From the NCBI GenBank assembly GCA_030591685.1, contig JAUVAX010000003.1, forward strand, positions 744 to 64,743: a DNA stretch of 64,000 nucleotides, in the 5' to 3' direction. Numbering within the stretch: position 1 is the stretch's first letter; every line of letters starts with the position of its first letter. This document shows, in pieces, positions 1 through 64,000 of the stretch. The DNA is from Pseudobdellovibrionaceae bacterium. GTDB lineage: Bacteria; Bdellovibrionota; Bdellovibrionia; Bdellovibrionales; UBA1609. The translations under genes and the position numbers were made by a program. The notes below the pieces were generated by a model. The model was not told the origin of the DNA, did no database searches, and saw only the letters and a list, made by a program, of their open reading frames with translations.

Positions 1-122
1 TTAGGCAGCTAAAGGTTGTAAGTCGTTTCCAACTACAAAGTTGCTCGTTTTTATAGAGGACCTCGAGCGCCCCTGCATGCTCCCAAAAGTTTCGTCACCC
101 GTGTCGAAGCCATATCGCCCCC
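1..122 (-). ncRNA. ssrA: tmRNA (SsrA), 5' portion only; the gene continues past the window start
   Basis: The reverse complement of 1-122 reads GGGGGCGATATGGCTTCGACACGGG..GCATGCAGGGGCG..CCTCTATAAAAACGAGCAA..GTAGTT GGA AAC GAC TTA CAA CCT TTA GCT GCC TAA. This is colinear with the E. coli ssrA acceptor strand, PK1 and resume region as I recall them. The tag frame (1-30) encodes GNDLQPLAA-stop. Confidence 0.85.
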
Positions 123-151
123 AAACTTAAAGTTCTAAACTCTTGATTACT

Positions 152-179
152 AATATATTAACTAAAATGACAATGTAAA
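152..179 (-). promoter_or_regulatory. Putative sigma-70 promoter for ssrA precursor
   Basis: The minus strand has TTTACA (179-174), a 16-nt spacer and TATATT (157-152). It lies about 30 nt upstream of the mature tmRNA 5' end, consistent with a processed precursor. Confidence 0.4.
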
Positions 180-240
180 GGTAAAACAACCCCCAATAAG
201 ACTATTGAGGGCCCTTTTAGGGGCTGTACACCCCTAAGTA

Positions 241-1434
241 CTACCTATTGCCTGGTATTGGGGGCTCGCTTAAGAGTACGTCACTTATTAATAGGTCCAT
301 TAGCTCAACAGTAGAGCGGACCTCTTTAGTGATGATGATTTTGTTTTTTTCGGCCATTTTGATATTGGCTTTAATTTTTTGTGCTCTGATTTTTATTACT
401 CTCAAGCGGGCCTGCATGGACTCTTTGTTTTCACTTGTGGGGTTTTCAAGAGAGGGTTTAACTATGTTTTCATAAATAGTAAATTGCTTGTTTAATAGGG
501 TTTCTTTGGTAACTCGAATGGCTTGGCCGTCGGTGTTGACCATGCTTGCGCCCTCAGTGAGGTTTTTATTAATAAGTGTTTTAACCTGGAGCTTTGTTTG
601 CTTTTCAAAGAGGGTTTGGTAAATCTCCCTTGTACGGTCAGTGGTGAGTGGCATTTTTGCCAGCGCTTTAAAGGCCTTAGCTTTTACTTTAGGGTCTTTA
701 ATTGACTTGGCTGCTGTGGTGGCATTAGAGGCCTTTTCAAAGTAAATATTAAATCTGTTAATTTTTCTCTCATTAGAGTTTTCATTGAACGGATTAAAGC
801 TAGCCTTTGTATTATAATAAATGTCTTTAAAAGGGGTAAAGCAAAACATTTGATCAGGCTGATTTGTATATACACAGCCGGCACTTTTGAGCTCGTCTTT
901 AGCAGCAGTAATGCTTGCTGTGACCTCTTCTAAAAGGGCCTGGTCTATAAGTTCATCCATAGACGAGAGGTTCTTGTCGCCCTGATTGAGAGCTTTAAGT
1001 TTTTTATCTCGAATTTTTTTAGTGTTTAAATTAATTTGAGCCAACACTATTTTTCCTGTTAGATCAAAAGTTTTGTTTTGCACGTGGTTTAGTTTAAATT
1101 GAAGGCTTTGCCTCTCCATATCGTCAAGGTCATTGGCCTTTAAGGCCATGTTAGCCCCTGATATAAATTGATCCAAAAGAACCTTAAGGTTTTTAAGGCT
1201 TTTAATAGTCTTTTTTTCAAGATCTTTACAGATAAAATCCATTGGGATGTCTTGAGGGGTGCTGTACTCAATAAAAGAGCAACCCTGCTCATCCATAGAG
1301 GCTTGGGTGTCTAACAACGCCTGCGTGCCCTTTGTGGTGGCCTCAGGTGAGTTAACACGGGCGGCGCAACCAATAAAACTTGTTGCTGCGATAATAACGG
1401 AGATTAAAAGGGCTGATTGAGTCTTGTTTTTCAT
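241..1434 (-). CDS. Lipoprotein of unknown function, paralog A (Cys-patterned, helical)
   Basis: Signal peptide with lipobox SFIGC. Shares conserved blocks with ORF 1782-3167: EQGCSF, ICKDLEKK, AAKDELKSAGCV, YFEK, ITKE. A GGAG lies upstream of the ATG. Confidence 0.8.
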   Translation of the reverse strand: MKNKTQSALLISVIIAATSFIGCAARVNSPEATTKGTQALLDTQASMDEQGCSFIEYSTPQDIPMDFICKDLEKKTIKSLKNLKVLLDQFISGANMALKANDLDDMERQSLQFKLNHVQNKTFDLTGKIVLAQINLNTKKIRDKKLKALNQGDKNLSSMDELIDQALLEEVTASITAAKDELKSAGCVYTNQPDQMFCFTPFKDIYYNTKASFNPFNENSNERKINRFNIYFEKASNATTAAKSIKDPKVKAKAFKALAKMPLTTDRTREIYQTLFEKQTKLQVKTLINKNLTEGASMVNTDGQAIRVTKETLLNKQFTIYENIVKPSLENPTSENKESMQARLRVIKIRAQKIKANIKMAEKNKIIITKEVRSTVELMDLLISDVLLSEPPIPGNR

Positions 1435-1489
1435 TTTACGGGTACTCCAAAAATAGGGCTTATGTGGTTGTATTAATGCTACTTTTTAA

Positions 1490-1505
1490 AGCAATCGTTG
1501 TGCCA
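1490..1505 (-). promoter_or_regulatory. Sigma-54 (-24/-12) promoter of lipoprotein paralog A
   Basis: The minus strand reads TGGCACAACGATTGCT, i.e. TGGCAC-N5-TTGCT with exact GG-N10-GC spacing. It is about 55 nt upstream of the ATG at 1434. Confidence 0.7.
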
Positions 1506-1613
1506 AAGTAAGGCCGGCCCACTTAGCACTAAAGCCCTCAAACACCTTTAAGCCATGTATGTTTAACAAAGTTCTAGGCAAAAAAGGGCCCTGCCCTGTT
1601 TATTGCTGACGCC

Positions 1614-1645
1614 AAAAAAAAAGCCCCGCCCATCTTGGGCGAAGC
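1614..1645 (-). terminator. Rho-independent terminator after lipoprotein paralog B
   Basis: The minus-strand RNA GCUUCGCCCA-AGA-UGGGCGGGGC forms a 10-bp stem with two G.U pairs. It is followed by a run of nine U. Confidence 0.7.
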
Positions 1646-1781
1646 TTTAGGTGTGGGAGAGAAATCCATAACCCCTAGAGGCTTTCTAAAGATTATTTGT
1701 AAAACTTTTTTAAATTAAAGGTTGGTGCGCGAACTCACGTACTGCTCTAAGGCACACCTCTTAAAATATTAAATACTATAA

Positions 1782-3167
1782 TTAATTTTTAGCAGCCTCT
1801 TCTTCTAAAGCGTCTGCATCTATTTCTGCTGTAGTGGCGCCCTTTTCTTCAATGGGGGCGGCTAAGGCTTCTACTTCTTTAACCTCAACAACGGCTGACT
1901 CTACGGGTTTGTCATTAGTGGACTCGTCTAGTTCTGACTTCTCAGCCTTGGCCTCTTCAACTAGGGCGGCCCTTGCCGCGTTGATTTCTTCAATTTGCTT
2001 TATCACCTGGGGCTTACTGATGTTTACTTGAACTAAAAGAAGGGTCGCAACCTCAAGGCTTGACTGAGCCTCTTCGCTAATTTCAATACCGTTAGCTTGA
2101 GCTTTTTTAATGTTTGACTGTAGTAAACTCGCAGCTCTTTCGAGGCCTTCAAGTTGAGACTTCATACGGCCTAACTTAGGGCCACTAACATACTCTCTTA
2201 AGTAATGATCCACCATGTTTTTTTGCACAGTGAACTCTTGACTTAAAATAAGCTCTTTTGTGATTTCTATTTCTTCGCCCTCAGCGTTTTTTGTGTTCGA
2301 GCGTGGTAGTACGTTTTCACTGATTAGATCTTCCATAGCCTCATCTGTTTGCTGCTCAAAAAAATCTTGATACATCGCTTTTACGGCCTGAGTTAAGTCG
2401 ACAACACTTTTAAGCGCTTTGTCGGCTTCGATTTTTGATTTGCTATCTGTTATTAATTGAGCTGTTGTTTTTGCTTTTTCAATTTTTTCAAAATAAAGGT
2501 CCATGCGCTTTACTGTTCTTTCGCCTTCAGTGTCTATTTTAAGGCCCGCCATTTCGCCCACGTTTCTAAATGTGCCACGTATTAAACGACTGCACTCTAA
2601 GTCCATAGGGGCATCTAAGCTTACACAGCCCGCTTCTGTGAGTTGATCTTTTGCGGCCTGTATATAAGTGCTAACGTCTGTCACGAGCTCTTGATCAAGA
2701 AGGATCTCACCTGTTTCACCATTAACTACGGCCTTTTCTTTTAATTCAGCTAGTTTTTCATCGCGGCCTTTTTTAACTCTTGTTTTTTCAGTCACTAAAA
2801 CTATTTTATCTTGTATATAGAGAGCTCGGGCCTTGATGCTGTCTCTCTGAAGGGCTGATAAGCCCTGACGTTTTGTCACTTTATCGGCCGCATCTAAGTA
2901 CTCAACAAAAGTGGTTTTAATTTCGGCGAGCTCTTCAACTGACTTTTCTTCTAGATCCTTACATATAAGGTCAAGAGGGGCCGCCTGTAGCCTGTGAGCC
3001 TCTGTAAAAGAGCAGCCTTGCTCAGCGAGCTTGGTTTCTATTTTATTTAAGTTTTCTTTTCCTTTTTTGATTTCGCTTACTTGATCGTTTCTAGCCGCAC
3101 ATCCTATAAGGCTTGTTGAGCCAACAACTAAGGCTCCGAATACTGTTAATTGTATTATCTTTTTCAT
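1782..3167 (-). CDS. Lipoprotein of unknown function, paralog B, with acidic Ala/Glu-rich C-terminal tail
   Basis: Signal peptide with lipobox SLIGC. Carries the same conserved blocks as paralog A (EQGCSF, ICKDLEEK, AAKDQLTEAGCV, YFEK, ITKE). GGGAGA Shine-Dalgarno. Confidence 0.8.
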   Translation of the reverse strand: MKKIIQLTVFGALVVGSTSLIGCAARNDQVSEIKKGKENLNKIETKLAEQGCSFTEAHRLQAAPLDLICKDLEEKSVEELAEIKTTFVEYLDAADKVTKRQGLSALQRDSIKARALYIQDKIVLVTEKTRVKKGRDEKLAELKEKAVVNGETGEILLDQELVTDVSTYIQAAKDQLTEAGCVSLDAPMDLECSRLIRGTFRNVGEMAGLKIDTEGERTVKRMDLYFEKIEKAKTTAQLITDSKSKIEADKALKSVVDLTQAVKAMYQDFFEQQTDEAMEDLISENVLPRSNTKNAEGEEIEITKELILSQEFTVQKNMVDHYLREYVSGPKLGRMKSQLEGLERAASLLQSNIKKAQANGIEISEEAQSSLEVATLLLVQVNISKPQVIKQIEEINAARAALVEEAKAEKSELDESTNDKPVESAVVEVKEVEALAAPIEEKGATTAEIDADALEEEAAKN

Positions 3168-3208
3168 GTCGTATTTCTCCCATAAATTTTAAGTTCTATA
3201 CTTACTTG

Positions 3209-3224
3209 AGCAAGACCAGTGCCA
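3209..3224 (-). promoter_or_regulatory. Sigma-54 (-24/-12) promoter of lipoprotein paralog B
   Basis: The minus strand reads TGGCACTGGTCTTGCT, i.e. TGGCAC-N5-TTGCT with exact spacing. It is about 40 nt upstream of the ATG at 3167. Confidence 0.7.
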
Positions 3225-3600
3225 AGGTTTCACCCCACCTAACCCCTTAAAGTTACGTACACATAGGGAACTTTTAACAATTTGTGACACAAAAAATGTC
3301 ACCGTTGTTGTTTGAGGGCCGCTCCGTTTTTTTAATGCCCTTGCCCTTTAATAATCACCTGTAATTTTTTTTACGTTTTTTAAGCGGCCCTAGTCACTGG
3401 CAAGGCCTTTCACCTTAACTCGATGGCATAGGGGTCACTAGTAAACCTATGGCTCGCTATTAAAAACACCGTGCGCTCTAAGGGCTATATAAGTATGGCC
3501 GCCTTAACATCGTGATTGTGCTTGAATAAATTTTGTTTGAATTGTTTTTTAACAGTGGGCCTTGCTGCGAGCCTGAGAGTCCGGCTCTTAACGACTCTAA

Positions 3601-3972
3601 TTACTCGCCGTCCTCAATGCCTAAAAGTTCACTATCTACGGGGATCACTCCACAGGTTTGCTCTAAGAGCTCCAGTGTGTCGTTGTAGACTCTTTTTTGC
3701 CGCTGTACAACCTGCAGGGCTTTTTGCATAGATATAGATGTTTTACCCCGACGGGCTCTTTCAAAATCTTTATATGTTGTCTCTGCTCGTTGAAGCTTTA
3801 TCTCTTCGTTTTTAAGTGACTTTTCTAACCGTACAAGTTCACGGGCCAGATCAAAGCTTAAGCCCTCGTAAGACACGTCACAAACTCGGTCCTGTTGAGG
3901 CTCTGAGGTGTAAGCATAAGTCGCCCCCGGAAGGGCAAATACTACGAGTAAACTTAGTAGTGTTAATTTCAT
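3601..3972 (-). CDS. Small secreted protein, unknown function
   Basis: N-terminal signal peptide (LLVVFALPGATYA). Strong AAGGAGAG Shine-Dalgarno. Two Cys in a charged, helical-looking mature part. Confidence 0.6.
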   Translation of the reverse strand: MKLTLLSLLVVFALPGATYAYTSEPQQDRVCDVSYEGLSFDLARELVRLEKSLKNEEIKLQRAETTYKDFERARRGKTSISMQKALQVVQRQKRVYNDTLELLEQTCGVIPVDSELLGIEDGE

Positions 3973-4209
3973 TTTAAACTCTCCTTAAAAATAGCCCCCT
4001 GTATTTTACTTAAAACTCACACCCGCCCATTAAGAATAACAGCATAATAACACTAACCTTTCGCCGGCAACAGGGGGTTGAAAATAAGTTAAAGACCCGT
4101 TAAAAGCGTCTAAAACTTATACGCCTACGGGCCTCTTAATGTATGAGCTCGTCAAAATAATACTCTTATGCCACCAAATACACGAAAAAAAGCACGCGCT
4201 AAAGGCCTA

Positions 4210-5226
4210 TTAACAACAGGAGGCTTTAGACGCTGGGGGCTTAAACAAGCCCTTGTGAGCACTTTGGTCACCTTGGATTTTAAAATAATTTTTAAACCGC
4301 GTTTGCTGTAATATGTTGGCTGTATTGCCACAAACAGGCTTGGGCTTGTCTCTATTAAAGGTGTAGTTTTCGTCTAACATAAAGCTCTCAGGGCTTTCTT
4401 TTATGCCGCCAATATAGGTGGCTTGTTGGCCGTAGTCCTCTGGGCGGTCCTCAAGGCTTACTTTAAAAGCTCTCACTGTAATAGAGTAAAAATCTATGTC
4501 CTTTAACTGTTGCTCGATCTGCTTTGAGAGAAGATCTAGCTTTCTTTCGTTCACAACCCTGTAGTCGTCAACCCCTAGAGAGTTCAAAATTCGTCTGAAG
4601 TCCTCAGTGTAAAGAGCCCCGCCTAAGCATTCGCCTAATAACACCGGGTCTTTTGCTAAATGCTCTGGGATTCGGCGAGATGAAAACACATCTGAAAAGT
4701 AAAGCTCCCCACCGGGCTTTAAGACCCTGAAGATTTCTTTAAATACTTGTTCTTTGTTGTCGGCTAAATTGAGTACGCAGTTAGAGATCACAACGTCCAC
4801 AGAGTTATCCTCAATACCGAGGGCTTTTAAGTCTTCCATGAACCCGTACTTAAACTCAACGTTAGGGGCTGAAAGTTCGAATTGTTTTTGGTGGTACTCA
4901 ATGTGGCTCTCGGCGACTTTGATTTGCTCTTTAGTCATATCAACGCCAATAACTCGGCCCTCAGGCCCTACGAGTTTTGAGGCTATAAATACATCTCGCC
5001 CCGTACCCGAGCCTAAGTCTAAAACTGTTTTGCCCTCAAGTACAAAAGGGATCGGAGACCCGCAGCCATAAAACTTATCTAATACCTCGGTGTGAATTTT
5101 GCTCATTATAGGCTTTAGGTAGCTGGGCATAGACTCTGCCGTACAGCAAGCTGTTGTTTGCAGGTCTTCTTTAGAGCTTAATACTTTGCCGTAATAGTCT
5201 TGTATGTTTTCAGTGTTTGATTTCAA
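4210..5226 (-). CDS. arsM: Arsenite S-adenosylmethionine methyltransferase (ArsM family)
   Basis: SAM motif I VLDLGSGTGRD. Cysteines in the ArsM-typical contexts: ACCT, FYGCGSP, ISNCVLNL, LLGECLGGAL. Sits 24 bp downstream of arsS on the same strand. Confidence 0.75.
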   Translation of the reverse strand: MKSNTENIQDYYGKVLSSKEDLQTTACCTAESMPSYLKPIMSKIHTEVLDKFYGCGSPIPFVLEGKTVLDLGSGTGRDVFIASKLVGPEGRVIGVDMTKEQIKVAESHIEYHQKQFELSAPNVEFKYGFMEDLKALGIEDNSVDVVISNCVLNLADNKEQVFKEIFRVLKPGGELYFSDVFSSRRIPEHLAKDPVLLGECLGGALYTEDFRRILNSLGVDDYRVVNERKLDLLSKQIEQQLKDIDFYSITVRAFKVSLEDRPEDYGQQATYIGGIKESPESFMLDENYTFNRDKPKPVCGNTANILQQTRFKNYFKIQGDQSAHKGLFKPPASKASCC

Positions 5227-5250
5227 GGTGGTTCTCCTTTAAAAAAGTTT

Positions 5251-6210
5251 TTAAGTTAATGTCCCGCCACATGAGCTGCCAGCACCGGCTGTGCAACCAT
5301 AACAGTGGTCCGCTAAAGCTATTTTAGTTTTTTGAAACTCGCTAAGAGTCTCAATATCCCAAAGGGATGTTTTTTTATTTGCAATGGGTATTTCTAACAT
5401 TTGGTTAAAATCGCAATCATAAACAAACCCGTCCCAGCTAATTGAAACAAGCTCCCTACACATCACAGCACCTGCTGCTTGAGCGTTAAAGCTATTAACT
5501 AAGAGCTGTGAGTACTCTTCGTACTTGCCTTGCCTTTTAAGGTCTTGGAGAAATCTTTTTATTGGCATGTTGGTGATCGTGTAAAGGTTGTTAAAGGAAA
5601 TATTAAATAACTCTTTGAGTTCCGTTTTGTATTGGGCTTGCAGCGTTTGCTCGTCAGGGGGTAAAAATGGCCCCAAGGGGTTGTAGACTAAATCAAGCTC
5701 TAACCCGGTGCCCTCTTTAGCGTAGCCTAAGTTGTTTAATATTTTTAACGCCTCTATGCTTTTGCCAAAGACCCCGCGGCCCCTTTGTTGTTCGACGTTT
5801 TCTTTTGTATAACAGGGCAGTGAGGCCACTACCTTTACCTGATTGTCCGCTAAAAACGCGGGGGTGTCTTTTTGGCCGGGCTCAAAAAAGACCGTCAAAT
5901 TACAACGGTCAATAACTTGCTTGTTGCGTGCACGTAACTCAGTGACGAAGTAAAAAAAGTGCTCGTTCATTTCAGGGGCACCGCCGGTAATGTCTACCGC
6001 AGTGATTGCTGGCGAGGCATCAATAAGCTCTAATAAACGTTGAACTGTTTTTTTAGTCATGTTTTCAGTGCGCTTTGGGCCGGCCTCAACATGACAATGC
6101 AAACAGGCCTGGTTGCAGAGCTTGCCAATATTAACCTGTAAGGTCGTGACCGGTTTGCGGCTTAAATCGACCCCTGATTTTTTAATTGTCTGTGCAAACG
6201 AAGTGAGCAC
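5251..6210 (-). CDS. arsS: Radical SAM / Cys-rich C-terminal protein, ArsS-type (arsenosugar biosynthesis family)
   Basis: CX3CX2C radical-SAM motif CNQACLHC. Cys-rich C-terminus DHCYGCTAGAGSSCGG, typical of the ArsS family. GTG start preceded by GGAGG. Confidence 0.7.
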   Translation of the reverse strand: MLTSFAQTIKKSGVDLSRKPVTTLQVNIGKLCNQACLHCHVEAGPKRTENMTKKTVQRLLELIDASPAITAVDITGGAPEMNEHFFYFVTELRARNKQVIDRCNLTVFFEPGQKDTPAFLADNQVKVVASLPCYTKENVEQQRGRGVFGKSIEALKILNNLGYAKEGTGLELDLVYNPLGPFLPPDEQTLQAQYKTELKELFNISFNNLYTITNMPIKRFLQDLKRQGKYEEYSQLLVNSFNAQAAGAVMCRELVSISWDGFVYDCDFNQMLEIPIANKKTSLWDIETLSEFQKTKIALADHCYGCTAGAGSSCGGTLT

Positions 6211-6726
6211 CTCAAGCCTCCCCGGCTAAAACAAAGAAAGCAAAATCTAATATATGCTTTAGATAAAGTAAAGCCTTTGGGCCCCGGAGTTCAGGGTTTC
6301 TCTGTAAGAGGCCTGAAAAAGGGCCTTTAGCCCCTTTGGGGTCACGTTATTTATGGCCCTTTTTTTAACTCATTCGAGGTGAAGGGCCAGTCATCAAGCC
6401 CCCCTTTAAACAGGAGGCTCGCTTCGCCCTGAGGACCCTAGGTTATTAAAAAACACACCCCTGTTACTAGGCGCATGTAGGGTTCACTTTGATCCCCCAA
6501 CGTAGCAGCACCTATTTTTTACGACGAAGGTCTAGCAGCGTCTCAATATGATAGCCCCCCCTAAACCATGGTCCAGTAAAGAGCTTTTACAAAAAATTGA
6601 GCTCTTCTAAAGTCTTGTACTAATTCGGACCAAAGTACCACAAAGGTCTAAGTATTCCCCCGAAGGTATCGATGAGTGTTTTGTCCCAGACTTGATTTAA
6701 GTCTTAACAGAACAACTGAGGTACCT

Positions 6727-8562
6727 ATGATTAGCAAAATATTTTTCAGCACCGTAACCTTATTTAGCCTTTCTGCTTTTGCCCAAGAGGACCTCCGTCA
6801 AATGAGCTTTGACCAGCTTGAAATCATAAATCAAGGCATTGTCCTCCCCTCAATAGGAGACCAGGGCCTTACATATATAGGTCGGCCCTCGGCTAATGAT
6901 GACGGCTCTATTATACCCACAGGTGAGCACTTTAAAAACCCAGACAACGATTGTAGTGCTGATAAAATAGAAAGTGTGATTAAAAATTTTGAAGGTACAA
7001 ACAACCAACTGTCTCGCCATATTTCTAAATGGACGAAGCTTTGCGCCCCTCAGTTGACTAACTACACGGCGCTTGGGGCCGTTTTACGCTTTTCGATGAT
7101 TAAGTACCCCATACATCTGAATACTAAAATACATTACGTTAAATTTAAATTACGTAATGGGCTTTATGTACAGGGTTTACTTGGGATCAAAGACCTCAAT
7201 ACCCCCCGGCCCCTTATAATCATAAAGTGTGGCCTATACTGCGATGCTGATGACTCGGCCTCTATAAAAAACGCCTTTATGCATTTGTTTGATGAAGGCC
7301 CGTTTAACGTCCTTGTTCTCTCAAGCAGCAGTGGTCGGCACTTTTCGTTCGACAACCACAGTGTTGCTTTTGGTGGGTTTATTGAGGGGGATCAAATTAT
7401 TCAAGTTGCAGAAATTTTAACCTCTGAGAGGTCTTCGTTAAAAGGCCTTATTAGCGGGATTCATATAAATGGTATTAGCCTTGGGGGCAATGCCGCTTTA
7501 ATGGCCTCTGTTTATGCCTCACATAACCCGCACATCCCTATAAAAAGCGTTGTGGCCTCGTGCCCTGTGGTCAGTTTAAAACCTACTATGAACAGTATTT
7601 TTAAAAACAACCTGCGTGGCGCCTACTTTAGGTTAGAAACAACAGGTCATATTAAAGCCGTCTATAATCAGCTCCCTGGCCTTAAAAAATACCTGTCTAA
7701 AAAAAATGACTTCTCGTGGAGTCAGTCAAAAATTTTTAACGCGCTTTCAAGAAGTTCCTTTGATTTTCATAAAGAAATTACTCGAGCACGCCCCTGGACA
7801 ACGCCCCCCTTTAGCGGTGTCGTTGTCACAGACCCTGAACAGTTGTGGAATTTAAATGATTTTACTAACTTTACAGATCAGGTCACGATCCCCACAACAG
7901 TGCTTTACTCTTCTGATGATTATTTTGTACTCGATAAGTTCAATGCCAGGCCCCTTAAAAGAAAACTAGCCCAATCACCCAACCCAAACATTGGCGTGTT
8001 AGATGTTCGGCGCGGTAATCACTGTGGCTTTAGCATGGGCATTGGCTGGAGTATTTATTCAAAAATGATTAACGGGCTGTTTATGAAATATGATGACTCC
8101 AATAAGTACCGTGCCGATAATATCATACAAGTCACTGACCGCTCCTCAACCTGGAGGCAAGACGGCGGCCGTAAGGTAAGACGCCTTTACCGTGAGGATG
8201 TCGTCATTAAATCCTCTTGGAGAGTGGATTTAAAACAAAAAGTCGCCAAGCTTATTACATACGTTTTCAACCCCTTTAACCGCAGAGCCCGCGCAAGAGA
8301 CACGGGCCGCTCACAGTGCCGGCAGTACCAGTCTCAGCCTTTTAATGTGCCCGCTAAGTGTTTAGACAAAATTATAACATCAATACCCCTTAGAAGCCTC
8401 GCAAGCCTCAATGTTAACCAGGTCAACAGCAAATTTGAGGCAAACCGCCTAACTCGGTGGCTGAATACGAGCACAAAGATCACTAATCGTAATTTTAACA
8501 CCATAAGAGGCGGGAACTCTCTACCCCAAAACCTACACTTTACGAGAGAATATGAGTTTTAA
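6727..8562 (+). CDS. Secreted alpha/beta-hydrolase-fold protein with basic C-terminal extension
   Basis: The ATG at 6727 gives the signal peptide MISKIFFSTVTLFSLSAFA. Nucleophile elbow GISLGG, later SSDDYF and RGNHCGF in Ser-Asp-His order. About 170 aa of Arg/Lys-rich tail. The ORF-track start at 6676 lacks a signal peptide. Confidence 0.6.
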   Translation: MISKIFFSTVTLFSLSAFAQEDLRQMSFDQLEIINQGIVLPSIGDQGLTYIGRPSANDDGSIIPTGEHFKNPDNDCSADKIESVIKNFEGTNNQLSRHISKWTKLCAPQLTNYTALGAVLRFSMIKYPIHLNTKIHYVKFKLRNGLYVQGLLGIKDLNTPRPLIIIKCGLYCDADDSASIKNAFMHLFDEGPFNVLVLSSSSGRHFSFDNHSVAFGGFIEGDQIIQVAEILTSERSSLKGLISGIHINGISLGGNAALMASVYASHNPHIPIKSVVASCPVVSLKPTMNSIFKNNLRGAYFRLETTGHIKAVYNQLPGLKKYLSKKNDFSWSQSKIFNALSRSSFDFHKEITRARPWTTPPFSGVVVTDPEQLWNLNDFTNFTDQVTIPTTVLYSSDDYFVLDKFNARPLKRKLAQSPNPNIGVLDVRRGNHCGFSMGIGWSIYSKMINGLFMKYDDSNKYRADNIIQVTDRSSTWRQDGGRKVRRLYREDVVIKSSWRVDLKQKVAKLITYVFNPFNRRARARDTGRSQCRQYQSQPFNVPAKCLDKIITSIPLRSLASLNVNQVNSKFEANRLTRWLNTSTKITNRNFNTIRGGNSLPQNLHFTREYEF

Positions 8563-8667
8563 CCCACAATAAGCATTGGTTTTTAAAAAATAGAGCCCCT
8601 TAATATTGATCACGCGCCAAAATTATGAATATAATTAAAGGGCAGTATTAAAAAAGGGGCGCGTAGC

Positions 8668-8838
8668 TTGAAACTCTCTAAAATTATAACTCTTAATTTT
8701 TATTTTTTAGCCCTTCTCGTTATTGTTTACTCTATGTTTACCCTTAAAACTAAAGGTCTACCGCCAGGCCTTGAGACGCTTTTTGGTTTTGAACACCGCG
8801 CCCAGGCCCCCATTATGCCCAAAAGCCCCTTTAAATAA
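8668..8838 (+). CDS. Possible 56-aa single-pass membrane protein (below ORF-track cutoff)
   Basis: TTG start 7 nt after AAGGGG. One hydrophobic helix (FYFLALLVIVYSMF). No homology recognised. Confidence 0.3.
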   Translation: MKLSKIITLNFYFLALLVIVYSMFTLKTKGLPPGLETLFGFEHRAQAPIMPKSPFK

Positions 8839-8937
8839 CGACAAATTTTGTCATCAATTTATTAAAACTACACACCCCTTATGAGAAAAATATTCAACTT
8901 CTAGGTGTTTTAAAAAACACATGTTAAACCTCTCTTT

Positions 8938-9420
8938 ATGAAAATTTTTGTTTGTTTGTTTTTTTTCTCAAGCCTCTTCTTTTTTGGCCCGGCAAAGGCT
9001 CAGCGTATTGCTAAACTAAATATCGCTACTGAAAATGTTTTTGCCACGCTCTTAAAAGACTTTAAACAGGCTAAACCCCCCACCTCTAAAATTTATAATA
9101 AAAAATGGGTGTGTGAGTTTTACGGGGCTCGCTCGCGAGCGCGGCGCCCGCGCCCCTCTCACCTTTACGAGTTTAAAGGCACTAATGGGGTTAATTTTGG
9201 CTCACAATTAGTTAAAGTTTATCGCCCCAACAAGCAGCTTGGTTGGGTGGGCAAAAGATCTATTTATACCGACGTTATCCGAATGACAAAAGGGAATCAG
9301 TTAATTGCCGAGCTGTCAGTGCCACAAAAGACCGTATCAGCCCCTCTGCAGCCCTCTTTAGTTATTGCCCAGCACGAGGCCATCGCCTACGCTCGGTGTA
9401 GCTCAAAAGCGATAAACTAA
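8938..9420 (+). CDS. Secreted protein, unknown function
   Basis: Clear signal peptide (FVCLFFFSSLFFFGPAKA). No recognisable domain. Confidence 0.55.
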   Translation: MKIFVCLFFFSSLFFFGPAKAQRIAKLNIATENVFATLLKDFKQAKPPTSKIYNKKWVCEFYGARSRARRPRPSHLYEFKGTNGVNFGSQLVKVYRPNKQLGWVGKRSIYTDVIRMTKGNQLIAELSVPQKTVSAPLQPSLVIAQHEAIAYARCSSKAIN

Positions 9421-9542
9421 CCCCCCTTAATGTTAGTGCTTTAATATTGTTTCCATCTTCTTATGGGACCTCAGCCCCCTCTTTTTAATTGCCTTTAAAT
9501 AGCCCCGGAAGTAGGGTTGTTTAAAGGCAGGGGGGGCGTTTA

Positions 9543-10289
9543 GTGAAGTTTTTAATTTTTTCGACTTTATTATTTTATTCTTTCACTCAGGCTACGGCCC
9601 AACCAATGACTGATGCTGAGCTAAAGGCTCTTTTAAAAAAAGTAGACCGCATTTATCGCTCCGACACTAGCCACTCCACAATGACAATGAAAATTAAAAC
9701 CCCCCAGTTTGAGCGATCACTCACTATGGAGAGCTGGACAAGGGGGCTTGATTACACTTTTATGACTATCCTGGCCCCGGTTAAAGATAAGGGCATTAGT
9801 ACGTTAAAACGAAAATCGAAGATGTGGAATTACTTTCCAAAAATTAATAAGGTCATAAAAATACCCCCTTCGATGATGTTGAGCTCTTGGATGGGCTCTG
9901 ATTTTACAAATGACGACTTTGTAAAGGAAAGCTCCTATCAAGACGATTACTTTGCAAAACTATTAAAGCGCACTAAAGTGATGGTCTCTATTGAGCTCAC
10001 CCCAAAAAGCGATACCAGCTCACTTTGGGGCAAGGTTATTATCGATATACATGCCGCCAAGTACTACCCCATAAAGCAAGTTTTTTACGATGAAAGTGGC
10101 GAGAAAATAAGAACCCTTGAGTTTAGCCATGTTAAAGCCCTAGGGGCTCGCATGGTCCCCATGAAAATGACCCTCACGCCTCATCATAAAAAAGACCAAT
10201 ATACTGAAATCTTATATAATAAAATTGATTTCGATGTGCCCCTGAAGGCCTCTGTTTTTACTCGGAGAAATCTGCAAAAGAGGAGATAG
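9543..10289 (+). CDS. LolA-like outer membrane lipoprotein-sorting family protein
   Basis: Signal peptide. Family-typical stretch KGISTLKRKSKMWNYFPKINKVIKIP...WMGSDFTNDDF. First gene of a tightly packed five-gene operon. Confidence 0.7.
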   Translation: MKFLIFSTLLFYSFTQATAQPMTDAELKALLKKVDRIYRSDTSHSTMTMKIKTPQFERSLTMESWTRGLDYTFMTILAPVKDKGISTLKRKSKMWNYFPKINKVIKIPPSMMLSSWMGSDFTNDDFVKESSYQDDYFAKLLKRTKVMVSIELTPKSDTSSLWGKVIIDIHAAKYYPIKQVFYDESGEKIRTLEFSHVKALGARMVPMKMTLTPHHKKDQYTEILYNKIDFDVPLKASVFTRRNLQKRR

Positions 10290-10293
10290 TTTT

Positions 10294-11505
10294 TTGATTT
10301 TCAAACTCGCCCTAAGAAATATTTTTAGGCAAAAGCGGCGCACTGTTTTAACTATAATGATGATGTGCTTTGGCTACACGCTATTGGCCTTCACCTATGC
10401 CCTCAGTGAGGGCAGTTATAATAGCATTATTGAGGCGTTCACTTCTCAATCAACGGGGCATCTGCAAATCCATAATAAGTCTTACCTTGAAAATCAAAAC
10501 CTTTTTTATAGTATTACTGATGCCCCTAAAATGATTCAAAACCTTGAGCGTGATAAAAGCATCAAAGCTGTTTCGGCCCGAATTACGGGGGGCGCTTTGG
10601 CCTTTGCCAATAATAAAACAGCGGGCGTAAAAATTGTTGGTTTTAATGCCCTTAAGGAGCAAGCCCTCACCCATTACGAAAACAGAGTTTTTGAAAAAGA
10701 TAGCACCATCAATGGACCCTCTGGCACTTATGTTTATATAGGTAAAAAGGTGGCTCGCATTTTAAAGCTTAAGCTCGGTGACTCGTTGGCTATGATCTCA
10801 AGTGGGGTCGACGGCTCCATTGCCAATGATTTATACACAGTCAAAGGCATTATGAAAGGCTCGCCTTTTGACGACAACAGTGTTTATTTGGGCCTTAATG
10901 CCGCTCAGGAGTTTTTTAGCCTTCACAACCAGGTGACCCATGTTTCTGTTTTACTACACAACATTGGCTCCTTCCCTGCTGCGGTAAATCGTATGGCCCC
11001 ACTTTTATCAAACACTAAATACATTGTTCGCCCTTGGCAAAAGATAGAGTCTAGTTTTTACAAAGCGATGGAGGCCGACAAAAAAGGCAATACCATAACA
11101 GAGTTAATTATAGTCTTAATGGTAAGTATTGGGGTGTTAAACACTATTTTAATGTCCATGCTAGAGCGAACCCGCGAATTTGGTCTTTTAAAGGCCCTCG
11201 GCACAAAACCCCTGCAACTCGCCGGGATGGTCACTCTCGAGGTACTGTTGACCTCTTTTATAAGCCTCGCCATTGGCGTCGTGCTTGCCTATGCGGTAAT
11301 TTATTATTTTTCAATTTTCGGTATTCAGTACTCTGAACCCATGACCTATGGGGGGATGACCTTTTCAGAGCTCACTGTTGAGTTTTCTACAAAGGCCTTT
11401 TTGCGGCCTGCTGTGGTTATTTTATTATCAAGCGCATTAGTAGCTCTAGTCCCTAGTTATAGAGTTTTAAAACTCAAGCCCATTGATGGCTTAAAGGATT
11501 TTTAA
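10294..11505 (+). CDS. ABC transporter permease, FtsX/MacB/LolC-E type (1 of 2)
   Basis: N-terminal TM, a large extracytoplasmic domain, then the C-terminal FtsX TM bundle (REFGLLKALGTKP). 4-nt gap to the upstream gene. Confidence 0.8.
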   Translation: MIFKLALRNIFRQKRRTVLTIMMMCFGYTLLAFTYALSEGSYNSIIEAFTSQSTGHLQIHNKSYLENQNLFYSITDAPKMIQNLERDKSIKAVSARITGGALAFANNKTAGVKIVGFNALKEQALTHYENRVFEKDSTINGPSGTYVYIGKKVARILKLKLGDSLAMISSGVDGSIANDLYTVKGIMKGSPFDDNSVYLGLNAAQEFFSLHNQVTHVSVLLHNIGSFPAAVNRMAPLLSNTKYIVRPWQKIESSFYKAMEADKKGNTITELIIVLMVSIGVLNTILMSMLERTREFGLLKALGTKPLQLAGMVTLEVLLTSFISLAIGVVLAYAVIYYFSIFGIQYSEPMTYGGMTFSELTVEFSTKAFLRPAVVILLSSALVALVPSYRVLKLKPIDGLKDF

Positions 11506-12735
11506 ATGATTGGGCTACCTTTGTTTTTAAAACTCGGACTTAGAAACGTTTTTAGAAACAAACGTCGATCAGCCCTTGGTGCCTTTGCCGTAGGCATAGG
11601 CTTGGCCTCTCTTATTACCGCCGATGGGTTTATGAGGGGTATGGAGCAAAACTTAATAAAGCTCACCACCACATCTCTTTTGGGCGAGGGGCAGGTTCAC
11701 AATAGAGCGTTCGTTGAAACTATGGACTCTGACTTTCCCATTGCTGAGCCTTTAAAAACCGAGGCTCTTATAAAAAGTGACCCACACGTTGTGGCCTATT
11801 CTAAACGCGTTTTATCTTTAGGCATGGTGGCCTCAACGAAGAGTTCAAAAAATATTCTAATCTACGGCATTAACGGCGAAAAAGAAAAGCAAGTGAACTC
11901 TGTGCATCGATTTATCTCAGCAGGTCGGTTTATTACGCACAAAAAAGATCTTGTACTTGGCCAGCGTTTAGCTAAAAAACTTGATGTTCAACTTAATGAC
12001 AAGGTTACTATTACGACAAGTGAGGCTCACACGGGCGAGTTGGCACAGGCGGTATTTAGAGTCTCGGGGTTTATACACTTTGGCTCTAAAGAGATTGATG
12101 AGGGCCTCGTCTTTATACATTATAAAGCCGCACAAGATCTTCTTGGCATAGGTCATGAGTTTCATGAAATTGTATTAAAATTTGACTCTCTTAAAGCAGC
12201 CTCTGATAAAAACCTGACCACGTGGGCAGCCCTATCAAGTCAGCATAATATCGCTGAGTCTTACAGAAGCCTAGCCCCAGGCATGGATTTTATGACCGAA
12301 ATGATGGGCTTAAGCTCTTTAATTATGGGGTCTATACTTGGGGTTTTAGTCGCCCTTGGGATTATGAATACCCTGTTTATGTCTATCTTTGAGCGACTTT
12401 TTGAGTTTGGCGTTTTAAGGGCTATCGGCACTAGAGGTCTAGATATTTTTAAAATGATTTTATGGGAAGCCTTTTTTTTAGGCCTACTCAGTGTTGTTGC
12501 CGGGTTTTTTATGGCTCTTATTTTTGCCGGCTACCTGGGGGTTTATGGTGTCGATTATGGAGGTATTGAGTTTAATGCCGTCACTTTTAGAGAGCCCATT
12601 TATTACCTCTTTCAATGGTCCCATGTTTGGCTGCTACCTGCGGTCTTAATTATTTTTATTTTAATAACCGCCATTTACCCCGCAATATATGCGGCTCGAT
12701 TAACCTTAAGCGATGCTATGAAAAAATCATTATAG
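11506..12735 (+). CDS. ABC transporter permease, FtsX/MacB/LolC-E type (2 of 2)
   Basis: Same architecture as the first permease (FEFGVLRAIGTRG). The ATG directly abuts the preceding TAA. Confidence 0.8.
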   Translation: MIGLPLFLKLGLRNVFRNKRRSALGAFAVGIGLASLITADGFMRGMEQNLIKLTTTSLLGEGQVHNRAFVETMDSDFPIAEPLKTEALIKSDPHVVAYSKRVLSLGMVASTKSSKNILIYGINGEKEKQVNSVHRFISAGRFITHKKDLVLGQRLAKKLDVQLNDKVTITTSEAHTGELAQAVFRVSGFIHFGSKEIDEGLVFIHYKAAQDLLGIGHEFHEIVLKFDSLKAASDKNLTTWAALSSQHNIAESYRSLAPGMDFMTEMMGLSSLIMGSILGVLVALGIMNTLFMSIFERLFEFGVLRAIGTRGLDIFKMILWEAFFLGLLSVVAGFFMALIFAGYLGVYGVDYGGIEFNAVTFREPIYYLFQWSHVWLLPAVLIIFILITAIYPAIYAARLTLSDAMKKSL

Positions 12736-12744
12736 GTAAACACT

Positions 12745-13440
12745 ATGGATAACGAAATTATTTACGATGTAAGAAATTTAAATAAAGTCTTTGGCGCTAA
12801 CGAGAACACTAAAGTGTACGCCAACCGTAATATCAACTTAAAGGTCCGGCGAGGGGAGTTTATGGCGATCATTGGCCCCTCTGGGTCTGGCAAGTCAACG
12901 CTATTAAACATTATTAGTGGGCTCGACACCCCCACTTCTGGCGAAATACATTTATCTGGTCGGCTTATGTCAAAACTCTCCGGCTCAGAGCTCGCCCAGT
13001 TTAGACGAGACCATATTGGGTTTATTTTTCAAGCCTATAACTTAATACCCGTTTTAACGGTCACTGAAAATATTGAGTATGTTTTAGTCCTTCAGGGTAA
13101 AACAAAACCTCAAAGAGAGGCCGCTGTTAAAGAAATTTTAAACCTTGTGGGCCTTAGTGGTTTTGAGCATAGGCTACCAGCAGAGCTCAGCGGCGGACAA
13201 CAGCAACGAGTAGCGGTCGCCCGTGCCGTTGTTACAAAACCAGATATTATTTTAGCCGACGAGCCCACGGCAAACTTAGACTCTAAAACCGGAGAGGAGT
13301 TGATAGACATGATGCTCGAGTTAAACAAAAAATATAAGACCACTTTTATTTTCTCTACCCACGATCAAATGATCATGCGTAAGGCCCGAAGGCTTGTAAC
13401 ACTTAAAGATGGGGCTGTTTTATCTGATGAAACGCGCTAG
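12745..13440 (+). CDS. ABC transporter ATP-binding protein (LolD/MacB-type)
   Basis: Walker A GPSGSGKST, signature LSGGQQQRVAVARA, Walker B IILADEPT. Confidence 0.9.
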   Translation: MDNEIIYDVRNLNKVFGANENTKVYANRNINLKVRRGEFMAIIGPSGSGKSTLLNIISGLDTPTSGEIHLSGRLMSKLSGSELAQFRRDHIGFIFQAYNLIPVLTVTENIEYVLVLQGKTKPQREAAVKEILNLVGLSGFEHRLPAELSGGQQQRVAVARAVVTKPDIILADEPTANLDSKTGEELIDMMLELNKKYKTTFIFSTHDQMIMRKARRLVTLKDGAVLSDETR

Positions 13441-14599
13441 TTTATTATTTTTTATTTTTTTCGGCCTTTACCCCTTAACAGGATTCGCGTTAGAGACTCG
13501 TGGGTACACTATACTACAGGCCTCCTCAGCGGGTCTCCGGACAAGTGTTCAAAAAAATGTGTTTGCTCATTTTGAACTCGCCAACATTAACCGCCTTAAC
13601 CTACTTCATGAAAGTAGCGGCATGACTTATGAGCTCGGCCTTGAGCTCAACCAAATCTACGAAACAAACGATCTCACGCAAAGCTCTCCGTACAGTAATT
13701 TAAAAACCCCTTACCGCATTTTTAGAGAAAACCCTGTTTTAAACCTAACCACTTTAGAGCAGGATAACTATTTACTCTTAGGCCAGGTTGATAGGCTTAC
13801 TTTAGAGTACCAAGGGCTAAGCTCTTCTTTTATTTTTGGGCGACAACAGATTAGTTTTGGGGCCTCTAAGTTTGTGTCCCCCCTTGATGTTTTTGCCCCC
13901 AACAACCCCTCTAGCATAAACACTGAGGAGCGCTCCGGGGTCGACGCTGCACGATTTAAAACCTCTATTGGCGAAATGGGTGAGTTTGGCCTTGGGGTCG
14001 TGATGGGGCAAAACTTAAGCGAAAAAAAATCGGCCGCTTTTTTAAACCTCAAATACAGCTTTTATAATATTGAGTTCGAGGCCTTAGCGGCTCGCTACTT
14101 ACAGGTAAATATGCTCGGCCTTCAGGTGCTTAAATCTATTTACGGTACTAATACATGGATAGAGTTGGCTTATAATGAGGGTCAATACACTCGATTTACC
14201 GTGGGCACTGAGTACCAGTGGTCCCCTCGGTTTTATACCGCTGCCGAGTATCACTATAATGGCGCTGGTAAATCTGAGGTTTCAGGTTATCCTTTGGCCC
14301 TTGCCGAGTTTTCGTTCACTTCAGTGTCTGTTTTTTTACTCTCAAAAAATTACTTAAACGTATTGTTGGGGTATCAGCTCTCCCCACTTACGTTTTTATC
14401 TGGCAGGCTAACAAGTAACCTACTAGATCACTCTTACTTATTTAGCCTTGGGGCTACAAAAAGCTTAAGCAATAACTCTCAAAATGACTTTGGGATTACG
14501 TTAGGTATGGGCCCCAAAGGCTCGTCATTAAGCCTTGTGCTCTCTGAGTTTGGGCACTACGGTGCTCAGGCCTACTATAAATATAAATACTTTTTCTAG
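13427..14599 (+). CDS. Predicted outer-membrane beta-barrel protein
   Basis: The ATG at 13427 gives the signal peptide MKRASLLFFIFFGLYPLTGFA. Alternating beta-strand pattern and a C-terminal YKYKYFF aromatic terminus. Overlaps the ATPase stop by 14 nt. Confidence 0.65.
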   Translation: MKRASLLFFIFFGLYPLTGFALETRGYTILQASSAGLRTSVQKNVFAHFELANINRLNLLHESSGMTYELGLELNQIYETNDLTQSSPYSNLKTPYRIFRENPVLNLTTLEQDNYLLLGQVDRLTLEYQGLSSSFIFGRQQISFGASKFVSPLDVFAPNNPSSINTEERSGVDAARFKTSIGEMGEFGLGVVMGQNLSEKKSAAFLNLKYSFYNIEFEALAARYLQVNMLGLQVLKSIYGTNTWIELAYNEGQYTRFTVGTEYQWSPRFYTAAEYHYNGAGKSEVSGYPLALAEFSFTSVSVFLLSKNYLNVLLGYQLSPLTFLSGRLTSNLLDHSYLFSLGATKSLSNNSQNDFGITLGMGPKGSSLSLVLSEFGHYGAQAYYKYKYFF

Positions 14600-14806
14600 T
14601 CGCTCTACAGAGGCGAAAACTGTAACCCTACACCCCATAAATAGCCCCCACTTAATACTCGCCGCCTTCTATTGCCCCATCAAAGGGGGGGGGTAACCTT
14701 TGCACTCTCTATAAAACGAGCCCCTTTTTGTTATCTCAGCTTGTAAAAGTTTTACTGTTTTTAACCGGGTACTTATATAACCACCTGAAACAACTGTATT
14801 ATTGTG

Positions 14807-14822
14807 TGGCACTGCTCCTGCA
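14807..14822 (+). promoter_or_regulatory. Sigma-54 (-24/-12) promoter
   Basis: TGGCACTGCTCCTGCA has correct GG-N10-GC spacing. It is about 40 nt upstream of the GGAGG-led GTG at 14861. Confidence 0.55.
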
Positions 14823-14860
14823 ATAACCTGCTATGAGTTGAGCCATACGGAGGCCTTATA

Positions 14861-15358
14861 GTGATAAAAAAAACTTTTAACCAAAAACTGCTTGGGCTTT
14901 GTATAGTATTGGCCGGCTCGGTGGCAGTCGCTGCGGTGGCTCCTATTACGGCCCCGGTGACACCCGCCTCGAAGGTGCTGACTTTTAAAACATGGAAGGA
15001 GCAACAAGTTATGAAGGCGCAAAATATAGTGGTGCGCCTGGCGAACCAAATTTTAATTAAAAACAACTCTTTGCTCTCCGGCCAAGAGCCAGAGGTTACA
15101 ACGGAATCCACTTTGAACAATACTGAGGGCGCCCAAAAAAACGGAACCCGTGATTTAAAGCTCGCCCAACAAGACTTGCAAATTGCCACAGAACTAGAGT
15201 TTGAGGACTATTTGTCCGTTCTATTGTCTCAGCTTGGGGACAACCCTAAGCGCCTTAAGGAGCTCGCAAAACAGCTCTCGACAGATGAGGTGGCGAAGAC
15301 ACTTCTTTACTTGCAGCGTTATAAGTCGGCCCCAAGGTCAACGGTTATAAAAAAATAA
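14861..15358 (+). CDS. Secreted protein, unknown function
   Basis: GTG start 7 nt after GGAGG. Signal peptide LLGLCIVLAGSVAVAAVA. No recognisable domain. Confidence 0.6.
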   Translation: MIKKTFNQKLLGLCIVLAGSVAVAAVAPITAPVTPASKVLTFKTWKEQQVMKAQNIVVRLANQILIKNNSLLSGQEPEVTTESTLNNTEGAQKNGTRDLKLAQQDLQIATELEFEDYLSVLLSQLGDNPKRLKELAKQLSTDEVAKTLLYLQRYKSAPRSTVIKK

Positions 15359-15442
15359 AAATTTGTAAAATTAAACCCCAATGATAACAAAGGGTTATCG
15401 TGCTTGGCCCCAGGCTCCGTAAAGGCCCTTAATTTAGTGGCC

Positions 15443-15470
15443 TTGACAGTTAGATTGTACTGTACAAATT
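15443..15470 (+). promoter_or_regulatory. Candidate groES promoter (-35 TTGACA) overlapped by a 13-bp palindrome
   Basis: TTGACA at 15443-15448. Perfect palindrome TTGTACtGTACAA at 15455-15467. The -10 element is uncertain (CAAATT with a 16-nt spacer). Confidence 0.3.
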
Positions 15471-15548
15471 GCCTGAGGCTTTTTAAAAGAGCTATGAACT
15501 ACATAAAATAACTTAGTTTTTAAGACTAATTAAATAGGAGGAGCTTAA

Positions 15549-15851
15549 ATGGCTACAACAAATATAGCAGTAAGACCTTTGCACGACAGAATCTTGGTTC
15601 GACGTGTTGCAGAGAGCACAACAACAGCTGGTGGGATCATCATCCCCGACACGGCAAAAGAAAAGCCTCAAAAGGGTGAAATTATAGCAACAGGTAAAGG
15701 CCGCATCACTGACGATGGCAAGGTTCTAGCTTTAGAAGTAAAAGCCGGCGACCAAATATTATTTAGCAAGTATGCCGGAACTGAGCTTAAGCTTGAAGGT
15801 GAAGAATTTTTAATGATGCGCGAAGAAGACGTGCTGGGTGTTTTAAATTAA
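15549..15851 (+). CDS. groES: Co-chaperonin GroES
   Basis: 100 aa with [11 protein letters not shown]...GGIIIPD...GKV. AGGAGG Shine-Dalgarno. Directly upstream of groEL. Confidence 0.97.
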
Positions 15852-15868
15852 TTTTAAATAAAGGATAA

Positions 15869-17527
<1,659 letters not shown>

Positions 17528-17554
17528 TTTTAGTTACATTTAATATTTACTTTA

Positions 17555-17586
17555 AAACCCGAAGATCACTCTTCGGGTTTTTTTTA
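17555..17586 (+). terminator. Rho-independent terminator after groEL
   Basis: AAACCCGAAG-ATCACT-CTTCGGGTTT hairpin followed by a T-run. Confidence 0.85.
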
Positions 17587-17624
17587 TTTTAAAATACCGT
17601 CTGTTTAAAAAAAGGTTTAAACCT

Positions 17625-19157
17625 TTAAAACATATAAGACAGGCCGGCGGATAGAATGGTCGATTTTTGACTTGAGCTTTGAGCGGCACCGCTAAACTTT
17701 GCCGTATAAAGTTCAATATCTAAAGAGGCAATGGCTTTTAAGTTTTCTCTTAGTTTTTTGTGCCCAAAAACCGCAAAGTGATTAGCCGTAATACTCGACG
17801 CGCTCCCCGAAGAGGGGCTTTGAGAAAGGTTTGGGGATAAAAACATAAACAGCTTTGCCCCCAAGGCCCATTTGCGGTCTTGAGATACCGGGAACAAGCC
17901 CGAAACCCCCATTTTAAACCCTGAATAGGTCAGCCCTGTCACCGTCGCAGAGAGGTCGTTAACATCTACCTTATACGAGGCATAGCCGATTAAAAACTCA
18001 ACCACAGAGTCCCACACATCATGACCAAACCTATAAGTATACCCACCCATAAAGTCATAATTCGCCGACGAATTTGAGGCCACAATACCCTGAGCAATAT
18101 GAGCGTGTAGGGTTATTTTTTGTGTCAACCACAGCTCGGCATCAAAAAGTACATTTTTACCAAGGCTATCACTGGTTTTAAAACTCTGACTTAACTTGCG
18201 CACATCTGAGGTGAACGACCCTAACCCAATACCCGCGGACACACTGCCAAAGGTGGGAGGCTTTTGGGGCAGCCATTTTTTAGGGGATTTGCCAAAGCTC
18301 ATTTTATGATCGGGCCTTAGCATTAAGGTGTCTGTAGAGTTATTACTTAAAGAGAGGGCATCAGCATTATAAGAGACTTGATTTAACCCAACAACTTTGG
18401 CGTTTTTTTGAATCGCGTTTTTTTCGATCTCGGTTATTATTTTTCCAAAACTGAGGGTCTTATCGACTTTAATAACCTTTACCTTACCGAGGACTTCCTT
18501 TTCTGTTGAGATTAAAAAATGAAATTTTGGATGGTACTTGGCCTTTATAATTTGTATCACTGAGAGGACTTGGCCCGGCTTGGCGCCGTCATTTAAACCC
18601 ACATTAAGGGTCACCCGTTCGCCTTGGCGACTTAAAACAATGCCCTCATAGGGTATTTGATTTAAAATTTGCCCTACTAAGCCAATGGTCACTTTTTTAA
18701 TATCCCTTAACTCAAATTTTTTAGAGTTTTTAGCACTGGCCTTTGCTAACAGGCGGCCATTTTTAATTAAATACATATGTACTTTAAGGGTCAGGCCATT
18801 GGGCCCCTTAATGGCCTGAGCAACAATCGCAGCGTCGGCGCTTAAATTATTTGTTAATTTTTTTGAAAGGATGGGGTTTATCTCTAACTCGTTAGGGGTA
18901 ATGATCATGCCTATGCCGTCGTCTTTAACTAAATCCCAGTGGTGACTTTTAGAAAAAATATTTTTTATGGTCTTTTCGATGGGCCGAGCATATATGCCCC
19001 CCAGGTTATCAGAGGTTGGCAATACTACAATTTTTTTAATCGTTAATAGCTCATCTACACTACTTCTGTAAACAGAGCTTTGTGACTGGTTGTCTTGAGC
19101 ACAAAGCTTATGTGATACTAAAAATAGCCCCGTAAAAAGCAGTAAGGAGAATTTCAT
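17625..19157 (-). CDS. Predicted outer-membrane protein (N-terminal soluble domain plus C-terminal beta-barrel)
   Basis: Signal peptide LLLFTGLFLVSHKLCA. The C-terminal half has an alternating pattern ending in SAGLSYMF (terminal Phe). Confidence 0.6.
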   Translation of the reverse strand: MKFSLLLFTGLFLVSHKLCAQDNQSQSSVYRSSVDELLTIKKIVVLPTSDNLGGIYARPIEKTIKNIFSKSHHWDLVKDDGIGMIITPNELEINPILSKKLTNNLSADAAIVAQAIKGPNGLTLKVHMYLIKNGRLLAKASAKNSKKFELRDIKKVTIGLVGQILNQIPYEGIVLSRQGERVTLNVGLNDGAKPGQVLSVIQIIKAKYHPKFHFLISTEKEVLGKVKVIKVDKTLSFGKIITEIEKNAIQKNAKVVGLNQVSYNADALSLSNNSTDTLMLRPDHKMSFGKSPKKWLPQKPPTFGSVSAGIGLGSFTSDVRKLSQSFKTSDSLGKNVLFDAELWLTQKITLHAHIAQGIVASNSSANYDFMGGYTYRFGHDVWDSVVEFLIGYASYKVDVNDLSATVTGLTYSGFKMGVSGLFPVSQDRKWALGAKLFMFLSPNLSQSPSSGSASSITANHFAVFGHKKLRENLKAIASLDIELYTAKFSGAAQSSSQKSTILSAGLSYMF

Positions 19158-19238
19158 AACGCCTCTTTTTTTTAACTTTTCTCTATATAATATTTTGCCA
19201 CGCTCGGCGTGATAAGCGCAACGCCTGAGGCGCTGGGC

Positions 19239-19898
19239 TTAGGCTTTCGACGGGTCTATAGGGCCATTATCCTTGGGCTTGTTACTAGACCTTAGCTTTC
19301 GATAAACAAGGTAGGTCGCAACAAATACAACTATACCTATTAAAAAGGTCATCTGAGCGTTAGCGGCAAACTCAAGGGCCTCATCTAGGTTTTCAGCAAA
19401 GTAATAACCCCCGACAACCCATATGGGCACACTAATAAGGGCGGCAAAACCATCGAGCAACAGAAATGTTGCCGGGCTTACCCCTAATACCCCAGAGGAT
19501 AAGTAAATCGGGGCCCTTAGGCCTGGTAAAAATCGGGCCGTAAAGCAAATAAATTTTGAGTTGTTTCTTATTTTTAATTCGGCTTTTTTAATTCTTGCCG
19601 CAGTAAATATAGACCTAAACACCGGTAAATTAAAAATTTTTGCCCCAAACCTGCGACCTAAAAAAAACAAAAAGGCATCGCCCACTAAAACACCAATAAA
19701 ACACACTATAAGAGCGCCCGAAAGAGAGATCTTACCAAGCCCTGCCAGTATGCCCGCTGCGATTAAAGTAATGTCTTCAGGCACTGGCAGGCCCAACCCA
19801 CAGGCGAACAAAATGCCTATAATAATACCGTACGCGGTAAGTCCAGAAAACCCCGACAAAAGTGTTATTAATTTAGCTGAAAAACTGATTTCTTTCAT
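19239..19898 (-). CDS. DedA/VTT-family membrane protein
   Basis: DedA-type motif GLPVPEDITLIAAG and FFLGRRFG, with multiple TM segments. I chose the start at ATG 19898. The ORF-track start at 19937 is a TTG with no Shine-Dalgarno. Confidence 0.75.
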   Translation of the reverse strand: MKEISFSAKLITLLSGFSGLTAYGIIIGILFACGLGLPVPEDITLIAAGILAGLGKISLSGALIVCFIGVLVGDAFLFFLGRRFGAKIFNLPVFRSIFTAARIKKAELKIRNNSKFICFTARFLPGLRAPIYLSSGVLGVSPATFLLLDGFAALISVPIWVVGGYYFAENLDEALEFAANAQMTFLIGIVVFVATYLVYRKLRSSNKPKDNGPIDPSKA

Positions 19899-20004
19899 GA
19901 CCCCATGCCTGTTGCAAGGTGACAACACTAACATCAATTAATATTGAAAACAAATTGGTCCAGGACATATACAAAATTTATAAAAATCAGCCTATGATTA
20001 AGTT

Positions 20005-20376
20005 ATGAGTATTAGATTAGTCATCGTAGATGACGCTCCGTTCATCAGAGAAGTCATTAGAAACCTTGCTGTTGAAAATGGCATTGAGGTCGTTGGAGAG
20101 GCTCAAAATGGCCTGGACGCCGTTGAGGTTGTAAAAAAAACCAACCCTGAGGTCGTAATTATGGACGTTGTCATGCCTGGTAAAAACGGCATTGAGGCGA
20201 CAAAGGAAATTTTAACAATATATCCAGAAACCAGAATCATCGCTTGCTCCACACTTGAACAGTCTTCAATGATTTTAAATGCTATTCAGGCTGGCTGCTG
20301 CGATTTTGTTCGAAAACCCTTTAAAAAAGAAGATTTACTAACCAGTATTAAAAATAGCGTAAAGGCAATGGTCTAA
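20005..20376 (+). CDS. Single-domain response regulator (CheY-like receiver)
   Basis: IVDDAPF acidic pocket, phospho-acceptor context VIMDVVMPGKNG, conserved Lys in RKPF. Confidence 0.85.
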   Translation: MSIRLVIVDDAPFIREVIRNLAVENGIEVVGEAQNGLDAVEVVKKTNPEVVIMDVVMPGKNGIEATKEILTIYPETRIIACSTLEQSSMILNAIQAGCCDFVRKPFKKEDLLTSIKNSVKAMV

Positions 20377-20380
20377 CATT

Positions 20381-20824
20381 ATGGGTGATTTGTTTTTCTT
20401 TTTAAAAATGATTTTAATGACTTTTTTGTTCGTCGTATTATCACAAATTAAAATTGGCGATCATACTTTAGAGGTTCGAGCTCAAAAGTTTTTAGCCACC
20501 TCCGCAATCATTGAGCCCCTTCAAGAAGTGGCTCATGGGGGTGTTTTAGCCCTGCGTGAGGCCTGGAAAATGGCCTCAGGGGTCGTGGGGAGCAAAATTA
20601 AAAGCAGCTTTCACAGCGACAATCTGCCCGGCAAAAGGCACCTAAATATACAGATTGAAAGGTCTAAGAGTTTTATAGATGACCAGTTAAAAAAGGTCCA
20701 AGCCTCTGGCAAGCAAGTTCAAAAAGCCGCCTTTGATGAGATTCAACAACAAAAAGGCCATCTTGAAGATGACCTTTTAGATGAACTTAAAAGTGAAGGC
20801 TTTAAAACTGAGGACGAATATTAA
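20381..20824 (+). CDS. Membrane-anchored protein, unknown function
   Basis: N-terminal TM (ILMTFLFVVLSQI). 4 nt after the receiver gene. Charged C-terminal region. Confidence 0.5.
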   Translation: MGDLFFFLKMILMTFLFVVLSQIKIGDHTLEVRAQKFLATSAIIEPLQEVAHGGVLALREAWKMASGVVGSKIKSSFHSDNLPGKRHLNIQIERSKSFIDDQLKKVQASGKQVQKAAFDEIQQQKGHLEDDLLDELKSEGFKTEDEY

Positions 20825-21030
20825 AGTTGCCCTTTAGCCCCTGAAGATTTCGCAGCTCTTCTGTGAGTTTTTCCGTTTGCTACAAACTCTACATATTCGG
20901 CCTTTCTGGCTTTATCTGCCGTGAGTCTTTGCCCGTTTTTATGCAAACATGAAGCGCTCTTCATATCGCCCTTTGCAAACGAAATTGACCCACAAAAGCT
21001 TATTGCTAATATTACCGCAAGTGTTTTCAT
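20821..21030 (-). CDS. Small secreted basic protein, unknown function
   Basis: AAGGAG Shine-Dalgarno 6 nt before the ATG. Signal peptide LAVILAISFCGSISFA. About 49-aa Lys/Arg-rich mature peptide. Confidence 0.6.
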   Translation of the reverse strand: MKTLAVILAISFCGSISFAKGDMKSASCLHKNGQRLTADKARKAEYVEFVANGKTHRRAAKSSGAKGQL

Positions 21031-21331
21031 AAATTACTCCTTAGTACTGTTTATATATTTAAATCATCTCTCACTTACTTATAGAGCATAGTTTATGCCG
21101 AACTCTTGCCCCCCTTGGCACGCCAAAGGCCAAGTCATTTTAGGTGGTTAGCTGTGTTTTTGGTTGTTTAATAGTGTCTCAATATAGGACGGTTCGCAAA
21201 ACGTCACCCATCTGACCATAATGGTGACATTGTGGGTGTTTATTTTAAGCCTATATTTACGCTCAAGTCCTTTAAAGTAGGGGCTCAGAGGGCCTACGGA
21301 GAAATGCATTGCAGTGCTGAAAGGTGATTTA

Positions 21332-21379
21332 TAACTTGAGGCCTAACTTGAGGCCTCACCTGAAGTGTCACCTGAGGCT
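21332..21379. repeat. Four tandem 12-bp units (TAACTTGAGGCC x2, TCACCTGAAGTG, TCACCTGAGGCT)
   Basis: Read directly from the sequence. The last unit overlaps the stop codon of the sigma-54 activator gene. Confidence 0.8.
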
Positions 21380-22925
21380 ATTTAGCGATTTTTCTTTTAT
21401 CTAGGTTGTACTTTTCAACCTTCATAATAAGCCCTGCGCGACTGATGCCGAGCTCTTTTGCGAGTTTTGACTTGTTCCACCCGGTACGCCTTAAGCCGTC
21501 TCGAATCATTTGGCGCTCTAACTCTTCAAGAGCATCTTTGAGCTTGCCGTGCATGCGCGCCCCTTGAACCTTGCCCTTTTCGCTAGCTTCTATTATTTTC
21601 CCTGAAAGCATTTCAGGGACTATTTTTGTCTCTGCCCCCGTTAGCACAACGAGACGTTCAATTTCGTTTTGTAGTTCACGAACATTCCCCGGCCAAGCGT
21701 AGTCATAAAGCTTCTCAAGGGCTCTTTTTGTAATGGTTTTTGCTATGTTGCCTTTGGCTGACTCTTGTAAAAAGAAATCACAAAGTAAGGGGATGTCCTC
21801 TTTACGCTCTTTTAACGAAGGGACCTGCACGTTAATAACATTAAGTCGATAGTAAAGATCCTCTCTAAAAGTACCTTGCTCTACCATCTCTTTTAAATTT
21901 CTATTTGTAGCGGCAATAACTCTAACATTAGAGTGTCTAATTTCAGTTGACCCTACGGGGGTAAAAGTCCCCTCTTGTAAGGCCCTTAAAAGCTTAACCT
22001 GCATGGCGGGGGAGGTGTCCCCGATTTCATCTAAAAAGAAGGTCCCCTTATCGGCCATTTGAAACAAACCAAGTTTATCTTTAATGGCCCCGGTAAAAGA
22101 GCCCTTCATGTGGCCAAAAAGCTCTGACTCTAGAAGGTTATCATTAAACGCTGAGCAGTTTTGTATAATAAACGGCTTGTCTTTTCTCAATGAATTATAA
22201 TGTATGGCTTTTGCGATGAGCTCTTTACCCGTACCGTTTTCACCTTGAATTAAAATCGTCGAATCAGCAGCCCTTAATTTATCTAACAAGTTATATAGGT
22301 CTTGCATGGGCTTAGACTTACCGATCATGTTGTCGTATTTGTAGCGGCTCCCGAGCTCTTTATTAAGTTCTTTAATGCGGCTTTCTCTAGAGGAGATTTC
22401 AACATGTAACGTCACAACCTCTTCGGCAACAAGTGAAACCAGGTCTGTAAAATGTTGCCTGTCTGCATCGTCAATGTATTTCATTTTTGCAATAGATTGT
22501 TCAATTATATCATTACTGGCACCGAACACAGCGAGGCGCTCTCGAATATCGGCGAGCCTGTTGGGCTGGTTATCTTTTAAAAACCCAAGGGCTATAACTG
22601 TGCCCATAAAATCATTATCAATAACTATAGGGGTGATCGTCATGTCATAACCGGTAGCATCCCATTTACGAACACTATAGTTGCTTTCAGAGTGTCTTAA
22701 TTCGTCAACGGCCTGCCCTGCAATTTCGTGCAATGACTCGCGCATGGACTCTTTTTCTAAAAAAACATGTGTAGATGGGTTATAAAATTTTGTTTTACTG
22801 GGCTCGTAGCCCTTAAGCTTGCCCTGTTCGTCTGTAAAAATAATATCAACATTCCACCAAGAGCCTAAAACTTCTTTTAGTTTCTTGATCACGTGTATAT
22901 GCTCAAACTCTTCCCAGTTAATCAC
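21378..22925 (-). CDS. Sigma-54-dependent transcriptional activator (bacterial enhancer-binding protein) with non-receiver N-terminal sensor domain
   Basis: Walker A GENGTGKE, GSFTGA (GAFTGA variant), Walker B FFLDEIGD, C-terminal Fis-type HTH LAKELGISRAGLIMKV. I moved the start to GTG 22925 (AAGGGGA plus 6 nt). The track start at 23024 is a TTG without a Shine-Dalgarno. Confidence 0.85.
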   Translation of the reverse strand: MINWEEFEHIHVIKKLKEVLGSWWNVDIIFTDEQGKLKGYEPSKTKFYNPSTHVFLEKESMRESLHEIAGQAVDELRHSESNYSVRKWDATGYDMTITPIVIDNDFMGTVIALGFLKDNQPNRLADIRERLAVFGASNDIIEQSIAKMKYIDDADRQHFTDLVSLVAEEVVTLHVEISSRESRIKELNKELGSRYKYDNMIGKSKPMQDLYNLLDKLRAADSTILIQGENGTGKELIAKAIHYNSLRKDKPFIIQNCSAFNDNLLESELFGHMKGSFTGAIKDKLGLFQMADKGTFFLDEIGDTSPAMQVKLLRALQEGTFTPVGSTEIRHSNVRVIAATNRNLKEMVEQGTFREDLYYRLNVINVQVPSLKERKEDIPLLCDFFLQESAKGNIAKTITKRALEKLYDYAWPGNVRELQNEIERLVVLTGAETKIVPEMLSGKIIEASEKGKVQGARMHGKLKDALEELERQMIRDGLRRTGWNKSKLAKELGISRAGLIMKVEKYNLDKRKIAK

Positions 22926-23181
22926 GCCCGGTCCCCTTAGTCTTGGCCCTTTTGGCCCATTTACTAAAGGGCTTATCGTCAAAAATTTAGACAACTTTAA
23001 GACTGTACATAATAAATTAGACAATTATTTTTGATTTTGATTTTTTTTGAGTCATAACTCATCAGGCTTCGCCTCACTCTGAGATCATGAACAAAAAGCA
23101 AAGTGCACAGGAGGGTTTTATGCTCGTGGACTCGGTGGGCCGCAAGGCGGCCCACTCAAAAATTTTTTTGCTTTGAATCTC

Positions 23182-24018
23182 TTATTGAGCCACTTTGTGA
23201 GTGTCGTTTGAACCTGTGGACCCTGGGGAGCTGGCGGCCCTAACTTTAGCCGCTTGCCTTTTAGCAAGCACGTTGTGCTGCCCGCGCGGTATTTGACCAA
23301 AAACAAGTTTAATACTTGATACATCAAAAGCAAAACCTTTAGTCGCCTGCACGGGGGTTGGCACAAGCTGTGTTTGAATTTTTTGTACCGGGGACTCTGT
23401 AATAAGTATTTCACCTGTTTTTGTTAAGTTACTAATATACTTTAAGCCTTTAAATTCATTAAGAACCCTGAGTATGCCCTTGCCCTCAAACCCTGGTTGT
23501 TCTTTTATGTAGGCTTGACCGGAGTGAACTTCGGCGTCCTCTTCGCTAATGGCCTTAAAGCTAAATTTTTTACCCGGCGTCAACCCATGTTGCAACATTA
23601 AGAACACTTGAAAAGTACTTAAAAATACCCCCTTAGGGATATTACGGGCCACCTGAGAGTTTGTTTTGCCGTCACTAATGACGGCCGACATTTTCAAGCC
23701 TGACTTTGTTTTTGTAAACTTAGCGTCTATGGTTTTAATTTTTTTATTCATTTTTGAGGTGTGTTGATAACTGATGGGTTTAAACTGTTGATCGGCCACC
23801 GCCACTAAGCTCTCTACTAAGTTACCAGCCTGAGCATTGCCCCGAATATAGCTTTTAGATATAAAGTGCTTTTTTTTATTATCATACTCATAACTTAAAA
23901 TGACATACCCAATGGGCTTGTTTGAGGCCAAGAGCCTATAGTAGCCATCAAAAATAATATCATTTTTAGCCTGAGCGGTGGCTGTGGCTAGGATTATTAA
24001 AAAAATTATAAATTTCAT
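23182..24018 (-). CDS. Secreted protein, unknown function
   Basis: Signal peptide FIIFLIILATATAQA. No recognised domain. Confidence 0.6.
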   Translation of the reverse strand: MKFIIFLIILATATAQAKNDIIFDGYYRLLASNKPIGYVILSYEYDNKKKHFISKSYIRGNAQAGNLVESLVAVADQQFKPISYQHTSKMNKKIKTIDAKFTKTKSGLKMSAVISDGKTNSQVARNIPKGVFLSTFQVFLMLQHGLTPGKKFSFKAISEEDAEVHSGQAYIKEQPGFEGKGILRVLNEFKGLKYISNLTKTGEILITESPVQKIQTQLVPTPVQATKGFAFDVSSIKLVFGQIPRGQHNVLAKRQAAKVRAASSPGSTGSNDTHKVAQ

Positions 24019-24581
24019 GTTGGTCCTTTTAAATAGGCATTATTTAAGCCAGGTTTTATTTTCTTATTTTTACCTCTAAAATTCAAAGCCTTACTGCAAA
24101 GAGGGGCTAAACCTTGCGGTTTATCTAGTCGGTTTGATGGCGCTGAGTTTATACCTCGACTTATAGCAAGGCCGCCGGGCACTACTTATAATTTTTGACG
24201 AGCTAAAACCCTTAACTATTTTTTAAGGTGTCTGGTTTATTAAGGGCCCAGTAACATTGTTTAAAAAATAATCGTTATTTTTTTGTTTTAAAGGCCGCCG
24301 CGAAAACTTATTTTTAACGCCTCTGGATTTAATAGATTTATGGATTTAAGACTTCTCGCCCCCCCTCGCTTAATTAACTATTTATTTTAAATGAGCCTCC
24401 GGCCTTAGCCCTAAATAGGCTGAAGGCTTTATTAAAAAAACACGCGCTCCTTTGAGATTAAAAATATTGGCCCCTGGCTATGAGATAATTTGTCAACTCA
24501 CCCTATTAATGCTTTACTATTTAAGTTAGACGGCCATTATTAATTGACTTAAATGGACGTGTTCAAATAAAAGGATTTATT

Positions 24582-26576
24582 TTGATTGGCGCACCCACAA
24601 ATTTAAAAAACCAAAAAGGTCAGGTGGCCATTTTTGTCGCTTTGATTTTTCAGGTGTTATTTGTTTTATTTGCCATGGTTATAAATGTTGGGCTTATTGT
24701 TCATGATAAAATTAACTTACAAAACTCGGTCGACTTAGCGGCTTACTATGCGGCTCAAAAACAAGCCCAGTGGTTAAATGTGATCGCCCATGAAAACTAT
24801 CAAATTCGCCAAGCCTGGAAGCTTTTGGCTTTTCGTATTCGAGTTATTGGGGCTGCGGGGCTTTCGCAGCCTTACAAGCACCCCGCTTACGGGAGCACAA
24901 CGTTAGGCCATGATATCGCGCTCCCTGGATCTCTCGGCAACAACCCAACGGTCTGTACTTGGTATGAATTTACTTGGACAGGCGCCCCAAATGATGATGC
25001 GTTTTGCAAAAATAGAGTCTTTAGCATTCAAGCGCCCCCAAAAAGTTTTAAAATTATAGCCCCGTGGTCGCCCGGAATTGCCGGCTCAAAATCAGTGACT
25101 GAAAAGTTTAGCGAAGCCTTTAAAGCTCACTGTAGTAACCTCGGTGGGCGCAACTGGCTTTTTGCTGCTAAAATAGCTTATGGCTTTCGTATTGATCAAC
25201 ACAACAGGGTTCTTACCATAAATGCCATAAAGGGCCTTTTAGCTAACAGTACTGACTTTATTGACCTCAACGGGGACTCTGTAAAGCTCGGGGCTCGAAA
25301 GACACTTTTTAAAAACCTGACCGCTTCAAATAGAGGCTCTGGGTCAATGGATGAATTGAATTTTGAAATGTATAACTCCTTGGGGCACACGGGGGCAGCA
25401 GGCAAGCTTTTGGCCGCTTACAAGATAACACCCTCTGTTTTATATTCTGATCTATTATTAATCAATGACGTCTGCCAGACAGTCATAAGGTATATTGCCA
25501 CACTCCCCTCGAAACCAGATGCGATTAAGTTTATAAACGACAACACAACACCCCTTGCCCTTGCAAACTTAAAAGCTTACGCAGCGGGCGAGCCCTCTAT
25601 TGATAATGATTTACACAACTCTCTAGGGTTTGAAAAAAACCCCTGGGTGATGGCTTATGTGGGGGTAAAGGCTCAAACTACCCCGCGGCAAGTCTTCGCA
25701 CCCTTTGGCGCCGTAACCCTAAAGGCGAGGGCCTTTGCTAAGCCCTTTGGGGGTCGAATCGGGCCATGGGTTAACTCTCAGTGGCCTAGTGGTTCGGAGC
25801 GGTCTCAAGGGGGCACACTTTTAGACCCACTTTTGCCCGATCGAGATCTTAGTCATGTTGAGTTTTCTGAAAAACCCAATAGTCGACCCAACTATTCAAG
25901 GTTTCCGGGGGATACCTTAGGGCTCAGGTCACAACTTGCTTTAAGTGCCTTGAAGGGCTTTTATACCGATGCATCCGTCCACATCAAAGACTATAGTGAG
26001 GTTGGAGATGATTTTTTCACCGGAGGCCCCAATGATGTTTTAGCTTATAATGGCGTCGAAACCAGTGTGCGACCTTTTGAAATTGCGGCTCTTGCGCCTG
26101 ATTTATTTGATATTTCGTATTATTCGATCATGCCCCATTTTTCTACTACAACGCTGCCTAAACTAAATGTCCTACAGCAAAATGGTCAATTACCTGGGGA
26201 CCTCCCACTAAGAGGGGACTTAGGCTCTCGAGGCGGAAATAAGGACACCGTGTATAATGTTGATCAACAAGTCCGCTTTGCCTTAGGTAAAATTATGGAC
26301 GGAGTTTATTATTACGTAAAAGATGAGGCTCACCTTTTAACTAGTTGGGCGCCTAATAATTTTAACGACTACTCCTTTCCGGATCAGTACTTTGGAAAGT
26401 GTTCAAAATACGACCACGATTATAAAGAGCATAATACCCCTAATGGCTGCATTAAAGGGGGGCGCACAGGGTACTCTGTTAAGTTCGTTTCACGAGATTA
26501 TTTATTGAGAGAACTCATGCTTGGGGGGCCCGGACAGTCTGGAGGCATTTTAAACCCTCCGCCTGATGGTTTTTAA
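24582..26576 (+). CDS. TadG/TadE-like (Flp pilus-assembly, pseudopilin-type N-terminus) large protein
   Basis: N-terminus KGQVAIFVALIFQVLFVLFAMVINVGLIVHDKINLQNSVDLAAYYAA matches the Tad-like N-terminal membrane segment. TTG start after AAGGA. Confidence 0.6.
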   Translation: MIGAPTNLKNQKGQVAIFVALIFQVLFVLFAMVINVGLIVHDKINLQNSVDLAAYYAAQKQAQWLNVIAHENYQIRQAWKLLAFRIRVIGAAGLSQPYKHPAYGSTTLGHDIALPGSLGNNPTVCTWYEFTWTGAPNDDAFCKNRVFSIQAPPKSFKIIAPWSPGIAGSKSVTEKFSEAFKAHCSNLGGRNWLFAAKIAYGFRIDQHNRVLTINAIKGLLANSTDFIDLNGDSVKLGARKTLFKNLTASNRGSGSMDELNFEMYNSLGHTGAAGKLLAAYKITPSVLYSDLLLINDVCQTVIRYIATLPSKPDAIKFINDNTTPLALANLKAYAAGEPSIDNDLHNSLGFEKNPWVMAYVGVKAQTTPRQVFAPFGAVTLKARAFAKPFGGRIGPWVNSQWPSGSERSQGGTLLDPLLPDRDLSHVEFSEKPNSRPNYSRFPGDTLGLRSQLALSALKGFYTDASVHIKDYSEVGDDFFTGGPNDVLAYNGVETSVRPFEIAALAPDLFDISYYSIMPHFSTTTLPKLNVLQQNGQLPGDLPLRGDLGSRGGNKDTVYNVDQQVRFALGKIMDGVYYYVKDEAHLLTSWAPNNFNDYSFPDQYFGKCSKYDHDYKEHNTPNGCIKGGRTGYSVKFVSRDYLLRELMLGGPGQSGGILNPPPDGF

Positions 26577-26806
26577 TTCTCTTTAGCACTTGTCACACAC
26601 CCTCTTCACATAAAAAACTTTAAAGCGTGATTTTATGAACTCTTTGTAGCAAGCCGGCATCTCTGATTACCTTTAACCTGTTTGAGCACATCATAGGTCA
26701 ATATTTTAAAACCAGCCTTGAGGCTGACAAATTATATTACCATTGAAGGTTTTTTTTAAAAATGCGACACTACTCTCTCATGTGCGCTATGCGGGAGTTG
26801 TTAATT

Positions 26807-27913
26807 ATGATGAGTAAAGTGGGGCAGTTATTTTTTATTGGCATTCAAGGCACCGATCTCTCAGATCAAGAGGTTGATTTTATTGTTACAAATAATATTG
26901 GTGGTGTTGTTTTATTTGATCGCAATATAGAGTCGCCAGAACAACTCTTTAGGCTCTGTACCGAGATACAATCATTACAAGAAAGAATGGTCGAAAAGCT
27001 CCCCCTTTTTATTGGCATCGACATGGAGGGTGGGCGCGTTCATCGCCTCAAGCCCCCTTTTACCCAGTGGCCTGCACTAAAAATGGTGGGCGACTTAGAC
27101 TCAACAACACTGGCCTTTAAATTTGCTCAAGCCATGGGTCGAGAGCTTTCAGCCATAGGGATTAATTTAGATTTTGCCCCCTGTGTAGATATTAACACTA
27201 ACCCCAAAAACCCTGTCATTGGCGACAGGGCCCTTGGCGACACGGAGGCTCTTGTCAGCAAGCTCTCCTCGGCACTTGTTCGCGGGTATATAAAATCTGG
27301 CCTTATCACTTGTGCTAAGCACTTCCCGGGTCACGGCAACACCGGCGTTGACAGCCACCTTGAACTGCCCGTTGAGGAGTTAACTCTTGAAGAGCTCAAC
27401 AAACGAGAGCTTTTGCCCTTTAAAAAAATATTTCGTGCCCGCTTAGACCTCGTAATGACGGGGCATTTGATGTTTAAAAACATTGACCCCGACAACCCTG
27501 TTACCTTTTCGAAAACTTTTTTAAAAAAAATACTGCGAGACGAGATTCATTACCAGGGGCTTGTTATTTCAGACGACCTTGATATGAAGGCCCTTGCCAG
27601 CCACCACAGTGCCGAAGAAATACCAGTAAAAGCCCTACTTGCCGGATGCGACTTGCTCTTGTACTGCAATGAGTTTGAGAAACCCCCCATTGCAATAGCT
27701 GCTGTTGAGAGGGCCCTTAAAGACCACACGCTTTCAATGGCGCAAATCGACAGTTCTTATCAAAAAATTATAAAACTTAAAAGTACTCGGCTTACAAACA
27801 GACCTGTTACAAATTTTACCGATGCCATGAAAGTTATAGGCTGCGAAGAGCATTTAAAACTATCTAAAGATATCCAAGAGGGTCAATTACCTGAAAATTT
27901 AAAGAGCACCTAG
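26807..27913 (+). CDS. nagZ: Beta-N-acetylhexosaminidase NagZ (GH3)
   Basis: KHFPGHG, VISDDLDM and IGIDMEGG motifs. The ATG at 26807 follows GGGAG. The ORF-track start at 26762 adds 15 unlikely residues. Confidence 0.85.
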   Translation: MMSKVGQLFFIGIQGTDLSDQEVDFIVTNNIGGVVLFDRNIESPEQLFRLCTEIQSLQERMVEKLPLFIGIDMEGGRVHRLKPPFTQWPALKMVGDLDSTTLAFKFAQAMGRELSAIGINLDFAPCVDINTNPKNPVIGDRALGDTEALVSKLSSALVRGYIKSGLITCAKHFPGHGNTGVDSHLELPVEELTLEELNKRELLPFKKIFRARLDLVMTGHLMFKNIDPDNPVTFSKTFLKKILRDEIHYQGLVISDDLDMKALASHHSAEEIPVKALLAGCDLLLYCNEFEKPPIAIAAVERALKDHTLSMAQIDSSYQKIIKLKSTRLTNRPVTNFTDAMKVIGCEEHLKLSKDIQEGQLPENLKST

Positions 27914-27924
27914 GTGCTCTTTTA
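27901..27924. terminator. Bidirectional hairpin between nagZ and the convergent small ORF
   Basis: Perfect inverted repeat AAAGAGCACC-TA-GGTGCTCTTT flanked by A/T runs. The nagZ stop codon lies in the loop. Confidence 0.55.
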
Positions 27925-27953
27925 AAAAATACATGCTTTATTAAATTAAAAAG

Positions 27954-28088
27954 TTAGTCTTCGTCGCCAAAAAGAACCGCTTTAGAAAGAGTGGTTCCTT
28001 TTTCACGAAGTGCACCTTTTCGTCGAGTGCCTTGGCCCGATAACTTAGCTTTACGAATTTTTTTAGTTCTTTTTGTTGGTGATGCCAC
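27954..28088 (-). CDS. 44-aa highly basic protein, not in the ORF track
   Basis: GTG start 6 nt after AAGGAG. Translation is MASPTKRTKKIRKAKLSGQGTRRKGALREKGTTLSKAVLFGDED. A terminator hairpin lies downstream and a 7-bp stem-loop sits in the leader (28119-28138). Confidence 0.55.
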   Translation of the reverse strand: MASPTKRTKKIRKAKLSGQGTRRKGALREKGTTLSKAVLFGDED

Positions 28089-28298
28089 AGCTCACTCCTT
28101 ACCTACAGGTCATTCAAAGACCTTTCGTACCAAAGGTCATACCCTGAGTCAACGAAGTGGGCTCAAAGAGCGGTCTATTAATGGGCAGTTGACGGCGTAA
28201 TGCGCCCTGCGTCTATTCTGGTTGCCCCCCCACAAAGCGGCTCCTGGGGTTAAAACGTCTGGCCGCCCCAGTAGAGTTGTGTAACACTGAGGGTTCTT

Positions 28299-29420
28299 AT
28301 GAAAGTTTTACTGCTGTTACTATTACTCTCTATCTCCTTTGACGCCTCTGCAACAGCGGGTCCAAGTGTGCAAAAATTTCAAGTCCATAAGGGCGATACT
28401 ATTTACTCACTGTTGCAGCGTTTTTACTTTAATCAAAGCCAGATTAATCAAATTTTACAGAGCAAAAAATCTTTTTCAAAACAGTACTCGCTGTTTCCGA
28501 AGCAAATTTTTTGGGTCACCGTTGATGACAAAAAAAAGCTCACACGCCTCATATTTTTTCACCCCAAAAAAGATGAATCTTTGGTTTTTTGGCGAGCCCC
28601 TACTGACTCGGGCTTTACCTTCGAGCCCCTCAAATTCACCATAAAGATTAAAACAACACGGGGCTTTGTTAAAGGGTCCCTTGTTGGCAGCATACAAAAT
28701 AAAGTCCCTAGCCTAGATTTAGCTTATCGTTTTTTAGACGCCTATAAACTCGAATATAACCTCAACAAAGATATCTTAAGAAACTCCCCCTTTGTTATGA
28801 CTTACGAAGAAAAATACTTAATGGGTCAATTTATAAAGTACGGAGAGGTTTTAAAAACAGGGTTAAAATTAAAAGGTAAAACAGACACTCGTTATTTTAT
28901 TAAAACCCCACGCGGAGGGAGCTTTGTTAGCGTTAAAAACCGACCCGATTCCCGCCCCCTTTTTGCCCCTGTTGATTACCTGCGAATTACAAGCGATTAC
29001 CAAAGGCGCCGGTTTCACCCTATTAAAAAAAGGCGCATTGCACATATGGGTGTTGATTTTGAACTCCCCAGGGGTTCAAACATATACGCCAGCCTTGCCG
29101 GAGAGGTTTTAAAACGAGGTAAAAACCGTGCCGCCGGTCGCTACGTTGCTATTAAACATAAAAATGGATTAATAACTTATTATAATCATTTAAGTAAACT
29201 CTATGAAAACATCACCCCGGGCACACAGGTGTCTACAGGCCAGCTTATTGGAGCTGTTGGGTGCAGTGGGTATTGCACAAAACCTCATTTACATTTTGCA
29301 GTTAAAAAACAAGGACGTTTTGTAAACCCGGCAAAACTTTTAAGGGCCTACCCTTTTAATCAAAAGAAACAATTACAGCAAGAAATTGCGACACTTAAGA
29401 AAAAGTCGTCCCTTCTTTAA
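28299..29420 (+). CDS. M23-family peptidoglycan metallo-endopeptidase
   Basis: Signal peptide. LysM-like KGDTIYSLLQRF. M23 motifs HMGVDF and PHLHFAV. Confidence 0.85.
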   Translation: MKVLLLLLLLSISFDASATAGPSVQKFQVHKGDTIYSLLQRFYFNQSQINQILQSKKSFSKQYSLFPKQIFWVTVDDKKKLTRLIFFHPKKDESLVFWRAPTDSGFTFEPLKFTIKIKTTRGFVKGSLVGSIQNKVPSLDLAYRFLDAYKLEYNLNKDILRNSPFVMTYEEKYLMGQFIKYGEVLKTGLKLKGKTDTRYFIKTPRGGSFVSVKNRPDSRPLFAPVDYLRITSDYQRRRFHPIKKRRIAHMGVDFELPRGSNIYASLAGEVLKRGKNRAAGRYVAIKHKNGLITYYNHLSKLYENITPGTQVSTGQLIGAVGCSGYCTKPHLHFAVKKQGRFVNPAKLLRAYPFNQKKQLQQEIATLKKKSSLL

Positions 29421-29421
29421 T

Positions 29422-30615
29422 TTAGAGTTTTTCACATACAGTGAAAGTATAAGGGCACTGTTCCCCGCCAGGGCAGACACCTACGTATGTTATTGCCGGC
29501 GGTGTTTGAAGAGTGCTGCTATAACAAGTTATATTTGAGGCCGGGAGCTTTGGCGTGATACACGTTTTTGCTAAATTAATATACCACTTTGAAAACGTCG
29601 GGTCTAAAATATCACGAACTCTTTTAAGCCTTGCCGCGTTGGCTGAAGTTCTTTGAGAGCTGTCGGTTAGTCTTGGGCAAGGCTTTTCTTCGCCTACTGG
29701 TGGGTCTTTTTCTTGGTCCTCGTACTTAACAATTATAAATTGCCGAACGCCCTTTGGGTCAGATCTGTCGCCCCTACAGTCCCAAGTCCCTTTAGAGGAC
29801 CCATCATAAGCACTTCTCTCTGTTACATCTGTAAGCTGTGGCCTGTCGGTATTGCTGAAGGTCATGTTAAAAACAGAGCCGAAATATTTTGGCTCCTCCG
29901 CTGTGCCGGCCTTAATAAGGCTGGCGTCAGAGAGCCCCTGCGCGTCCCGGTAGCTGACAAAAAGCTGTGATGCCCCGCCCAGTGCTGTTCTTAAGCTCTG
30001 AGCCTTTGCCCTCGTTTTATTAACCGTTATTGCAGACTCTAAAAGTCGACCTCTAATGCCGGGCAGGCTTTTAAAGTAGCGCTTTCTCTCGCCGGTGTTA
30101 AGGCGCCGAAGCTCTATGGCCAGAGACTCATGACTTAATAAAAAAGCCTCAGGTCTACCTAAAAAATAAGACGTCTCGCTGCCAGCGCTGGAGTCAAAAG
30201 TACCCGGGTTAGCTGCGTTTCTTATGCTGAGTTGTAAAGCTACAGGTCCGTTTATTGGGTCGTTTTTTACTCGGGCTGTAAAGTTTTCGTCTAACAGGGT
30301 TTTTGGTAAGTCTTTGTTGTTCACTAAGTACTCGCTTGTGTACATAAGCCCCGAACCGGTATTATAGGCCCCTACTTTAAAGCTAAATACATTTGCTAAA
30401 CTGCTCCCTGAACAAGACATATAGGCGAGTGTGTCTAGTTTTACATCGTAGCCAATTTTATCAAGTTTCCCGATGGATGAACCTCCCAGTGACCCTTCGT
30501 CAACCGCCGGCGAGCAGTTTTGAAAAACAACAATCAACACGGCTAACATTTTAAATATAACAATGTTTTTTGTTATACGGTGACGCCAGAACTGTACCAT
30601 AAGGTCTCTCTCCAT
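29422..30615 (-). CDS. Exported Cys-containing protein, unknown function
   Basis: N-terminal hydrophobic segment (MLAVLIVVFQNCS). Ten Cys, including a C-terminal GVCPGGEQCPYTFTVC cluster. The start is uncertain. Confidence 0.5.
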   Translation of the reverse strand: MERDLMVQFWRHRITKNIVIFKMLAVLIVVFQNCSPAVDEGSLGGSSIGKLDKIGYDVKLDTLAYMSCSGSSLANVFSFKVGAYNTGSGLMYTSEYLVNNKDLPKTLLDENFTARVKNDPINGPVALQLSIRNAANPGTFDSSAGSETSYFLGRPEAFLLSHESLAIELRRLNTGERKRYFKSLPGIRGRLLESAITVNKTRAKAQSLRTALGGASQLFVSYRDAQGLSDASLIKAGTAEEPKYFGSVFNMTFSNTDRPQLTDVTERSAYDGSSKGTWDCRGDRSDPKGVRQFIIVKYEDQEKDPPVGEEKPCPRLTDSSQRTSANAARLKRVRDILDPTFSKWYINLAKTCITPKLPASNITCYSSTLQTPPAITYVGVCPGGEQCPYTFTVCEKL

Positions 30616-31050
30616 TAAGCTCGTAAGGACTTAGAATTATTAAATCCTCTGCTAGACTTTTCGGTAGAGTCTCAAAATAAGTTAAGTAAGGCTCCTCGAT
30701 ATAAGTAAACTTGACTCACCTTGAGACATAAAGCCCATTCTTACGTCACTCATCTTTGTTAATTTCTAAATTTACAATACTCAGTGGCCTCTGTATTTTA
30801 CGCTTGTCCTACTTTTTTGCGTACTCAGTCATATTGCTTTTTTTAGGGAACGGTGAGGGGCTTGAGTTTTCTACGCCTATAGTGTAGGCGGAGAGGTTAT
30901 AATTAGCCTTCACCCTCAATAATGTAGGGTTACGTTCAAGCGCCAACAACCCCCTGTCGGTCTGAAGTAATGCGCAGCAATACTGAAAAGTGACCTATCA
31001 CCTAGCTCAGCTTGCCAAATTAACCCCCCTTATGGTTTTGTATTACCACT

Positions 31051-31932
31051 ATGAAAACTGTCAAAAAAGCCATTATTCCGGCCGCTGGATTGGGTACAAG
31101 ATTTTTACCCGCCAGTAAGTCCGTGCCTAAAGAAATGCTCCCCATCGTTGATCGCCCTATTATTTTACATATTGTCGAAGAAGCCGTTCGTGCAGGTATT
31201 GAGGATATTGTGATCGTCTCAGGACGTGGTAAATCAGCTATCGAAGATTTTTTTGATGCCTCCTACGAACTTGAAGACTTATTAGCCAAGTCCGGAAAAG
31301 AAGACTTACTAAAAACAATTGTTGATATAAAAAACATGGCCAACATCATTAGCGTGCGCCAAAAAGAAGCTCTTGGGCTGGGCCATGCTGTTTTATGTGC
31401 CGAGTCCATTGTTGGCGACGAACCCTTTAGCGTATTGCTTGGTGACGAGGTGATGATGACGCCTGACCATAAGCCAACGGTCACCGGACAACTTATTAAC
31501 CTCTACGGAGAAACGGGTCTTTCTGCTGTCGCTGTTATGGAGGTTTTAAGTGAGCAAGTTTCTAAATACGGAATCATCGCCCATGAACCCTCAACGAACT
31601 CACGGTACAAGGTCACCTCAGTCGTTGAAAAGCCGTCTTTAAGCGAAGCCCCTAGCCGCCTTGCCCTGCCCGGGCGATACGTGTTTACGGCCAATATATT
31701 TAATGAAATTAAAAGCTGTTCGCCCGGCGTCAATGGAGAAATACAGCTGACCGATGCAATGACGAGTCTTGTTAAAAAGTCCGGAATGATTGCGACACTC
31801 TTTGACGCAAAAAGATTTGATGCCGGCGATAAGTTTGGATTTTTGCAGGCCAACATTGAGTTTGCTCTGCAAGACAAAAACATAGGTCCTCAACTTAAAC
31901 CCTACTTAAAATCATTGGCGGAGACTTTATGA
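31051..31932 (+). CDS. galU: UTP--glucose-1-phosphate uridylyltransferase
   Basis: AIIPAAGLGTRFLPASKSVPKEMLPIVDRP N-terminal signature. 293 aa. Confidence 0.92.
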   Translation: MKTVKKAIIPAAGLGTRFLPASKSVPKEMLPIVDRPIILHIVEEAVRAGIEDIVIVSGRGKSAIEDFFDASYELEDLLAKSGKEDLLKTIVDIKNMANIISVRQKEALGLGHAVLCAESIVGDEPFSVLLGDEVMMTPDHKPTVTGQLINLYGETGLSAVAVMEVLSEQVSKYGIIAHEPSTNSRYKVTSVVEKPSLSEAPSRLALPGRYVFTANIFNEIKSCSPGVNGEIQLTDAMTSLVKKSGMIATLFDAKRFDAGDKFGFLQANIEFALQDKNIGPQLKPYLKSLAETL

Positions 31933-32774
31933 AAATATTTTTTTTAATTTTAACTCTGCTCGGGCTTAGCCTCAGCAGTTATGCTTACGTCCCTAGCCTT
32001 GAGCTCATTTTACAGCAAATGACTAAAAATAATGGTCGTGGACTTTATTTAATCGATCAAGATGTTGTCATCCCGGCCAACCCCTTTCCTTATGTTGTCC
32101 ATGAGCAGTGGCTCATCGAAAATGAAAATAAAATGAGAGTTCGCATTACCGGCAAAAAAGAGCTTAAAGGCCTGCTCGACATGACTATTATTTATTCGTA
32201 CAACAAAAAGTACACCATAAATGAATCGTTAAAAAAAGTCTCCTCTCCGTTAAGCCCCTTTTTTATAGAGCGGTTTTTTCACTTTAGAAAGCCTGTTTTT
32301 GTTAAACGTCAGCTCGCCGCCCAGGCAATACTCCCTAAAAGCTCAGTGAGGGCTCTCTCAAAAGAGTCTGTGACTCACTCTTTAAGCCCCTACATGAGGC
32401 TGGCTCGCCTTTCTGGTGTTGTGACTTATTTTATTGGCAACCCTTCAGTGAACGGCGAGGGTAAAAACCCCGGGCTTTGGGTCGAGCAAGATCAATTTGT
32501 GCTCCGAAAGCTCCGGTACTCTGATGGCACCGAACTCATAGCAGAGCAGCATCAACGTCACTCCCGCGGCATAAAGACACCGCAAAAAAGAACCCTCACT
32601 TGGGGCGAAAAAACTGTGTACATTAACACAAATAGAGTACGCCCCGCCTCTTCATCGGCCATCAATCGCCGAAGGCTCTCCCATTTAAGTTTAAATGTAA
32701 AAAAAGAACCCCACTTGGCCCGAAAGGTCCCGGACGTTGAGGTTGTTAAAGAATTTTACTCTCGTTTTCGTTAA
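31929..32774 (+). CDS. Secreted protein, unknown function
   Basis: Signal peptide FFLILTLLGLSLSSYA. 4-nt overlap with galU. Confidence 0.55.
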   Translation: MKIFFLILTLLGLSLSSYAYVPSLELILQQMTKNNGRGLYLIDQDVVIPANPFPYVVHEQWLIENENKMRVRITGKKELKGLLDMTIIYSYNKKYTINESLKKVSSPLSPFFIERFFHFRKPVFVKRQLAAQAILPKSSVRALSKESVTHSLSPYMRLARLSGVVTYFIGNPSVNGEGKNPGLWVEQDQFVLRKLRYSDGTELIAEQHQRHSRGIKTPQKRTLTWGEKTVYINTNRVRPASSSAINRRRLSHLSLNVKKEPHLARKVPDVEVVKEFYSRFR

Positions 32775-32786
32775 GGAGATTCGGCT

Positions 32787-34826
32787 TTGCCAGACTCTAC
32801 AGAAAATTATTATTTAGTCTCAGTAAATGCCCCCATTAAAGGTCCGTTAACTTATGCCTCGACGGCCTCGCTTGAGAGAGGGGCTAGTGTTTTTGTCCCC
32901 CTTGGGTCTAGAAAGGTGAGCGGGACCGTACTTAACGCTCTCGAACAGAAGCCTGACACAAAATACGCTCTTAAAAAAATTATTGAAGTTCGCGAGGACC
33001 GCCCCGCTCTGCCCTTTAACCATTTAAAATGGTTAAACTGGATGAGTGAGTACTACCTACATCCCCTTGGTCAAATCGTTGAGGCCTGTTACCCGCCGCT
33101 CAAACAAAGTACTAAAATAAGAAAGAGTAAAAAAAAACCCGTATTACCTGACGTCCCCTATAGTGAGCCTCCGAAACTCTCTGACGAGCAGAGCGAGTGT
33201 TTAGTAAATATTAAAAAAAAGCTTCATCATTTTGGCGTTCACCTTTTACATGGCGTAACGGGGTCGGGTAAAACTGAAGTTTACCTGCATCTGATTGACG
33301 AGGTTCTTAAGGCCAAAAAACAAGCCCTTGTTTTGGTGCCTGAAATTTCGCTCACTCCACAGCTGGTGGAGCGATTTTCAGCACGGTTTCAGGATAAAAT
33401 CGCAGTCCTTCACTCGGGCCTCACCGACAGGGAGCGCACGGACCAATGGTGGAAGGCTTACTTAAAAGAGCGCCCCATCCTAATAGGCGCAAGAAGCGCT
33501 GCCTTTTGCCCCCTCGATAACCTTGGGATTATTATTGTGGATGAAGAGCATGATGGTAGCTTCAAGCAAGATGAAAAATTAAAGTATAATGGTCGAGACG
33601 TTGCGATTATGTTGGCTAAAAACTACCATATACCTATTGTTTTAGGCTCTGCCACTCCAAGTTTAGAGAGCTGGTATAATGCGCAGACACACAAATACAC
33701 TCTTCACAAAATGCCCTCGCGAGTACAGGGTCGCAGCCTCCCCGAAGTCCATGTGGTCAATATGAAAGATGACCGTGCTGAACGTAAAGAAAAAAAGCTA
33801 ACACATGACCCCGAGCTCCCCTTTTGGTTGAGCAAAACTCTTTTTGAAAATATTCAACGGGTTTTAAAAAAGGGCGAGCAATCAGCACTTTTTTTAAACC
33901 GTCGGGGCATGGCCCATACCGTTCAGTGCCAAGACTGTGGCTATGTCTACGAATGCCCCAACTGTGCTATTTCTTTAACTCTGCATAATAGTAAATACCT
34001 GAACTGCCACTACTGTGACTATGGCGTCACCTTAAAAGACCATTGCATCAACTGCCATGAGCCCAGTGTTGTTGCCTTAGGCCTTGGCACTGAGCTTATA
34101 GAAAATGATATACAAAAGTTATTCCCCGAGGCGCGCTTAGCCCGCGCAGACAGGGACGAGGTGAGCTCTCGCGAAGACCTGGAGAGTTTGATTAAATCAG
34201 TCGAAGTGGGCGAAATAGATATACTTATTGGAACTCAAATGATCGCAAAGGGTCTAGACTTTCCAAAGCTTACACTTGTCGGGTTAGTTATGGCCGATGT
34301 CGGCTTTAACATGCCTGATTTTCGAGCCAGCGAGCGCAGCTTTCAGCTACTCACGCAAGTTTCTGGTCGTGCGGGCCGACACTCAAAAGACCCTGGACAG
34401 GTTATTATTCAAACCCTCAACCCCGCGCACACAAGTGTTACTCACGCCATTAAGGCTGACTACGAGGGTTTTTCAAAAACAGAGCTTGAGTTTAGAAGAG
34501 ACTTTCACTACCCGCCTTTTGGCAAGCTCGCCTGTTTTAGAATCCAAGGGATGAACATTTCTAATGTAAAAAACTGTGCTGCCATTTTAAAAACTCGTGC
34601 TTTAGCGTTAAAAAAGCATAGCTCTGACTATGAAGCTATAATTATTATGGGGCCCGCTCCAGCGCCTATAGAGCGAATTAGAAATAAATTTCGCTATCAT
34701 ATTTTATTTAAAAACTTTGATAGCAACGCCTTAATTAAATACTGTCACCAGCTTTTAGGCGATCAAAAATGGGTGCCTGCCGGGTCAAAAGTACTCGTCG
34801 ATATGGACCCTATTAATATGCTTTAA
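32787..34826 (+). CDS. priA: Primosomal protein N' (replication restart helicase PriA)
   Basis: Walker A GVTGSGKTEV, DEEH box IIVDEEHD, and the Cys-rich zinc region CQDCGYVYECPNCAISLTLH..CHYCDY..CINCHE. Confidence 0.93.
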   Translation: MPDSTENYYLVSVNAPIKGPLTYASTASLERGASVFVPLGSRKVSGTVLNALEQKPDTKYALKKIIEVREDRPALPFNHLKWLNWMSEYYLHPLGQIVEACYPPLKQSTKIRKSKKKPVLPDVPYSEPPKLSDEQSECLVNIKKKLHHFGVHLLHGVTGSGKTEVYLHLIDEVLKAKKQALVLVPEISLTPQLVERFSARFQDKIAVLHSGLTDRERTDQWWKAYLKERPILIGARSAAFCPLDNLGIIIVDEEHDGSFKQDEKLKYNGRDVAIMLAKNYHIPIVLGSATPSLESWYNAQTHKYTLHKMPSRVQGRSLPEVHVVNMKDDRAERKEKKLTHDPELPFWLSKTLFENIQRVLKKGEQSALFLNRRGMAHTVQCQDCGYVYECPNCAISLTLHNSKYLNCHYCDYGVTLKDHCINCHEPSVVALGLGTELIENDIQKLFPEARLARADRDEVSSREDLESLIKSVEVGEIDILIGTQMIAKGLDFPKLTLVGLVMADVGFNMPDFRASERSFQLLTQVSGRAGRHSKDPGQVIIQTLNPAHTSVTHAIKADYEGFSKTELEFRRDFHYPPFGKLACFRIQGMNISNVKNCAAILKTRALALKKHSSDYEAIIIMGPAPAPIERIRNKFRYHILFKNFDSNALIKYCHQLLGDQKWVPAGSKVLVDMDPINML

Positions 34827-34926
34827 AAAAACGCTGACTAGACCCCCTTTATACTAACACTGTTGCTTTTTGACGCGGGCAGCTTAATAATTTAACTCGA
34901 CAACTTGTTGTTTAACTCTCTATCGA

Positions 34927-35787
34927 GTGAGAATATTAATTATGTCTAACGTCTGTCCTAGCTGTGGAAACCCTGCAGATCATATGATTAAAATTGAGTC
35001 GGGTAAGAAACTCGCCCTTAACCTCTCTTACGATGAGGCTTGTTCTACATGTTATGAGTCCTTACCTAGCAAGGTCTCTCAAGGGTACAAGCTCCGAAAA
35101 GAAGAGGAGCAAAGACAACAAAACAAAGTTAAGCTCTGGAAGAGCCGAGTCGAACTGCTTAAACAGGGGCGTACTTTTTTAAGTCAAAAGGCCTACTCCG
35201 AAGCCGCCCTTAGTTATGAAAAATACTTGAGAGTTCTTGAAATCATTTATGATGTGCCCGTGGGCCAAATGAGCCCTGAAATATTTTCGAAATCCGCCCG
35301 CTCTACAGAACTTACAGTCATCACTTCTGTTTACTGGGACTTGCTTAAAACCTATGACTCACATAAAAAATATGAAGACCGCATGATTTTAGCCTCTCAA
35401 AAGCTCGCTGAATTTGCCCCCTACAGCCCTATATTTTCTAACATCGCTAAAAAAGCAGAAAGCTTTGCGAGGACGGCAAAAAACCCAGCCCCCATAAAAT
35501 CTTTTTTAAAAATCGCCAATGCCCGGCGGTCAGGGTGTTTTATTGCCACCGCCGTATATGGGTCAAGCCTCGAGCCTGAAGTGGCTCTTTTAAAACAGTT
35601 TCGAGACCAAGTATTAATAAAGTATTTTGCTGGGCGGCTTTTTGTAAGAGCCTATTATGTGTTATCACCCCCACTTGCCCATATTATTTATAACTACCCT
35701 GTTTTAAAAACTCTTGTTAAGTGGCCCGTGTCAGCTATTGTCGGTACACTTAAAAAATTTAATACTCAAAAAAATGGTGATTTATGA
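34927..35787 (+). CDS. Zinc-ribbon / helical-repeat protein with C-terminal CFIATAVYGS module, unknown function
   Basis: CPSCGNP...CSTC at the N-terminus. CFIATAVYGSSLEPEVALLKQFRDQ...YYVLSPPLA at the C-terminus. Start is either GTG 34927 or ATG 34942. Confidence 0.55.
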   Translation: MRILIMSNVCPSCGNPADHMIKIESGKKLALNLSYDEACSTCYESLPSKVSQGYKLRKEEEQRQQNKVKLWKSRVELLKQGRTFLSQKAYSEAALSYEKYLRVLEIIYDVPVGQMSPEIFSKSARSTELTVITSVYWDLLKTYDSHKKYEDRMILASQKLAEFAPYSPIFSNIAKKAESFARTAKNPAPIKSFLKIANARRSGCFIATAVYGSSLEPEVALLKQFRDQVLIKYFAGRLFVRAYYVLSPPLAHIIYNYPVLKTLVKWPVSAIVGTLKKFNTQKNGDL

Positions 35788-36902
35788 GCTCTAAAATTAA
35801 TACCTACGAAGTGGTCGTCATTGGCTCTGAACTTGTGTCTATTTTAACCGCGCAAAAACTAGCATTAAGCGGCCGGCGGGTGGCCTTAGTCCCCACTAAA
35901 GAATCCCTTGAGGACTTTAGAAAAGATCACTCAGCAACAGATATTAAGCTTAATGAACCCTCAACGTATATCCCCTTCAGCTCTCGTGCGGAGGGCCTTA
36001 TAAATTGGCTTGAAGATCAGTTTTTTTCACCCAAAAGCCTCTACTCCGACATCCAAGAGCAGCCCCCTGTCACTTTTGAGGGTGGTCAGTTTAAGCCCTT
36101 TTTAGGTTTTGGAGAGCGGGCCTTAAAAACAATGGACGCCTTACAGTATTACCTCTGCCCTAAAAGGTTTTCTTTAACTCTCACTCCTCAAGAGTGGGCC
36201 GATAAAATTATAAAAGAGGCTCAGTTTGACCTTTTAGATCGATCAACAATTACCTCTTTTGAGATTGCTGAAAAGCAAATCGTATCTGCGACAATTAATG
36301 GTTCTAAACTCATAAAAGCAGATGAATTTATTTTTTGCTCCTCCCCGAAGGAGCTCTTAAAACTTTTAGATAATAAAGTTTTTGCCGGCCGAGAACGGCA
36401 GCGGCTTGCTAAAGCAAACCTTTGGAGCCGCATTAACCTAAGTATTGAGTACAAAGAAAGCTTTACTCATCAACCGGGGATGCATGTCCTTATGGGGTCT
36501 AAAGATGACTTTGAGCCCATGGTGGGTGAATTTTTTACTCTTAATGAAACCCTCTTCTCGCAGTGGAGCTACCTACTTAACGAAGATCAGTTTGAGGACG
36601 CTGAGGTGTCCGGGGGAGTCATTAAATACATGAAACGCCAACTCAAACGCGCCTACCCTGAGTCCTTTGACCTTATTAAATCTGAAAAAATAACAGTGCA
36701 CGGGGACACCCATGGGCCTATCGAGGGCCTGTTTGTTCACTTAAATATTAAAAATATCAATAACTTATACATTGCCGGGCCTCAGCTCTCTGATGCCGGA
36801 GGGGTGCTCTCTAGCCTTGATATGTCTCAAAAAATTATAGCGGAGCTTATGGGGCCTCAGGTCGCCCCGTTAAACTCATCCGAAGAGGCGGCGCCATTAT
36901 AA
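35784..36902 (+). CDS. Rossmann-fold (FAD/NAD(P)-oxidoreductase-like) protein with degenerate dinucleotide motif
   Basis: N-terminal YEVVVIGSELVSILTAQKLALSGRRVALV has GSELVS instead of GxGxxG. C-terminal NLYIAGPQLSDAGGV resembles amine-oxidase/phytoene-desaturase-type proteins. ATGA overlap with the upstream gene. Confidence 0.5.
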   Translation: MSSKINTYEVVVIGSELVSILTAQKLALSGRRVALVPTKESLEDFRKDHSATDIKLNEPSTYIPFSSRAEGLINWLEDQFFSPKSLYSDIQEQPPVTFEGGQFKPFLGFGERALKTMDALQYYLCPKRFSLTLTPQEWADKIIKEAQFDLLDRSTITSFEIAEKQIVSATINGSKLIKADEFIFCSSPKELLKLLDNKVFAGRERQRLAKANLWSRINLSIEYKESFTHQPGMHVLMGSKDDFEPMVGEFFTLNETLFSQWSYLLNEDQFEDAEVSGGVIKYMKRQLKRAYPESFDLIKSEKITVHGDTHGPIEGLFVHLNIKNINNLYIAGPQLSDAGGVLSSLDMSQKIIAELMGPQVAPLNSSEEAAPL

Positions 36903-37084
36903 TTATTCTGCGCAGCATTATTGATGGATGCTCTTGAGGCTCAAAGAAAAAATGATTTACCCCTATATGTCTTCATGCTAATTGTTCTAGCAATAAAAAA
37001 AGTAACTATAACTCACCTCCACTGACGACCTTGGTCCATTTTAAGGCACAGCGTCTGGAGGGCGGAACAACCAAGGAGAATACC

Positions 37085-38059
37085 ATGGCTCAAATAACCA
37101 TGAAAGAAATGCTCGACGCCGGCGTACATTTTGGACACCAAACTCAGCGCTGGAACCCTAAAATGAAACCCTATGTTTACACAGATCGTGGCGGGATTCA
37201 TATAATTGACCTACAAAAATCAGTTGCAAAGGCCCGTCAAGCGGCCGAGTTCGCCACACAGGTGGGCGCCAAGGGCGGTAAAATGATTTTTGTTGGTACT
37301 AAAAAACAGGCTGTAGACCCTGTCAAAGAGGCGGCACAAAACTCAGACCAATACTTTGTTACAAAAAGATGGCTTGGCGGAACCCTAACAAACATTCAAA
37401 CCATAAAGCTTCGCATTGATCGCTTGAGACGTATAGATCAAATGCGCGAAAAGGGTGAACTTAACTATTACTCTAAAAAAGAGCGCGGCAAAATTGAAAA
37501 AGAATATGATAAATTAAACTCTTTTCTTGAGGGCTTGCGCGAAATGAAAGCCATCCCAAAGCTTATGTTTGTTGTTGATATCAACAAAGAGCGCATAGCT
37601 GTTCTTGAAGCAAAACGACTGGGGATCCCCGTGATTGCCATTGCTGATACAAACACTGACCCTGAGTGTGTCGACTTTGCCATCCCTGGCAACGACGATG
37701 CTATTAGATCAATTAGTCTTTTCACAAACCTTATTGCTAACTCTTTTCAAGAGGGTTTAAAAATCTTTAAAGAATCTTCGCGTGCTGAAGTTAACGAAGA
37801 AGGTGCTGTCGATAACAAAAAACAAAAACCCGTTGAAAAAGAGCAACGAACAGCTGGTGGCCCAGACGTTGTTAAGGTTTCTCGTGGACGCAAACTTGTT
37901 GCAGCTGGTACGGCAGAAGACGTTGAAATCGAAATGGAATTAGACAGAAAAGACGACACCCCTGAAGCCTCGCCTACAGAACCTGCGGCTACACCGGATG
38001 CGACCGCCAAGAAAACAACCGATAAAGCAACTGAGAAAAAAACTGAGGAAAAAAGCTAA
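37085..38059 (+). CDS. rpsB: 30S ribosomal protein S2 with ~85-aa charged C-terminal extension
   Basis: MAQITMKEMLDAGVHFGHQTQRWNPKM starts at ATG 37085, after AAGGAGA. The track start at 37031 is upstream read-through. Confidence 0.95.
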   Translation: MAQITMKEMLDAGVHFGHQTQRWNPKMKPYVYTDRGGIHIIDLQKSVAKARQAAEFATQVGAKGGKMIFVGTKKQAVDPVKEAAQNSDQYFVTKRWLGGTLTNIQTIKLRIDRLRRIDQMREKGELNYYSKKERGKIEKEYDKLNSFLEGLREMKAIPKLMFVVDINKERIAVLEAKRLGIPVIAIADTNTDPECVDFAIPGNDDAIRSISLFTNLIANSFQEGLKIFKESSRAEVNEEGAVDNKKQKPVEKEQRTAGGPDVVKVSRGRKLVAAGTAEDVEIEMELDRKDDTPEASPTEPAATPDATAKKTTDKATEKKTEEKS

Positions 38060-38083
38060 AATTAGTTTTTTGAACATCAATTG

Positions 38084-38106
38084 GGGGCGGCAAAAATCGC
38101 CCCTTT
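38084..38106 (+). terminator. Hairpin between rpsB and tsf (possible partial terminator/attenuator)
   Basis: GGGGCG-GCAAAAAT-CGCCCC followed by TTT. Confidence 0.35.
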
Positions 38107-38154
38107 AAAACTTAGTATTAATTTTTAACTTCAAACGGACAAAGGTAAATAACT

Positions 38155-38805
38155 ATGAGTATCGCTGCTTCTCTTGTAAAAGATCTTAGAGCAAAAACAG
38201 GCGCAGGCATGATGGACTGTAAAAAAGCCCTTCAAAAAGTCGACGGAAACTTTGATGAGGCCATTAAGTGGCTGCGCACAAACGGCTTAAGCCAGGCGGC
38301 TAAAAAATCAGGTCGAACCGCTGCCGAGGGTCTTGTGACAACTTATCTCCACGGGGATGGCCGCATTGGTGTACTTTTAGAGGTAAACTCAGAAACAGAC
38401 TTTGTAGCGCGCAACGAGGATTTTCAGGCTTTTTGCAAAGACATCGCCCTGCATATTGCTGCTATGAACCCACGATTTACCACTTCAGAAGAAATCCCCG
38501 AAAGCCTGCGCAGTGCCGAGAAAGATGTTCTCTCATCAAAAGCCATTGCTGAGGGTAAAAAACCTGAATTTTTAGATAAAATTTTAGACGGCCAGCTTAA
38601 AAAATGGGCCAGTGAAATGTGCTTAATGGATCAAAAGTTTGTTAAAAACCCAGACAAAACAATCCACGAAACCCTAACAGACCTCATTGCAAAAATTGGA
38701 GAGAACATTGTTATTCGACGATTCTCTCGATTTGAACTTGGAGAGGGCATCGAAAAAAAGCAAGAGAGCTTTGCCGACGAAGTAGCAGCACAACTTAAAA
38801 ACTAA
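38155..38805 (+). CDS. tsf: Elongation factor Ts (short form)
   Basis: LVKDLRAKTGAGMMDCKKAL N-terminal UBA-like signature. Sits in the rpsB-tsf-pyrH-frr context. Confidence 0.93.
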   Translation: MSIAASLVKDLRAKTGAGMMDCKKALQKVDGNFDEAIKWLRTNGLSQAAKKSGRTAAEGLVTTYLHGDGRIGVLLEVNSETDFVARNEDFQAFCKDIALHIAAMNPRFTTSEEIPESLRSAEKDVLSSKAIAEGKKPEFLDKILDGQLKKWASEMCLMDQKFVKNPDKTIHETLTDLIAKIGENIVIRRFSRFELGEGIEKKQESFADEVAAQLKN

Positions 38806-39534
<729 letters not shown>

Positions 39535-39546
39535 GAGCCTAAAAAA

Positions 39547-40104
39547 ATGTCAGATCAATTAAACGAGTCCACCAAGCAATTAATGATTAAGGCTATTGAC
39601 TCTCTCACCAGTGATTTAAAAAAAGTTCGTACCGGGCGCGCTAATGCCTCTATGTTAGACTCTGTTATGGTTGTTTACTACGGAACACCCACCCCACTAA
39701 GTCAGGTGGCTACTGTTTCTTGCCCTGACGCAAAATCTTTTTTAATCACACCCTGGGAGGCCTCAGTTTTAAAAGATGTTGAGGGCGCACTTGTAAATGC
39801 TAACCTGGGCATGAGTCCGCAAAATGACGGCAAGGCTCTTCGTCTACGGGTGCCTGAGCTGACTGAAGAACGACGTAAAGTTCTTGTAAAAAACATTAAA
39901 AAAAGTGTTGAAGATGCTCGGATTTCTATTCGTATGGCCCGCAAAAACGCTAATGATGAAATAAAAAAACAACTAAAAGATAAAGAGATTAGCGAGGACG
40001 AGCAAAAGCGCACTCAAGACAGTGTCCAAAAATTAACCGATGAATACATTAAGGTTATTGATAAAATGTCTGATGATAAAGAAAAAGAGCTTCTCACCGT
40101 CTAA
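39547..40104 (+). CDS. frr: Ribosome recycling factor
   Basis: 185 aa with LKKVRTGRANASMLD and LRVPELTEERRK. Confidence 0.95.
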   Translation: MSDQLNESTKQLMIKAIDSLTSDLKKVRTGRANASMLDSVMVVYYGTPTPLSQVATVSCPDAKSFLITPWEASVLKDVEGALVNANLGMSPQNDGKALRLRVPELTEERRKVLVKNIKKSVEDARISIRMARKNANDEIKKQLKDKEISEDEQKRTQDSVQKLTDEYIKVIDKMSDDKEKELLTV

Positions 40105-40850
40105 TGGGTCACGCTAAGAACGAGCTTAAACATTTAGCTATTATTATGGACGGGAACGGCCGGTGGGCGCGCAAGAGAGGACACAGTCGCTTTTGGGGCC
40201 ACATACGAGGAGCTAAGGTCGCCCGAACAATTATTGAACATGCGGCAGAATCAAAAATACCCATACTCAGCCTTTTTGCTTTTAGTTCTGAAAACTGGGG
40301 CCGCCCAAAAGAAGAAGTCTCCTTTTTAATGAGGCTTTTACAAAAACAACTTTCAAAAGAACTGGTCACTTTAAAAAAGCATAATGTTAAGTTTACTTGT
40401 ATTGGGCAAATTGACTCTCTCCCCCCGAGCACACAAAAAATTGTTCATGAGGCGATTGAGCTCACTAAAAATAATACCGGCACACAACTTATTTTTGCGC
40501 TCAATTATAGTGGGCGCAGCGACATTGTAAGAGCCACAAAAAAAATTACACAAAAAATAAAATCCGGACTTCTTGAAAGTAGCGAGATTACTGAGGGCCT
40601 GTTCGCCGACCACCTAGAAACGGCCCAGTTTTCAGACCCCGACCTTATCATCCGCACAAGTGGTGAAGTGCGACTTTCAAACTTTATGTTGTGGCAGGCC
40701 GCCTACAGTGAGCTGCATTTTTCAAACTCTTATTGGCCAGACTTTACCGTTCGAGAGCTTAACCAAGCCATTGCGCACTATCAAAAAACTCAACGGCGAT
40801 TTGGAAAAGTGACCCCCACCAGCATCACCCCCACTCCCAACACCCCATAG
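40104..40850 (+). CDS. uppS: Undecaprenyl-diphosphate synthase
   Basis: HLAIIMDGNGRWA, LFAFSSENWGRP, IRTSGEVRLSNFMLWQAAYSE. The ATG shares one base with the frr stop codon. Confidence 0.95.
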   Translation: MGHAKNELKHLAIIMDGNGRWARKRGHSRFWGHIRGAKVARTIIEHAAESKIPILSLFAFSSENWGRPKEEVSFLMRLLQKQLSKELVTLKKHNVKFTCIGQIDSLPPSTQKIVHEAIELTKNNTGTQLIFALNYSGRSDIVRATKKITQKIKSGLLESSEITEGLFADHLETAQFSDPDLIIRTSGEVRLSNFMLWQAAYSELHFSNSYWPDFTVRELNQAIAHYQKTQRRFGKVTPTSITPTPNTP

Positions 40851-40859
40851 AGGTTCTAA

Positions 40860-41678
40860 ATGAGTGAACTCACAAAACGCATCCTCTCTAGCCTTGCTAT
40901 TGTAGCCCTACTTACGGGGCTTTACTTAGGATTTAAAGAGCATGGGCTTTATGTCGCCGGTGTTCTCATTATTCTTGGTGGCGCCTATGAGTACTGGACG
41001 CTCACTATAAAAAAAATATCAAACAACAAAGTTATTTTTGGTATTTTTTTAGTCTTTAATTTTTGTTTGTTGGCCTCCCCTAGTGTTGTTGTTTCTTTAA
41101 GCCTCTTGGGGCCCTTGTGTGTTCTTCTTATTTCGACTTCCTTGTGGCTTTTGCGTGGGAAGCTTGAAAACTCAAAACTACAAAGCCTGACTCTTTCTCT
41201 GTCTTTTGGCCTTCTGTACGCGGGGCTTCTGCCAAAATTTGCGCTAGGTCTATTGCTCGAAAACCAAGGGCTGCTGTATTTTTTGCTCTTACTTGTGATT
41301 GTCTTTGCTTCAGACATTTTTGCCTATGTAGGTGGTCGACTTTTTGGGAAAACACCGTTTATGCCCGCTATTTCCCCTAATAAGACCGTTGAGGGCTCTA
41401 TTTCGGGGACCCTCTTCTCTGGGCTCACTGCTATACTGTTTGCCTCAATGACTCATTTGCTTTCAGGCCCCCTTGTTCTTTGGTTTTTAGCGGCCCTTTT
41501 GATCTCATTTGTGTCCCAAACGGGTGATTTATTTCAGTCCCTACTTAAAAGGTCCGCTGGGGTTAAAGATTCAGGTAAGTTTATGCCTGGGCATGGTGGA
41601 GTACTTGACCGCCTTGATGGCGTTTATTTTGCGGCTCCCGTTTTTTGGTTTTTGATGCAGTTTGTGGTCAACAAGTAG
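40860..41678 (+). CDS. cdsA: Phosphatidate cytidylyltransferase
   Basis: SLLKRSAGVKDSGKFMPGHGGVLDRLD signature. Polytopic membrane protein. Confidence 0.92.
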   Translation: MSELTKRILSSLAIVALLTGLYLGFKEHGLYVAGVLIILGGAYEYWTLTIKKISNNKVIFGIFLVFNFCLLASPSVVVSLSLLGPLCVLLISTSLWLLRGKLENSKLQSLTLSLSFGLLYAGLLPKFALGLLLENQGLLYFLLLLVIVFASDIFAYVGGRLFGKTPFMPAISPNKTVEGSISGTLFSGLTAILFASMTHLLSGPLVLWFLAALLISFVSQTGDLFQSLLKRSAGVKDSGKFMPGHGGVLDRLDGVYFAAPVFWFLMQFVVNK

Positions 41679-41792
41679 GCCTCTGATCTTAAGTCCTAAT
41701 GCTAGGCAAAAAATACCCACCCAACTATAACCTTGGTGCATTTTATCAAAATAACCCTACCGTTAATAACACTAAAATATTAACATACTTTT

Positions 41793-43478
41793 ATGGATAT
41801 TATATTTACAAGCATCATGAAGTTTATTTTAACCGTTGGTCCCTTTTTTCTCTTACTAGGGGTGCTTATATTCGTTCACGAATTTGGTCACTTTATAGTT
41901 GCGAAGTACTTTGGTGTTCGCGTAGAGGTTTTTAGCATCGGTTTTGGGAAAAAGCTCTTTCAAAGAAAGCGCGGCGACACAAATTACTGCATTTCAGCTA
42001 TCCCACTTGGCGGATACGTTAAAATGTTTGGTGATGACCCTTCTAAAGAAATAGATGAGAGCCAAAAAAAATACTCTTTTTTACACCAACCACTCGTCCC
42101 CCGTATGTTAATTGTTTTAGCCGGACCCATGATTAATTTAGTGTTTGCCGTATTTATTTTTGCTGTCGTTGCAATGGTCGGCGAAAATTTGCCGGCACCC
42201 ATTGTTGGTGACCTCAATGTGAGTTCTGCCGCTCAAAAAGCAGGGTTTAAATCTGGCGATAAAATATTAAAAATAAATGATAAACAAGTCGTAAGCTGGA
42301 TCGATATTTCAAAAAAAATAAAAAGTAGCCCCGACAAGCTCTTAAATTTTGAGGTCTCTAGAGCCGGCAGCCTCACAAAACTCAGCGCTACCCCACAGTG
42401 GGGCGACAACGACAATATCATAAGTTATGACGAACGTGTTGGAGTCATTGAGGGCTTTACTTTACGCTCTGAAGCCGCGCTTGTGGGGGTTTCAAACTCG
42501 GCCTCTACAGCTTTTAAAGCTAATCTCCCTACTGTTTCGCTCATCGAAAAAATAAATAATATCGATATAAAATTTTACCGTGATATTGCCCCTGCTCTTA
42601 AAAATAATATTGGAAAGCCCTTAAATATTACCTTCAAAGACTATCTTAATAAAGACAACCCGGCCTCTAAAACCGTTGAAATCAACAGTTGGGGACTTGA
42701 TATTAATACTTCAGATAGTGAGGCCCTAAAGGCGTTTGGGTTTGATCACCCGGGTCTTTATTTGGCTGCCATTAAAAGCTCCTCTCCGGCTGATAATGCC
42801 GGTCTGAAGCCTGGAGACAAACTCACCGCGCTGAATGGCAACCCACTTGAGAGTTGGGATCAAATTTTAAATAATGTTAAGGGCTTTAAGTCTGACAGTG
42901 GTGATATTAAGTTTTCTATTTTAAGGCAGGGAAAGCCTCTAACTTTGGCCATTAAGCCTGAAATGACATCTGTAATGACAGCAAAGGGTCAAGAGGAGCA
43001 GCGCTTTACAATTGGCATCGTCCCGGCTCTTGGTTATGTCAGTGGTGGCAGCGTGTTTATCCGCACCCTTAACCCGGCAACGGCTTTGTGGAAGGGTGTT
43101 ACGCAATCTTATCGTTGGACAGTGCTTACGGTAATGAGTTTTGTGCGACTGATACAAAACAAGGTCAGTCCTAAAAACATTGGTGGCATCATCGCTATTG
43201 GACGTGTTGCAAGTGAATCTTTTGCCATTGGAATCTCTGCTTTTTTAAAGATGATGGCTATAATATCAATTAATCTTTTTATTTTAAACCTTCTGCCCAT
43301 ACCTGTTCTTGATGGTGGTCATTTGGTTTTCTTCTCTATAGAGGCTCTTAAAGGCGCACCTTTAAGCTTGAAAAAAATGGAGATGGCACAGACCGTTGGG
43401 ATGGTTTTATTAATGACCCTCATGGTTTTTGCCTTATTTAACGATGTCACAAATCTTTATTCAATTTTAAGCTGGTAA
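41793..43478 (+). CDS. rseP: RIP zinc metalloprotease RseP (site-2 protease), enlarged PDZ region
   Basis: HEFGH in the first TM region. PDZ-like GFKSGDKILKIN and GLKPGDKLTALNG. LNLLPIPVLDGGH motif. Confidence 0.92.
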   Translation: MDIIFTSIMKFILTVGPFFLLLGVLIFVHEFGHFIVAKYFGVRVEVFSIGFGKKLFQRKRGDTNYCISAIPLGGYVKMFGDDPSKEIDESQKKYSFLHQPLVPRMLIVLAGPMINLVFAVFIFAVVAMVGENLPAPIVGDLNVSSAAQKAGFKSGDKILKINDKQVVSWIDISKKIKSSPDKLLNFEVSRAGSLTKLSATPQWGDNDNIISYDERVGVIEGFTLRSEAALVGVSNSASTAFKANLPTVSLIEKINNIDIKFYRDIAPALKNNIGKPLNITFKDYLNKDNPASKTVEINSWGLDINTSDSEALKAFGFDHPGLYLAAIKSSSPADNAGLKPGDKLTALNGNPLESWDQILNNVKGFKSDSGDIKFSILRQGKPLTLAIKPEMTSVMTAKGQEEQRFTIGIVPALGYVSGGSVFIRTLNPATALWKGVTQSYRWTVLTVMSFVRLIQNKVSPKNIGGIIAIGRVASESFAIGISAFLKMMAIISINLFILNLLPIPVLDGGHLVFFSIEALKGAPLSLKKMEMAQTVGMVLLMTLMVFALFNDVTNLYSILSW

Positions 43479-43486
43479 TAACCACT

Positions 43487-44239
43487 ATGAGGTATTTAAC
43501 CATAGAGACCAGCTCTCCTGCCGCCGGGGTTTGCCTCGCCGAAAGGCTTGGTCATGAGCACCATGTTTTGTACACGAAAACATGGGTCAGAAAAAAAGCC
43601 CCCCCTGGCAAGCGCCATAAAACGCCCTCACACTCGGAGTTGGCGGGGCAGTATATTGAACAAGGGCTCAAGCAAACAGGCCTTAACCTTAGTGATTTTG
43701 ATTTTTTTTACACTTCAAACGGCCCTGGTAGTTTTACAGGTATTCGCGTCGGAGTTAATATAGCAAAAGCTTACTGTTATGCCCTCAATAAACCCCTCAA
43801 AGCGATGAATTCATTAAAGGCTTTGGCTCTGAATGCTCGGCTGCAAAAAGTACCCATACTGTGCCTGGTAAATGCTTTTAAAAACCAAATGTACGTCGGG
43901 CGTTATGAAGCCACCAGTAATAATTTAATCGAAACTTTGGCCCCATGCTCTTTAACAATTAATGACCTTGAGGGTTTAATCACGGCCCCACACCTTTGTC
44001 TAGGTGATGGCTACGACACCTACTCTGAGTACTTTTCCCCTGGTTTGAAAAAAAATCTTGTTCGCTCAAAAACCTATAAAGACTCTCCTCGAGTTGAACT
44101 CATTTCAGAGTTCCTCTCAAGCAACATTGACTCTTGTCCAGAAAAGCCCTGGAAAGACCTTGCCCCTCTTTATATTCGCCAGTCAGAGGCCGAAGAGAAG
44201 CTAAGCAAAGGTTTGTTAAAGCCCTTGCCTAAACTTTAA
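43487..44239 (+). CDS. tsaB: tRNA t6A37 biosynthesis protein TsaB
   Basis: IETSSP...GPGSFTGIRVGVNIAK signature. Confidence 0.8.
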   Translation: MRYLTIETSSPAAGVCLAERLGHEHHVLYTKTWVRKKAPPGKRHKTPSHSELAGQYIEQGLKQTGLNLSDFDFFYTSNGPGSFTGIRVGVNIAKAYCYALNKPLKAMNSLKALALNARLQKVPILCLVNAFKNQMYVGRYEATSNNLIETLAPCSLTINDLEGLITAPHLCLGDGYDTYSEYFSPGLKKNLVRSKTYKDSPRVELISEFLSSNIDSCPEKPWKDLAPLYIRQSEAEEKLSKGLLKPLPKL

Positions 44240-44250
44240 TACATACACAA

Positions 44251-45231
44251 GTGGCAAAAGTGACCAAACTTACTGAACTTAATAAATATAAAAACCTGAG
44301 AGGGCTCTCGCCCTCGGCTGCTAATATTTGGGCTATTGCTGGCGGCAAAGGCGGCGTTGGAAAATCGTTTATTAGCTCCGGCCTCTCTCTTTTTTTAGCC
44401 AAACAAGGGTTTACTACGGTCATCATTGATTTGGACTTTGATTCTCCAAATATACACACCTATTTGGGCCTTCCGGCTCCGGAGAAAAAAATAAAATCTA
44501 TCACCGACAACAACACCTATGACCTAGAAAGCATTATGATTGACACACACTTGCCTAATTTAAAATTTATCAGTTGCTACTCTGACGATGTCACTCAAAC
44601 GCCCCTCTCTATAAATGAAAAAAGTAAACTTATGTCGGCAATACACAATCTTAATGTGGATTATATTATTTTAGACCTTAATGCTGGCATACAGGACGCA
44701 ACGATTGATTTTTTTAACCTTGCCCAAAAACATATTGTTGTCACCACTCCTGACCCCTTAAGCATTGAAAGCACTTATCGATTTATGAAGACCTCTTTTC
44801 ACCGCCACCTCTTGCGGGTAGAGTCGCAGTTTCAACTCAACAGGCATTCCTCAGAGTTTATGAAAAACCCCGAGCAGTACAATATCTCAACACCTGCTGA
44901 CTTGTTGTATACATTAAATGAATATGATTCTAAAAATGCCGCCCCACTATTAAATCTTATGTCTGAATATGGCTTTCAAATTATCCTTAATCAGGCTCGA
45001 TCTATGAAAGATGAGGTCGTTGGCCAATCTATGCAGCTTGTATGCAATAAATACTTTGGGGTCCCTTCGGAGTTCATTGCCCGGTTGGATTATGACAATG
45101 GCATTTGGCAGTCTATAAGGCGCAGAAAGCATTTACTTATGGAAAATTCTCACAGCAAGCTCTACTCACAATTATTAACTGCAACACGCTCACTTATTGA
45201 TTCAAATTTACCACATAAGATGGCATGCTAG
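44251..45231 (+). CDS. MinD/ParA/FlhG-family P-loop ATPase
   Basis: Deviant Walker A AGGKGGVGKS and Walker B-like YIILDLNAG. GTG start. Confidence 0.8.
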   Translation: MAKVTKLTELNKYKNLRGLSPSAANIWAIAGGKGGVGKSFISSGLSLFLAKQGFTTVIIDLDFDSPNIHTYLGLPAPEKKIKSITDNNTYDLESIMIDTHLPNLKFISCYSDDVTQTPLSINEKSKLMSAIHNLNVDYIILDLNAGIQDATIDFFNLAQKHIVVTTPDPLSIESTYRFMKTSFHRHLLRVESQFQLNRHSSEFMKNPEQYNISTPADLLYTLNEYDSKNAAPLLNLMSEYGFQIILNQARSMKDEVVGQSMQLVCNKYFGVPSEFIARLDYDNGIWQSIRRRKHLLMENSHSKLYSQLLTATRSLIDSNLPHKMAC

Positions 45232-45234
45232 GTT

Positions 45235-45876
45235 ATGAGCAAAGCTATTCTCTCACAAAACTATTATGACCTCCTTGAGGTTCCATTAGATGCCGGGTCT
45301 GATCAAATACAAAGAGCTTACCTTCAGGCAAAGGAAACCTTTTCTTGTGATAATCCTGCTCTTTTTTCTGTTTTTACAAAAAAAGAGGCCCAGGAGCTTA
45401 TGACTCTTATAGATGATGCCTTTCAGGTTCTTAGTAACGCCGAGTCAAAGCGAAAGTATGACCACAAAATAACTGAGGTTTCTTTTTCTGAAAATGTCCC
45501 GGCCCCTCCCCCTGAAAATGCTGACAAACCAGGACGCCAGAAAACTCTGCCAGACGGGCATGCTCGAACAAAAATTAGCTCCTATAAGGTCAATCATGAG
45601 TACGAGGAAGAGCTTTTATCCATAGATTTATTTGACGGCATACAGCTCCGAAGACTTCGAGAGTCTAGAAACATTGATATCCCCTCGCTGAGCCAGTTAA
45701 CACGCGTTAGTAAATCCTACCTCGAAGCCTTAGAGGACAATAGTTTTAAAGACCTCCCCGCCCCTGTTTTTGTTAGAGGCTTTCTCAAGCAACTCTTAAG
45801 CACATACGAAATAAATGATGAACGCCTCATTAAGTCATATATGATGAACTTAAAAACAAGCCTTGAAGCCAAGTAG
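45235..45876 (+). CDS. J-like domain (HPD replaced by SCD) fused to RodZ/XRE-type helix-turn-helix
   Basis: NYYDLLEVPLDAGSDQIQRAYLQAKETFSCDNP...AFQVLSNAESKRKYD. C-terminal LRRLRESRNIDIPSLSQLTRVSKSYLEALE...VFVRGFLK. No TM segment. Confidence 0.65.
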   Translation: MSKAILSQNYYDLLEVPLDAGSDQIQRAYLQAKETFSCDNPALFSVFTKKEAQELMTLIDDAFQVLSNAESKRKYDHKITEVSFSENVPAPPPENADKPGRQKTLPDGHARTKISSYKVNHEYEEELLSIDLFDGIQLRRLRESRNIDIPSLSQLTRVSKSYLEALEDNSFKDLPAPVFVRGFLKQLLSTYEINDERLIKSYMMNLKTSLEAK

Positions 45877-46846
45877 CGACGATCTTACCATTTCTATTAC
45901 CTTTGACGGGCAGGACTCTGAGCCCCGCATTGATAAATATTTAGCCTCTCTGGACCAAATAAACTCAAGAAACAAAGCCTTGCAGCTTATAAAATTAGGA
46001 TTAGTCCTTGTAGACAGCAAGCCTGTTAAGGCCTCGTATAAACTCCAGGCGGGGGATCAAATATGCATAACCCTCCCCAAAACAGAGCCCTCGTCCGCTT
46101 TGATCCCCTTAGACTTAGAGCTTAATGTTGCTTACGAAGATTCAGACGTTATTGTTATCAACAAACCGGCGGGCCTAGTTGTACACCCCGCTGTGGGACA
46201 TGAAAATGACACTCTCGTAAATGCTCTTATTCACCACTGTAAAGACCTCGCCATGGGGTTTAACGAAAATCGCCCGGGCATTGTTCATCGAATTGACAAG
46301 GGGACGAGCGGGCTCCTTGTTGTTGCCAAAAATGATGTGGCCCACGAGCACCTTTCTTTACAGTTTAAAAATAAAACTATACACCGTATTTATAACGCTA
46401 TTGTGTTTGGCCAGCCAAAATTTTCAAATAAAACAATAACAACACATCTGCGCAGACACCCACACCTTAGAAAAAAGTATGCCTCTGAGGACATACTCCC
46501 CGGGGCTCTACCAAAGGGGAAGCTGGCGACCACTCATGTGAGGGTTTTAAAAAATTACTCAAATGGTCTGTCTTTAATTGAGTGTCAACTTGAAACGGGT
46601 CGCACACACCAAATTAGGGTTCATTTGTCTGAGGCCGGTTACCCCATCGTGGGTGATGATACGTACGGCGGTAAATCCAGAGCCAAGGGACTTAAAGGCG
46701 TGCACTTAAGAAAACTCATAAAAGAAATGCCGCGTTTTGCGCTGCACGCCTGCGAGCTTGGGTTTGTTCACCCAAAAACTAACAAGACTTTAAGCTTTAA
46801 AGCTCCCTTCCCCAGCGACTTGGAAAACTTAAAAACTGATTCATAG
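45863..46846 (+). CDS. rluD: RluA-family 23S rRNA pseudouridine synthase (RluD-like)
   Basis: S4-like RIDKYLA. Catalytic HRIDKGTSGLLVVAK. TGRTHQIRVHL. Confidence 0.88.
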   Translation: MKPSSDDLTISITFDGQDSEPRIDKYLASLDQINSRNKALQLIKLGLVLVDSKPVKASYKLQAGDQICITLPKTEPSSALIPLDLELNVAYEDSDVIVINKPAGLVVHPAVGHENDTLVNALIHHCKDLAMGFNENRPGIVHRIDKGTSGLLVVAKNDVAHEHLSLQFKNKTIHRIYNAIVFGQPKFSNKTITTHLRRHPHLRKKYASEDILPGALPKGKLATTHVRVLKNYSNGLSLIECQLETGRTHQIRVHLSEAGYPIVGDDTYGGKSRAKGLKGVHLRKLIKEMPRFALHACELGFVHPKTNKTLSFKAPFPSDLENLKTDS

Positions 46847-46902
46847 TTTAAAGCTATTAAATGTTTTGTCGGCTCCGTTTTTATATTTTAACATATGCCT
46901 AT

Positions 46903-47571
46903 ATGAAATTAAAAACATACAAAATAAATAATGTTGAGATGGGTGATTATTACGAGACACCCGATTATTTTATTTTTTTTGGAAATAATCGGTCCACCCT
47001 TGAGACCTTAAAAACTCATTTTCACAACTATAGCTTTTTATTTTTAAAACAAGTTCACGGCGACTCTTTAGTTGTTGCCGATAAAAGTAAAACACCAGAG
47101 GCCGATGGTCAGAGCACCACCGAGCCTCTGTTGGCTCTTAGCATTGTCACCGCCGACTGCTTGCCCGTGCTATATTATACTAAAAACACAGCCGTTGCCT
47201 TGCATTGTGGTTGGCGGGGTTTGCAAAAAAATATTATTGCCTCTTCTTATTTAGTCCATAAAGAAAAGCCCCTAAGAGCCTTTATTGGGCCTCATATACA
47301 GGAAGAGAGCTTTGAAGTGGGCCACGAAGTCACTCAGGCCCTTTTACCGCATATTCAAAAGCTTAAAACTCTAGAGCCCTGTATTTTGCCGCACAAAGAC
47401 AGTGAAAAAGATTACCTCAATTTAAAGCTCCTTGCCCAAAATCAACTTTTTGGCATCAAAACAGTCACCTCAAACATAGATACGCTAAAAAACACCAAAT
47501 ATCATAGCTTTCGACGTGACAAACCGAACTCTGGGAGAAATATTAGCTTTATTGTAAAAAAGGAGCCCTGA
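46903..47571 (+). CDS. pgeF: PgeF/YfiH-family (laccase-domain, peptidoglycan editing factor) protein
   Basis: VTADCLPV and HCGWRG motifs, plus SFRRD near the C-terminus. The start is ambiguous (46861 or 46903). Confidence 0.75.
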   Translation: MKLKTYKINNVEMGDYYETPDYFIFFGNNRSTLETLKTHFHNYSFLFLKQVHGDSLVVADKSKTPEADGQSTTEPLLALSIVTADCLPVLYYTKNTAVALHCGWRGLQKNIIASSYLVHKEKPLRAFIGPHIQEESFEVGHEVTQALLPHIQKLKTLEPCILPHKDSEKDYLNLKLLAQNQLFGIKTVTSNIDTLKNTKYHSFRRDKPNSGRNISFIVKKEP

Positions 47572-47572
47572 T

Positions 47573-48622
47573 ATGAAACCCGCAATGTTTTTGATTTTCT
47601 GTTTTTTTATGCCCTTAAACCTTTTCGCCACCCCCTCTCCGTTAACAGGCAAGTATATTGATAACCACGTACATGTTGCTTGTTATGGGTTTAACTCTAA
47701 GTGCTACGTTTCTGAACGAATGATGAACTCCTACAAGCTCCCCGTATATGAAAGGCTTTTTAACTTTAGCTACGATGAGGCAAGAAAACATGGGGATGGT
47801 ATTTTATTTAAAAAAATTCATGCTCAGGTCCAAGAATCAAAATTTATTAAACAAGTCGTGCTCTTGGCAATGGATGAGGTTTACTCTGAGTCCGGTGAAA
47901 TAAAAAAAGATGAAACCGAGTACTATGTCCCCAATACCTTTGTAGCGACTCATGCAAAAAAATTTAATACACTTTTATTTGGCGCTAGCGTGCACCCCTA
48001 CAGAAAGGACGCTCTTCAAGAGCTTGAAAGGGTTAAGGCGAACGGGGCTGTTTTAATAAAGCTCTTACCGGCCATACAGCATTTTCATGCTGATAAAAAA
48101 AGCCTAACTGCCTATTATAAAAAACTAGTTCAGCTTAAACTCCCCCTTCTTATCCACATGGATGACGAGCACTCGTTTTCGAAAACTAAAGACATCTATT
48201 CTAATCCGGCCAAACTAGAGCTTCCGCTGAGCCTGGGCGTTACTGTTATTTGCTCTCACGCCGCCTCACTCGGTCAACGGTCTGGCCAAGAAACCTTTGA
48301 TATACTTTTAAACTTAAAAAATAAATACTCGAACCTTTATGCTGATATTTCAGCCCTCACCCAAGCACGAACCAGGCACGGTCATATAAAAAAAATAGTC
48401 GCAGAGCCTCGTTGGAAAGATCGCACCCTTTATGGTTCTGACTGGCCGTTAACGCACCAAGTTCTATCCTCCCCGCTGTACTATGTTTTTGACCTTGGAG
48501 TTGCTAAATCATGGGAGCTTTTTAGGACTAAAAACACTTGGGACCGAGATGTTTTAATAAAAAAAGCCTTTGGTGTTACAGAGGACGTTTTTTTAAGAAC
48601 AGAGCAGCTTCTTAAACTTTAA
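47573..48622 (+). CDS. Amidohydrolase-fold (TIM-barrel metal-dependent hydrolase) protein with signal peptide
   Basis: NHVHV near the N-terminus, HMDDEH, and YGSDWPL near the C-terminus. Hydrophobic N-terminus. Confidence 0.55.
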   Translation: MKPAMFLIFCFFMPLNLFATPSPLTGKYIDNHVHVACYGFNSKCYVSERMMNSYKLPVYERLFNFSYDEARKHGDGILFKKIHAQVQESKFIKQVVLLAMDEVYSESGEIKKDETEYYVPNTFVATHAKKFNTLLFGASVHPYRKDALQELERVKANGAVLIKLLPAIQHFHADKKSLTAYYKKLVQLKLPLLIHMDDEHSFSKTKDIYSNPAKLELPLSLGVTVICSHAASLGQRSGQETFDILLNLKNKYSNLYADISALTQARTRHGHIKKIVAEPRWKDRTLYGSDWPLTHQVLSSPLYYVFDLGVAKSWELFRTKNTWDRDVLIKKAFGVTEDVFLRTEQLLKL

Positions 48623-48624
48623 AC

Positions 48625-49266
48625 TTAAGACTCAACCCAGGTTATAACGCCCTCTTTTCTTGGTGCTTTTGGCGGGTCATGATCAGGGTGTCCAATAACT
48701 ACAGCACATAAAAGCTCAAGTTCGCCTTTCTTATGCTCTTTGAGCTCTGTGACGCCTAAGAACCTATCTACATCCGCTTTGATTTCAAGGGGGGCCCCCA
48801 TCGTACAACACCCCAACCCCTCAACAACACAAGCTAAATTTAAATTTTCAATGGCCATGTATACACTGCCTATACTTGTTAAATAACGCTCCTCTGGGCT
48901 GTTGAGCGAGTAACAAAAAACAATCACAGGGGCGTCGCCAAGGGTATAAAAAAATCTTTCCGTAAACTGATAGAGAGAGGGTTTTAATTTTTTTTTCAAA
49001 ACATCCTTAATCCCTAGCCATGATTTTTGAGAATACTTTAAGTACTCTTCTCGCTTTTGACCTTGAGTAACAAAAAAGTGCCAATTTTGCCTGTTCTTGC
49101 CAGAGGGAGCCTGGGTGGCAGCCGACAAAAGTTTTTCTATTGTTTTTTTATCAACTTTCTTTTTTTTAAATTTTCTAATGGAGCGCCTATGACTAAGAAG
49201 CTCATAAAAGTCTTCAGTAAAAGAGCCCCTTGGCTGAAACCCCTCATATGTTTTTAACTCATCCAT
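48625..49266 (-). CDS. Nitroreductase-family protein
   Basis: RRSIRKF motif and the PSGKNRQNWHF segment. About 210 aa. Confidence 0.8.
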   Translation of the reverse strand: MDELKTYEGFQPRGSFTEDFYELLSHRRSIRKFKKKKVDKKTIEKLLSAATQAPSGKNRQNWHFFVTQGQKREEYLKYSQKSWLGIKDVLKKKLKPSLYQFTERFFYTLGDAPVIVFCYSLNSPEERYLTSIGSVYMAIENLNLACVVEGLGCCTMGAPLEIKADVDRFLGVTELKEHKKGELELLCAVVIGHPDHDPPKAPRKEGVITWVES

Positions 49267-49585
49267 AGTGAACCCCTATATACTTTTTTAATTTTTCAGC
49301 CTGATTCTTCTATACAATAACTGAGCCTCAGAATCATAAAATCACTTAAAAACCCATGTCAATATTGTTAGCATCTCACTAAAAACCAGTCACTCCTTGC
49401 GTGCTTATTTTACCTAGTATTTCCGTATAGTTACTGAGATCTGCCGTTTGTAGTGTCTAATAAGTTGATGTTCGTGAAATTGGCCCCCCAATAAGCCTTT
49501 AATATTACTCAGGAGTTTTGAGCCTATTTTTGGCACATACTTTGTATCATTAAGTAGTAAGTTTAAGTAATGGGGGTTCTTTAAA

Positions 49586-50050
49586 ATGAAAACTAAACAC
49601 TCTTTGAAGCTATATATTACGGCCATTAGCGCGCTCTCACTTTTAGCGCTTTTTGGTGTATTTGGCGTTCTTCACGCTCCAACAAAAACTTATGTGCAGC
49701 AGCTGTTAAATCCGGCTCCTCGCAAAGTTCTCTCAACAGCTGAGGGTCGACTTTTTGATGGTCGGCCTATTAAGGTGATAAAGGTTGTTTCCAGTTCAGG
49801 GTTGTTTATTGAAATTTATGATTTTTCAAAAAAGACAATACACCCCCTCATTGACCGAATTCGATTACCTGATAAAAACGATGGCTTTATAAATTTTAAT
49901 GGGGCCGCCGTTAACCTCGTACTCTTTGATGTGGATGGGGATCAACAAAGCGAGATCATTGCGCCAAGCTTTGGTAGCAACCTCGTCGCACACATGAATG
50001 TCTACACTTATAACGTAGAAACAAAAACCTTTGAGCTTAAAAATAATTAA
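49586..50050 (+). CDS. Membrane-anchored protein with FG-GAP/VCBS-like motif, unknown function
   Basis: N-terminal TM (ITAISALSLLALFGVFGVL). FDVDGDQQSEIIAP motif. Confidence 0.5.
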   Translation: MKTKHSLKLYITAISALSLLALFGVFGVLHAPTKTYVQQLLNPAPRKVLSTAEGRLFDGRPIKVIKVVSSSGLFIEIYDFSKKTIHPLIDRIRLPDKNDGFINFNGAAVNLVLFDVDGDQQSEIIAPSFGSNLVAHMNVYTYNVETKTFELKNN

Positions 50051-50082
50051 GAACCCCAATACCCAAAATACCCTAACCCCTT

Positions 50083-50114
50083 GGGCCCACAATATTTTTT
50101 GTGGGCCCTTTTTT
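50083..50114 (+). terminator. Rho-independent terminator
   Basis: GGGCCCACAA-TATTTT-TTGTGGGCCC (10-bp stem) followed by TTTTTT. Confidence 0.85.
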
Positions 50115-50443
50115 GTGGGCCCCTCTTTTACCATTGATCCCTTTTTATGGACCTTTTTATAAACCTTTTTACAGACCCTTACGTTTTATTGCCCGCACTC
50201 CACCTTTCCCTTAGTGCGTAAAGCACTTATTGGGGCCATTAATGTCTGTCGACGGGGCGGCTTTCTACCTTTTGTAAATGATCTTTTTGATGTAAATTTT
50301 ATATATACTTATTCTTTTCACCCCCTCCTGTTGACGCGCAGCGCATCCAATGGTATTTCTCTTCTCCTGACTATATTTGCATATTTTATTTGTGAGCCTT
50401 CACAGGTTTATGTAATGTTACAGTTCTAAAAAGGAGTCTTACG

Positions 50444-51199
50444 GTGAGTCAAATTTTACTTACGTTTGCATTAACATGTTTTTTATTTTCACTCGGTTGT
50501 TCTAGCAACACAAACCCCTTAGCTTTGCCTGGGGCGCGTTGCCCAGAGGAGTACAAGCCTTTTACTTTAGCTCTCTCTGAGGACGAAGTAACTCAAGGAA
50601 AGCTCTCGGCAAAGCCAAACTTTGAGGCCCTCCCTAATGGGCGTTACGAGCTTAAAAGCACTGATATTTACATTAGCGAACTCACCGGTGGCGAAGTGGT
50701 CGAAGGCCAAGGTTTTCGAGCCCTTCTCAATGACACTATCTTTGATCAAGAGACCCTCAACCCTATTTTAAAAGAAAAATATAAAACTATTATTAATGAG
50801 GATGACGATGATGAAAGCCATCAGCTAAAAATGTCTTGCCTAAGAAATTCAAAAAATAAAGTGACTATTAATATTGATATAGATGCTTTAACTCAAGTTA
50901 ATCTCGTTGGCGGTATACAGACCGGTGACTACCGAGTTCGACGGTATAATTTAAATAAAGGTCTCGGGCCCAAGGCTTCATATAAAATGACGATAGAAAC
51001 CTCCTCGTCTGCGGCGGCAACGCCTGATGATTTTTATGCCGGTGATAACGGTCAAAGCCGAGCCTTTAATAAAACTATTTATCAGCTCTCTTCTGACAAA
51101 CCTATTTCAGAAGAAAACCCTCAACTTTACGAGGTTCGGTCAGAGTCTCGAACACCGACACTATTAATACGATTACGCAGTTATTACAAAAAACTTTAA
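50444..51199 (+). CDS. Lipoprotein, unknown function
   Basis: GTG start after AAGGAG. Lipobox LFSLGCSS. Confidence 0.6.
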   Translation: MSQILLTFALTCFLFSLGCSSNTNPLALPGARCPEEYKPFTLALSEDEVTQGKLSAKPNFEALPNGRYELKSTDIYISELTGGEVVEGQGFRALLNDTIFDQETLNPILKEKYKTIINEDDDDESHQLKMSCLRNSKNKVTINIDIDALTQVNLVGGIQTGDYRVRRYNLNKGLGPKASYKMTIETSSSAAATPDDFYAGDNGQSRAFNKTIYQLSSDKPISEENPQLYEVRSESRTPTLLIRLRSYYKKL

Positions 51200-51259
51200 A
51201 AAGCATCTATAAAGCTTTTATTAAGTGCGTTTAGTTTTTAATAGTTCTTTAAGTTTTAA

Positions 51260-52324
51260 CTAGTTACCTTCAGGCTGGTTGTTTCGCAAATCACGCCAAG
51301 ACTTGCCCTTGCGCGCAGCCCTGTTCATTTGAAACTCTCTCACCGCTCGGTTGTGCTGCCGTAGATTACTTGAAAAATAACTAGTCCCATCATTTCGACT
51401 TACAAAATATAAATAATTTGTCCGTGCAGGGAGTACGGCCGCTAAAAGAGCCTCTTTACCCGGGTTTGAAATAGGGCCATAAGGCAACCCCTTAAAGGTA
51501 TAGGTGTTGTACTTGTTTTTTCGTAGCAGGTCTTTTTTTGTAATATTTTTTTTCTCTTTTTTGGTTTTATCAAGTATCCCATAGAGCACGGTGGGGTCTG
51601 TTTGAAGTCTCATGTTTTTTTTCAACCGGTTATGGAAAACAGAAGAGATATATTTTCTCTCCTTTTTGTATCCTGTTTCTTTCTCAACAATGCTCGCAAG
51701 GATTACCCACTCATGCCGTGAAAACTGCGCACGATTGTATTTTTTTAATTCTTCATAAGTTTTCAAAAAACGCGCTACCATTAGGCGAACCAAGGACTCA
51801 TGGTTGTCTGATTTTGTGTAGCTATATGTCTCGGGGAACAAATATCCCTCTAGAGACGGCTGCGCCTCACCAAGAGTGTCCCTGATAAATTTTTGATTAT
51901 GAACGAGGGTTAAAAAACTTTTTTTACTCCCAAGCCCTTTTGCCTCAAAGATCTCTCCGATTGTGTACATGTTAATACCTTCAGGGATTGTCACGGAATA
52001 AGCGACTGACTTTCCTGAAGAGAGCACCTCTAAAATTTGAACAGGGGTCATTCCTCGATTTATTTGATATTCACCGGCTTGAATTTTTTTTGTTTGATCT
52101 GTTATCCTTCCCAGGATTTTTAACAGTAAAGCGCTGCTAATAAGACCTGTCTTTTCAAGCCTTGAGGAAATAGCGCCAAAGGGCTCCCCTTTTTTTACAT
52201 CAAACAATACCGCATCGTTAACTAAGCCTGGGGGCACTAATAAGAAGTGACCAAAGCTAACGAGCACAAACACACACCCCGTTATAAATAATAAAACTAT
52301 GTATTTCATACGCTTATCTCTCAC
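51260..52324 (-). CDS. mltG: Endolytic murein transglycosylase MltG (YceG family)
   Basis: N-terminal TM, then IPEGINMYTIGEIF, LEGYLFPETY, ILASIVEKE and YNTY motifs. Start is GTG 52324 (GTGA overlap with astD) or ATG 52309. Confidence 0.85.
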   Translation of the reverse strand: MRDKRMKYIVLLFITGCVFVLVSFGHFLLVPPGLVNDAVLFDVKKGEPFGAISSRLEKTGLISSALLLKILGRITDQTKKIQAGEYQINRGMTPVQILEVLSSGKSVAYSVTIPEGINMYTIGEIFEAKGLGSKKSFLTLVHNQKFIRDTLGEAQPSLEGYLFPETYSYTKSDNHESLVRLMVARFLKTYEELKKYNRAQFSRHEWVILASIVEKETGYKKERKYISSVFHNRLKKNMRLQTDPTVLYGILDKTKKEKKNITKKDLLRKNKYNTYTFKGLPYGPISNPGKEALLAAVLPARTNYLYFVSRNDGTSYFSSNLRQHNRAVREFQMNRAARKGKSWRDLRNNQPEGN

Positions 52325-53817
52325 TCCATCCCTGGGAGCATTTTAGTTTTATCAAACACTGTTTGATCCTCAAGTGACGAAACCGGAACCGTACAGTATT
52401 GAACGGCAAAATGTGCACTCGGGCGATCATTGCCCGACTTGCCCATCCCACCAAATGGTAACCGAGAGCTCGCGCCATTTGTAGTCCTGTTCCAGTTTAA
52501 TAGCCCCACTCGAGCCCCTAATACGGCTCTTTCATATAAGGCCTTATTTTTTGTAAAGACAGAGGCCACAAGGCCAAACCCAGAGGCGTTTGTAATCTCA
52601 AGAGCCTCTTCAAACTCATCTACAGTATAAATGGAAACATTGGGGCCAAAGATTTCACGACTCTGATAAACGGAACTCGGGTCGTTACCCGGAACCATAT
52701 ATATACTTGGGGATACATAATGCCCTTTTTTGCTTGTCTCAAGGGCCTTGCCCCTCATTATACACTCAGCCCCCTCTCTGCCTGCAATTTTCTGAAAGTT
52801 AAGGTAGTTCTCAACAGAGTCGGCACTTATTAACGGCCCCATAAAAGGGTTTTTAGACCAATGACCTATTTTTAATTTTTTAGCCGCTTTATGAAAGCCT
52901 TCTATAAATTTATCCTTCACGCTCCTATGTAGTACAATTTTACTCGTACAAGAACATCTTTGCCCAGTGGATATGAAGCCACCTAAAATATTTTCATATA
53001 TGGCCTTCTCTAAATCCGCATCCTCCCAAACAATAGCTGTGTTTTTGCCACCCATCTCCAGAGCCAAAAGCTTCCAGTACTGATTTATTGTATCTTGTTT
53101 TATTTTTAGGCCCACGTCGTAAGACCCCGTAAATAAAACACCATCAACTTGCTCATGGGTCACTAAGCGTTTGCCTGTTTCACCAAGGCCTTGAACTAAA
53201 TTAAAAACTCCTGGTGGAAACCCGGCTTGCTTAAAGAGCTTTGCCATAAGTTGCCCTGTCACGGGTGTTTTTTCAGACGGTTTAAAAACAACAGTATTGC
53301 CCGTTATTAATGCCGGCACGATATGTCCGTTAGCTAAATGGCCCGGAAAATTAAATGGGCCAATCACCGAAAAAACCCCTCGTGGCTTATAATGAATAAC
53401 GCCGTCAACTCCGGGGAGAGCCTGTTCTACCCTTTGCTCTGTAACAAGCTTTAACGACTCATTTAGTGTTATATCAATTTTACTAATCATTGCCTGGGCT
53501 TCGCCAGTGGACTCCCATAAAGGTTTTCCTGTTTCACGAGAGATCACCTCGGCAAGGTTTGATTTATTTGCCTTATAAGCCTCTTTTAATTTAAGTAAAT
53601 ATGTTTTTCTCGCCTCTGTAGTAAGGGCCGCCCATGCGGGATAGGCGTTTCTCGCAGACTCCACAGCCCTGTCTACATGACTAAAATCACAGGCCCCATT
53701 AAACACCACCTCTGTTAAGTCAGCAGGGCTTTTGTTCCCCCACGCAAAGTCTTCTTTTTTAGTTTTTACAAACTCGCCATTTATGAAATCGCCAAGAGCT
53801 GAATATGTTGTCGCCAC
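52321..53817 (-). CDS. astD: Succinylglutamate-semialdehyde dehydrogenase (AstD-type aldehyde dehydrogenase)
   Basis: ALDH fold with LEMGGKN, catalytic Cys in TGQRCSCTS (compare E. coli AstD GQRCTC), and FTGS. Next to astA. Confidence 0.8.
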   Translation of the reverse strand: MATTYSALGDFINGEFVKTKKEDFAWGNKSPADLTEVVFNGACDFSHVDRAVESARNAYPAWAALTTEARKTYLLKLKEAYKANKSNLAEVISRETGKPLWESTGEAQAMISKIDITLNESLKLVTEQRVEQALPGVDGVIHYKPRGVFSVIGPFNFPGHLANGHIVPALITGNTVVFKPSEKTPVTGQLMAKLFKQAGFPPGVFNLVQGLGETGKRLVTHEQVDGVLFTGSYDVGLKIKQDTINQYWKLLALEMGGKNTAIVWEDADLEKAIYENILGGFISTGQRCSCTSKIVLHRSVKDKFIEGFHKAAKKLKIGHWSKNPFMGPLISADSVENYLNFQKIAGREGAECIMRGKALETSKKGHYVSPSIYMVPGNDPSSVYQSREIFGPNVSIYTVDEFEEALEITNASGFGLVASVFTKNKALYERAVLGARVGLLNWNRTTNGASSRLPFGGMGKSGNDRPSAHFAVQYCTVPVSSLEDQTVFDKTKMLPGME

Positions 53818-53828
53818 CGAACCTCTCC

Positions 53829-54848
53829 TTAGTTAATCACAGAAACAAAAACCTGTTGGCCGTCCTCTAGCTGACACGGTTTTTTTGCTCGCTCTGGCAA
53901 AAAAACTGTGTCGCCGCTTATCGAACAAGACAAGTGGGCTCCAAAAAACTCGCCATTAATCACATGCCCTACAAAGGCTCTGGATTCATAGCCCTCTTGA
54001 CCAAATTTTACGTTTAATTTCTGGCCCTGTTTAATGATCTTAATGTCATCTGTATTTACCTGAATATGAGGCCCCCCATCAAACGGATCAATATGATTAT
54101 TTTTTTCAAAGCCCATTTTTTTTAACAAACTTAATGCCGGTTGTGTTTGTTCAGAAACCTGCCCCAAAACAAGTCTCGCACTACCATCAAGTAAACAGAC
54201 ATAAATGTCCTCTTCAGGAAACAGGCTCTTAATAAACCCCTTATTTTTTTGGCTAAGCATGTCGGCCTCTTGAAAGGGCATGCCCGTAAACCTGCGGCCC
54301 AAGGCCTCCCAAAACTCACTTCGCCCCTCTTCTGTTAGCGGAGGGGCCATTTCACTCATTGTTTGCGGCATAAAACGGCTCCGCTCTAAACCCATATATA
54401 CAAACCGTAAAAGGCTAAGTGCTTTACCTATCTTTTCTGGCCGACGCCGATAATCGCGCCCTACAACTAAGCCTCCCACCTCTGTGGGTCCGTCAGTGTT
54501 GAGTGTGAGCCTAAGAAGTTGGTGAATAAATCCCACGCATAAGTCTGGGCTGAACTTCTCTTTTTTTATGACCTCAAAGCTATGATTTGGGGCTCCTGGG
54601 GTTCCTTTTTTACCAATAATTTGCGAGCAACCGACAACACGGTTTAACTCAAGGTCCTCGGCTACAAATAAATACTTAGAGTCATGTACCGCTTGGCGCT
54701 TTAAAAAGGACTCTTTACTTATGTTAATTTTTTCTTCAATGAGGGACTTGTCGGGAGGCAAATTCAGAAGTGGAAACTCTTTTGACAAAGAATACAGGCC
54801 TTCAATGTCAGAATTTCGCGCAGACCTTATTATAAAATTCATAAACAA
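53829..54848 (-). CDS. astA: Arginine N-succinyltransferase
   Basis: Colinear with E. coli AstA as recalled: IIRSARNSDIEGL, SEFWEALGRRFTGMPFQEAD, IDPFDGGPHIQV. Confidence 0.8.
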   Translation of the reverse strand: MFMNFIIRSARNSDIEGLYSLSKEFPLLNLPPDKSLIEEKINISKESFLKRQAVHDSKYLFVAEDLELNRVVGCSQIIGKKGTPGAPNHSFEVIKKEKFSPDLCVGFIHQLLRLTLNTDGPTEVGGLVVGRDYRRRPEKIGKALSLLRFVYMGLERSRFMPQTMSEMAPPLTEEGRSEFWEALGRRFTGMPFQEADMLSQKNKGFIKSLFPEEDIYVCLLDGSARLVLGQVSEQTQPALSLLKKMGFEKNNHIDPFDGGPHIQVNTDDIKIIKQGQKLNVKFGQEGYESRAFVGHVINGEFFGAHLSCSISGDTVFLPERAKKPCQLEDGQQVFVSVIN

Positions 54849-56185
54849 AACCTTGATATAATTTTTTTATAAAAATGAGTTGCCGTTTTTAAGTCCTCAA
54901 TGCTTACTTTTTCATTAGGAGCGTGTGCGTTTCCCGCCTCTATGCCCGGACCAAAAACAAGACACTCTATGCCTAGCCTTGAGAACACATTTGCCTCCGT
55001 CCTCTGAGTACTCTTTGAAAGCACAGCTTTTGGCTGCACAGACTTTAAATCTTCGTAGCAACCTTTTAAAAACTCTGAGTCTGGGTTTGTTAAAAAGGGC
55101 TGCTTATACTCTACAACTCTAAAGGCCCCTCCCGCTTGCTTGCAAGACGTCTTAAGCCTATCAATCCACGATTCGTATGCCTCCGGAGGAACTGTCGTTG
55201 AAATATGACAACAGCCCTTTAAGCGTATGTGGTCCTTATATTTTTGCACACGCCCAAGGTTAAGTGTCGAGATCGGCGGCTCTACGTCACTGTCTGGGAA
55301 CTTAGAAAATTCTTCTTCGACAGACTTTATGGCCGTAACAATTTTTTTTATACGACCAGCTATAGTTTCTTCTTTAAATAAACTGACTATATCAATTTCT
55401 AGAATAGCTGAGTCCGGCACGGAGTTATAACCCATTCCTCCGTCCATATCCATGACCGCAATGCCATCTGGCAGTTGAGTTAAATACTCCAGCATTTTGA
55501 CAATTGCGTTTTCACCCAAAAGAGGATGCGTGCTGGATGCCGACTTACCGTAAAATATTTTACTTTGAGTCGATCCGCTCTCTGTTAGGTCATGTTTTTT
55601 ATGGTAACTTAGCTCTTCTTGCGAAAAAGGTATTGTTATATCAACAAGAGCAAACCCCGATGCCGAATGAACCAAGTTTAAATGCGTCGGTCGGCCAACA
55701 AGTGCCTTTTCGGCGTTGATTTTATTTTTTCTAACAAGCTTAATTGCGCCCTCCATGTAAGCCTGCTGACCAAAAGTTCCAACAAGAACTACTGGTGTTT
55801 TCATTTTTTGATCACGAAACGATTTTATAGCCTCTAGTTTACATAAAAAATCTAACTTAGAGTCGGCGCTACCGAGCCCATAAAGGTCATCTTCATATAT
55901 GCTTGCATTAAAGGGGTTTGATTCTGTTTTATCCCAAAGGGCGTGTATCCCCGGGTCAGGTGTATCTAAGTGTGTTTGCAACATAATTTCAACGTCAGGA
56001 ATGTCCTTTACTGTACGAGCGATTATGTTTTTTTCTTCACGTCCATTTAAGTGCTCGCTTTGAATCTCAACATATAATCCGGCCTGACGGCATAAATCGG
56101 CGGCAAACGCTACCAGCTCACTTGTCCCTTGTGAGCTCGTACTATCAATTGAAATAAACCTTCGGCAGGATTCTAAAAAACTCAA
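54839..56185 (-). CDS. ArgE/DapE-like M20-family protein with substituted catalytic/metal residues
   Basis: Aligns by eye to E. coli ArgE: THLDT, YGLGSADSK and GNAHAPNE are conserved. ADEE is replaced by FGQQ and GEPT by GRPT. Confidence 0.7.
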   Translation of the reverse strand: MSFLESCRRFISIDSTSSQGTSELVAFAADLCRQAGLYVEIQSEHLNGREEKNIIARTVKDIPDVEIMLQTHLDTPDPGIHALWDKTESNPFNASIYEDDLYGLGSADSKLDFLCKLEAIKSFRDQKMKTPVVLVGTFGQQAYMEGAIKLVRKNKINAEKALVGRPTHLNLVHSASGFALVDITIPFSQEELSYHKKHDLTESGSTQSKIFYGKSASSTHPLLGENAIVKMLEYLTQLPDGIAVMDMDGGMGYNSVPDSAILEIDIVSLFKEETIAGRIKKIVTAIKSVEEEFSKFPDSDVEPPISTLNLGRVQKYKDHIRLKGCCHISTTVPPEAYESWIDRLKTSCKQAGGAFRVVEYKQPFLTNPDSEFLKGCYEDLKSVQPKAVLSKSTQRTEANVFSRLGIECLVFGPGIEAGNAHAPNEKVSIEDLKTATHFYKKIISRFCL

Positions 56186-57561
56186 GCTAACTCCCTAATT
56201 GAGTTTTCAATAGCGTCCATTGCGGCTGCGATTTCTTCGTCAGTAATCGTTGCCGGAATGAGAAAGCGAATTCGATAAGGGCCACGACCACAACCAAAAG
56301 CAATGAGTCCGTTTTTATATAATGTTTTAACAAGATTTAACATTTGCTTGTTTGAACCATCAAGGGGAGTCACTGCGATCATCAAACCCATGCCACCAGC
56401 ATCTCTCAAAAGGCCCTTGCAGCTTGATTCATTAAGCTCATTAAGCATTTGAATAAACTTTTTGTGTACCTGGCTGATCTTTCCGCTCTCACCCATAAAG
56501 CCCTTTTCACTTAGATATGTGAGCATGTCGTACCCTGCCGTTAACGACGCCGTTGAGCCCGCAAAGGTTCCGGCAATAAGCCCCGGGCGAGGGTTCAGCT
56601 CTTCACTATAAAGGGTTGCCCCGCTTTGAATTGTTTTAGCAATGGTGCAAATGTCTATGTACTTTGAAAGGCCAAGGGCCTCAAAGGCAAAAAATTCACC
56701 CGTCCGACAGAATGTTTGAATTTCGTCAGCCCAAATAGGTATGCCCTCTTTTTTACAAAGTTCAAAAAGTGGAACAAAAAACTCTTTGGGGGCTACGTTA
56801 AACCCGCCCTCTCCCTGCATGGGCTCAAACATAAAAGCGCATATGTCCCCTCTGTGAGCCTCAATATGAGCTTTAAGCTCTGAGAGTGAATCTTCAATAG
56901 AGCTCTCGTTGTTCTTGTCATAAAATGAAATGTACCTCACCTCATCGTATTCAGGGAGCCCTTGTCTTTTGCCCGGATCATCTGTGACCTGAGCCATTAA
57001 ACTTGTTCTCCCGGCAAAGGCCGCCTTCATTGCAATAATCATTTTTGCACCCTTGGTTTTTTGTCGGCACATTTTCAGGGCATTTTCATTGGCCATCGAA
57101 CCGGACGTTGTTACCCAGGCGTGCTTTAGGTGACTGTTTTTAGAGCCCAGCTCAACGAGCTTATGCATAAAACGACATAGTTCTTTGTTCGGCTCAAGGT
57201 TGCCCTGCATGATGACATCTTGAATCGAAGCCTTTAACCCGGCCTTAATCATTACAGGGTGACTGTGCCCTAAAATATTAATACCAATCCCGTTAATAAG
57301 GTCTAGCTTCACGCTACCGTCTTCAACCTCTACGTAACTACCTCTACCAGCGCCCGAACCAACAAAAGGTAAAAATAACGGACGCCCTCTGTCTTCGCCC
57401 AACTGGTCCACCAGCGCCTGAGAGGCGGGCTCTAAAGTTTTATCTGGAGGCTTAATGCCCGTTATTTTTGAATTTATCTGATCCACCTCGCCAACAACCT
57501 GTTCAAATAGACTTTGAAGTTTTTCAGATTTTTCGAGCAACGTTCCTGTTAATATGTTCAT
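56182..57561 (-). CDS. Class-III PLP-dependent aminotransferase (AstC/ArgD-like)
   Basis: ADEIQTFCRTG (compare DEVQTGxGRTG). PLP-Lys context ICTIAKTIQSG. TSGSMANENALK. First gene of the operon. Confidence 0.8.
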   Translation of the reverse strand: MNILTGTLLEKSEKLQSLFEQVVGEVDQINSKITGIKPPDKTLEPASQALVDQLGEDRGRPLFLPFVGSGAGRGSYVEVEDGSVKLDLINGIGINILGHSHPVMIKAGLKASIQDVIMQGNLEPNKELCRFMHKLVELGSKNSHLKHAWVTTSGSMANENALKMCRQKTKGAKMIIAMKAAFAGRTSLMAQVTDDPGKRQGLPEYDEVRYISFYDKNNESSIEDSLSELKAHIEAHRGDICAFMFEPMQGEGGFNVAPKEFFVPLFELCKKEGIPIWADEIQTFCRTGEFFAFEALGLSKYIDICTIAKTIQSGATLYSEELNPRPGLIAGTFAGSTASLTAGYDMLTYLSEKGFMGESGKISQVHKKFIQMLNELNESSCKGLLRDAGGMGLMIAVTPLDGSNKQMLNLVKTLYKNGLIAFGCGRGPYRIRFLIPATITDEEIAAAMDAIENSIRELA

Positions 57562-57677
57562 GTTTTACCCCTGGTTTTTTGTGAGCTGAGTGTACTCTTA
57601 ACGCAGCGAGAAGACAAGCGGGCGGATAGGTAAGAAAGGTAGACCTCCCCCCCTCATCACGGTTACAATGCTGACTT

Positions 57678-58520
57678 ATGAAAACAATGTTTTTTTTATT
57701 TATCTGTACTGTTCTTTCTATAAAAGCTTTTTCTGAAAGCGCCCCTGTTCAAAATGAAACCTCCACTGATCAGGCCCCTGAAGCACACATAGTATCTGCC
57801 GAGCAGGGGTACCAAACGGGTGTTTTACTACATCAAAAACATAACTATGAGGGGGCTCAGCAGGCCTTTATAAAAAGCCTTAGCTTTGAACCCCTAAATA
57901 AACAAATTTTATATAACCTGGGGCTCTCAGCCTTTAAAGGAAACTCCTTGGGGTTAGCTATTGGGTCCTGGCGCAGGGCGGTATTTGTAGACCCTGGCTT
58001 TACTGATGCTCAAGAGGGCCTAAGGCTGGCCTACAAAAAGCTGCCGGGCTCTAAACCTAGAGACAGCTCCCTTATTTCTACGAAAATAAAAGCACAGGTG
58101 CTCGATCGCTTTTCTCTGGACACTTTTGGCGCGATCTTTTTGTTTTTTATTTTGCTAAGCGGGCACGCCTCCTTAAAGTATTTTGGAAAGCGGCACTTTG
58201 CTTTTAAAAATGACCTTGAATTGCCCGCCTGGCCATCAAGGGCGGTTTTGTTCTCAGCATTTGCTATTGTGTTGGCCACTCTTGTAACTTTAAAATACAT
58301 CCACCTCAAAACTCCGCGGGCCACGCTTTTAATAAAGTCACAATCTGTACATACTGGGCCTAATGAAAACACCTCTGTATTGTTTGAACTTGCCGAGGGG
58401 CAGGAGCTTTTACTTGAAAAAACTCAAAAAGATTGGGCCTTTATCTCGTACCCCGGGGGGTTAAGCGGGTGGGTCCCAAAAACGCGCCTCTTTGTGCACT
58501 CAGGGGAGGGGACATGGTAA
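57678..58520 (+). CDS. TPR - transmembrane - SH3-like domain protein (BatE-like architecture)
   Basis: Signal peptide, TPR-like repeats, two TM segments, and a C-terminal WAFISYPGGLSGWVPKTRL SH3b-like motif. Confidence 0.55.
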   Translation: MKTMFFLFICTVLSIKAFSESAPVQNETSTDQAPEAHIVSAEQGYQTGVLLHQKHNYEGAQQAFIKSLSFEPLNKQILYNLGLSAFKGNSLGLAIGSWRRAVFVDPGFTDAQEGLRLAYKKLPGSKPRDSSLISTKIKAQVLDRFSLDTFGAIFLFFILLSGHASLKYFGKRHFAFKNDLELPAWPSRAVLFSAFAIVLATLVTLKYIHLKTPRATLLIKSQSVHTGPNENTSVLFELAEGQELLLEKTQKDWAFISYPGGLSGWVPKTRLFVHSGEGTW

Positions 58521-59071
58521 GCTCACTTTGGGATAATATTTTTAAAAAAGATCTTCAGACCAAAAATATAACTGAGATTCTCCGGCAGTGTTATATGTTT
58601 TCAACACTCACAAAGCGTGAGGTTAAACTGGTTCAAAACATAATTAACATTAGAAATTATCAATCGGGAGAGACTATTTTTAAACTCGGCGAGCCCGGAG
58701 TAGGGATGTATATTATCGCCGAGGGCTGTGTAGATATTTATGTTGATGATTTTACTAACTCCAAAAACACGGAGTCTAAAACACAACCCGTTTTTATAAC
58801 TCGACTCAAAAAAGGTGATTTTTTTGGGGAGCTCGCCCTTGTTGAAGAGTCCGGGCGCCGGCAAGCCACTGCCGTATCAAGTACAGACGCTGTTTTGCTC
58901 GGGTTTTTTAAGCCCAATTTAATTGAAATTTCTGAACGGAGCCCCGCAACGGGAATCAAAATTATTTTTAGACTTGGTGAAATTCTCGGCCGAAGGCTTA
59001 AGGACACCTCCTCTAAAATAACAGATCTAAAAAAGGCTCTCGAAAAATTACGAGATCATAAAAGCACATGA
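58514..59071 (+). CDS. Stand-alone cyclic-nucleotide-binding domain protein
   Basis: The ATG at 58514 follows GGGGAGGGG and overlaps the upstream stop. cNMP motifs GDFFGELALV and RRQATAVS. No output domain. Confidence 0.7.
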   Translation: MVSSLWDNIFKKDLQTKNITEILRQCYMFSTLTKREVKLVQNIINIRNYQSGETIFKLGEPGVGMYIIAEGCVDIYVDDFTNSKNTESKTQPVFITRLKKGDFFGELALVEESGRRQATAVSSTDAVLLGFFKPNLIEISERSPATGIKIIFRLGEILGRRLKDTSSKITDLKKALEKLRDHKST

Positions 59072-60129
59072 CCACGGCGCCTCAACGACTTAAGCAAATT
59101 AAACATCAACACCGAGTGCAGCTTTTTGCCTTTTTAGGGATTATATTTTTTATTTTTTATATGCTTATGTGGGTCGATAACATGCTTTTATCAACAGTAC
59201 TCGCGTTTGTTTTGTTTTACTCTTTTGGTCCTTTTGTTAATGCTTTTGAGCGCCGGGGGCTTAACAGGGTACTCGGAATCTCACTTTTGTTTGCTGTTTC
59301 AAGTTTGTTTTTTATTTTTGCCGTCACAAGCATTTACCCTTTGGTTTCCTCCCAGGCGAGCGCTTTAAAGTCTGAAATACCAAAGTATATAAATGGAACT
59401 ACAGACCTTATATTAAAAACAGAGTCGCAGCTGGCTATATTTTCTGAACTCTTTCAGGATATTAACATCATTGGACAAACTGAAAAATACCTCTACAACT
59501 GGACCCAGTCTCTTTTTGAAGATTTGCCTAATTTTTTATCCCACTCTTTAACGGTCACTTTACTTGCTCCATTTTTTGCTTTTTTTATGCTTAAAGATGG
59601 CCCGGCCCTTTCTAGGCGGCTTTTTAACATGGTCCCCAACAACCTATTTGAACTCAGCATCAATTTAAAACACCAAATAAACTCTCAATTGGGTAGCTTT
59701 ATAAGGGCCCGGCTTTTAGAGTCCGTGCTTGTTGGCGCACTTGTTTGGGTGGGGCTATGGCTTATTGGTTTTAAATTTGCCACGGTACTTGCTATTTTTG
59801 CAGCCCTTGCTAACCTGATTCCATATATTGGCCCCATTGTTGGCGCCGCACCGGCCTTAATTATTGCACTCATAAATGGGGAGGGGCCCATGGGGGTAAC
59901 ATTGGTTTTGACCCCATATTTAATTGCTCAGATTATTGATATTTTTTTTATTATACCCCTGGTTGTCGCTAAAATCGTCAACCTGCATCCGGTTACAATT
60001 ATTATCTCCTTTATCATTGGAGCTGACCTTTTGGGAGTACTTGGGATGGTCATTGCAATACCTGCGGCCAGCGTCATTAAGGTGACAATCGCTAATGTTT
60101 ACGAACACTTGGTTGAGTTTCGCAGTTAG
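59068..60129 (+). CDS. AI-2E family transporter (PerM/UPF0118)
   Basis: Polytopic membrane protein with LANLIPYIGPIVGAAPA and VIAIPAASV motifs. Confidence 0.8.
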   Translation: MTTAPQRLKQIKHQHRVQLFAFLGIIFFIFYMLMWVDNMLLSTVLAFVLFYSFGPFVNAFERRGLNRVLGISLLFAVSSLFFIFAVTSIYPLVSSQASALKSEIPKYINGTTDLILKTESQLAIFSELFQDINIIGQTEKYLYNWTQSLFEDLPNFLSHSLTVTLLAPFFAFFMLKDGPALSRRLFNMVPNNLFELSINLKHQINSQLGSFIRARLLESVLVGALVWVGLWLIGFKFATVLAIFAALANLIPYIGPIVGAAPALIIALINGEGPMGVTLVLTPYLIAQIIDIFFIIPLVVAKIVNLHPVTIIISFIIGADLLGVLGMVIAIPAASVIKVTIANVYEHLVEFRS

Positions 60130-60200
60130 CCTAAAAAGACCCTTAAGTGCCCCCTCAAGAGAGTTGACTTAAGAGTGACAACTTCAGTAAACTGCCCAGT

Positions 60201-60938
60201 ATGAAATTATCAATTATATTGCCCTTTTCAATGTGTGTTTTTTTAACTCTGTCTTGTTCGACCCCAGCAAGCTTTGATACCTCCAAGCCTGAGGGCGCTT
60301 ACAAGCAAGCCGGAGAGTATGAAAAGTTTGAGCGCTATGTCGAGGCTATTGAAAAATATAAAGCCGTTAAAAATAATTTTCCCTACAGCAAGTACGCTAA
60401 AATGTCTGACTTAAAAGTGGCCGACCTTAACTTTAAGCGTGAGTCTTTTATTGAGGCTCAGTCCAGTTATCAGTTGTATAAAGACTACTACCCTCGTGAT
60501 AAAAATATTGATTACATCACCTACCAAATTGGCTTGAGTTATTTTCACCAACTGCCTAAAGTCATTGGGCGAGACCTATCCGGCGCCAGCGATGCCATTC
60601 GGGTGTTTACAGAGCTTGAGAGAACTTTCCCCAAGAGTAACTACACTAAGCTTGCTAAGATAAAAAAGGCCGTTGCTTTAAAAATGCTCGCTCAAAAACA
60701 AATTTACGTCGCTGATTTTTACTTTAAAACAAAAAAATATGTAAGTGCCCTTAGTCGATACGAAGCTTTATTAAATAATTACTCAAATCTTGGTTTTAAC
60801 AAAAGAGCTCTTCTTGGGGCCGCCTTAAGCGCCCATCGAAGCAACAATACTCAAAAAACAGACGAGTACTCAAAAAAGCTAACGTCACTTTTTAAGGACT
60901 CTCCTGAGTCAAAAAAGCTAATGAAGGAGCTCAAATAA
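60201..60938 (+). CDS. bamD: Outer membrane protein assembly factor BamD (lipoprotein, TPR-like)
   Basis: Lipobox FLTLSCS. YEKAIEKYKAV..FPYSKYA and YKDYYPRDKNIDY repeats, typical of BamD/YfiO. Confidence 0.8.
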   Translation: MKLSIILPFSMCVFLTLSCSTPASFDTSKPEGAYKQAGEYEKFERYVEAIEKYKAVKNNFPYSKYAKMSDLKVADLNFKRESFIEAQSSYQLYKDYYPRDKNIDYITYQIGLSYFHQLPKVIGRDLSGASDAIRVFTELERTFPKSNYTKLAKIKKAVALKMLAQKQIYVADFYFKTKKYVSALSRYEALLNNYSNLGFNKRALLGAALSAHRSNNTQKTDEYSKKLTSLFKDSPESKKLMKELK

Positions 60939-61663
60939 TGGCCTACGTCGACCACCAAGAGCTGCTCATCACGGCTAAAGAATACTTTATGGCCAACCAA
61001 TACAAGTCTGCCGAGCCCCTGTTGAATCAATTAATTTTAAGAAACTCAAAGTCCCCAGATGTGTTTCATATGTTGGGAACTATTTATTATGATCAGGGAA
61101 AGTTTAACAAGGCGATTCGATCTTTTAAAAGAACTCTTGAGATCGATCCTCTTTTTACTGATGCCAGCGTTGGGTTAAGCATTATTTTAAATGACCTTGG
61201 CCGGTATGAGGAAGGACAAAAAGTTTTCTCTGATGCTAAACATATTTTAGATCAAAAAAATGCCAAAGAAGACCCTTATGTGAACGAAAAATTAGCCCTT
61301 AAACACGATGAGCTCGGAGAAATGTATTTTCGATACAGCCGTTACAATGAGGCTCTTGAGCAATATTACAAGTCACTCAATTTAAGTGATGATAAGCCTA
61401 AGTATACTTTTAAGGTTGTAGATTGTTTGGTTAATATTGGTAAGGCTGGAAACGCCATTAAAGCCCTGAAGCAACTTATTGCCGGCAGCCCTGGGCTGAC
61501 CTCTGCCAGATTAAAACTCGGACAGCTTTATTTTAATTTAGATCAAATCACCAATGCTATTGATCAGTGGGAACTCGTTTTAGAGAAACAACCAGAGAAC
61601 CTTCAGGCCAAAAGATTTTTAACTCAAGCCCAGGGCGTTAACCAAACAAGCCTTGAGCTTTAA
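60938..61663 (+). CDS. Tetratricopeptide-repeat protein
   Basis: Multiple TPR units (GTIYYDQGKFNKAIRSFKRTLEIDP and others). The start overlaps the bamD stop. Confidence 0.7.
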   Translation: MAYVDHQELLITAKEYFMANQYKSAEPLLNQLILRNSKSPDVFHMLGTIYYDQGKFNKAIRSFKRTLEIDPLFTDASVGLSIILNDLGRYEEGQKVFSDAKHILDQKNAKEDPYVNEKLALKHDELGEMYFRYSRYNEALEQYYKSLNLSDDKPKYTFKVVDCLVNIGKAGNAIKALKQLIAGSPGLTSARLKLGQLYFNLDQITNAIDQWELVLEKQPENLQAKRFLTQAQGVNQTSLEL

Positions 61664-61676
61664 TTAGGAGAGCCTC

Positions 61677-62192
61677 ATGGCGCAGTTAAAAGATGAAATG
61701 GTCCCTTTTATTACTAAAGAAGAGATCAATACAATTATCGATGATCTTGCCGGTCAAATTGAGCGAGACTATGCCGGCAAAGAAGTGGTTATCATATGCC
61801 CCCTAAAGGGCTCTGTTTTATTTGTTGCTGACTTTATGAGGCGATTAAAGTTACCTCAAGTATTAGACTTTGTTCACTTAACCTCTCCGTCTGGGGAGTG
61901 TGTTCGAATACTCAGGGACATCAATATTGACATCACCGACAAGCATGTCCTAATTTTAGAGGAAATAATAGATGCCGGACGAACACTTACTTTTTTAATT
62001 AAACGAATTATGGCCTCAGACCCAGCCTCTGTTAAAGTTGTTGCCCTTATCGATAAACCCGCAAGGCGCGAACTCTCTTTAAAACCAGACTATGTGGGAA
62101 AAACAATCGACGATCGGTATGTTGTGGGCTACGGACTTGATTCAGAAGAAAAGGGCCGAAACTACGCCGACCTCTATACCTTTAGACAATAA
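61677..62192 (+). CDS. hpt: Hypoxanthine phosphoribosyltransferase
   Basis: PRPP motif VLILEEIIDAGRTL. DYVGKTIDDRYVVGYGLD. Confidence 0.9.
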   Translation: MAQLKDEMVPFITKEEINTIIDDLAGQIERDYAGKEVVIICPLKGSVLFVADFMRRLKLPQVLDFVHLTSPSGECVRILRDINIDITDKHVLILEEIIDAGRTLTFLIKRIMASDPASVKVVALIDKPARRELSLKPDYVGKTIDDRYVVGYGLDSEEKGRNYADLYTFRQ

Positions 62193-62334
62193 TTAGTTTT
62201 TGTTGGCTTTAATGAGCTACAAAAACCAATTAACTCACTACAACGTTAACTACAAAAAGTATTAATACTGAGTATACAAATAACATTACGAACTGCCCAC
62301 TGACCACAAGCCCTCCAGAGCTTAGCAACTCGCC

Positions 62335-62363
62335 CAAAGAACAGGGACTCTTTGCTTTTTTTT
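62335..62363 (+). terminator. Probable terminator after hpt
   Basis: CAAAGA-ACAGGGAC-TCTTTG hairpin followed by C and T8. Confidence 0.5.
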
Positions 62364-62388
62364 ATTGCAACAATGTCGACTCGATATG

Positions 62389-63765
62389 TCAAGTGGCCGT
62401 GGTCATTGAGGGATTTATTATTTCTCCAACTAGATCATAGTCGTGCGTGTCCGTAACTTTTACCTGAACAAGATCACCGATATTTGCTGAACCATCGTTA
62501 ATATAAGTCACCCCATCAACTTCAGGAGCTTGCCCCCTGGTTCGACCTACAAGCAAAAGCTCTGTCTCTTCACTTAGACCATCGACAATAACCTCTACCG
62601 TAGTTCCATGAAGCTCAGATTGTTTTTGTTTTGAAATTTCTTTTTGTACCTGCATCAATATATTATGCCGAACTTGCTTCACGGCCTCGGGCAACTGACC
62701 GGCCATGGAGCCCGCTTTTGTGCTCTCCTCTGGGGAGTACATAAAGCATCCAACGCGGTCGAATTTTTGGTCTCTTACAAATTCAACAAGCTCATTAAAT
62801 TGTTCTTCAGTTTCGCCCGGGAAGCCAACAATGAATTGTGTTCTAATAACAGCCTCGGGGATTTCACTCTTAATTTTAGCAACACATTGTAAAATCTCTT
62901 CACGAGTGATTCTTCTGTTCATAACCTTCAATACATCATTACTGATATGCTGCAGAGGCATGTCGAAATAATTTAATAAATTATCTTTTTCTTTAATTAG
63001 CTGAAGTACTTGGTCAGTAATCCCATCTGGATATAAATACAAAATTCGAATCCACTGTGCTCCAGACTGCTCACTAAGCGCCTTTAGTAATTCATAGGGG
63101 TTGTCTGACCTTGCTGGGTCCTTTTTTCTAAGGTCCCAGCCATAGTCAGTAAAATCGTGCGAGACGATGATAAGCTCTTTAACCCCGCCGGCAACAAGAA
63201 GCTTTGCCTCTGCAACAATAGCTTCTATTGTTCGTGACTGCAGATTACCTTTAATTAATGGTATGGCACAAAAAGCACAGCGCTTTTTACACCCTTCTGA
63301 AATTTTTAAGTAGGCTCTGTGTTGTGGTTGCGAGTTCACTCGCGGAGTTTCTTGTTGCTGTAAAAACGTGGGGCGATCGAAAAATTTCTTTTGTATGCTT
63401 CCCTTTTCGTCATGACCGGGGTTTTTTAAAATTTCAGCAATATCTTGAAACGAACCAGAACCAACAAAAACATCAGCCTCTGGGAGCCCCTCTATAAGTT
63501 CGTCTTTATATCTTTGCGTCAAGCAGCCCGCCACAACGAGTTTCTTAAGTTTTCCTGATTTTTTTAACTCACCCATTTCAATAACTTTAGAAATTGATTC
63601 TTTTTTTGAATCCTCAATAAAGCCACATGTGTTAACAATAACAGCCTCTGCATCGGACGGATTGTCAGTGACCTCATATCCCTCGTTAATCAGAGATCCT
63701 AGCATAATTTCTGAATCAACAAGATTCTTTGGGCAGCCTAAACTAACAAAATGAACCTTTTTCAT
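62389..63765 (-). CDS. rimO: Ribosomal protein S12 methylthiotransferase RimO
   Basis: VHFVSLGCPKNLVDSE N-terminus. Radical-SAM CKKRCAFC. C-terminal TRAM-like domain. Confidence 0.9.
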   Translation of the reverse strand: MKKVHFVSLGCPKNLVDSEIMLGSLINEGYEVTDNPSDAEAVIVNTCGFIEDSKKESISKVIEMGELKKSGKLKKLVVAGCLTQRYKDELIEGLPEADVFVGSGSFQDIAEILKNPGHDEKGSIQKKFFDRPTFLQQQETPRVNSQPQHRAYLKISEGCKKRCAFCAIPLIKGNLQSRTIEAIVAEAKLLVAGGVKELIIVSHDFTDYGWDLRKKDPARSDNPYELLKALSEQSGAQWIRILYLYPDGITDQVLQLIKEKDNLLNYFDMPLQHISNDVLKVMNRRITREEILQCVAKIKSEIPEAVIRTQFIVGFPGETEEQFNELVEFVRDQKFDRVGCFMYSPEESTKAGSMAGQLPEAVKQVRHNILMQVQKEISKQKQSELHGTTVEVIVDGLSEETELLLVGRTRGQAPEVDGVTYINDGSANIGDLVQVKVTDTHDYDLVGEIINPSMTTAT

Positions 63766-64000
63766 AAATGACTGACCTCTGCGTTTTTTGGCGGGATATA
63801 TCGAAATGCGTTTTTAGGGACCGGAACATCAAAAAGAATCGAAGAAAACATAAATTGAATTTCATTTTCTGTGGAGTCCCATTGCTTTATGGCCTTGATT
63901 TGCTCTGTGTTGGTGTCAAAAACAATCGCGAGCTTTATAACTCCTGGCATGCTCTTTTCGTCAACAGGAGTAAAGTGCAGGCTCATTAGGTTTTTCTTAG
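63762..64000 (-). CDS. C-terminal part of a LolA-like lipoprotein carrier (truncated by window end)
   Basis: The frame is open to the window edge. The C-terminal FRYIPPKNAEV resembles the LolA F-x-F-x-PP-x-G/N-x-x-V terminus. 4-nt overlap with rimO. Confidence 0.45.
   Translation of the reverse strand, partial: KKNLMSLHFTPVDEKSMPGVIKLAIVFDTNTEQIKAIKQWDSTENEIQFMFSSILFDVPVPKNAFRYIPPKNAEVSHL

Follow-up and report, generated by a model that had tools for sequence, protein, structure and literature searches.

Tandem paralogous lipoprotein genes with predicted sigma-54 promoters in a Pseudobdellovibrionaceae bacterium

Introduction

Are two neighbouring lipoprotein genes of a Pseudobdellovibrionaceae bacterium transcribed as two independent sigma-54 units, and what kind of protein do they encode? 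The question was raised by a sequence-only reading of a 64-kb stretch of DNA (hereafter the window), which described tandem paralogs with a shared cysteine pattern, each located behind its own near-consensus -24/-12 promoter. Sigma-54 needs an activator, an enhancer-binding protein (bEBP), to start transcription. The control of cell-exterior components by sigma-54, lipoproteins included, is an established theme (Francke et al. 2011, PMC3162934), and exported, lipid-anchored envelope proteins under sigma-54, as predicted here, would share it. Nothing was found in the literature on sigma-54-dependent lipoproteins in Bdellovibrio-like organisms.

Two Paralogous Lipoproteins

Both genes lie on the minus strand, where the sequence-only reading had placed them. 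Gene A (241–1434) encodes a predicted lipoprotein precursor of 397 aa with the lipobox SFIG/C23, and gene B (1782–3167) a predicted paralogous precursor of 461 aa with the lipobox SLIG/C23. The proposed paralogy was borne out by pairwise BLASTP, which gave 33% identity and 55% positives over 395 aa (E = 2e-65). The signal peptides start with MKNK and run to SFIGC in A, and start with MKK and run to SLIGC in B. The lipobox is also kept, as GLVGC, in P0003, the only distant relative found (see below). All three proteins have the basic n-region, the hydrophobic h-region and the lipobox ([LVIF][ASTVI][GAS]C) of a lipoprotein signal. When the ORFs of the window were searched with a lipobox regular expression, A and B turned out to be the sole two matches. 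No third family member was detected in the window; a neighbouring 123-aa secreted protein with two cysteines is unrelated.

The lipobox cysteine and four further cysteines stand at equivalent positions, as had been claimed, and form five invariant columns of the alignment: C23, C52, C69, C187 and C198 in A numbering. They give the pairs C52/C69 and C187/C198 in the product of gene A, and C52/C69 and C181/C192 in that of gene B. Among the sequence blocks said to be shared, EQGCSF, ICKDLE-K, AAKD-L--AGCV and YFEK are present, and ITKE-L--Q-FT holds only approximately, as it reads VTKETLLNKQFT in A and ITKELILSQEFT in B. The two proteins differ in charge: mature A is basic (pI 9.25), and the core of B is acidic (pI 5.1). 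An acidic Ala/Glu tail of about 70 aa had been assigned to paralog B alone. The tail is indeed confined to B (coding region 1782–1991, minus strand); it comprises 69 aa with 30% Asp+Glu and 23% Ala at the C-terminus and is missing in A and P0003. The hhalign comparison of three segments (E = 0.007 over 24 columns) is too weak to support an internal repeat architecture and gives no more than a weak hint that both cysteine hairpins resemble each other.

Predicted Sigma-54 Promoters

The pattern TGGCAC-N5-TTGCT occurs exactly at 1490–1505 and 3209–3224 of the minus strand, one site per gene, in agreement with the sequence-only reading, whose quoted 18-mers cover 1489–1506 and 3208–3225. The predicted promoter of A (1489–1506, minus strand) reads TTGGCACaacgaTTGCTT. 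Its -12 GC lies at 1492–1491, which would put the transcription start near 1479 and leave about 45 nt of 5' UTR. The predicted promoter of B (3208–3225, minus strand) reads TTGGCACtggtcTTGCTC, with the -12 GC at 3211–3210, a probable start near 3198 and about 31 nt of 5' UTR. In the whole window, that is, in 128 kb of scanned strand, these are the only two exact copies, and both are on the coding strand. The looser pattern TGGCAY-N5-TTGCW was likewise observed twice, as compared to 0.08 expected from shuffles. In a weighted scan of both strands with the extended consensus YTGGCACG-N4-TTGCW, promoters A and B scored 16.8 and 16.5, respectively, of a maximum of 17.3; they are the top two sites of the window, the next one reaching 15.0. 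No sigma-70-like promoter was detected in either upstream region.

The sigma-54 reading gained independent support from P0003, since this sole distant homolog also has such a site upstream. On L001, an AT-rich and unrelated contig from a metagenome, its gene is preceded by TGGCAT-N5-TTGCT (TGGCATgttgaTTGCT), and none of 20,000 random 74-mers matched the score of this site. The spacing between the GG (-24) and the GC (-12) is exactly 10 nt in both window sites and in the L001 site, and the distance from the -12 C to the ATG is 56 nt in A, 42 nt in B and 34 nt in P0003. The intergenic DNA around the two window promoters is no longer alignable between A and B, while the proteins keep 33% identity. 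Preservation of the promoter core amid such DNA suggests that selection acts on this core.

Activator and Candidate Upstream Elements

The nearest bEBP gene (21378–23024) is located 18 kb from the pair. Its product contains a Sigma54_activat domain (E = 1.7e-68) with a GSFTGA loop and an intact interaction domain. As judged from this gene, the genome probably uses sigma-54.

Two elements upstream of the promoters, where bEBP sites are expected at a distance of about 70–150 bp, may be considered as candidate sites. The sequence-only reading pointed to an inverted repeat, GTGACA-N7-TGTCAC, at 3284–3302; this perfect palindrome is exact, unique in the window and centred on the region about -95 from the likely start of B. 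Since this repeat of B has no counterpart upstream of A, its role as an activator site is speculative. The other element is the 11-mer TGTTTGAGGGC, which has two exact copies in the whole window, each upstream of one of the two promoters. Copy 1 (1534–1544, minus strand) is at about -60 of promoter A, and copy 2 (3309–3319, plus strand) is at about -116 of promoter B, where it adjoins the palindrome. These distances differ and the orientations are opposite, so that no activator site common to A and B was found in a convincing geometry.

Terminators and Genomic Surroundings

The terminator reported between the genes is strong, as stated, having a 13-bp stem and nine U; the coordinates given for it (1614–1645) were slightly off, the stem occupying 1620–1648. 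The complete intrinsic terminator of B (1611–1648, minus strand) combines this stem with a 3-nt loop and a U9 tail (-20.2 kcal/mol, z = -3.5), and a second small hairpin comes after it. Directly past the stop codon of A, and upstream of the tmRNA promoter, there are two terminator-like stem-loops (186–237, minus strand; -27.7 kcal/mol, z = -3.6). A non-coding RNA in the intergenic regions was also considered and rejected: the only Rfam match, to suhB/mmgR, is sub-threshold and falls on the terminator.

Genomic islands integrate at the 3' end of ssrA. Genes A and B are placed upstream of the ssrA 5' end, not at the 3' end. Recent horizontal transfer was rejected on the basis of this position and of the GC content of the region (0.40–0.43), which equals the window mean (0.42). 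Membership of the pair in an arsenic cluster was ruled out by the synteny of 80 ArsS-neighbour loci. Only the ArsS-ArsM pair is conserved there and an A/B-like ORF is absent from all 80, which places the lipoprotein genes outside the cluster. At 90% identity, even GroEL is a singleton.

An Almost Unsampled Protein Family

When 1.84 billion representative proteins were searched exhaustively with a profile, A and B were joined by a single marginal relative, P0003 (E = 9e-4), so that the family has three members. Word-indexed homolog searches with A, B and P0003 each gave only their own query. No related loci were found in a scan of 185,579 species genomes, nor in JGI metagenomes, where P0003 was also used as a confirming sequence; no paper was found that mentions the sample accession of P0003. 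The sequence-only reading recognised no characterised family, and the database searches agree with it. The best Pfam match (E = 0.12) is below the family cut-off, NCBIfam and PADLOC have no match for either protein, no PDB sequence matches at E ≤ 10, and PHROGs offer nothing below E = 0.028, a match which covers the signal peptide. In these searches, no homolog, domain or conserved neighbour was found that constrains the function of A and B. Judged by sequence searches, this is an almost unsampled orphan family whose lineage is itself poorly sampled.

Two independent AlphaFold models are poor (pLDDT 50 and 56). Both show beta-hairpins exactly at the cysteine pairs, at this low confidence. Foldseek searches of the PDB and of viral structures with the predicted structures, a check that the sequence-only reading had proposed, gave no match better than E = 0.05. 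The matches are generic helical proteins at noise level. The helix-and-hairpin architecture and the disulfides are only suggestive in these models.

Proposed Mechanism and Alternatives

We consider it probable that A and B encode envelope lipoproteins and are transcribed separately, as two units that depend on sigma-54 (RpoN). Each unit would comprise a separate -24/-12 promoter, about 30–45 nt of unstructured 5' UTR, a ribosome-binding site with the sequence GGAG and a separate terminator. Sigma-54 RNA polymerase would wait as a closed complex on TGGCAC-N5-TTGCT with the genes silent, until an upstream-bound ATP-dependent bEBP, possibly at the 11-mer (A and B) or the palindrome (B), remodels this complex and transcription begins. 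The products would then be exported by Sec, carry lipid on Cys23 of the F/L-I-G-C lipobox and be anchored in an envelope membrane; with Ala at residue +2, the E. coli rule would point to the outer membrane. Long alpha-helices, broken by short beta-hairpins, are predicted to make up most of the mature proteins; two of these hairpins are flanked by C52-C69 and C187-C198 and are probably disulfide-closed in the periplasm. Dependence on sigma-54 in vivo is inferred here, as are the lipidation, the disulfides, the localisation and the function. The role is most likely that of an inducible, lineage-specific envelope or surface module turned on by a specific signal, and basic A and acidic B may work as a complementary pair.

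Several other explanations concern the transcription of the genes. The -24/-12 matches could be unused, coincidental or vestigial, with transcription from unrecognised sigma-70 or ECF-type promoters, a view that draws on the fact that no ORF annotated in the window is rpoN and that promoter scans report consensus matches only. We regard it as very improbable given two exact, correctly placed and oriented sites where about 0.08 are expected, the third site before the P0003 gene, which none of the 20,000 random sequences equalled, and upstream regions devoid of a sigma-70-like site. It is also conceivable, since the tandem genes have a common orientation, are 347 bp apart and intrinsic terminators can leak, that B and A form a single operon run mainly from promoter B, the site before A being a weak internal promoter or a relic of the duplication. 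The GC-rich 13-bp stem with its U9 tail (-20 kcal/mol), followed by the second small hairpin, stands between the genes, and promoter A has the best score of the window (16.8 of 17.3); a single operon thus seems quite unlikely.

Other alternatives relate to function. A and B might be sigma-54-induced envelope-stress factors, either analogues of ZraP/CpxP/Spy or Psp, or cysteine-based sensors such as RcsF and NlpE. They are helical, Lys/Glu-rich and exported, with conserved cysteine pairs, and zraP and pspA are classic sigma-54 targets. But both proteins lack the LTXXQ motif, match none of these families in Pfam or NCBIfam and are three to four times the size of ZraP or RcsF, so this assignment appears unlikely. 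Use on prey as membrane-active effectors, akin to alpha-helical pore-forming toxins (ClyA, Mak, Xax, Ahl) or colicins, is the least credible of the proposals. Weak Foldseek matches do include MakB, MakE, XaxB, AhlB, ClyA and colicin Ia, the model joins a helical bundle with beta-hairpins, and the ArsS/ArsM neighbours match best in Bacteriovorax and Bdellovibrionales. These matches have E ≥ 0.09 and TM-scores below 0.25 and come from models of pLDDT 50–56, which is noise level (for MakB, XaxB, AhlB and ClyA, E ≥ 0.3 and TM-scores ≤ 0.16), and spectrin, 14-3-3 and designed bundles abound in the same lists. Moreover, there is no evident hydrophobic beta-tongue, and a lipid anchor is atypical of such toxins. 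A far-reaching extension of the preferred reading would make A, B and P0003 the founders of a fold not described before, in which lipoproteins combine long helices with beta-hairpins closed by disulfides. The oppositely charged paralogs would form a heteromeric envelope or surface device that a dedicated sigma-54 activator triggers at a particular life-cycle stage of a deep-branching lineage, e.g., prey contact or membrane attack; we give this extension only a slim chance.

Comparison with Known Systems

Taken as two sigma-54 units, the genes closely resemble bEBP-activated promoters such as E. coli glnAp2, pspA and zraP, with which they have the 10-nt GG/GC spacing and TGGCAC-N5-TTGCT in common. 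As in such systems, the sites are 40–60 nt upstream of the ATG and a bEBP is encoded in the same window. In contrast to them, no bEBP gene is adjacent, the nearest being 18 kb off, and unlike known sigma-54 targets, A and B are in no family previously tied to sigma-54. In the Borrelia Rrp2-RpoN-RpoS pathway the control of lipoproteins is indirect, via RpoS, whereas here the predicted -24/-12 elements are directly on the lipoprotein genes; the Borrelia lipoproteins are unrelated to the A and B proteins.

Like classical substrates of Lgt/LspA/Lnt, both products have an N-terminal signal peptide and a lipobox, [LF]-[IV]-G-C. RcsF and NlpE are cysteine-patterned sensor lipoproteins and offer a loose analogy, the extra conserved cysteine pairs of A and B being compatible with periplasmic disulfides. 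However, A and B have no similarity to Pfam or NCBIfam lipoprotein families, are much larger and are predicted to be mostly alpha-helical. With ZraP/CpxP/Spy they would share a helical, charged, periplasm-facing character, but they have 375–440 aa, a lipid anchor and cysteine hairpins, as compared to about 120–140 aa for ZraP/CpxP/Spy.

Conclusions

The regulatory logic of this locus is textbook, and the new part is the orphan protein family from a poorly sampled lineage. As it stands, the finding neither opens nor settles a larger question. The locus supplies two very clean predicted sigma-54 promoters, or three if the P0003 site is counted, for a lineage that has barely been sampled, and should be useful as a seed for defining the RpoN regulon of that lineage. 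It also brings to light a family of lipoproteins, marked by conserved cysteine pairs, that none of the current family databases captures. Should A and B prove to be envelope components that a predatory bacterium uses at a specific stage, their characterisation would be worthwhile.

The lipoprotein pair

In the best-supported reading of the locus, A and B are two independent sigma-54-dependent genes for paralogous lipoproteins. ORF A (241-1434, minus strand, 397 aa) and ORF B (1782-3167, minus strand, 461 aa) lie exactly where the sequence-only reading had placed them. BLASTP aligns the two proteins over 395 residues with 33% identity and 55% positives (E = 2e-65), and they are clear paralogs, as had been claimed. 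The lipobox cysteine C23 and the cysteines C52, C69, C187 and C198 (A numbering) occupy invariant columns of the alignment and are embedded in the conserved blocks EQGCSF, ICKDLE-K and AAKD-L--AGCV. At both N-termini, a basic n-region is followed by a hydrophobic stretch and then by the lipobox (A, SFIG|C; B, SLIG|C). When all ORFs of the window were searched with a lipobox regular expression, A and B were the only matches. A C-terminal tail of 69 aa, with 30% Asp+Glu and 23% Ala, is confined to B. The earlier statements on the lipoboxes, the four equivalent post-lipobox cysteines and the acidic Ala/Glu tail limited to B thus all hold. Mature A is basic (pI 9.25) vs. an acidic core of B (pI 5.1), a pairing which suggests that the paralogs may act together.

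Predicted promoters and transcription units

Each gene had been assigned its own near-consensus sigma-54 promoter, and the scans bear this out. The exact pattern TGGCAC-N5-TTGCT occurs at two sites only in the window, 1490-1505 (minus) upstream of A and 3209-3224 (minus) upstream of B, and the looser TGGCAY-N5-TTGCW was observed twice vs. 0.08 times in shuffles. When the window was scored by weight against the extended consensus YTGGCACG-N4-TTGCW (maximum 17.3), these two sites ranked first and second over both strands, with 16.8 and 16.5; the next site has 15.0. Both -24/-12 elements are on the coding strand, the distance from the -12 C to the ATG being 56 nt for A and 42 nt for B. A GGAG ribosome-binding site precedes each ATG by 9-10 nt, the inferred 5′ UTRs are without structure, and a sigma-70 consensus scan of the two upstream regions found no match. 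The intergenic DNA around the promoter cores is no longer alignable between the copies. The proteins have diverged to 33% identity, yet the 11-base core is identical in both, which suggests selection on the promoter core rather than similarity left over from duplication. We consider the probability that the -24/-12 matches arose by chance to be low. The same applies to a single B-A operon: the intergenic terminator, as strong as first described, consists of a 13-bp stem and a tail of nine U (-20.2 kcal/mol, z = -3.5), and two more stem-loops lie 3′ of the gene A stop codon; therefore, the anatomy points to two monocistronic units.

At 1608-1676 (minus), Rfam matches the suhB/mmgR sRNA below threshold (23.7 bits vs. 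the gathering score of 41, E = 0.09); the match coincides with the gene B terminator and most likely reflects the hairpin alone.

Family and predicted fold

Neither protein has a significant match in Pfam, NCBIfam, PHROGs, PADLOC or PDB sequences, in line with the initial impression that they belong to no characterised family. AlphaFold2 models built from 2- and 3-sequence alignments are of low confidence (pLDDT 50 and 56); both consist of long helices broken by short beta-hairpins located at the cysteine pairs, with the modelled strands in A at 52-55/66-69 and 187-189/196-198. The products are thus predicted to be mostly helical with conserved cysteine pairs, and the models fit, but do not prove, disulfide-closed hairpins. 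A weak hhalign match between the two cysteine hairpins (E = 0.007) indicates that they may be duplicated modules. When the low-confidence models were compared with PDB and BFVD by Foldseek, no hit was better than E = 0.05, and no fold was assigned. The lists contain generic helical proteins (spectrin repeats, designed bundles, 14-3-3, chemoreceptors) along with several ClyA/Mak/Xax toxins. We regard ClyA-like toxins as an improbable identity for A and B, and ZraP/Psp-like stress proteins likewise have little probability.

Word-indexed searches of 5.8 billion protein clusters with A, B and P0003 (a distant relative described below) returned the query alone each time. When 1.84 billion representatives were searched exhaustively with a HMMER profile, A and B were joined by only one marginal sequence, P0003 (357 aa, E = 9e-4). 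A credible distant homolog, it keeps the first cysteine pair and, in register, the motif ICKDLDKKS, besides having a lipobox (LVG|C-AKR); B matches its contig with 29% identity over 111 residues (E = 5e-7). The second cysteine pair is absent from P0003. On its 1.3-kb metagenome contig, L001, the P0003 gene is preceded by just 74 nt, and within them is TGGCATgttgaTTGCT, which ends 34 nt ahead of the ATG. No other site of the contig scores as high, and its score was not reached by any of 20,000 random 74-mers of matched composition. The sigma-54 hypothesis for A and B has thereby made a successful independent prediction. We see in this independent phylogenetic footprint the main new evidence; besides the two window promoters, it now supports the original proposal of two independent sigma-54 lipoprotein units.

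No further relatives were found in a one-genome-per-species scan of 185,579 species or in two scans of JGI metagenomes. In a set of ~15 billion proteins, even this genome's GroEL, Frr, PyrH and UppS are all singletons at 90% identity; therefore, the lineage is very poorly sampled. Sampling thus accounts in part for A and B being orphans: they are fast-evolving envelope proteins in such a lineage. A short Logan contig (L082) from SRR18920793 carries an exact copy of Frr.

Candidate activator sites and sigma-54 machinery

The palindrome GTGACA-N7-TGTCAC, earlier put forward as a possible activator site, is exact and unique in the window at 3284-3302, with its centre ~95 nt upstream of the predicted start of B; as a candidate site it is limited to B, nothing resembling it being present upstream of A. 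A shared-word search of the two upstream regions gave one exact 11-mer, TGTTTGAGGGC, with two copies in the whole window: 1534-1544 (minus), at about -60 of promoter A, and 3309-3319 (plus), at about -116 of promoter B, adjoining the palindrome in the opposite orientation. With up to one mismatch, there are 5 matches in the window vs. 1.4 expected. Copies with 1 mismatch at 23482-23492 (minus) and 23919-23929 (plus) fall inside ORF 23182-24018, the gene directly upstream of that for the enhancer-binding protein (bEBP), and may be a coincidence. We treat TGTTTGAGGGC as a candidate cis-element only.

The bEBP, an activator of the kind sigma-54 requires, is encoded at 21378-23024 (minus). Its Sigma54_activat domain (E = 1.7e-68) is accompanied by an AAA lid and a Fis-type HTH. 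Its sigma-54-contacting loop is GSFTGA, a variant of GAFTGA, and the first ~230 residues, the N-terminal sensory region, match no Pfam family. Nothing ties it specifically to A and B, which are 18 kb away, and rpoN is not in the 64-kb window. A stand-alone response regulator gene (20005-20376) is near the bEBP gene. A third, weaker sigma-54-like site, TTGGCACatactTTGTAt at 49530-49547 (plus), has GT in place of GC at -12; it lies 38 nt ahead of the ATG of ORF 49586-50050, a geometry like that of promoters A and B. The encoded protein (154 aa) belongs to no Pfam family; its N-terminus carries a membrane anchor or a signal peptide.

Genomic surroundings

The window is ordinary chromosome, and the A/B locus does not differ from the window mean in GC content. 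The 5′ part of tmRNA (ssrA; 1-122, minus, Rfam 55 bits) is cut by the window edge, with a sigma-70-like promoter TTTACA-16-TATATT just upstream (152-179, minus). The gene for a secreted protein of 123 aa (3601-3972, minus) is separated from promoter B by an ORF-free gap of 375 bp. This protein, which has a signal peptide and contains two cysteines, falls into no family and is unrelated to A or B. Directly upstream of the locus is an ArsS/ArsM pair (4210-6210, minus). ArsS is an arsenosugar-type radical SAM protein (TIGR04167, E = 3e-134) in the cysteine, not selenocysteine, form, and the adjacent ArsM-like methyltransferase scores under the NCBIfam cut-offs. The best ArsS relatives (62-63% identity) are from Bacteriovorax, Bdellovibrionales and Bacteriovoracia MAGs; synteny with the Bacteriovorax and Bdellovibrionales MAGs is limited to the ArsS-ArsM pair.

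An operon at 9543-14599 (plus), 6 kb from A/B, combines a LolA-like protein with two MacB/FtsX-type permeases and an ABC ATPase; a 396-aa protein that belongs to no family comes next. The operon may be a lipoprotein or envelope export system. Elsewhere in the window are GroEL, a TadE/G-like pilus protein, an M23 peptidase, priA, rseP and rpsB-tsf-pyrH-frr-uppS-cdsA. The AST-pathway cluster (51260-57561, minus) comprises an aminotransferase, an M20 peptidase-like protein, AstA and an aldehyde dehydrogenase, then a YceG/MltG gene. The E. coli AST operon is sigma-54/NtrC-dependent; no strong -24/-12 site was found in the cluster here.

Biological meaning

From sequence, we infer sigma-54 dependence, lipidation, disulfides and localisation of A and B. 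A bEBP responding to a signal would switch on both genes. A sigma-54 promoter on an envelope lipoprotein gene is already known as an arrangement; the new element is the orphan protein family, of which A, B and P0003 are the three known sequences. Control of cell-exterior components, lipoproteins included, by sigma-54 is an established theme (PMC3162934), and A and B, as lipoprotein genes with predicted sigma-54 promoters, would fit it.

Follow-up and report, generated by a model that had tools for sequence, protein, structure and literature searches.

The window analysed here, a stretch of 64,000 nucleotides from the genome of a Pseudobdellovibrionaceae bacterium, contains an intact bicistronic operon in which arsS, coding for a radical SAM protein, precedes arsM, coding for a methyltransferase. 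The pair is a reduced two-gene form of a larger cluster that is kept by relatives. Probably, it has long been resident in the lineage and would encode a truncated pathway that leads to DDMAA or the corresponding ribose and serves the low-level neutralisation of arsenic.

Architecture of the arsS-arsM operon

The features of the locus are listed in Table 1. Both reading frames are located on the minus strand, and the distance of 24 bp between arsS and the downstream arsM, which the first-pass annotation had given, is correct. The operon ends after arsM, because the gene that follows the 237-bp spacer has its own ribosome-binding site. Upstream of arsS, the distance to the divergently oriented ORF is 465 bp if this ORF starts with the GTG at position 6676, and about 516 bp if it starts with the signal-peptide ATG at position 6727.

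Table 1. Features of the arsS-arsM locus (window coordinates).
Feature	Position	Strand	Description
spacer after arsM	3973-4209		237 bp; operon end
arsM	4210-5226	-	TTG start, 338 aa; putative As(III) S-adenosylmethionine methyltransferase of the CmArsM/AS3MT type; C27, C55, C150, C200 and C-terminal CC
intercistronic spacer	5227-5250	-	24 bp; AGGAG ribosome-binding site 5238-5234, 7 nt before the arsM start
arsS	5251-6210	-	GTG start, 319 aa, radical SAM; CX3CX2C and C-terminal DUF3641 Cys-rich domain ending SSCGG
arsS ribosome-binding site	6211-6223	-	GGGGAGG 6223-6217 (GGAGG Shine-Dalgarno 6221-6217), 6 nt before the GTG
divergent intergenic region	6224-6726		regulator or promoter not identified; several G+C-rich hairpins at 6270-6480

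The divergent intergenic region occurs as a single copy within the genome. The earlier statement that the 465-bp gap holds no recognisable regulator was confirmed: the gap contains no ORF of at least 40 amino acids that might code for a hidden small regulator, no sigma-54 site exists between positions 6211 and 6726, and an Rfam search of the region upstream of arsS yielded zero matches, whether gathering thresholds or E ≤ 1 were applied. The fold z-score of this region is -2.1 and thus marginal. A riboswitch or leader RNA was dropped as a candidate on the grounds of the empty Rfam search and this z-score, covariation analysis being impossible without a close relative. Pseudogene remnants of a Pit transporter, an MTA phosphorylase (MTAP) or a transferase were also sought on both flanks of the operon; sensitive tblastn searches returned noise only.

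Family assignment of ArsS and ArsM

In an NCBIfam profile search, the radical SAM protein matched TIGR04167 with 446.9 bits (E 3e-134; profile positions 2-303 of 303), which is above the curated equivalog cut-off of 300. The best radical SAM family after TIGR04167 reached 38.8 bits. Judged from its sequence, the protein is a member of the ArsS family, and this assignment is far beyond chance. The first-pass annotation had called it ArsS-type on account of the motif CNQACLHC and a Cys-rich tail; both are present, and the profile search proposed there placed the protein above the threshold and no other family ahead of it. Matches to PF04055 and to PF12345/DUF3641 (the latter with 186.4 bits, residues 183-317) complete the domain composition. 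The cluster motif CX3CX2C (C32, C36, C39) is invariant in 56 homologues, as are C251, C266, C303, C306 and C314. The Cys-rich tail DHCYGCTAGAGSSCGG comprises residues 301-316; the terminus reads SSC314GG, which is the cysteine form and not the selenocysteine form of the terminal Cys/Sec-Gly-Gly motif. Every column that is invariant across the 56 homologues is retained. The AlphaFold model (pLDDT 89) has twitch/SPASM radical SAM enzymes as its nearest solved folds (TM about 0.57), and this likeness of the predicted structure shows the general architecture only. There is no solved structure of an ArsS; the best sequence match among solved structures is YydG/EpeE (E 2e-4). In public records, homologues from Bacteriovorax and Bdellovibrionales carry the name "arsenosugar biosynthesis radical SAM protein ArsS".

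The closest solved counterpart of the methyltransferase in a PDB sequence search is CmArsM of Cyanidioschyzon (4fr0/4kw7; 340.7 bits, E 8e-101), to whose chain residues 22-354 the residues 5-333 of the window protein were aligned. Further PDB matches are 5evj (2e-87) and 8xt7 (3e-69). The N-terminal, As-binding and C-terminal domains of CmArsM (PDB 4fr0, 4fs8, 4kw7) are all matched. C27, C55, C150 and C200 align to C44, C72, C174 and C224 of CmArsM and are invariant in relatives; the earlier claim that the As(III)-binding cysteine contexts are kept is thus correct for ACC (residues 26-28), YGCG (53-56), SNCV (148-151) and GECLGG (198-203). The SAM-binding DLGxGxG motif reads VLDLGSGTG (residues 68-76). 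The full-length homology to CmArsM stands, whereas in the profile search that had been suggested as a check the score stays below the cut-offs of all NCBIfam ArsM models, namely NF008823 (198.5 versus 263 bits), NF040538, the model for the arsinothricin-type ArsM (187 versus 500 bits), and NF038099, the cyanobacterial "AsSugarArsM" (118.5 versus 400 bits). Close homologues in public records are mostly named "methyltransferase domain-containing protein" and in some cases "arsenite methyltransferase". By alignment, the arsM product is a true arsenite methyltransferase of the CmArsM/AS3MT type. In contrast to CmArsM, which is a stand-alone detoxification enzyme of a red alga, it is encoded in translational linkage to arsS.

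In the ArsL-ArsM arsinothricin pathway of Burkholderia gladioli, arsenic is likewise the target of an ArsM and a radical SAM enzyme that jointly use SAM. ArsL, a non-canonical member of the radical SAM enzymes, transfers a 3-amino-3-carboxypropyl group. The window protein differs from it in matching the ArsS profile, and no ArsL model is among its NCBIfam matches.

Distribution, reduction and origin of the gene pair

The survey covered 41 genomes from the same family or order and 401 genomes of the phylum from 203 genera. ArsS scored above the cut-off in 14 of the former and in 66 of the latter, these 66 representing 45 genera. In 24 of the 401 genomes, arsS is directly followed by arsM, with gaps of 12-68 bp, apart from a single gap of 274 bp, where the arsM match is partial. 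Other non-photosynthetic phyla contain at least 600 ArsS loci. The pair had been considered unusual for a non-photosynthetic bacterium of apparently predatory type; given these counts and the homologues already annotated, this view is not supported. The arsS-arsM pair is common in Bdellovibrionota and belongs to a described type of enzyme pair. A search of the open-access literature found no paper that mentions both arsenosugars and Bdellovibrio.

In relatives, the corresponding cluster contains a Pit-type transporter, arsS, arsM, a paralogue of MTA phosphorylase, transferases of the families TIGR04283 and TIGR04282, and an ArsC-like protein; it often adjoins a VTT/DedA-fused flavoprotein disulfide reductase. 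Clusters of the NCBIfam arsenosugar gene set were seen in the relatives G001, G003, G028, G034 and G036, and the ArsM proteins of the relatives' clusters are 59-63% identical to that of the window. The NCBIfam set (TIGR04167, TIGR04283, TIGR04282, TIGR04169) is complete in the control genome of Synechococcus elongatus. The window shares with it an ArsS above the equivalog cut-off, and none of the additional cluster genes was found at the locus: TIGR04282 and Pit are missing, no TIGR04283 gene is linked, and neither an MTAP paralogue nor an ArsC-like gene is clustered with the pair. The source genome, a draft in 98 contigs that is rated 100% complete, yielded no homologue of TIGR04282, TIGR04169 or Pit and no TIGR04283 gene of the cluster type; such absences are not proven, because the assembly is a draft. 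For comparison, TIGR04282 is present in 54 of the 66 ArsS-positive genomes of the phylum. The first-pass annotation had proposed an arsenosugar biosynthesis module. What remains of this proposal is that the first two steps appear to be encoded; the accessory genes are absent from the locus, and no TIGR04282 was detected genome-wide. Pairs of TIGR04282- and TIGR04283-like genes also occur in relatives that lack ArsS (G005, G023, G024), and the absence of these families is therefore weak evidence on the end product.

The disappearance of the accessory genes from the locus and the failure to find a regulator or a clear promoter are features that one would expect if the pair were a non-functional remnant of the ancestral cluster in the course of decay. 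We regard decay as very improbable, since both ORFs are intact, all invariant columns and the catalytic cysteines are kept, and both genes are preceded by strong ribosome-binding sites. Furthermore, the state without TIGR04282 recurs, as it is found in 8 of the 52 genomes of the phylum sample that possess both ArsS and ArsM.

Synteny, phylogeny and base composition bear on the origin of the operon. In G029, which belongs to another family, an ArsS of 57% identity adjoins a counterpart of the five-gene LolA-like/FtsX/ABC/barrel operon that lies beside the pair in the window (27-61% identity). In the ArsS tree, the window protein groups with sequences of relatives, the nearest of which originate from the same order and phylum; the SH-aLRT support of this clade is only 81-89%, and it includes some MAGs labelled Pseudomonadota. 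Many inter-phylum placements are seen in the tree as a whole, which requires 24 label changes compared to a minimum of 10. This mixing of phyla would be compatible with a recently acquired mobile arsenic island, and so would the GC3 of 0.47 of arsS and arsM, which corresponds to the 98th-99th percentile of the genome's ORFs. Such an acquisition is nonetheless quite improbable: the neighbouring genes (positions 6727-14599) have a similar GC3 of 0.40-0.46, the codon-usage distance of the pair is ordinary (39th-59th percentile), no mobile-element genes or repeats were found at its borders, the synteny with G029, which is from another family, extends to its position beside the Lol-like operon, and its closest sequences come from the same order and phylum. 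Composition was rejected as evidence of a recent transfer, as the high GC3 is shared by the neighbours and codon usage is ordinary; synteny and local composition speak against such a transfer. Taken together, the synteny with G029, the ArsS tree, and GC3 and codon usage support a long residence of the pair in the lineage.

Predicted chemistry and arsenic handling

In Synechocystis sp. PCC 6803, SsArsS is reported to act with SsArsM in the initial steps of the pathway, and the two genes to be co-transcribed (PMC8552651; bioRxiv 10.1101/2022.09.23.509062). ArsS is described to adenosylate DMAs(III) to DDMAA, from which adenine is removed afterwards (PMC13598754; bioRxiv 10.64898/2026.04.29.721666). 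As in the window, the Synechocystis genes (Xue et al. 2019, as cited in PMC8552651; ArsS chemistry in PMC13598754) are reported as an adjacent, co-oriented pair of a methyltransferase and a TIGR04167 enzyme. The window pair differs in its order, which is arsS then arsM, in its ArsM, which is of the eukaryote-like CmArsM/AS3MT type, and in its host, which is non-photosynthetic and Bacteriovorax-like. From the characterised Synechocystis enzymes we infer that the chemistry would be the same, that is As(III) to DMAs(III) to DDMAA. ArsM would methylate arsenite twice with SAM, yielding dimethylarsenite, DMAs(III). ArsS, whose activity is predicted from family membership and linkage to arsM, would then convert DMAs(III) and SAM to DDMAA, the first committed arsenosugar intermediate.

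A substrate of ArsS other than DMAs(III), such as a thiol-bound species or another methylated metalloid, for example selenium or antimony, has to be considered. The family TIGR04167 was originally defined as a (seleno)protein family, ArsM-type enzymes methylate other metalloids too, and in G007, G009, G040 and G020 ArsS is paired with a TIGR04169 peroxidase-like protein and has no adjacent arsM. In the window, however, arsS is in tight translational linkage to a gene for a CmArsM-type enzyme with As(III)-binding cysteines, and in the tree its product belongs to the arsM-linked and not to the peroxidase-linked clade. An alternative substrate is therefore highly improbable.

With respect to the steps after DDMAA, a housekeeping-type MTAP is encoded on contig C27 (266 bits; 44.5% identical to the MTA-phosphorylase paralogue of the cluster). 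This enzyme could release dimethylarsinoyl-ribose. An ORF on contig C55 was read from its sequence as a putative MtnA. The genome's best TIGR04283-like gene is a full-length one on contig C82 that is not linked to arsS and reaches 135.6 bits at a cut-off of 182. The last steps of the pathway might yet be supplied by this gene or by unrelated enzymes.

It is conceivable that the C82 gene, the housekeeping MTAP and scattered enzymes complete the pathway and yield ordinary arsenosugars or arsenolipids. Besides the presence of these genes and of the putative MtnA, this would be in line with the genomic context of the C82-like long-alignment type in relatives, where it adjoins arsS (G020) or ArsM (G009, G015, G025) or lies within the cluster (G027). 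On the other hand, the C82 gene has neighbours unrelated to arsenic, at E ≤ 1e-3 no tblastn match links it to the transferase of the cluster type from a relative (L025), and TIGR04282, so frequent in ArsS-positive genomes of the phylum, was not found. A complete pathway is thus unlikely. Since the clustered transferases, the transporter and the phosphorylase paralogue are missing, the pathway most likely stops at DDMAA or its ribose; the end product would be DDMAA or dimethylarsinoyl-ribose and not a finished arsenosugar.

The absence of classical ars resistance genes, which had been noted for the surroundings of the pair, was corroborated and extended: arsR, arsB, acr3 and arsC are not present near arsS-arsM, and neither Acr3 nor ArsB was found in the whole source genome. 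In contrast to organisms with a classical arsR-arsB/acr3-arsC operon, this genome possesses no detectable arsenite efflux pump, and its ArsR-family and ArsC-like genes are both unlinked to the pair. The ArsC-like gene, on contig C98, codes for an LMW phosphatase with 111.8 bits (cut-off 174.3). The single HTH_5/ArsR-family protein was rejected as an ArsR, as it is BigR-like and adjoins a rhodanese on contig C87. Likewise, the single PF03773 protein was not accepted as an ArsP-type exporter of organoarsenicals, as it resembles SaoE or Cu/Zn efflux proteins and adjoins the putative MtnA ORF. The lack of a detectable Acr3 is not peculiar to this genome. It applies to 74% of the 401 genomes and predominates within the phylum, whether ArsS is present or not.

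As neither an arsenite pump nor dedicated arsenosugar transferases were found, arsS-arsM may be the sole arsenic-handling system of the cell. DDMAA is an arsenic analogue of methylthioadenosine. A minimal detoxification by methylation and adenosylation, which ends in DDMAA and is distinct from arsenosugar biosynthesis, is possible but somewhat doubtful. If it exists, DDMAA would be exported as such or fed into the methionine-salvage enzymes MTAP and putative MtnA. The truncated pathway that we favour would provide a low-level route for the neutralisation of arsenic, given that searches of the genome detected no arsenite pump.

By itself, the finding matters little, as the enzyme pair is known, common in the lineage and already labelled in public records. 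The extra genes of the relatives, i.e. the MTAP paralogue, TIGR04283, TIGR04282, Pit and the VTT-fused disulfide reductase, are candidates for the steps after DDMAA, and the two-gene version of the window is a natural minimal comparison for the contribution of these genes. The finding also documents that predatory Bdellovibrionota often carry ArsS and ArsM. Because Acr3 was not detected in roughly three of every four genomes surveyed, the formation of organoarsenicals may be a main way in which predatory Bdellovibrionota handle arsenic.

Identity and layout of the arsS-arsM pair

The radical SAM protein of the pair is ArsS. It matched the full NCBIfam profile TIGR04167 ('arsenosugar biosynthesis radical SAM (seleno)protein ArsS') with 446.9 bits at a cut-off of 300, whereas the runner-up radical SAM family in NCBIfam reached only 38.8 bits. 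The first-pass annotation had observed the pair and named both genes correctly, and all motifs it quoted are present where it had placed them; a sub-threshold score for ArsS and a better fit to another family, which it had considered as grounds for rejection, are contradicted by these scores. The protein comprises the domains PF04055 and DUF3641 (PF12345, 186 bits). Every column found invariant among 13 relatives and across an alignment of 56 sequences is retained, including C32, C36 and C39 and, towards the C-terminus, the five cysteines C251, C266, C303, C306 and C314. The AlphaFold2 model is confident (pLDDT 89.1, pTM 0.89). Its closest solved folds are the twitch/SPASM-type radical SAM enzymes BlsE, SkfB, SuiB, EpeE, anSME and MoaA (TM about 0.55-0.57, 12-16% identity); a PDB search with the window ArsS found no ArsS structure.

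By sequence comparison, the second protein is an ArsM of the CmArsM type (Cyanidioschyzon arsenite methyltransferase). The CmArsM crystal structures 4fr0 and 4kw7 align along its whole length (340.7 bits, E 8e-101), and C27, C55, C150 and C200 are the counterparts of CmArsM C44, C72, C174 and C224 in the alignment. Relatives share these four cysteines without exception, as they do the SAM motif VLDLGSGTG and a C-terminal CC. All NCBIfam ArsM models scored below their cut-offs (NF008823, 198.5 versus 263; NF040538, 187 versus 500; NF038099, 118.5 versus 400). The nearest public homologues (58-66% identity) stem from Bdellovibrionales, Leptospira, Parachlamydiales and glomeromycete fungi, and are named 'methyltransferase domain-containing protein' or 'arsenite methyltransferase'.

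Features of the arsS-arsM locus and its surroundings in the window
Feature	Position	Strand	Remarks
tmRNA gene, 5' part	1-122	-	RF00023, 55.4 bits; cut by window edge
arsM	4210-5226	-	TTG start, 338 aa; AGGAG seven bases before start
arsS	5251-6210	-	GTG start, 319 aa; GGGGAGG six bases before start
G+C-rich hairpins	6270-6480		several; terminator-like shapes on both strands
Divergent neighbour of arsS	6727-8562	+	exported/secreted hydrolase-like protein, 611-628 aa; GISLG serine-hydrolase-like motif, basic C-terminal tail
LolA-like/FtsX/FtsX/ABC/barrel operon	9543-14599		five genes

The two genes are separated by 24 bp. A spacer of 237 bp follows arsM; after it comes the gene of a small exported protein, unrelated to the pair and preceded by a separate ribosome-binding site. 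The divergent neighbour of arsS had no Pfam or NCBIfam match in a family profile search, and no homologue of it adjoining arsS was found in relatives. The divergent intergenic region upstream of arsS (465-516 bp) contains no Rfam match, sigma-54 site or small ORF, and its sigma-70-like matches are weak. Its hairpin stretch occurs only once in the genome, and no close relative exists to compare it with; the fold z-score (-2.1) is marginal. In all, 14 terminator-like structures were counted in 3400-6800, compared to 4.2 expected.

Occurrence and origin of the pair

The first-pass annotation regarded such a pair as unusual in a non-photosynthetic, predatory-type host. This view is not tenable: ArsS scored above the cut-off in 14 of 41 genomes of the same family or order and in 66 of the 401 genomes (45 of 203 genera) of a phylum sample. 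A CmArsM-like ArsM occurs in 14 of the 41 (E<=1e-30) and 86 of the 401 genomes (E<=1e-40), and both proteins occur in 52 of the latter. Immediate succession of arsS and arsM on the same strand (gap <300 bp) was found for 27 pairs in 24 of the 401 genomes. Three phylum genomes carry two separate adjacent pairs each: G065 (contigs C46, C55), G194 (C4, C5) and G324 (C46, C60). The top named ArsS matches (64-70% identity) are records of Bacteriovorax stolpii, Bacteriovorax sp., Bdellovibrionales and Oligoflexales, many already labelled 'arsenosugar biosynthesis radical SAM protein ArsS'. Beyond the phylum, a pattern search covering a single genome of each species yielded at least 600 ArsS loci. 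The best 80 of these (49-62% identity) belong to Myxococcota, Nitrospirota, Planctomycetota (including anammox bacteria), Binatia, Acidobacteriota, Bacteroidota, Verrucomicrobiota, Gemmatimonadota, Omnitrophota and many Pseudomonadota. The window locus is ordinary: it belongs to a known pair and could already be annotated as such.

The claimed lack of classical ars genes holds genome-wide. The window occupies positions 744-64743 of contig C63 in a 2.66-Mb draft genome (98 contigs, rated 100% complete), which gave no match to Acr3 or ArsB. This genome encodes one Spx/ArsC-family protein (contig C75) and one LMW-phosphatase/ArsC-like protein (C98) with a CTHNSCRS motif, which scored 111.8 bits at a cut-off of 174.3. 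The only ArsR-family protein is BigR-like and adjoins a rhodanese; the only PF03773 permease is similar to SaoE or to Cu/Zn efflux proteins and adjoins an ORF read from sequence as MtnA. ArsB was found in none of the 41 genomes of the same family or order, and Acr3 in nine, including three of the 14 with ArsS. In the phylum sample, Acr3 was found in 106 of 401 genomes (26%) and, by hand count, in 17 of the 66 ArsS-positive ones (26%). In this phylum it is thus normal for pumps to be missing, whether or not ArsS is present.

In the ArsS tree, the window sequence falls into a weakly supported group (81-89% SH-aLRT) of mostly same-order genomes, a Bdellovibrionaceae MAG and a few MAGs labelled Pseudomonadota. 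A second ArsS type (G007, G009, G040), paired with a TIGR04169 peroxidase-like protein, groups with Bacteroidota. In G029, a genome from another family of the same order, arsS (57% identity) has the Lol-like operon of the window as its neighbour, in identical order and orientation and with identities of 27-61%. Both genes of the pair have a GC3 of 0.47, which is high by the standard of this genome (mean 0.384, sd 0.042); adjacent genes are at the same level (0.40-0.46), and the codon usage as a whole is unremarkable. Tree grouping, synteny and composition thus lead us to read the pair as a probable case of long residence with differential loss, not of recent transfer.

Reduced locus and predicted end of the pathway

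In relatives (G001, G003, G028, G034, G036 and partly G026 and G029), arsS and arsM are embedded in a conserved cluster of 8-10 genes, exemplified by locus L025 4017-15207 (G036:C43) and likewise by L024, L026, L027 and L028. Its further members are a PHO4/Pit-type transporter, a paralogue of MTA phosphorylase (MTAP; TIGR01694, 299.8 bits), an 'arsenosugar biosynthesis glycosyltransferase' (TIGR04283, 180.8 bits, cut-off 182), a CofC-like protein (TIGR04282, 132.4 bits, cut-off 134), a 227-aa protein with no assignment and an ArsC-like LMW phosphatase. A VTT/DedA-fused MerA-like flavoprotein disulfide reductase, glutaredoxin, a DUF547 protein and AhpD-like proteins are found nearby. Among the best 80 loci outside the phylum, arsM (25/80), the VTT-fused reductase (22/80) and the two transferases (12-14/80) also lie within 6 kb of arsS.

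The window's genome contains no homologue of TIGR04282, TIGR04169 or the Pit transporter. The one TIGR04283-like gene that it has lies unlinked on C82, and the one MTAP, of the housekeeping type, on C27. The VTT, reductase and DUF547 genes persist away from arsS-arsM (C79:2227-5184), where VTT/DedA (231 aa) and the reductase (493 aa) have separate ORFs that share 11 nt, with DUF547 coming next; in relatives the former two are one fused protein of about 713 aa. No pseudogene remnants were found flanking the window pair. A TIGR04282-like gene occurs in 54 of the 66 ArsS-positive genomes of the phylum sample, and eight of the 52 genomes with ArsS and ArsM lack it. G029 represents the complementary loss: it kept arsS, both transferases and a stand-alone VTT protein (L034 458-8937, G029:C35, JACTMU010000039.1), and has no ArsM anywhere at E<=1e-30. 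What the window retains is a minimal remainder of the larger cluster found in its lineage, and this alone sets the locus apart.

A second type of cluster occurs in several relatives (L126 2827-8992, G027:C1; G025:C27, G019:C32, G015:C115, G009:C30), most of which are devoid of ArsS; G009 combines this cluster with ArsS. The ArsM of the G027 cluster shares 61% identity with that of the window, and its neighbours are a non-ArsS radical SAM protein (Rv1681-like with 90.9 bits, against only 63 bits for TIGR04167), a PstSCAB-like importer of oxyanions and a TIGR04283-like transferase.

According to two reports, SsArsS and SsArsM act together at the start of arsenosugar synthesis, and their genes are co-transcribed (PMC8552651; bioRxiv 10.1101/2022.09.23.509062). 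A third describes the redox-neutral addition of the 5'-deoxyadenosyl radical of SAM to dimethylarsenite, DMAs(III), by ArsS, which yields DDMAA (PMC13598754). Adenine removal comes later and permits derivatisation of the ribose (bioRxiv 10.64898/2026.04.29.721666). By analogy with this characterised family, the window's ArsM and ArsS would produce DMAs(III) and then DDMAA. We rate this narrower claim as highly probable because the alternative, in which scattered enzymes finish arsenosugars despite the reduced locus, has the same first two steps. As the dedicated later genes are missing, the pathway would end at DDMAA or at the dimethylarsinoyl-ribose that might be set free by the housekeeping MTAP. 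A caveat to this end point is that TIGR04282/TIGR04283-like pairs exist without ArsS in G005, G023 and G024, the arsenosugar role of both transferases being putative. The whole explanation, truncated end point included, appears moderately likely. The MTAP paralogue and the transferases of the relatives' cluster are concrete candidates for the steps after DDMAA.
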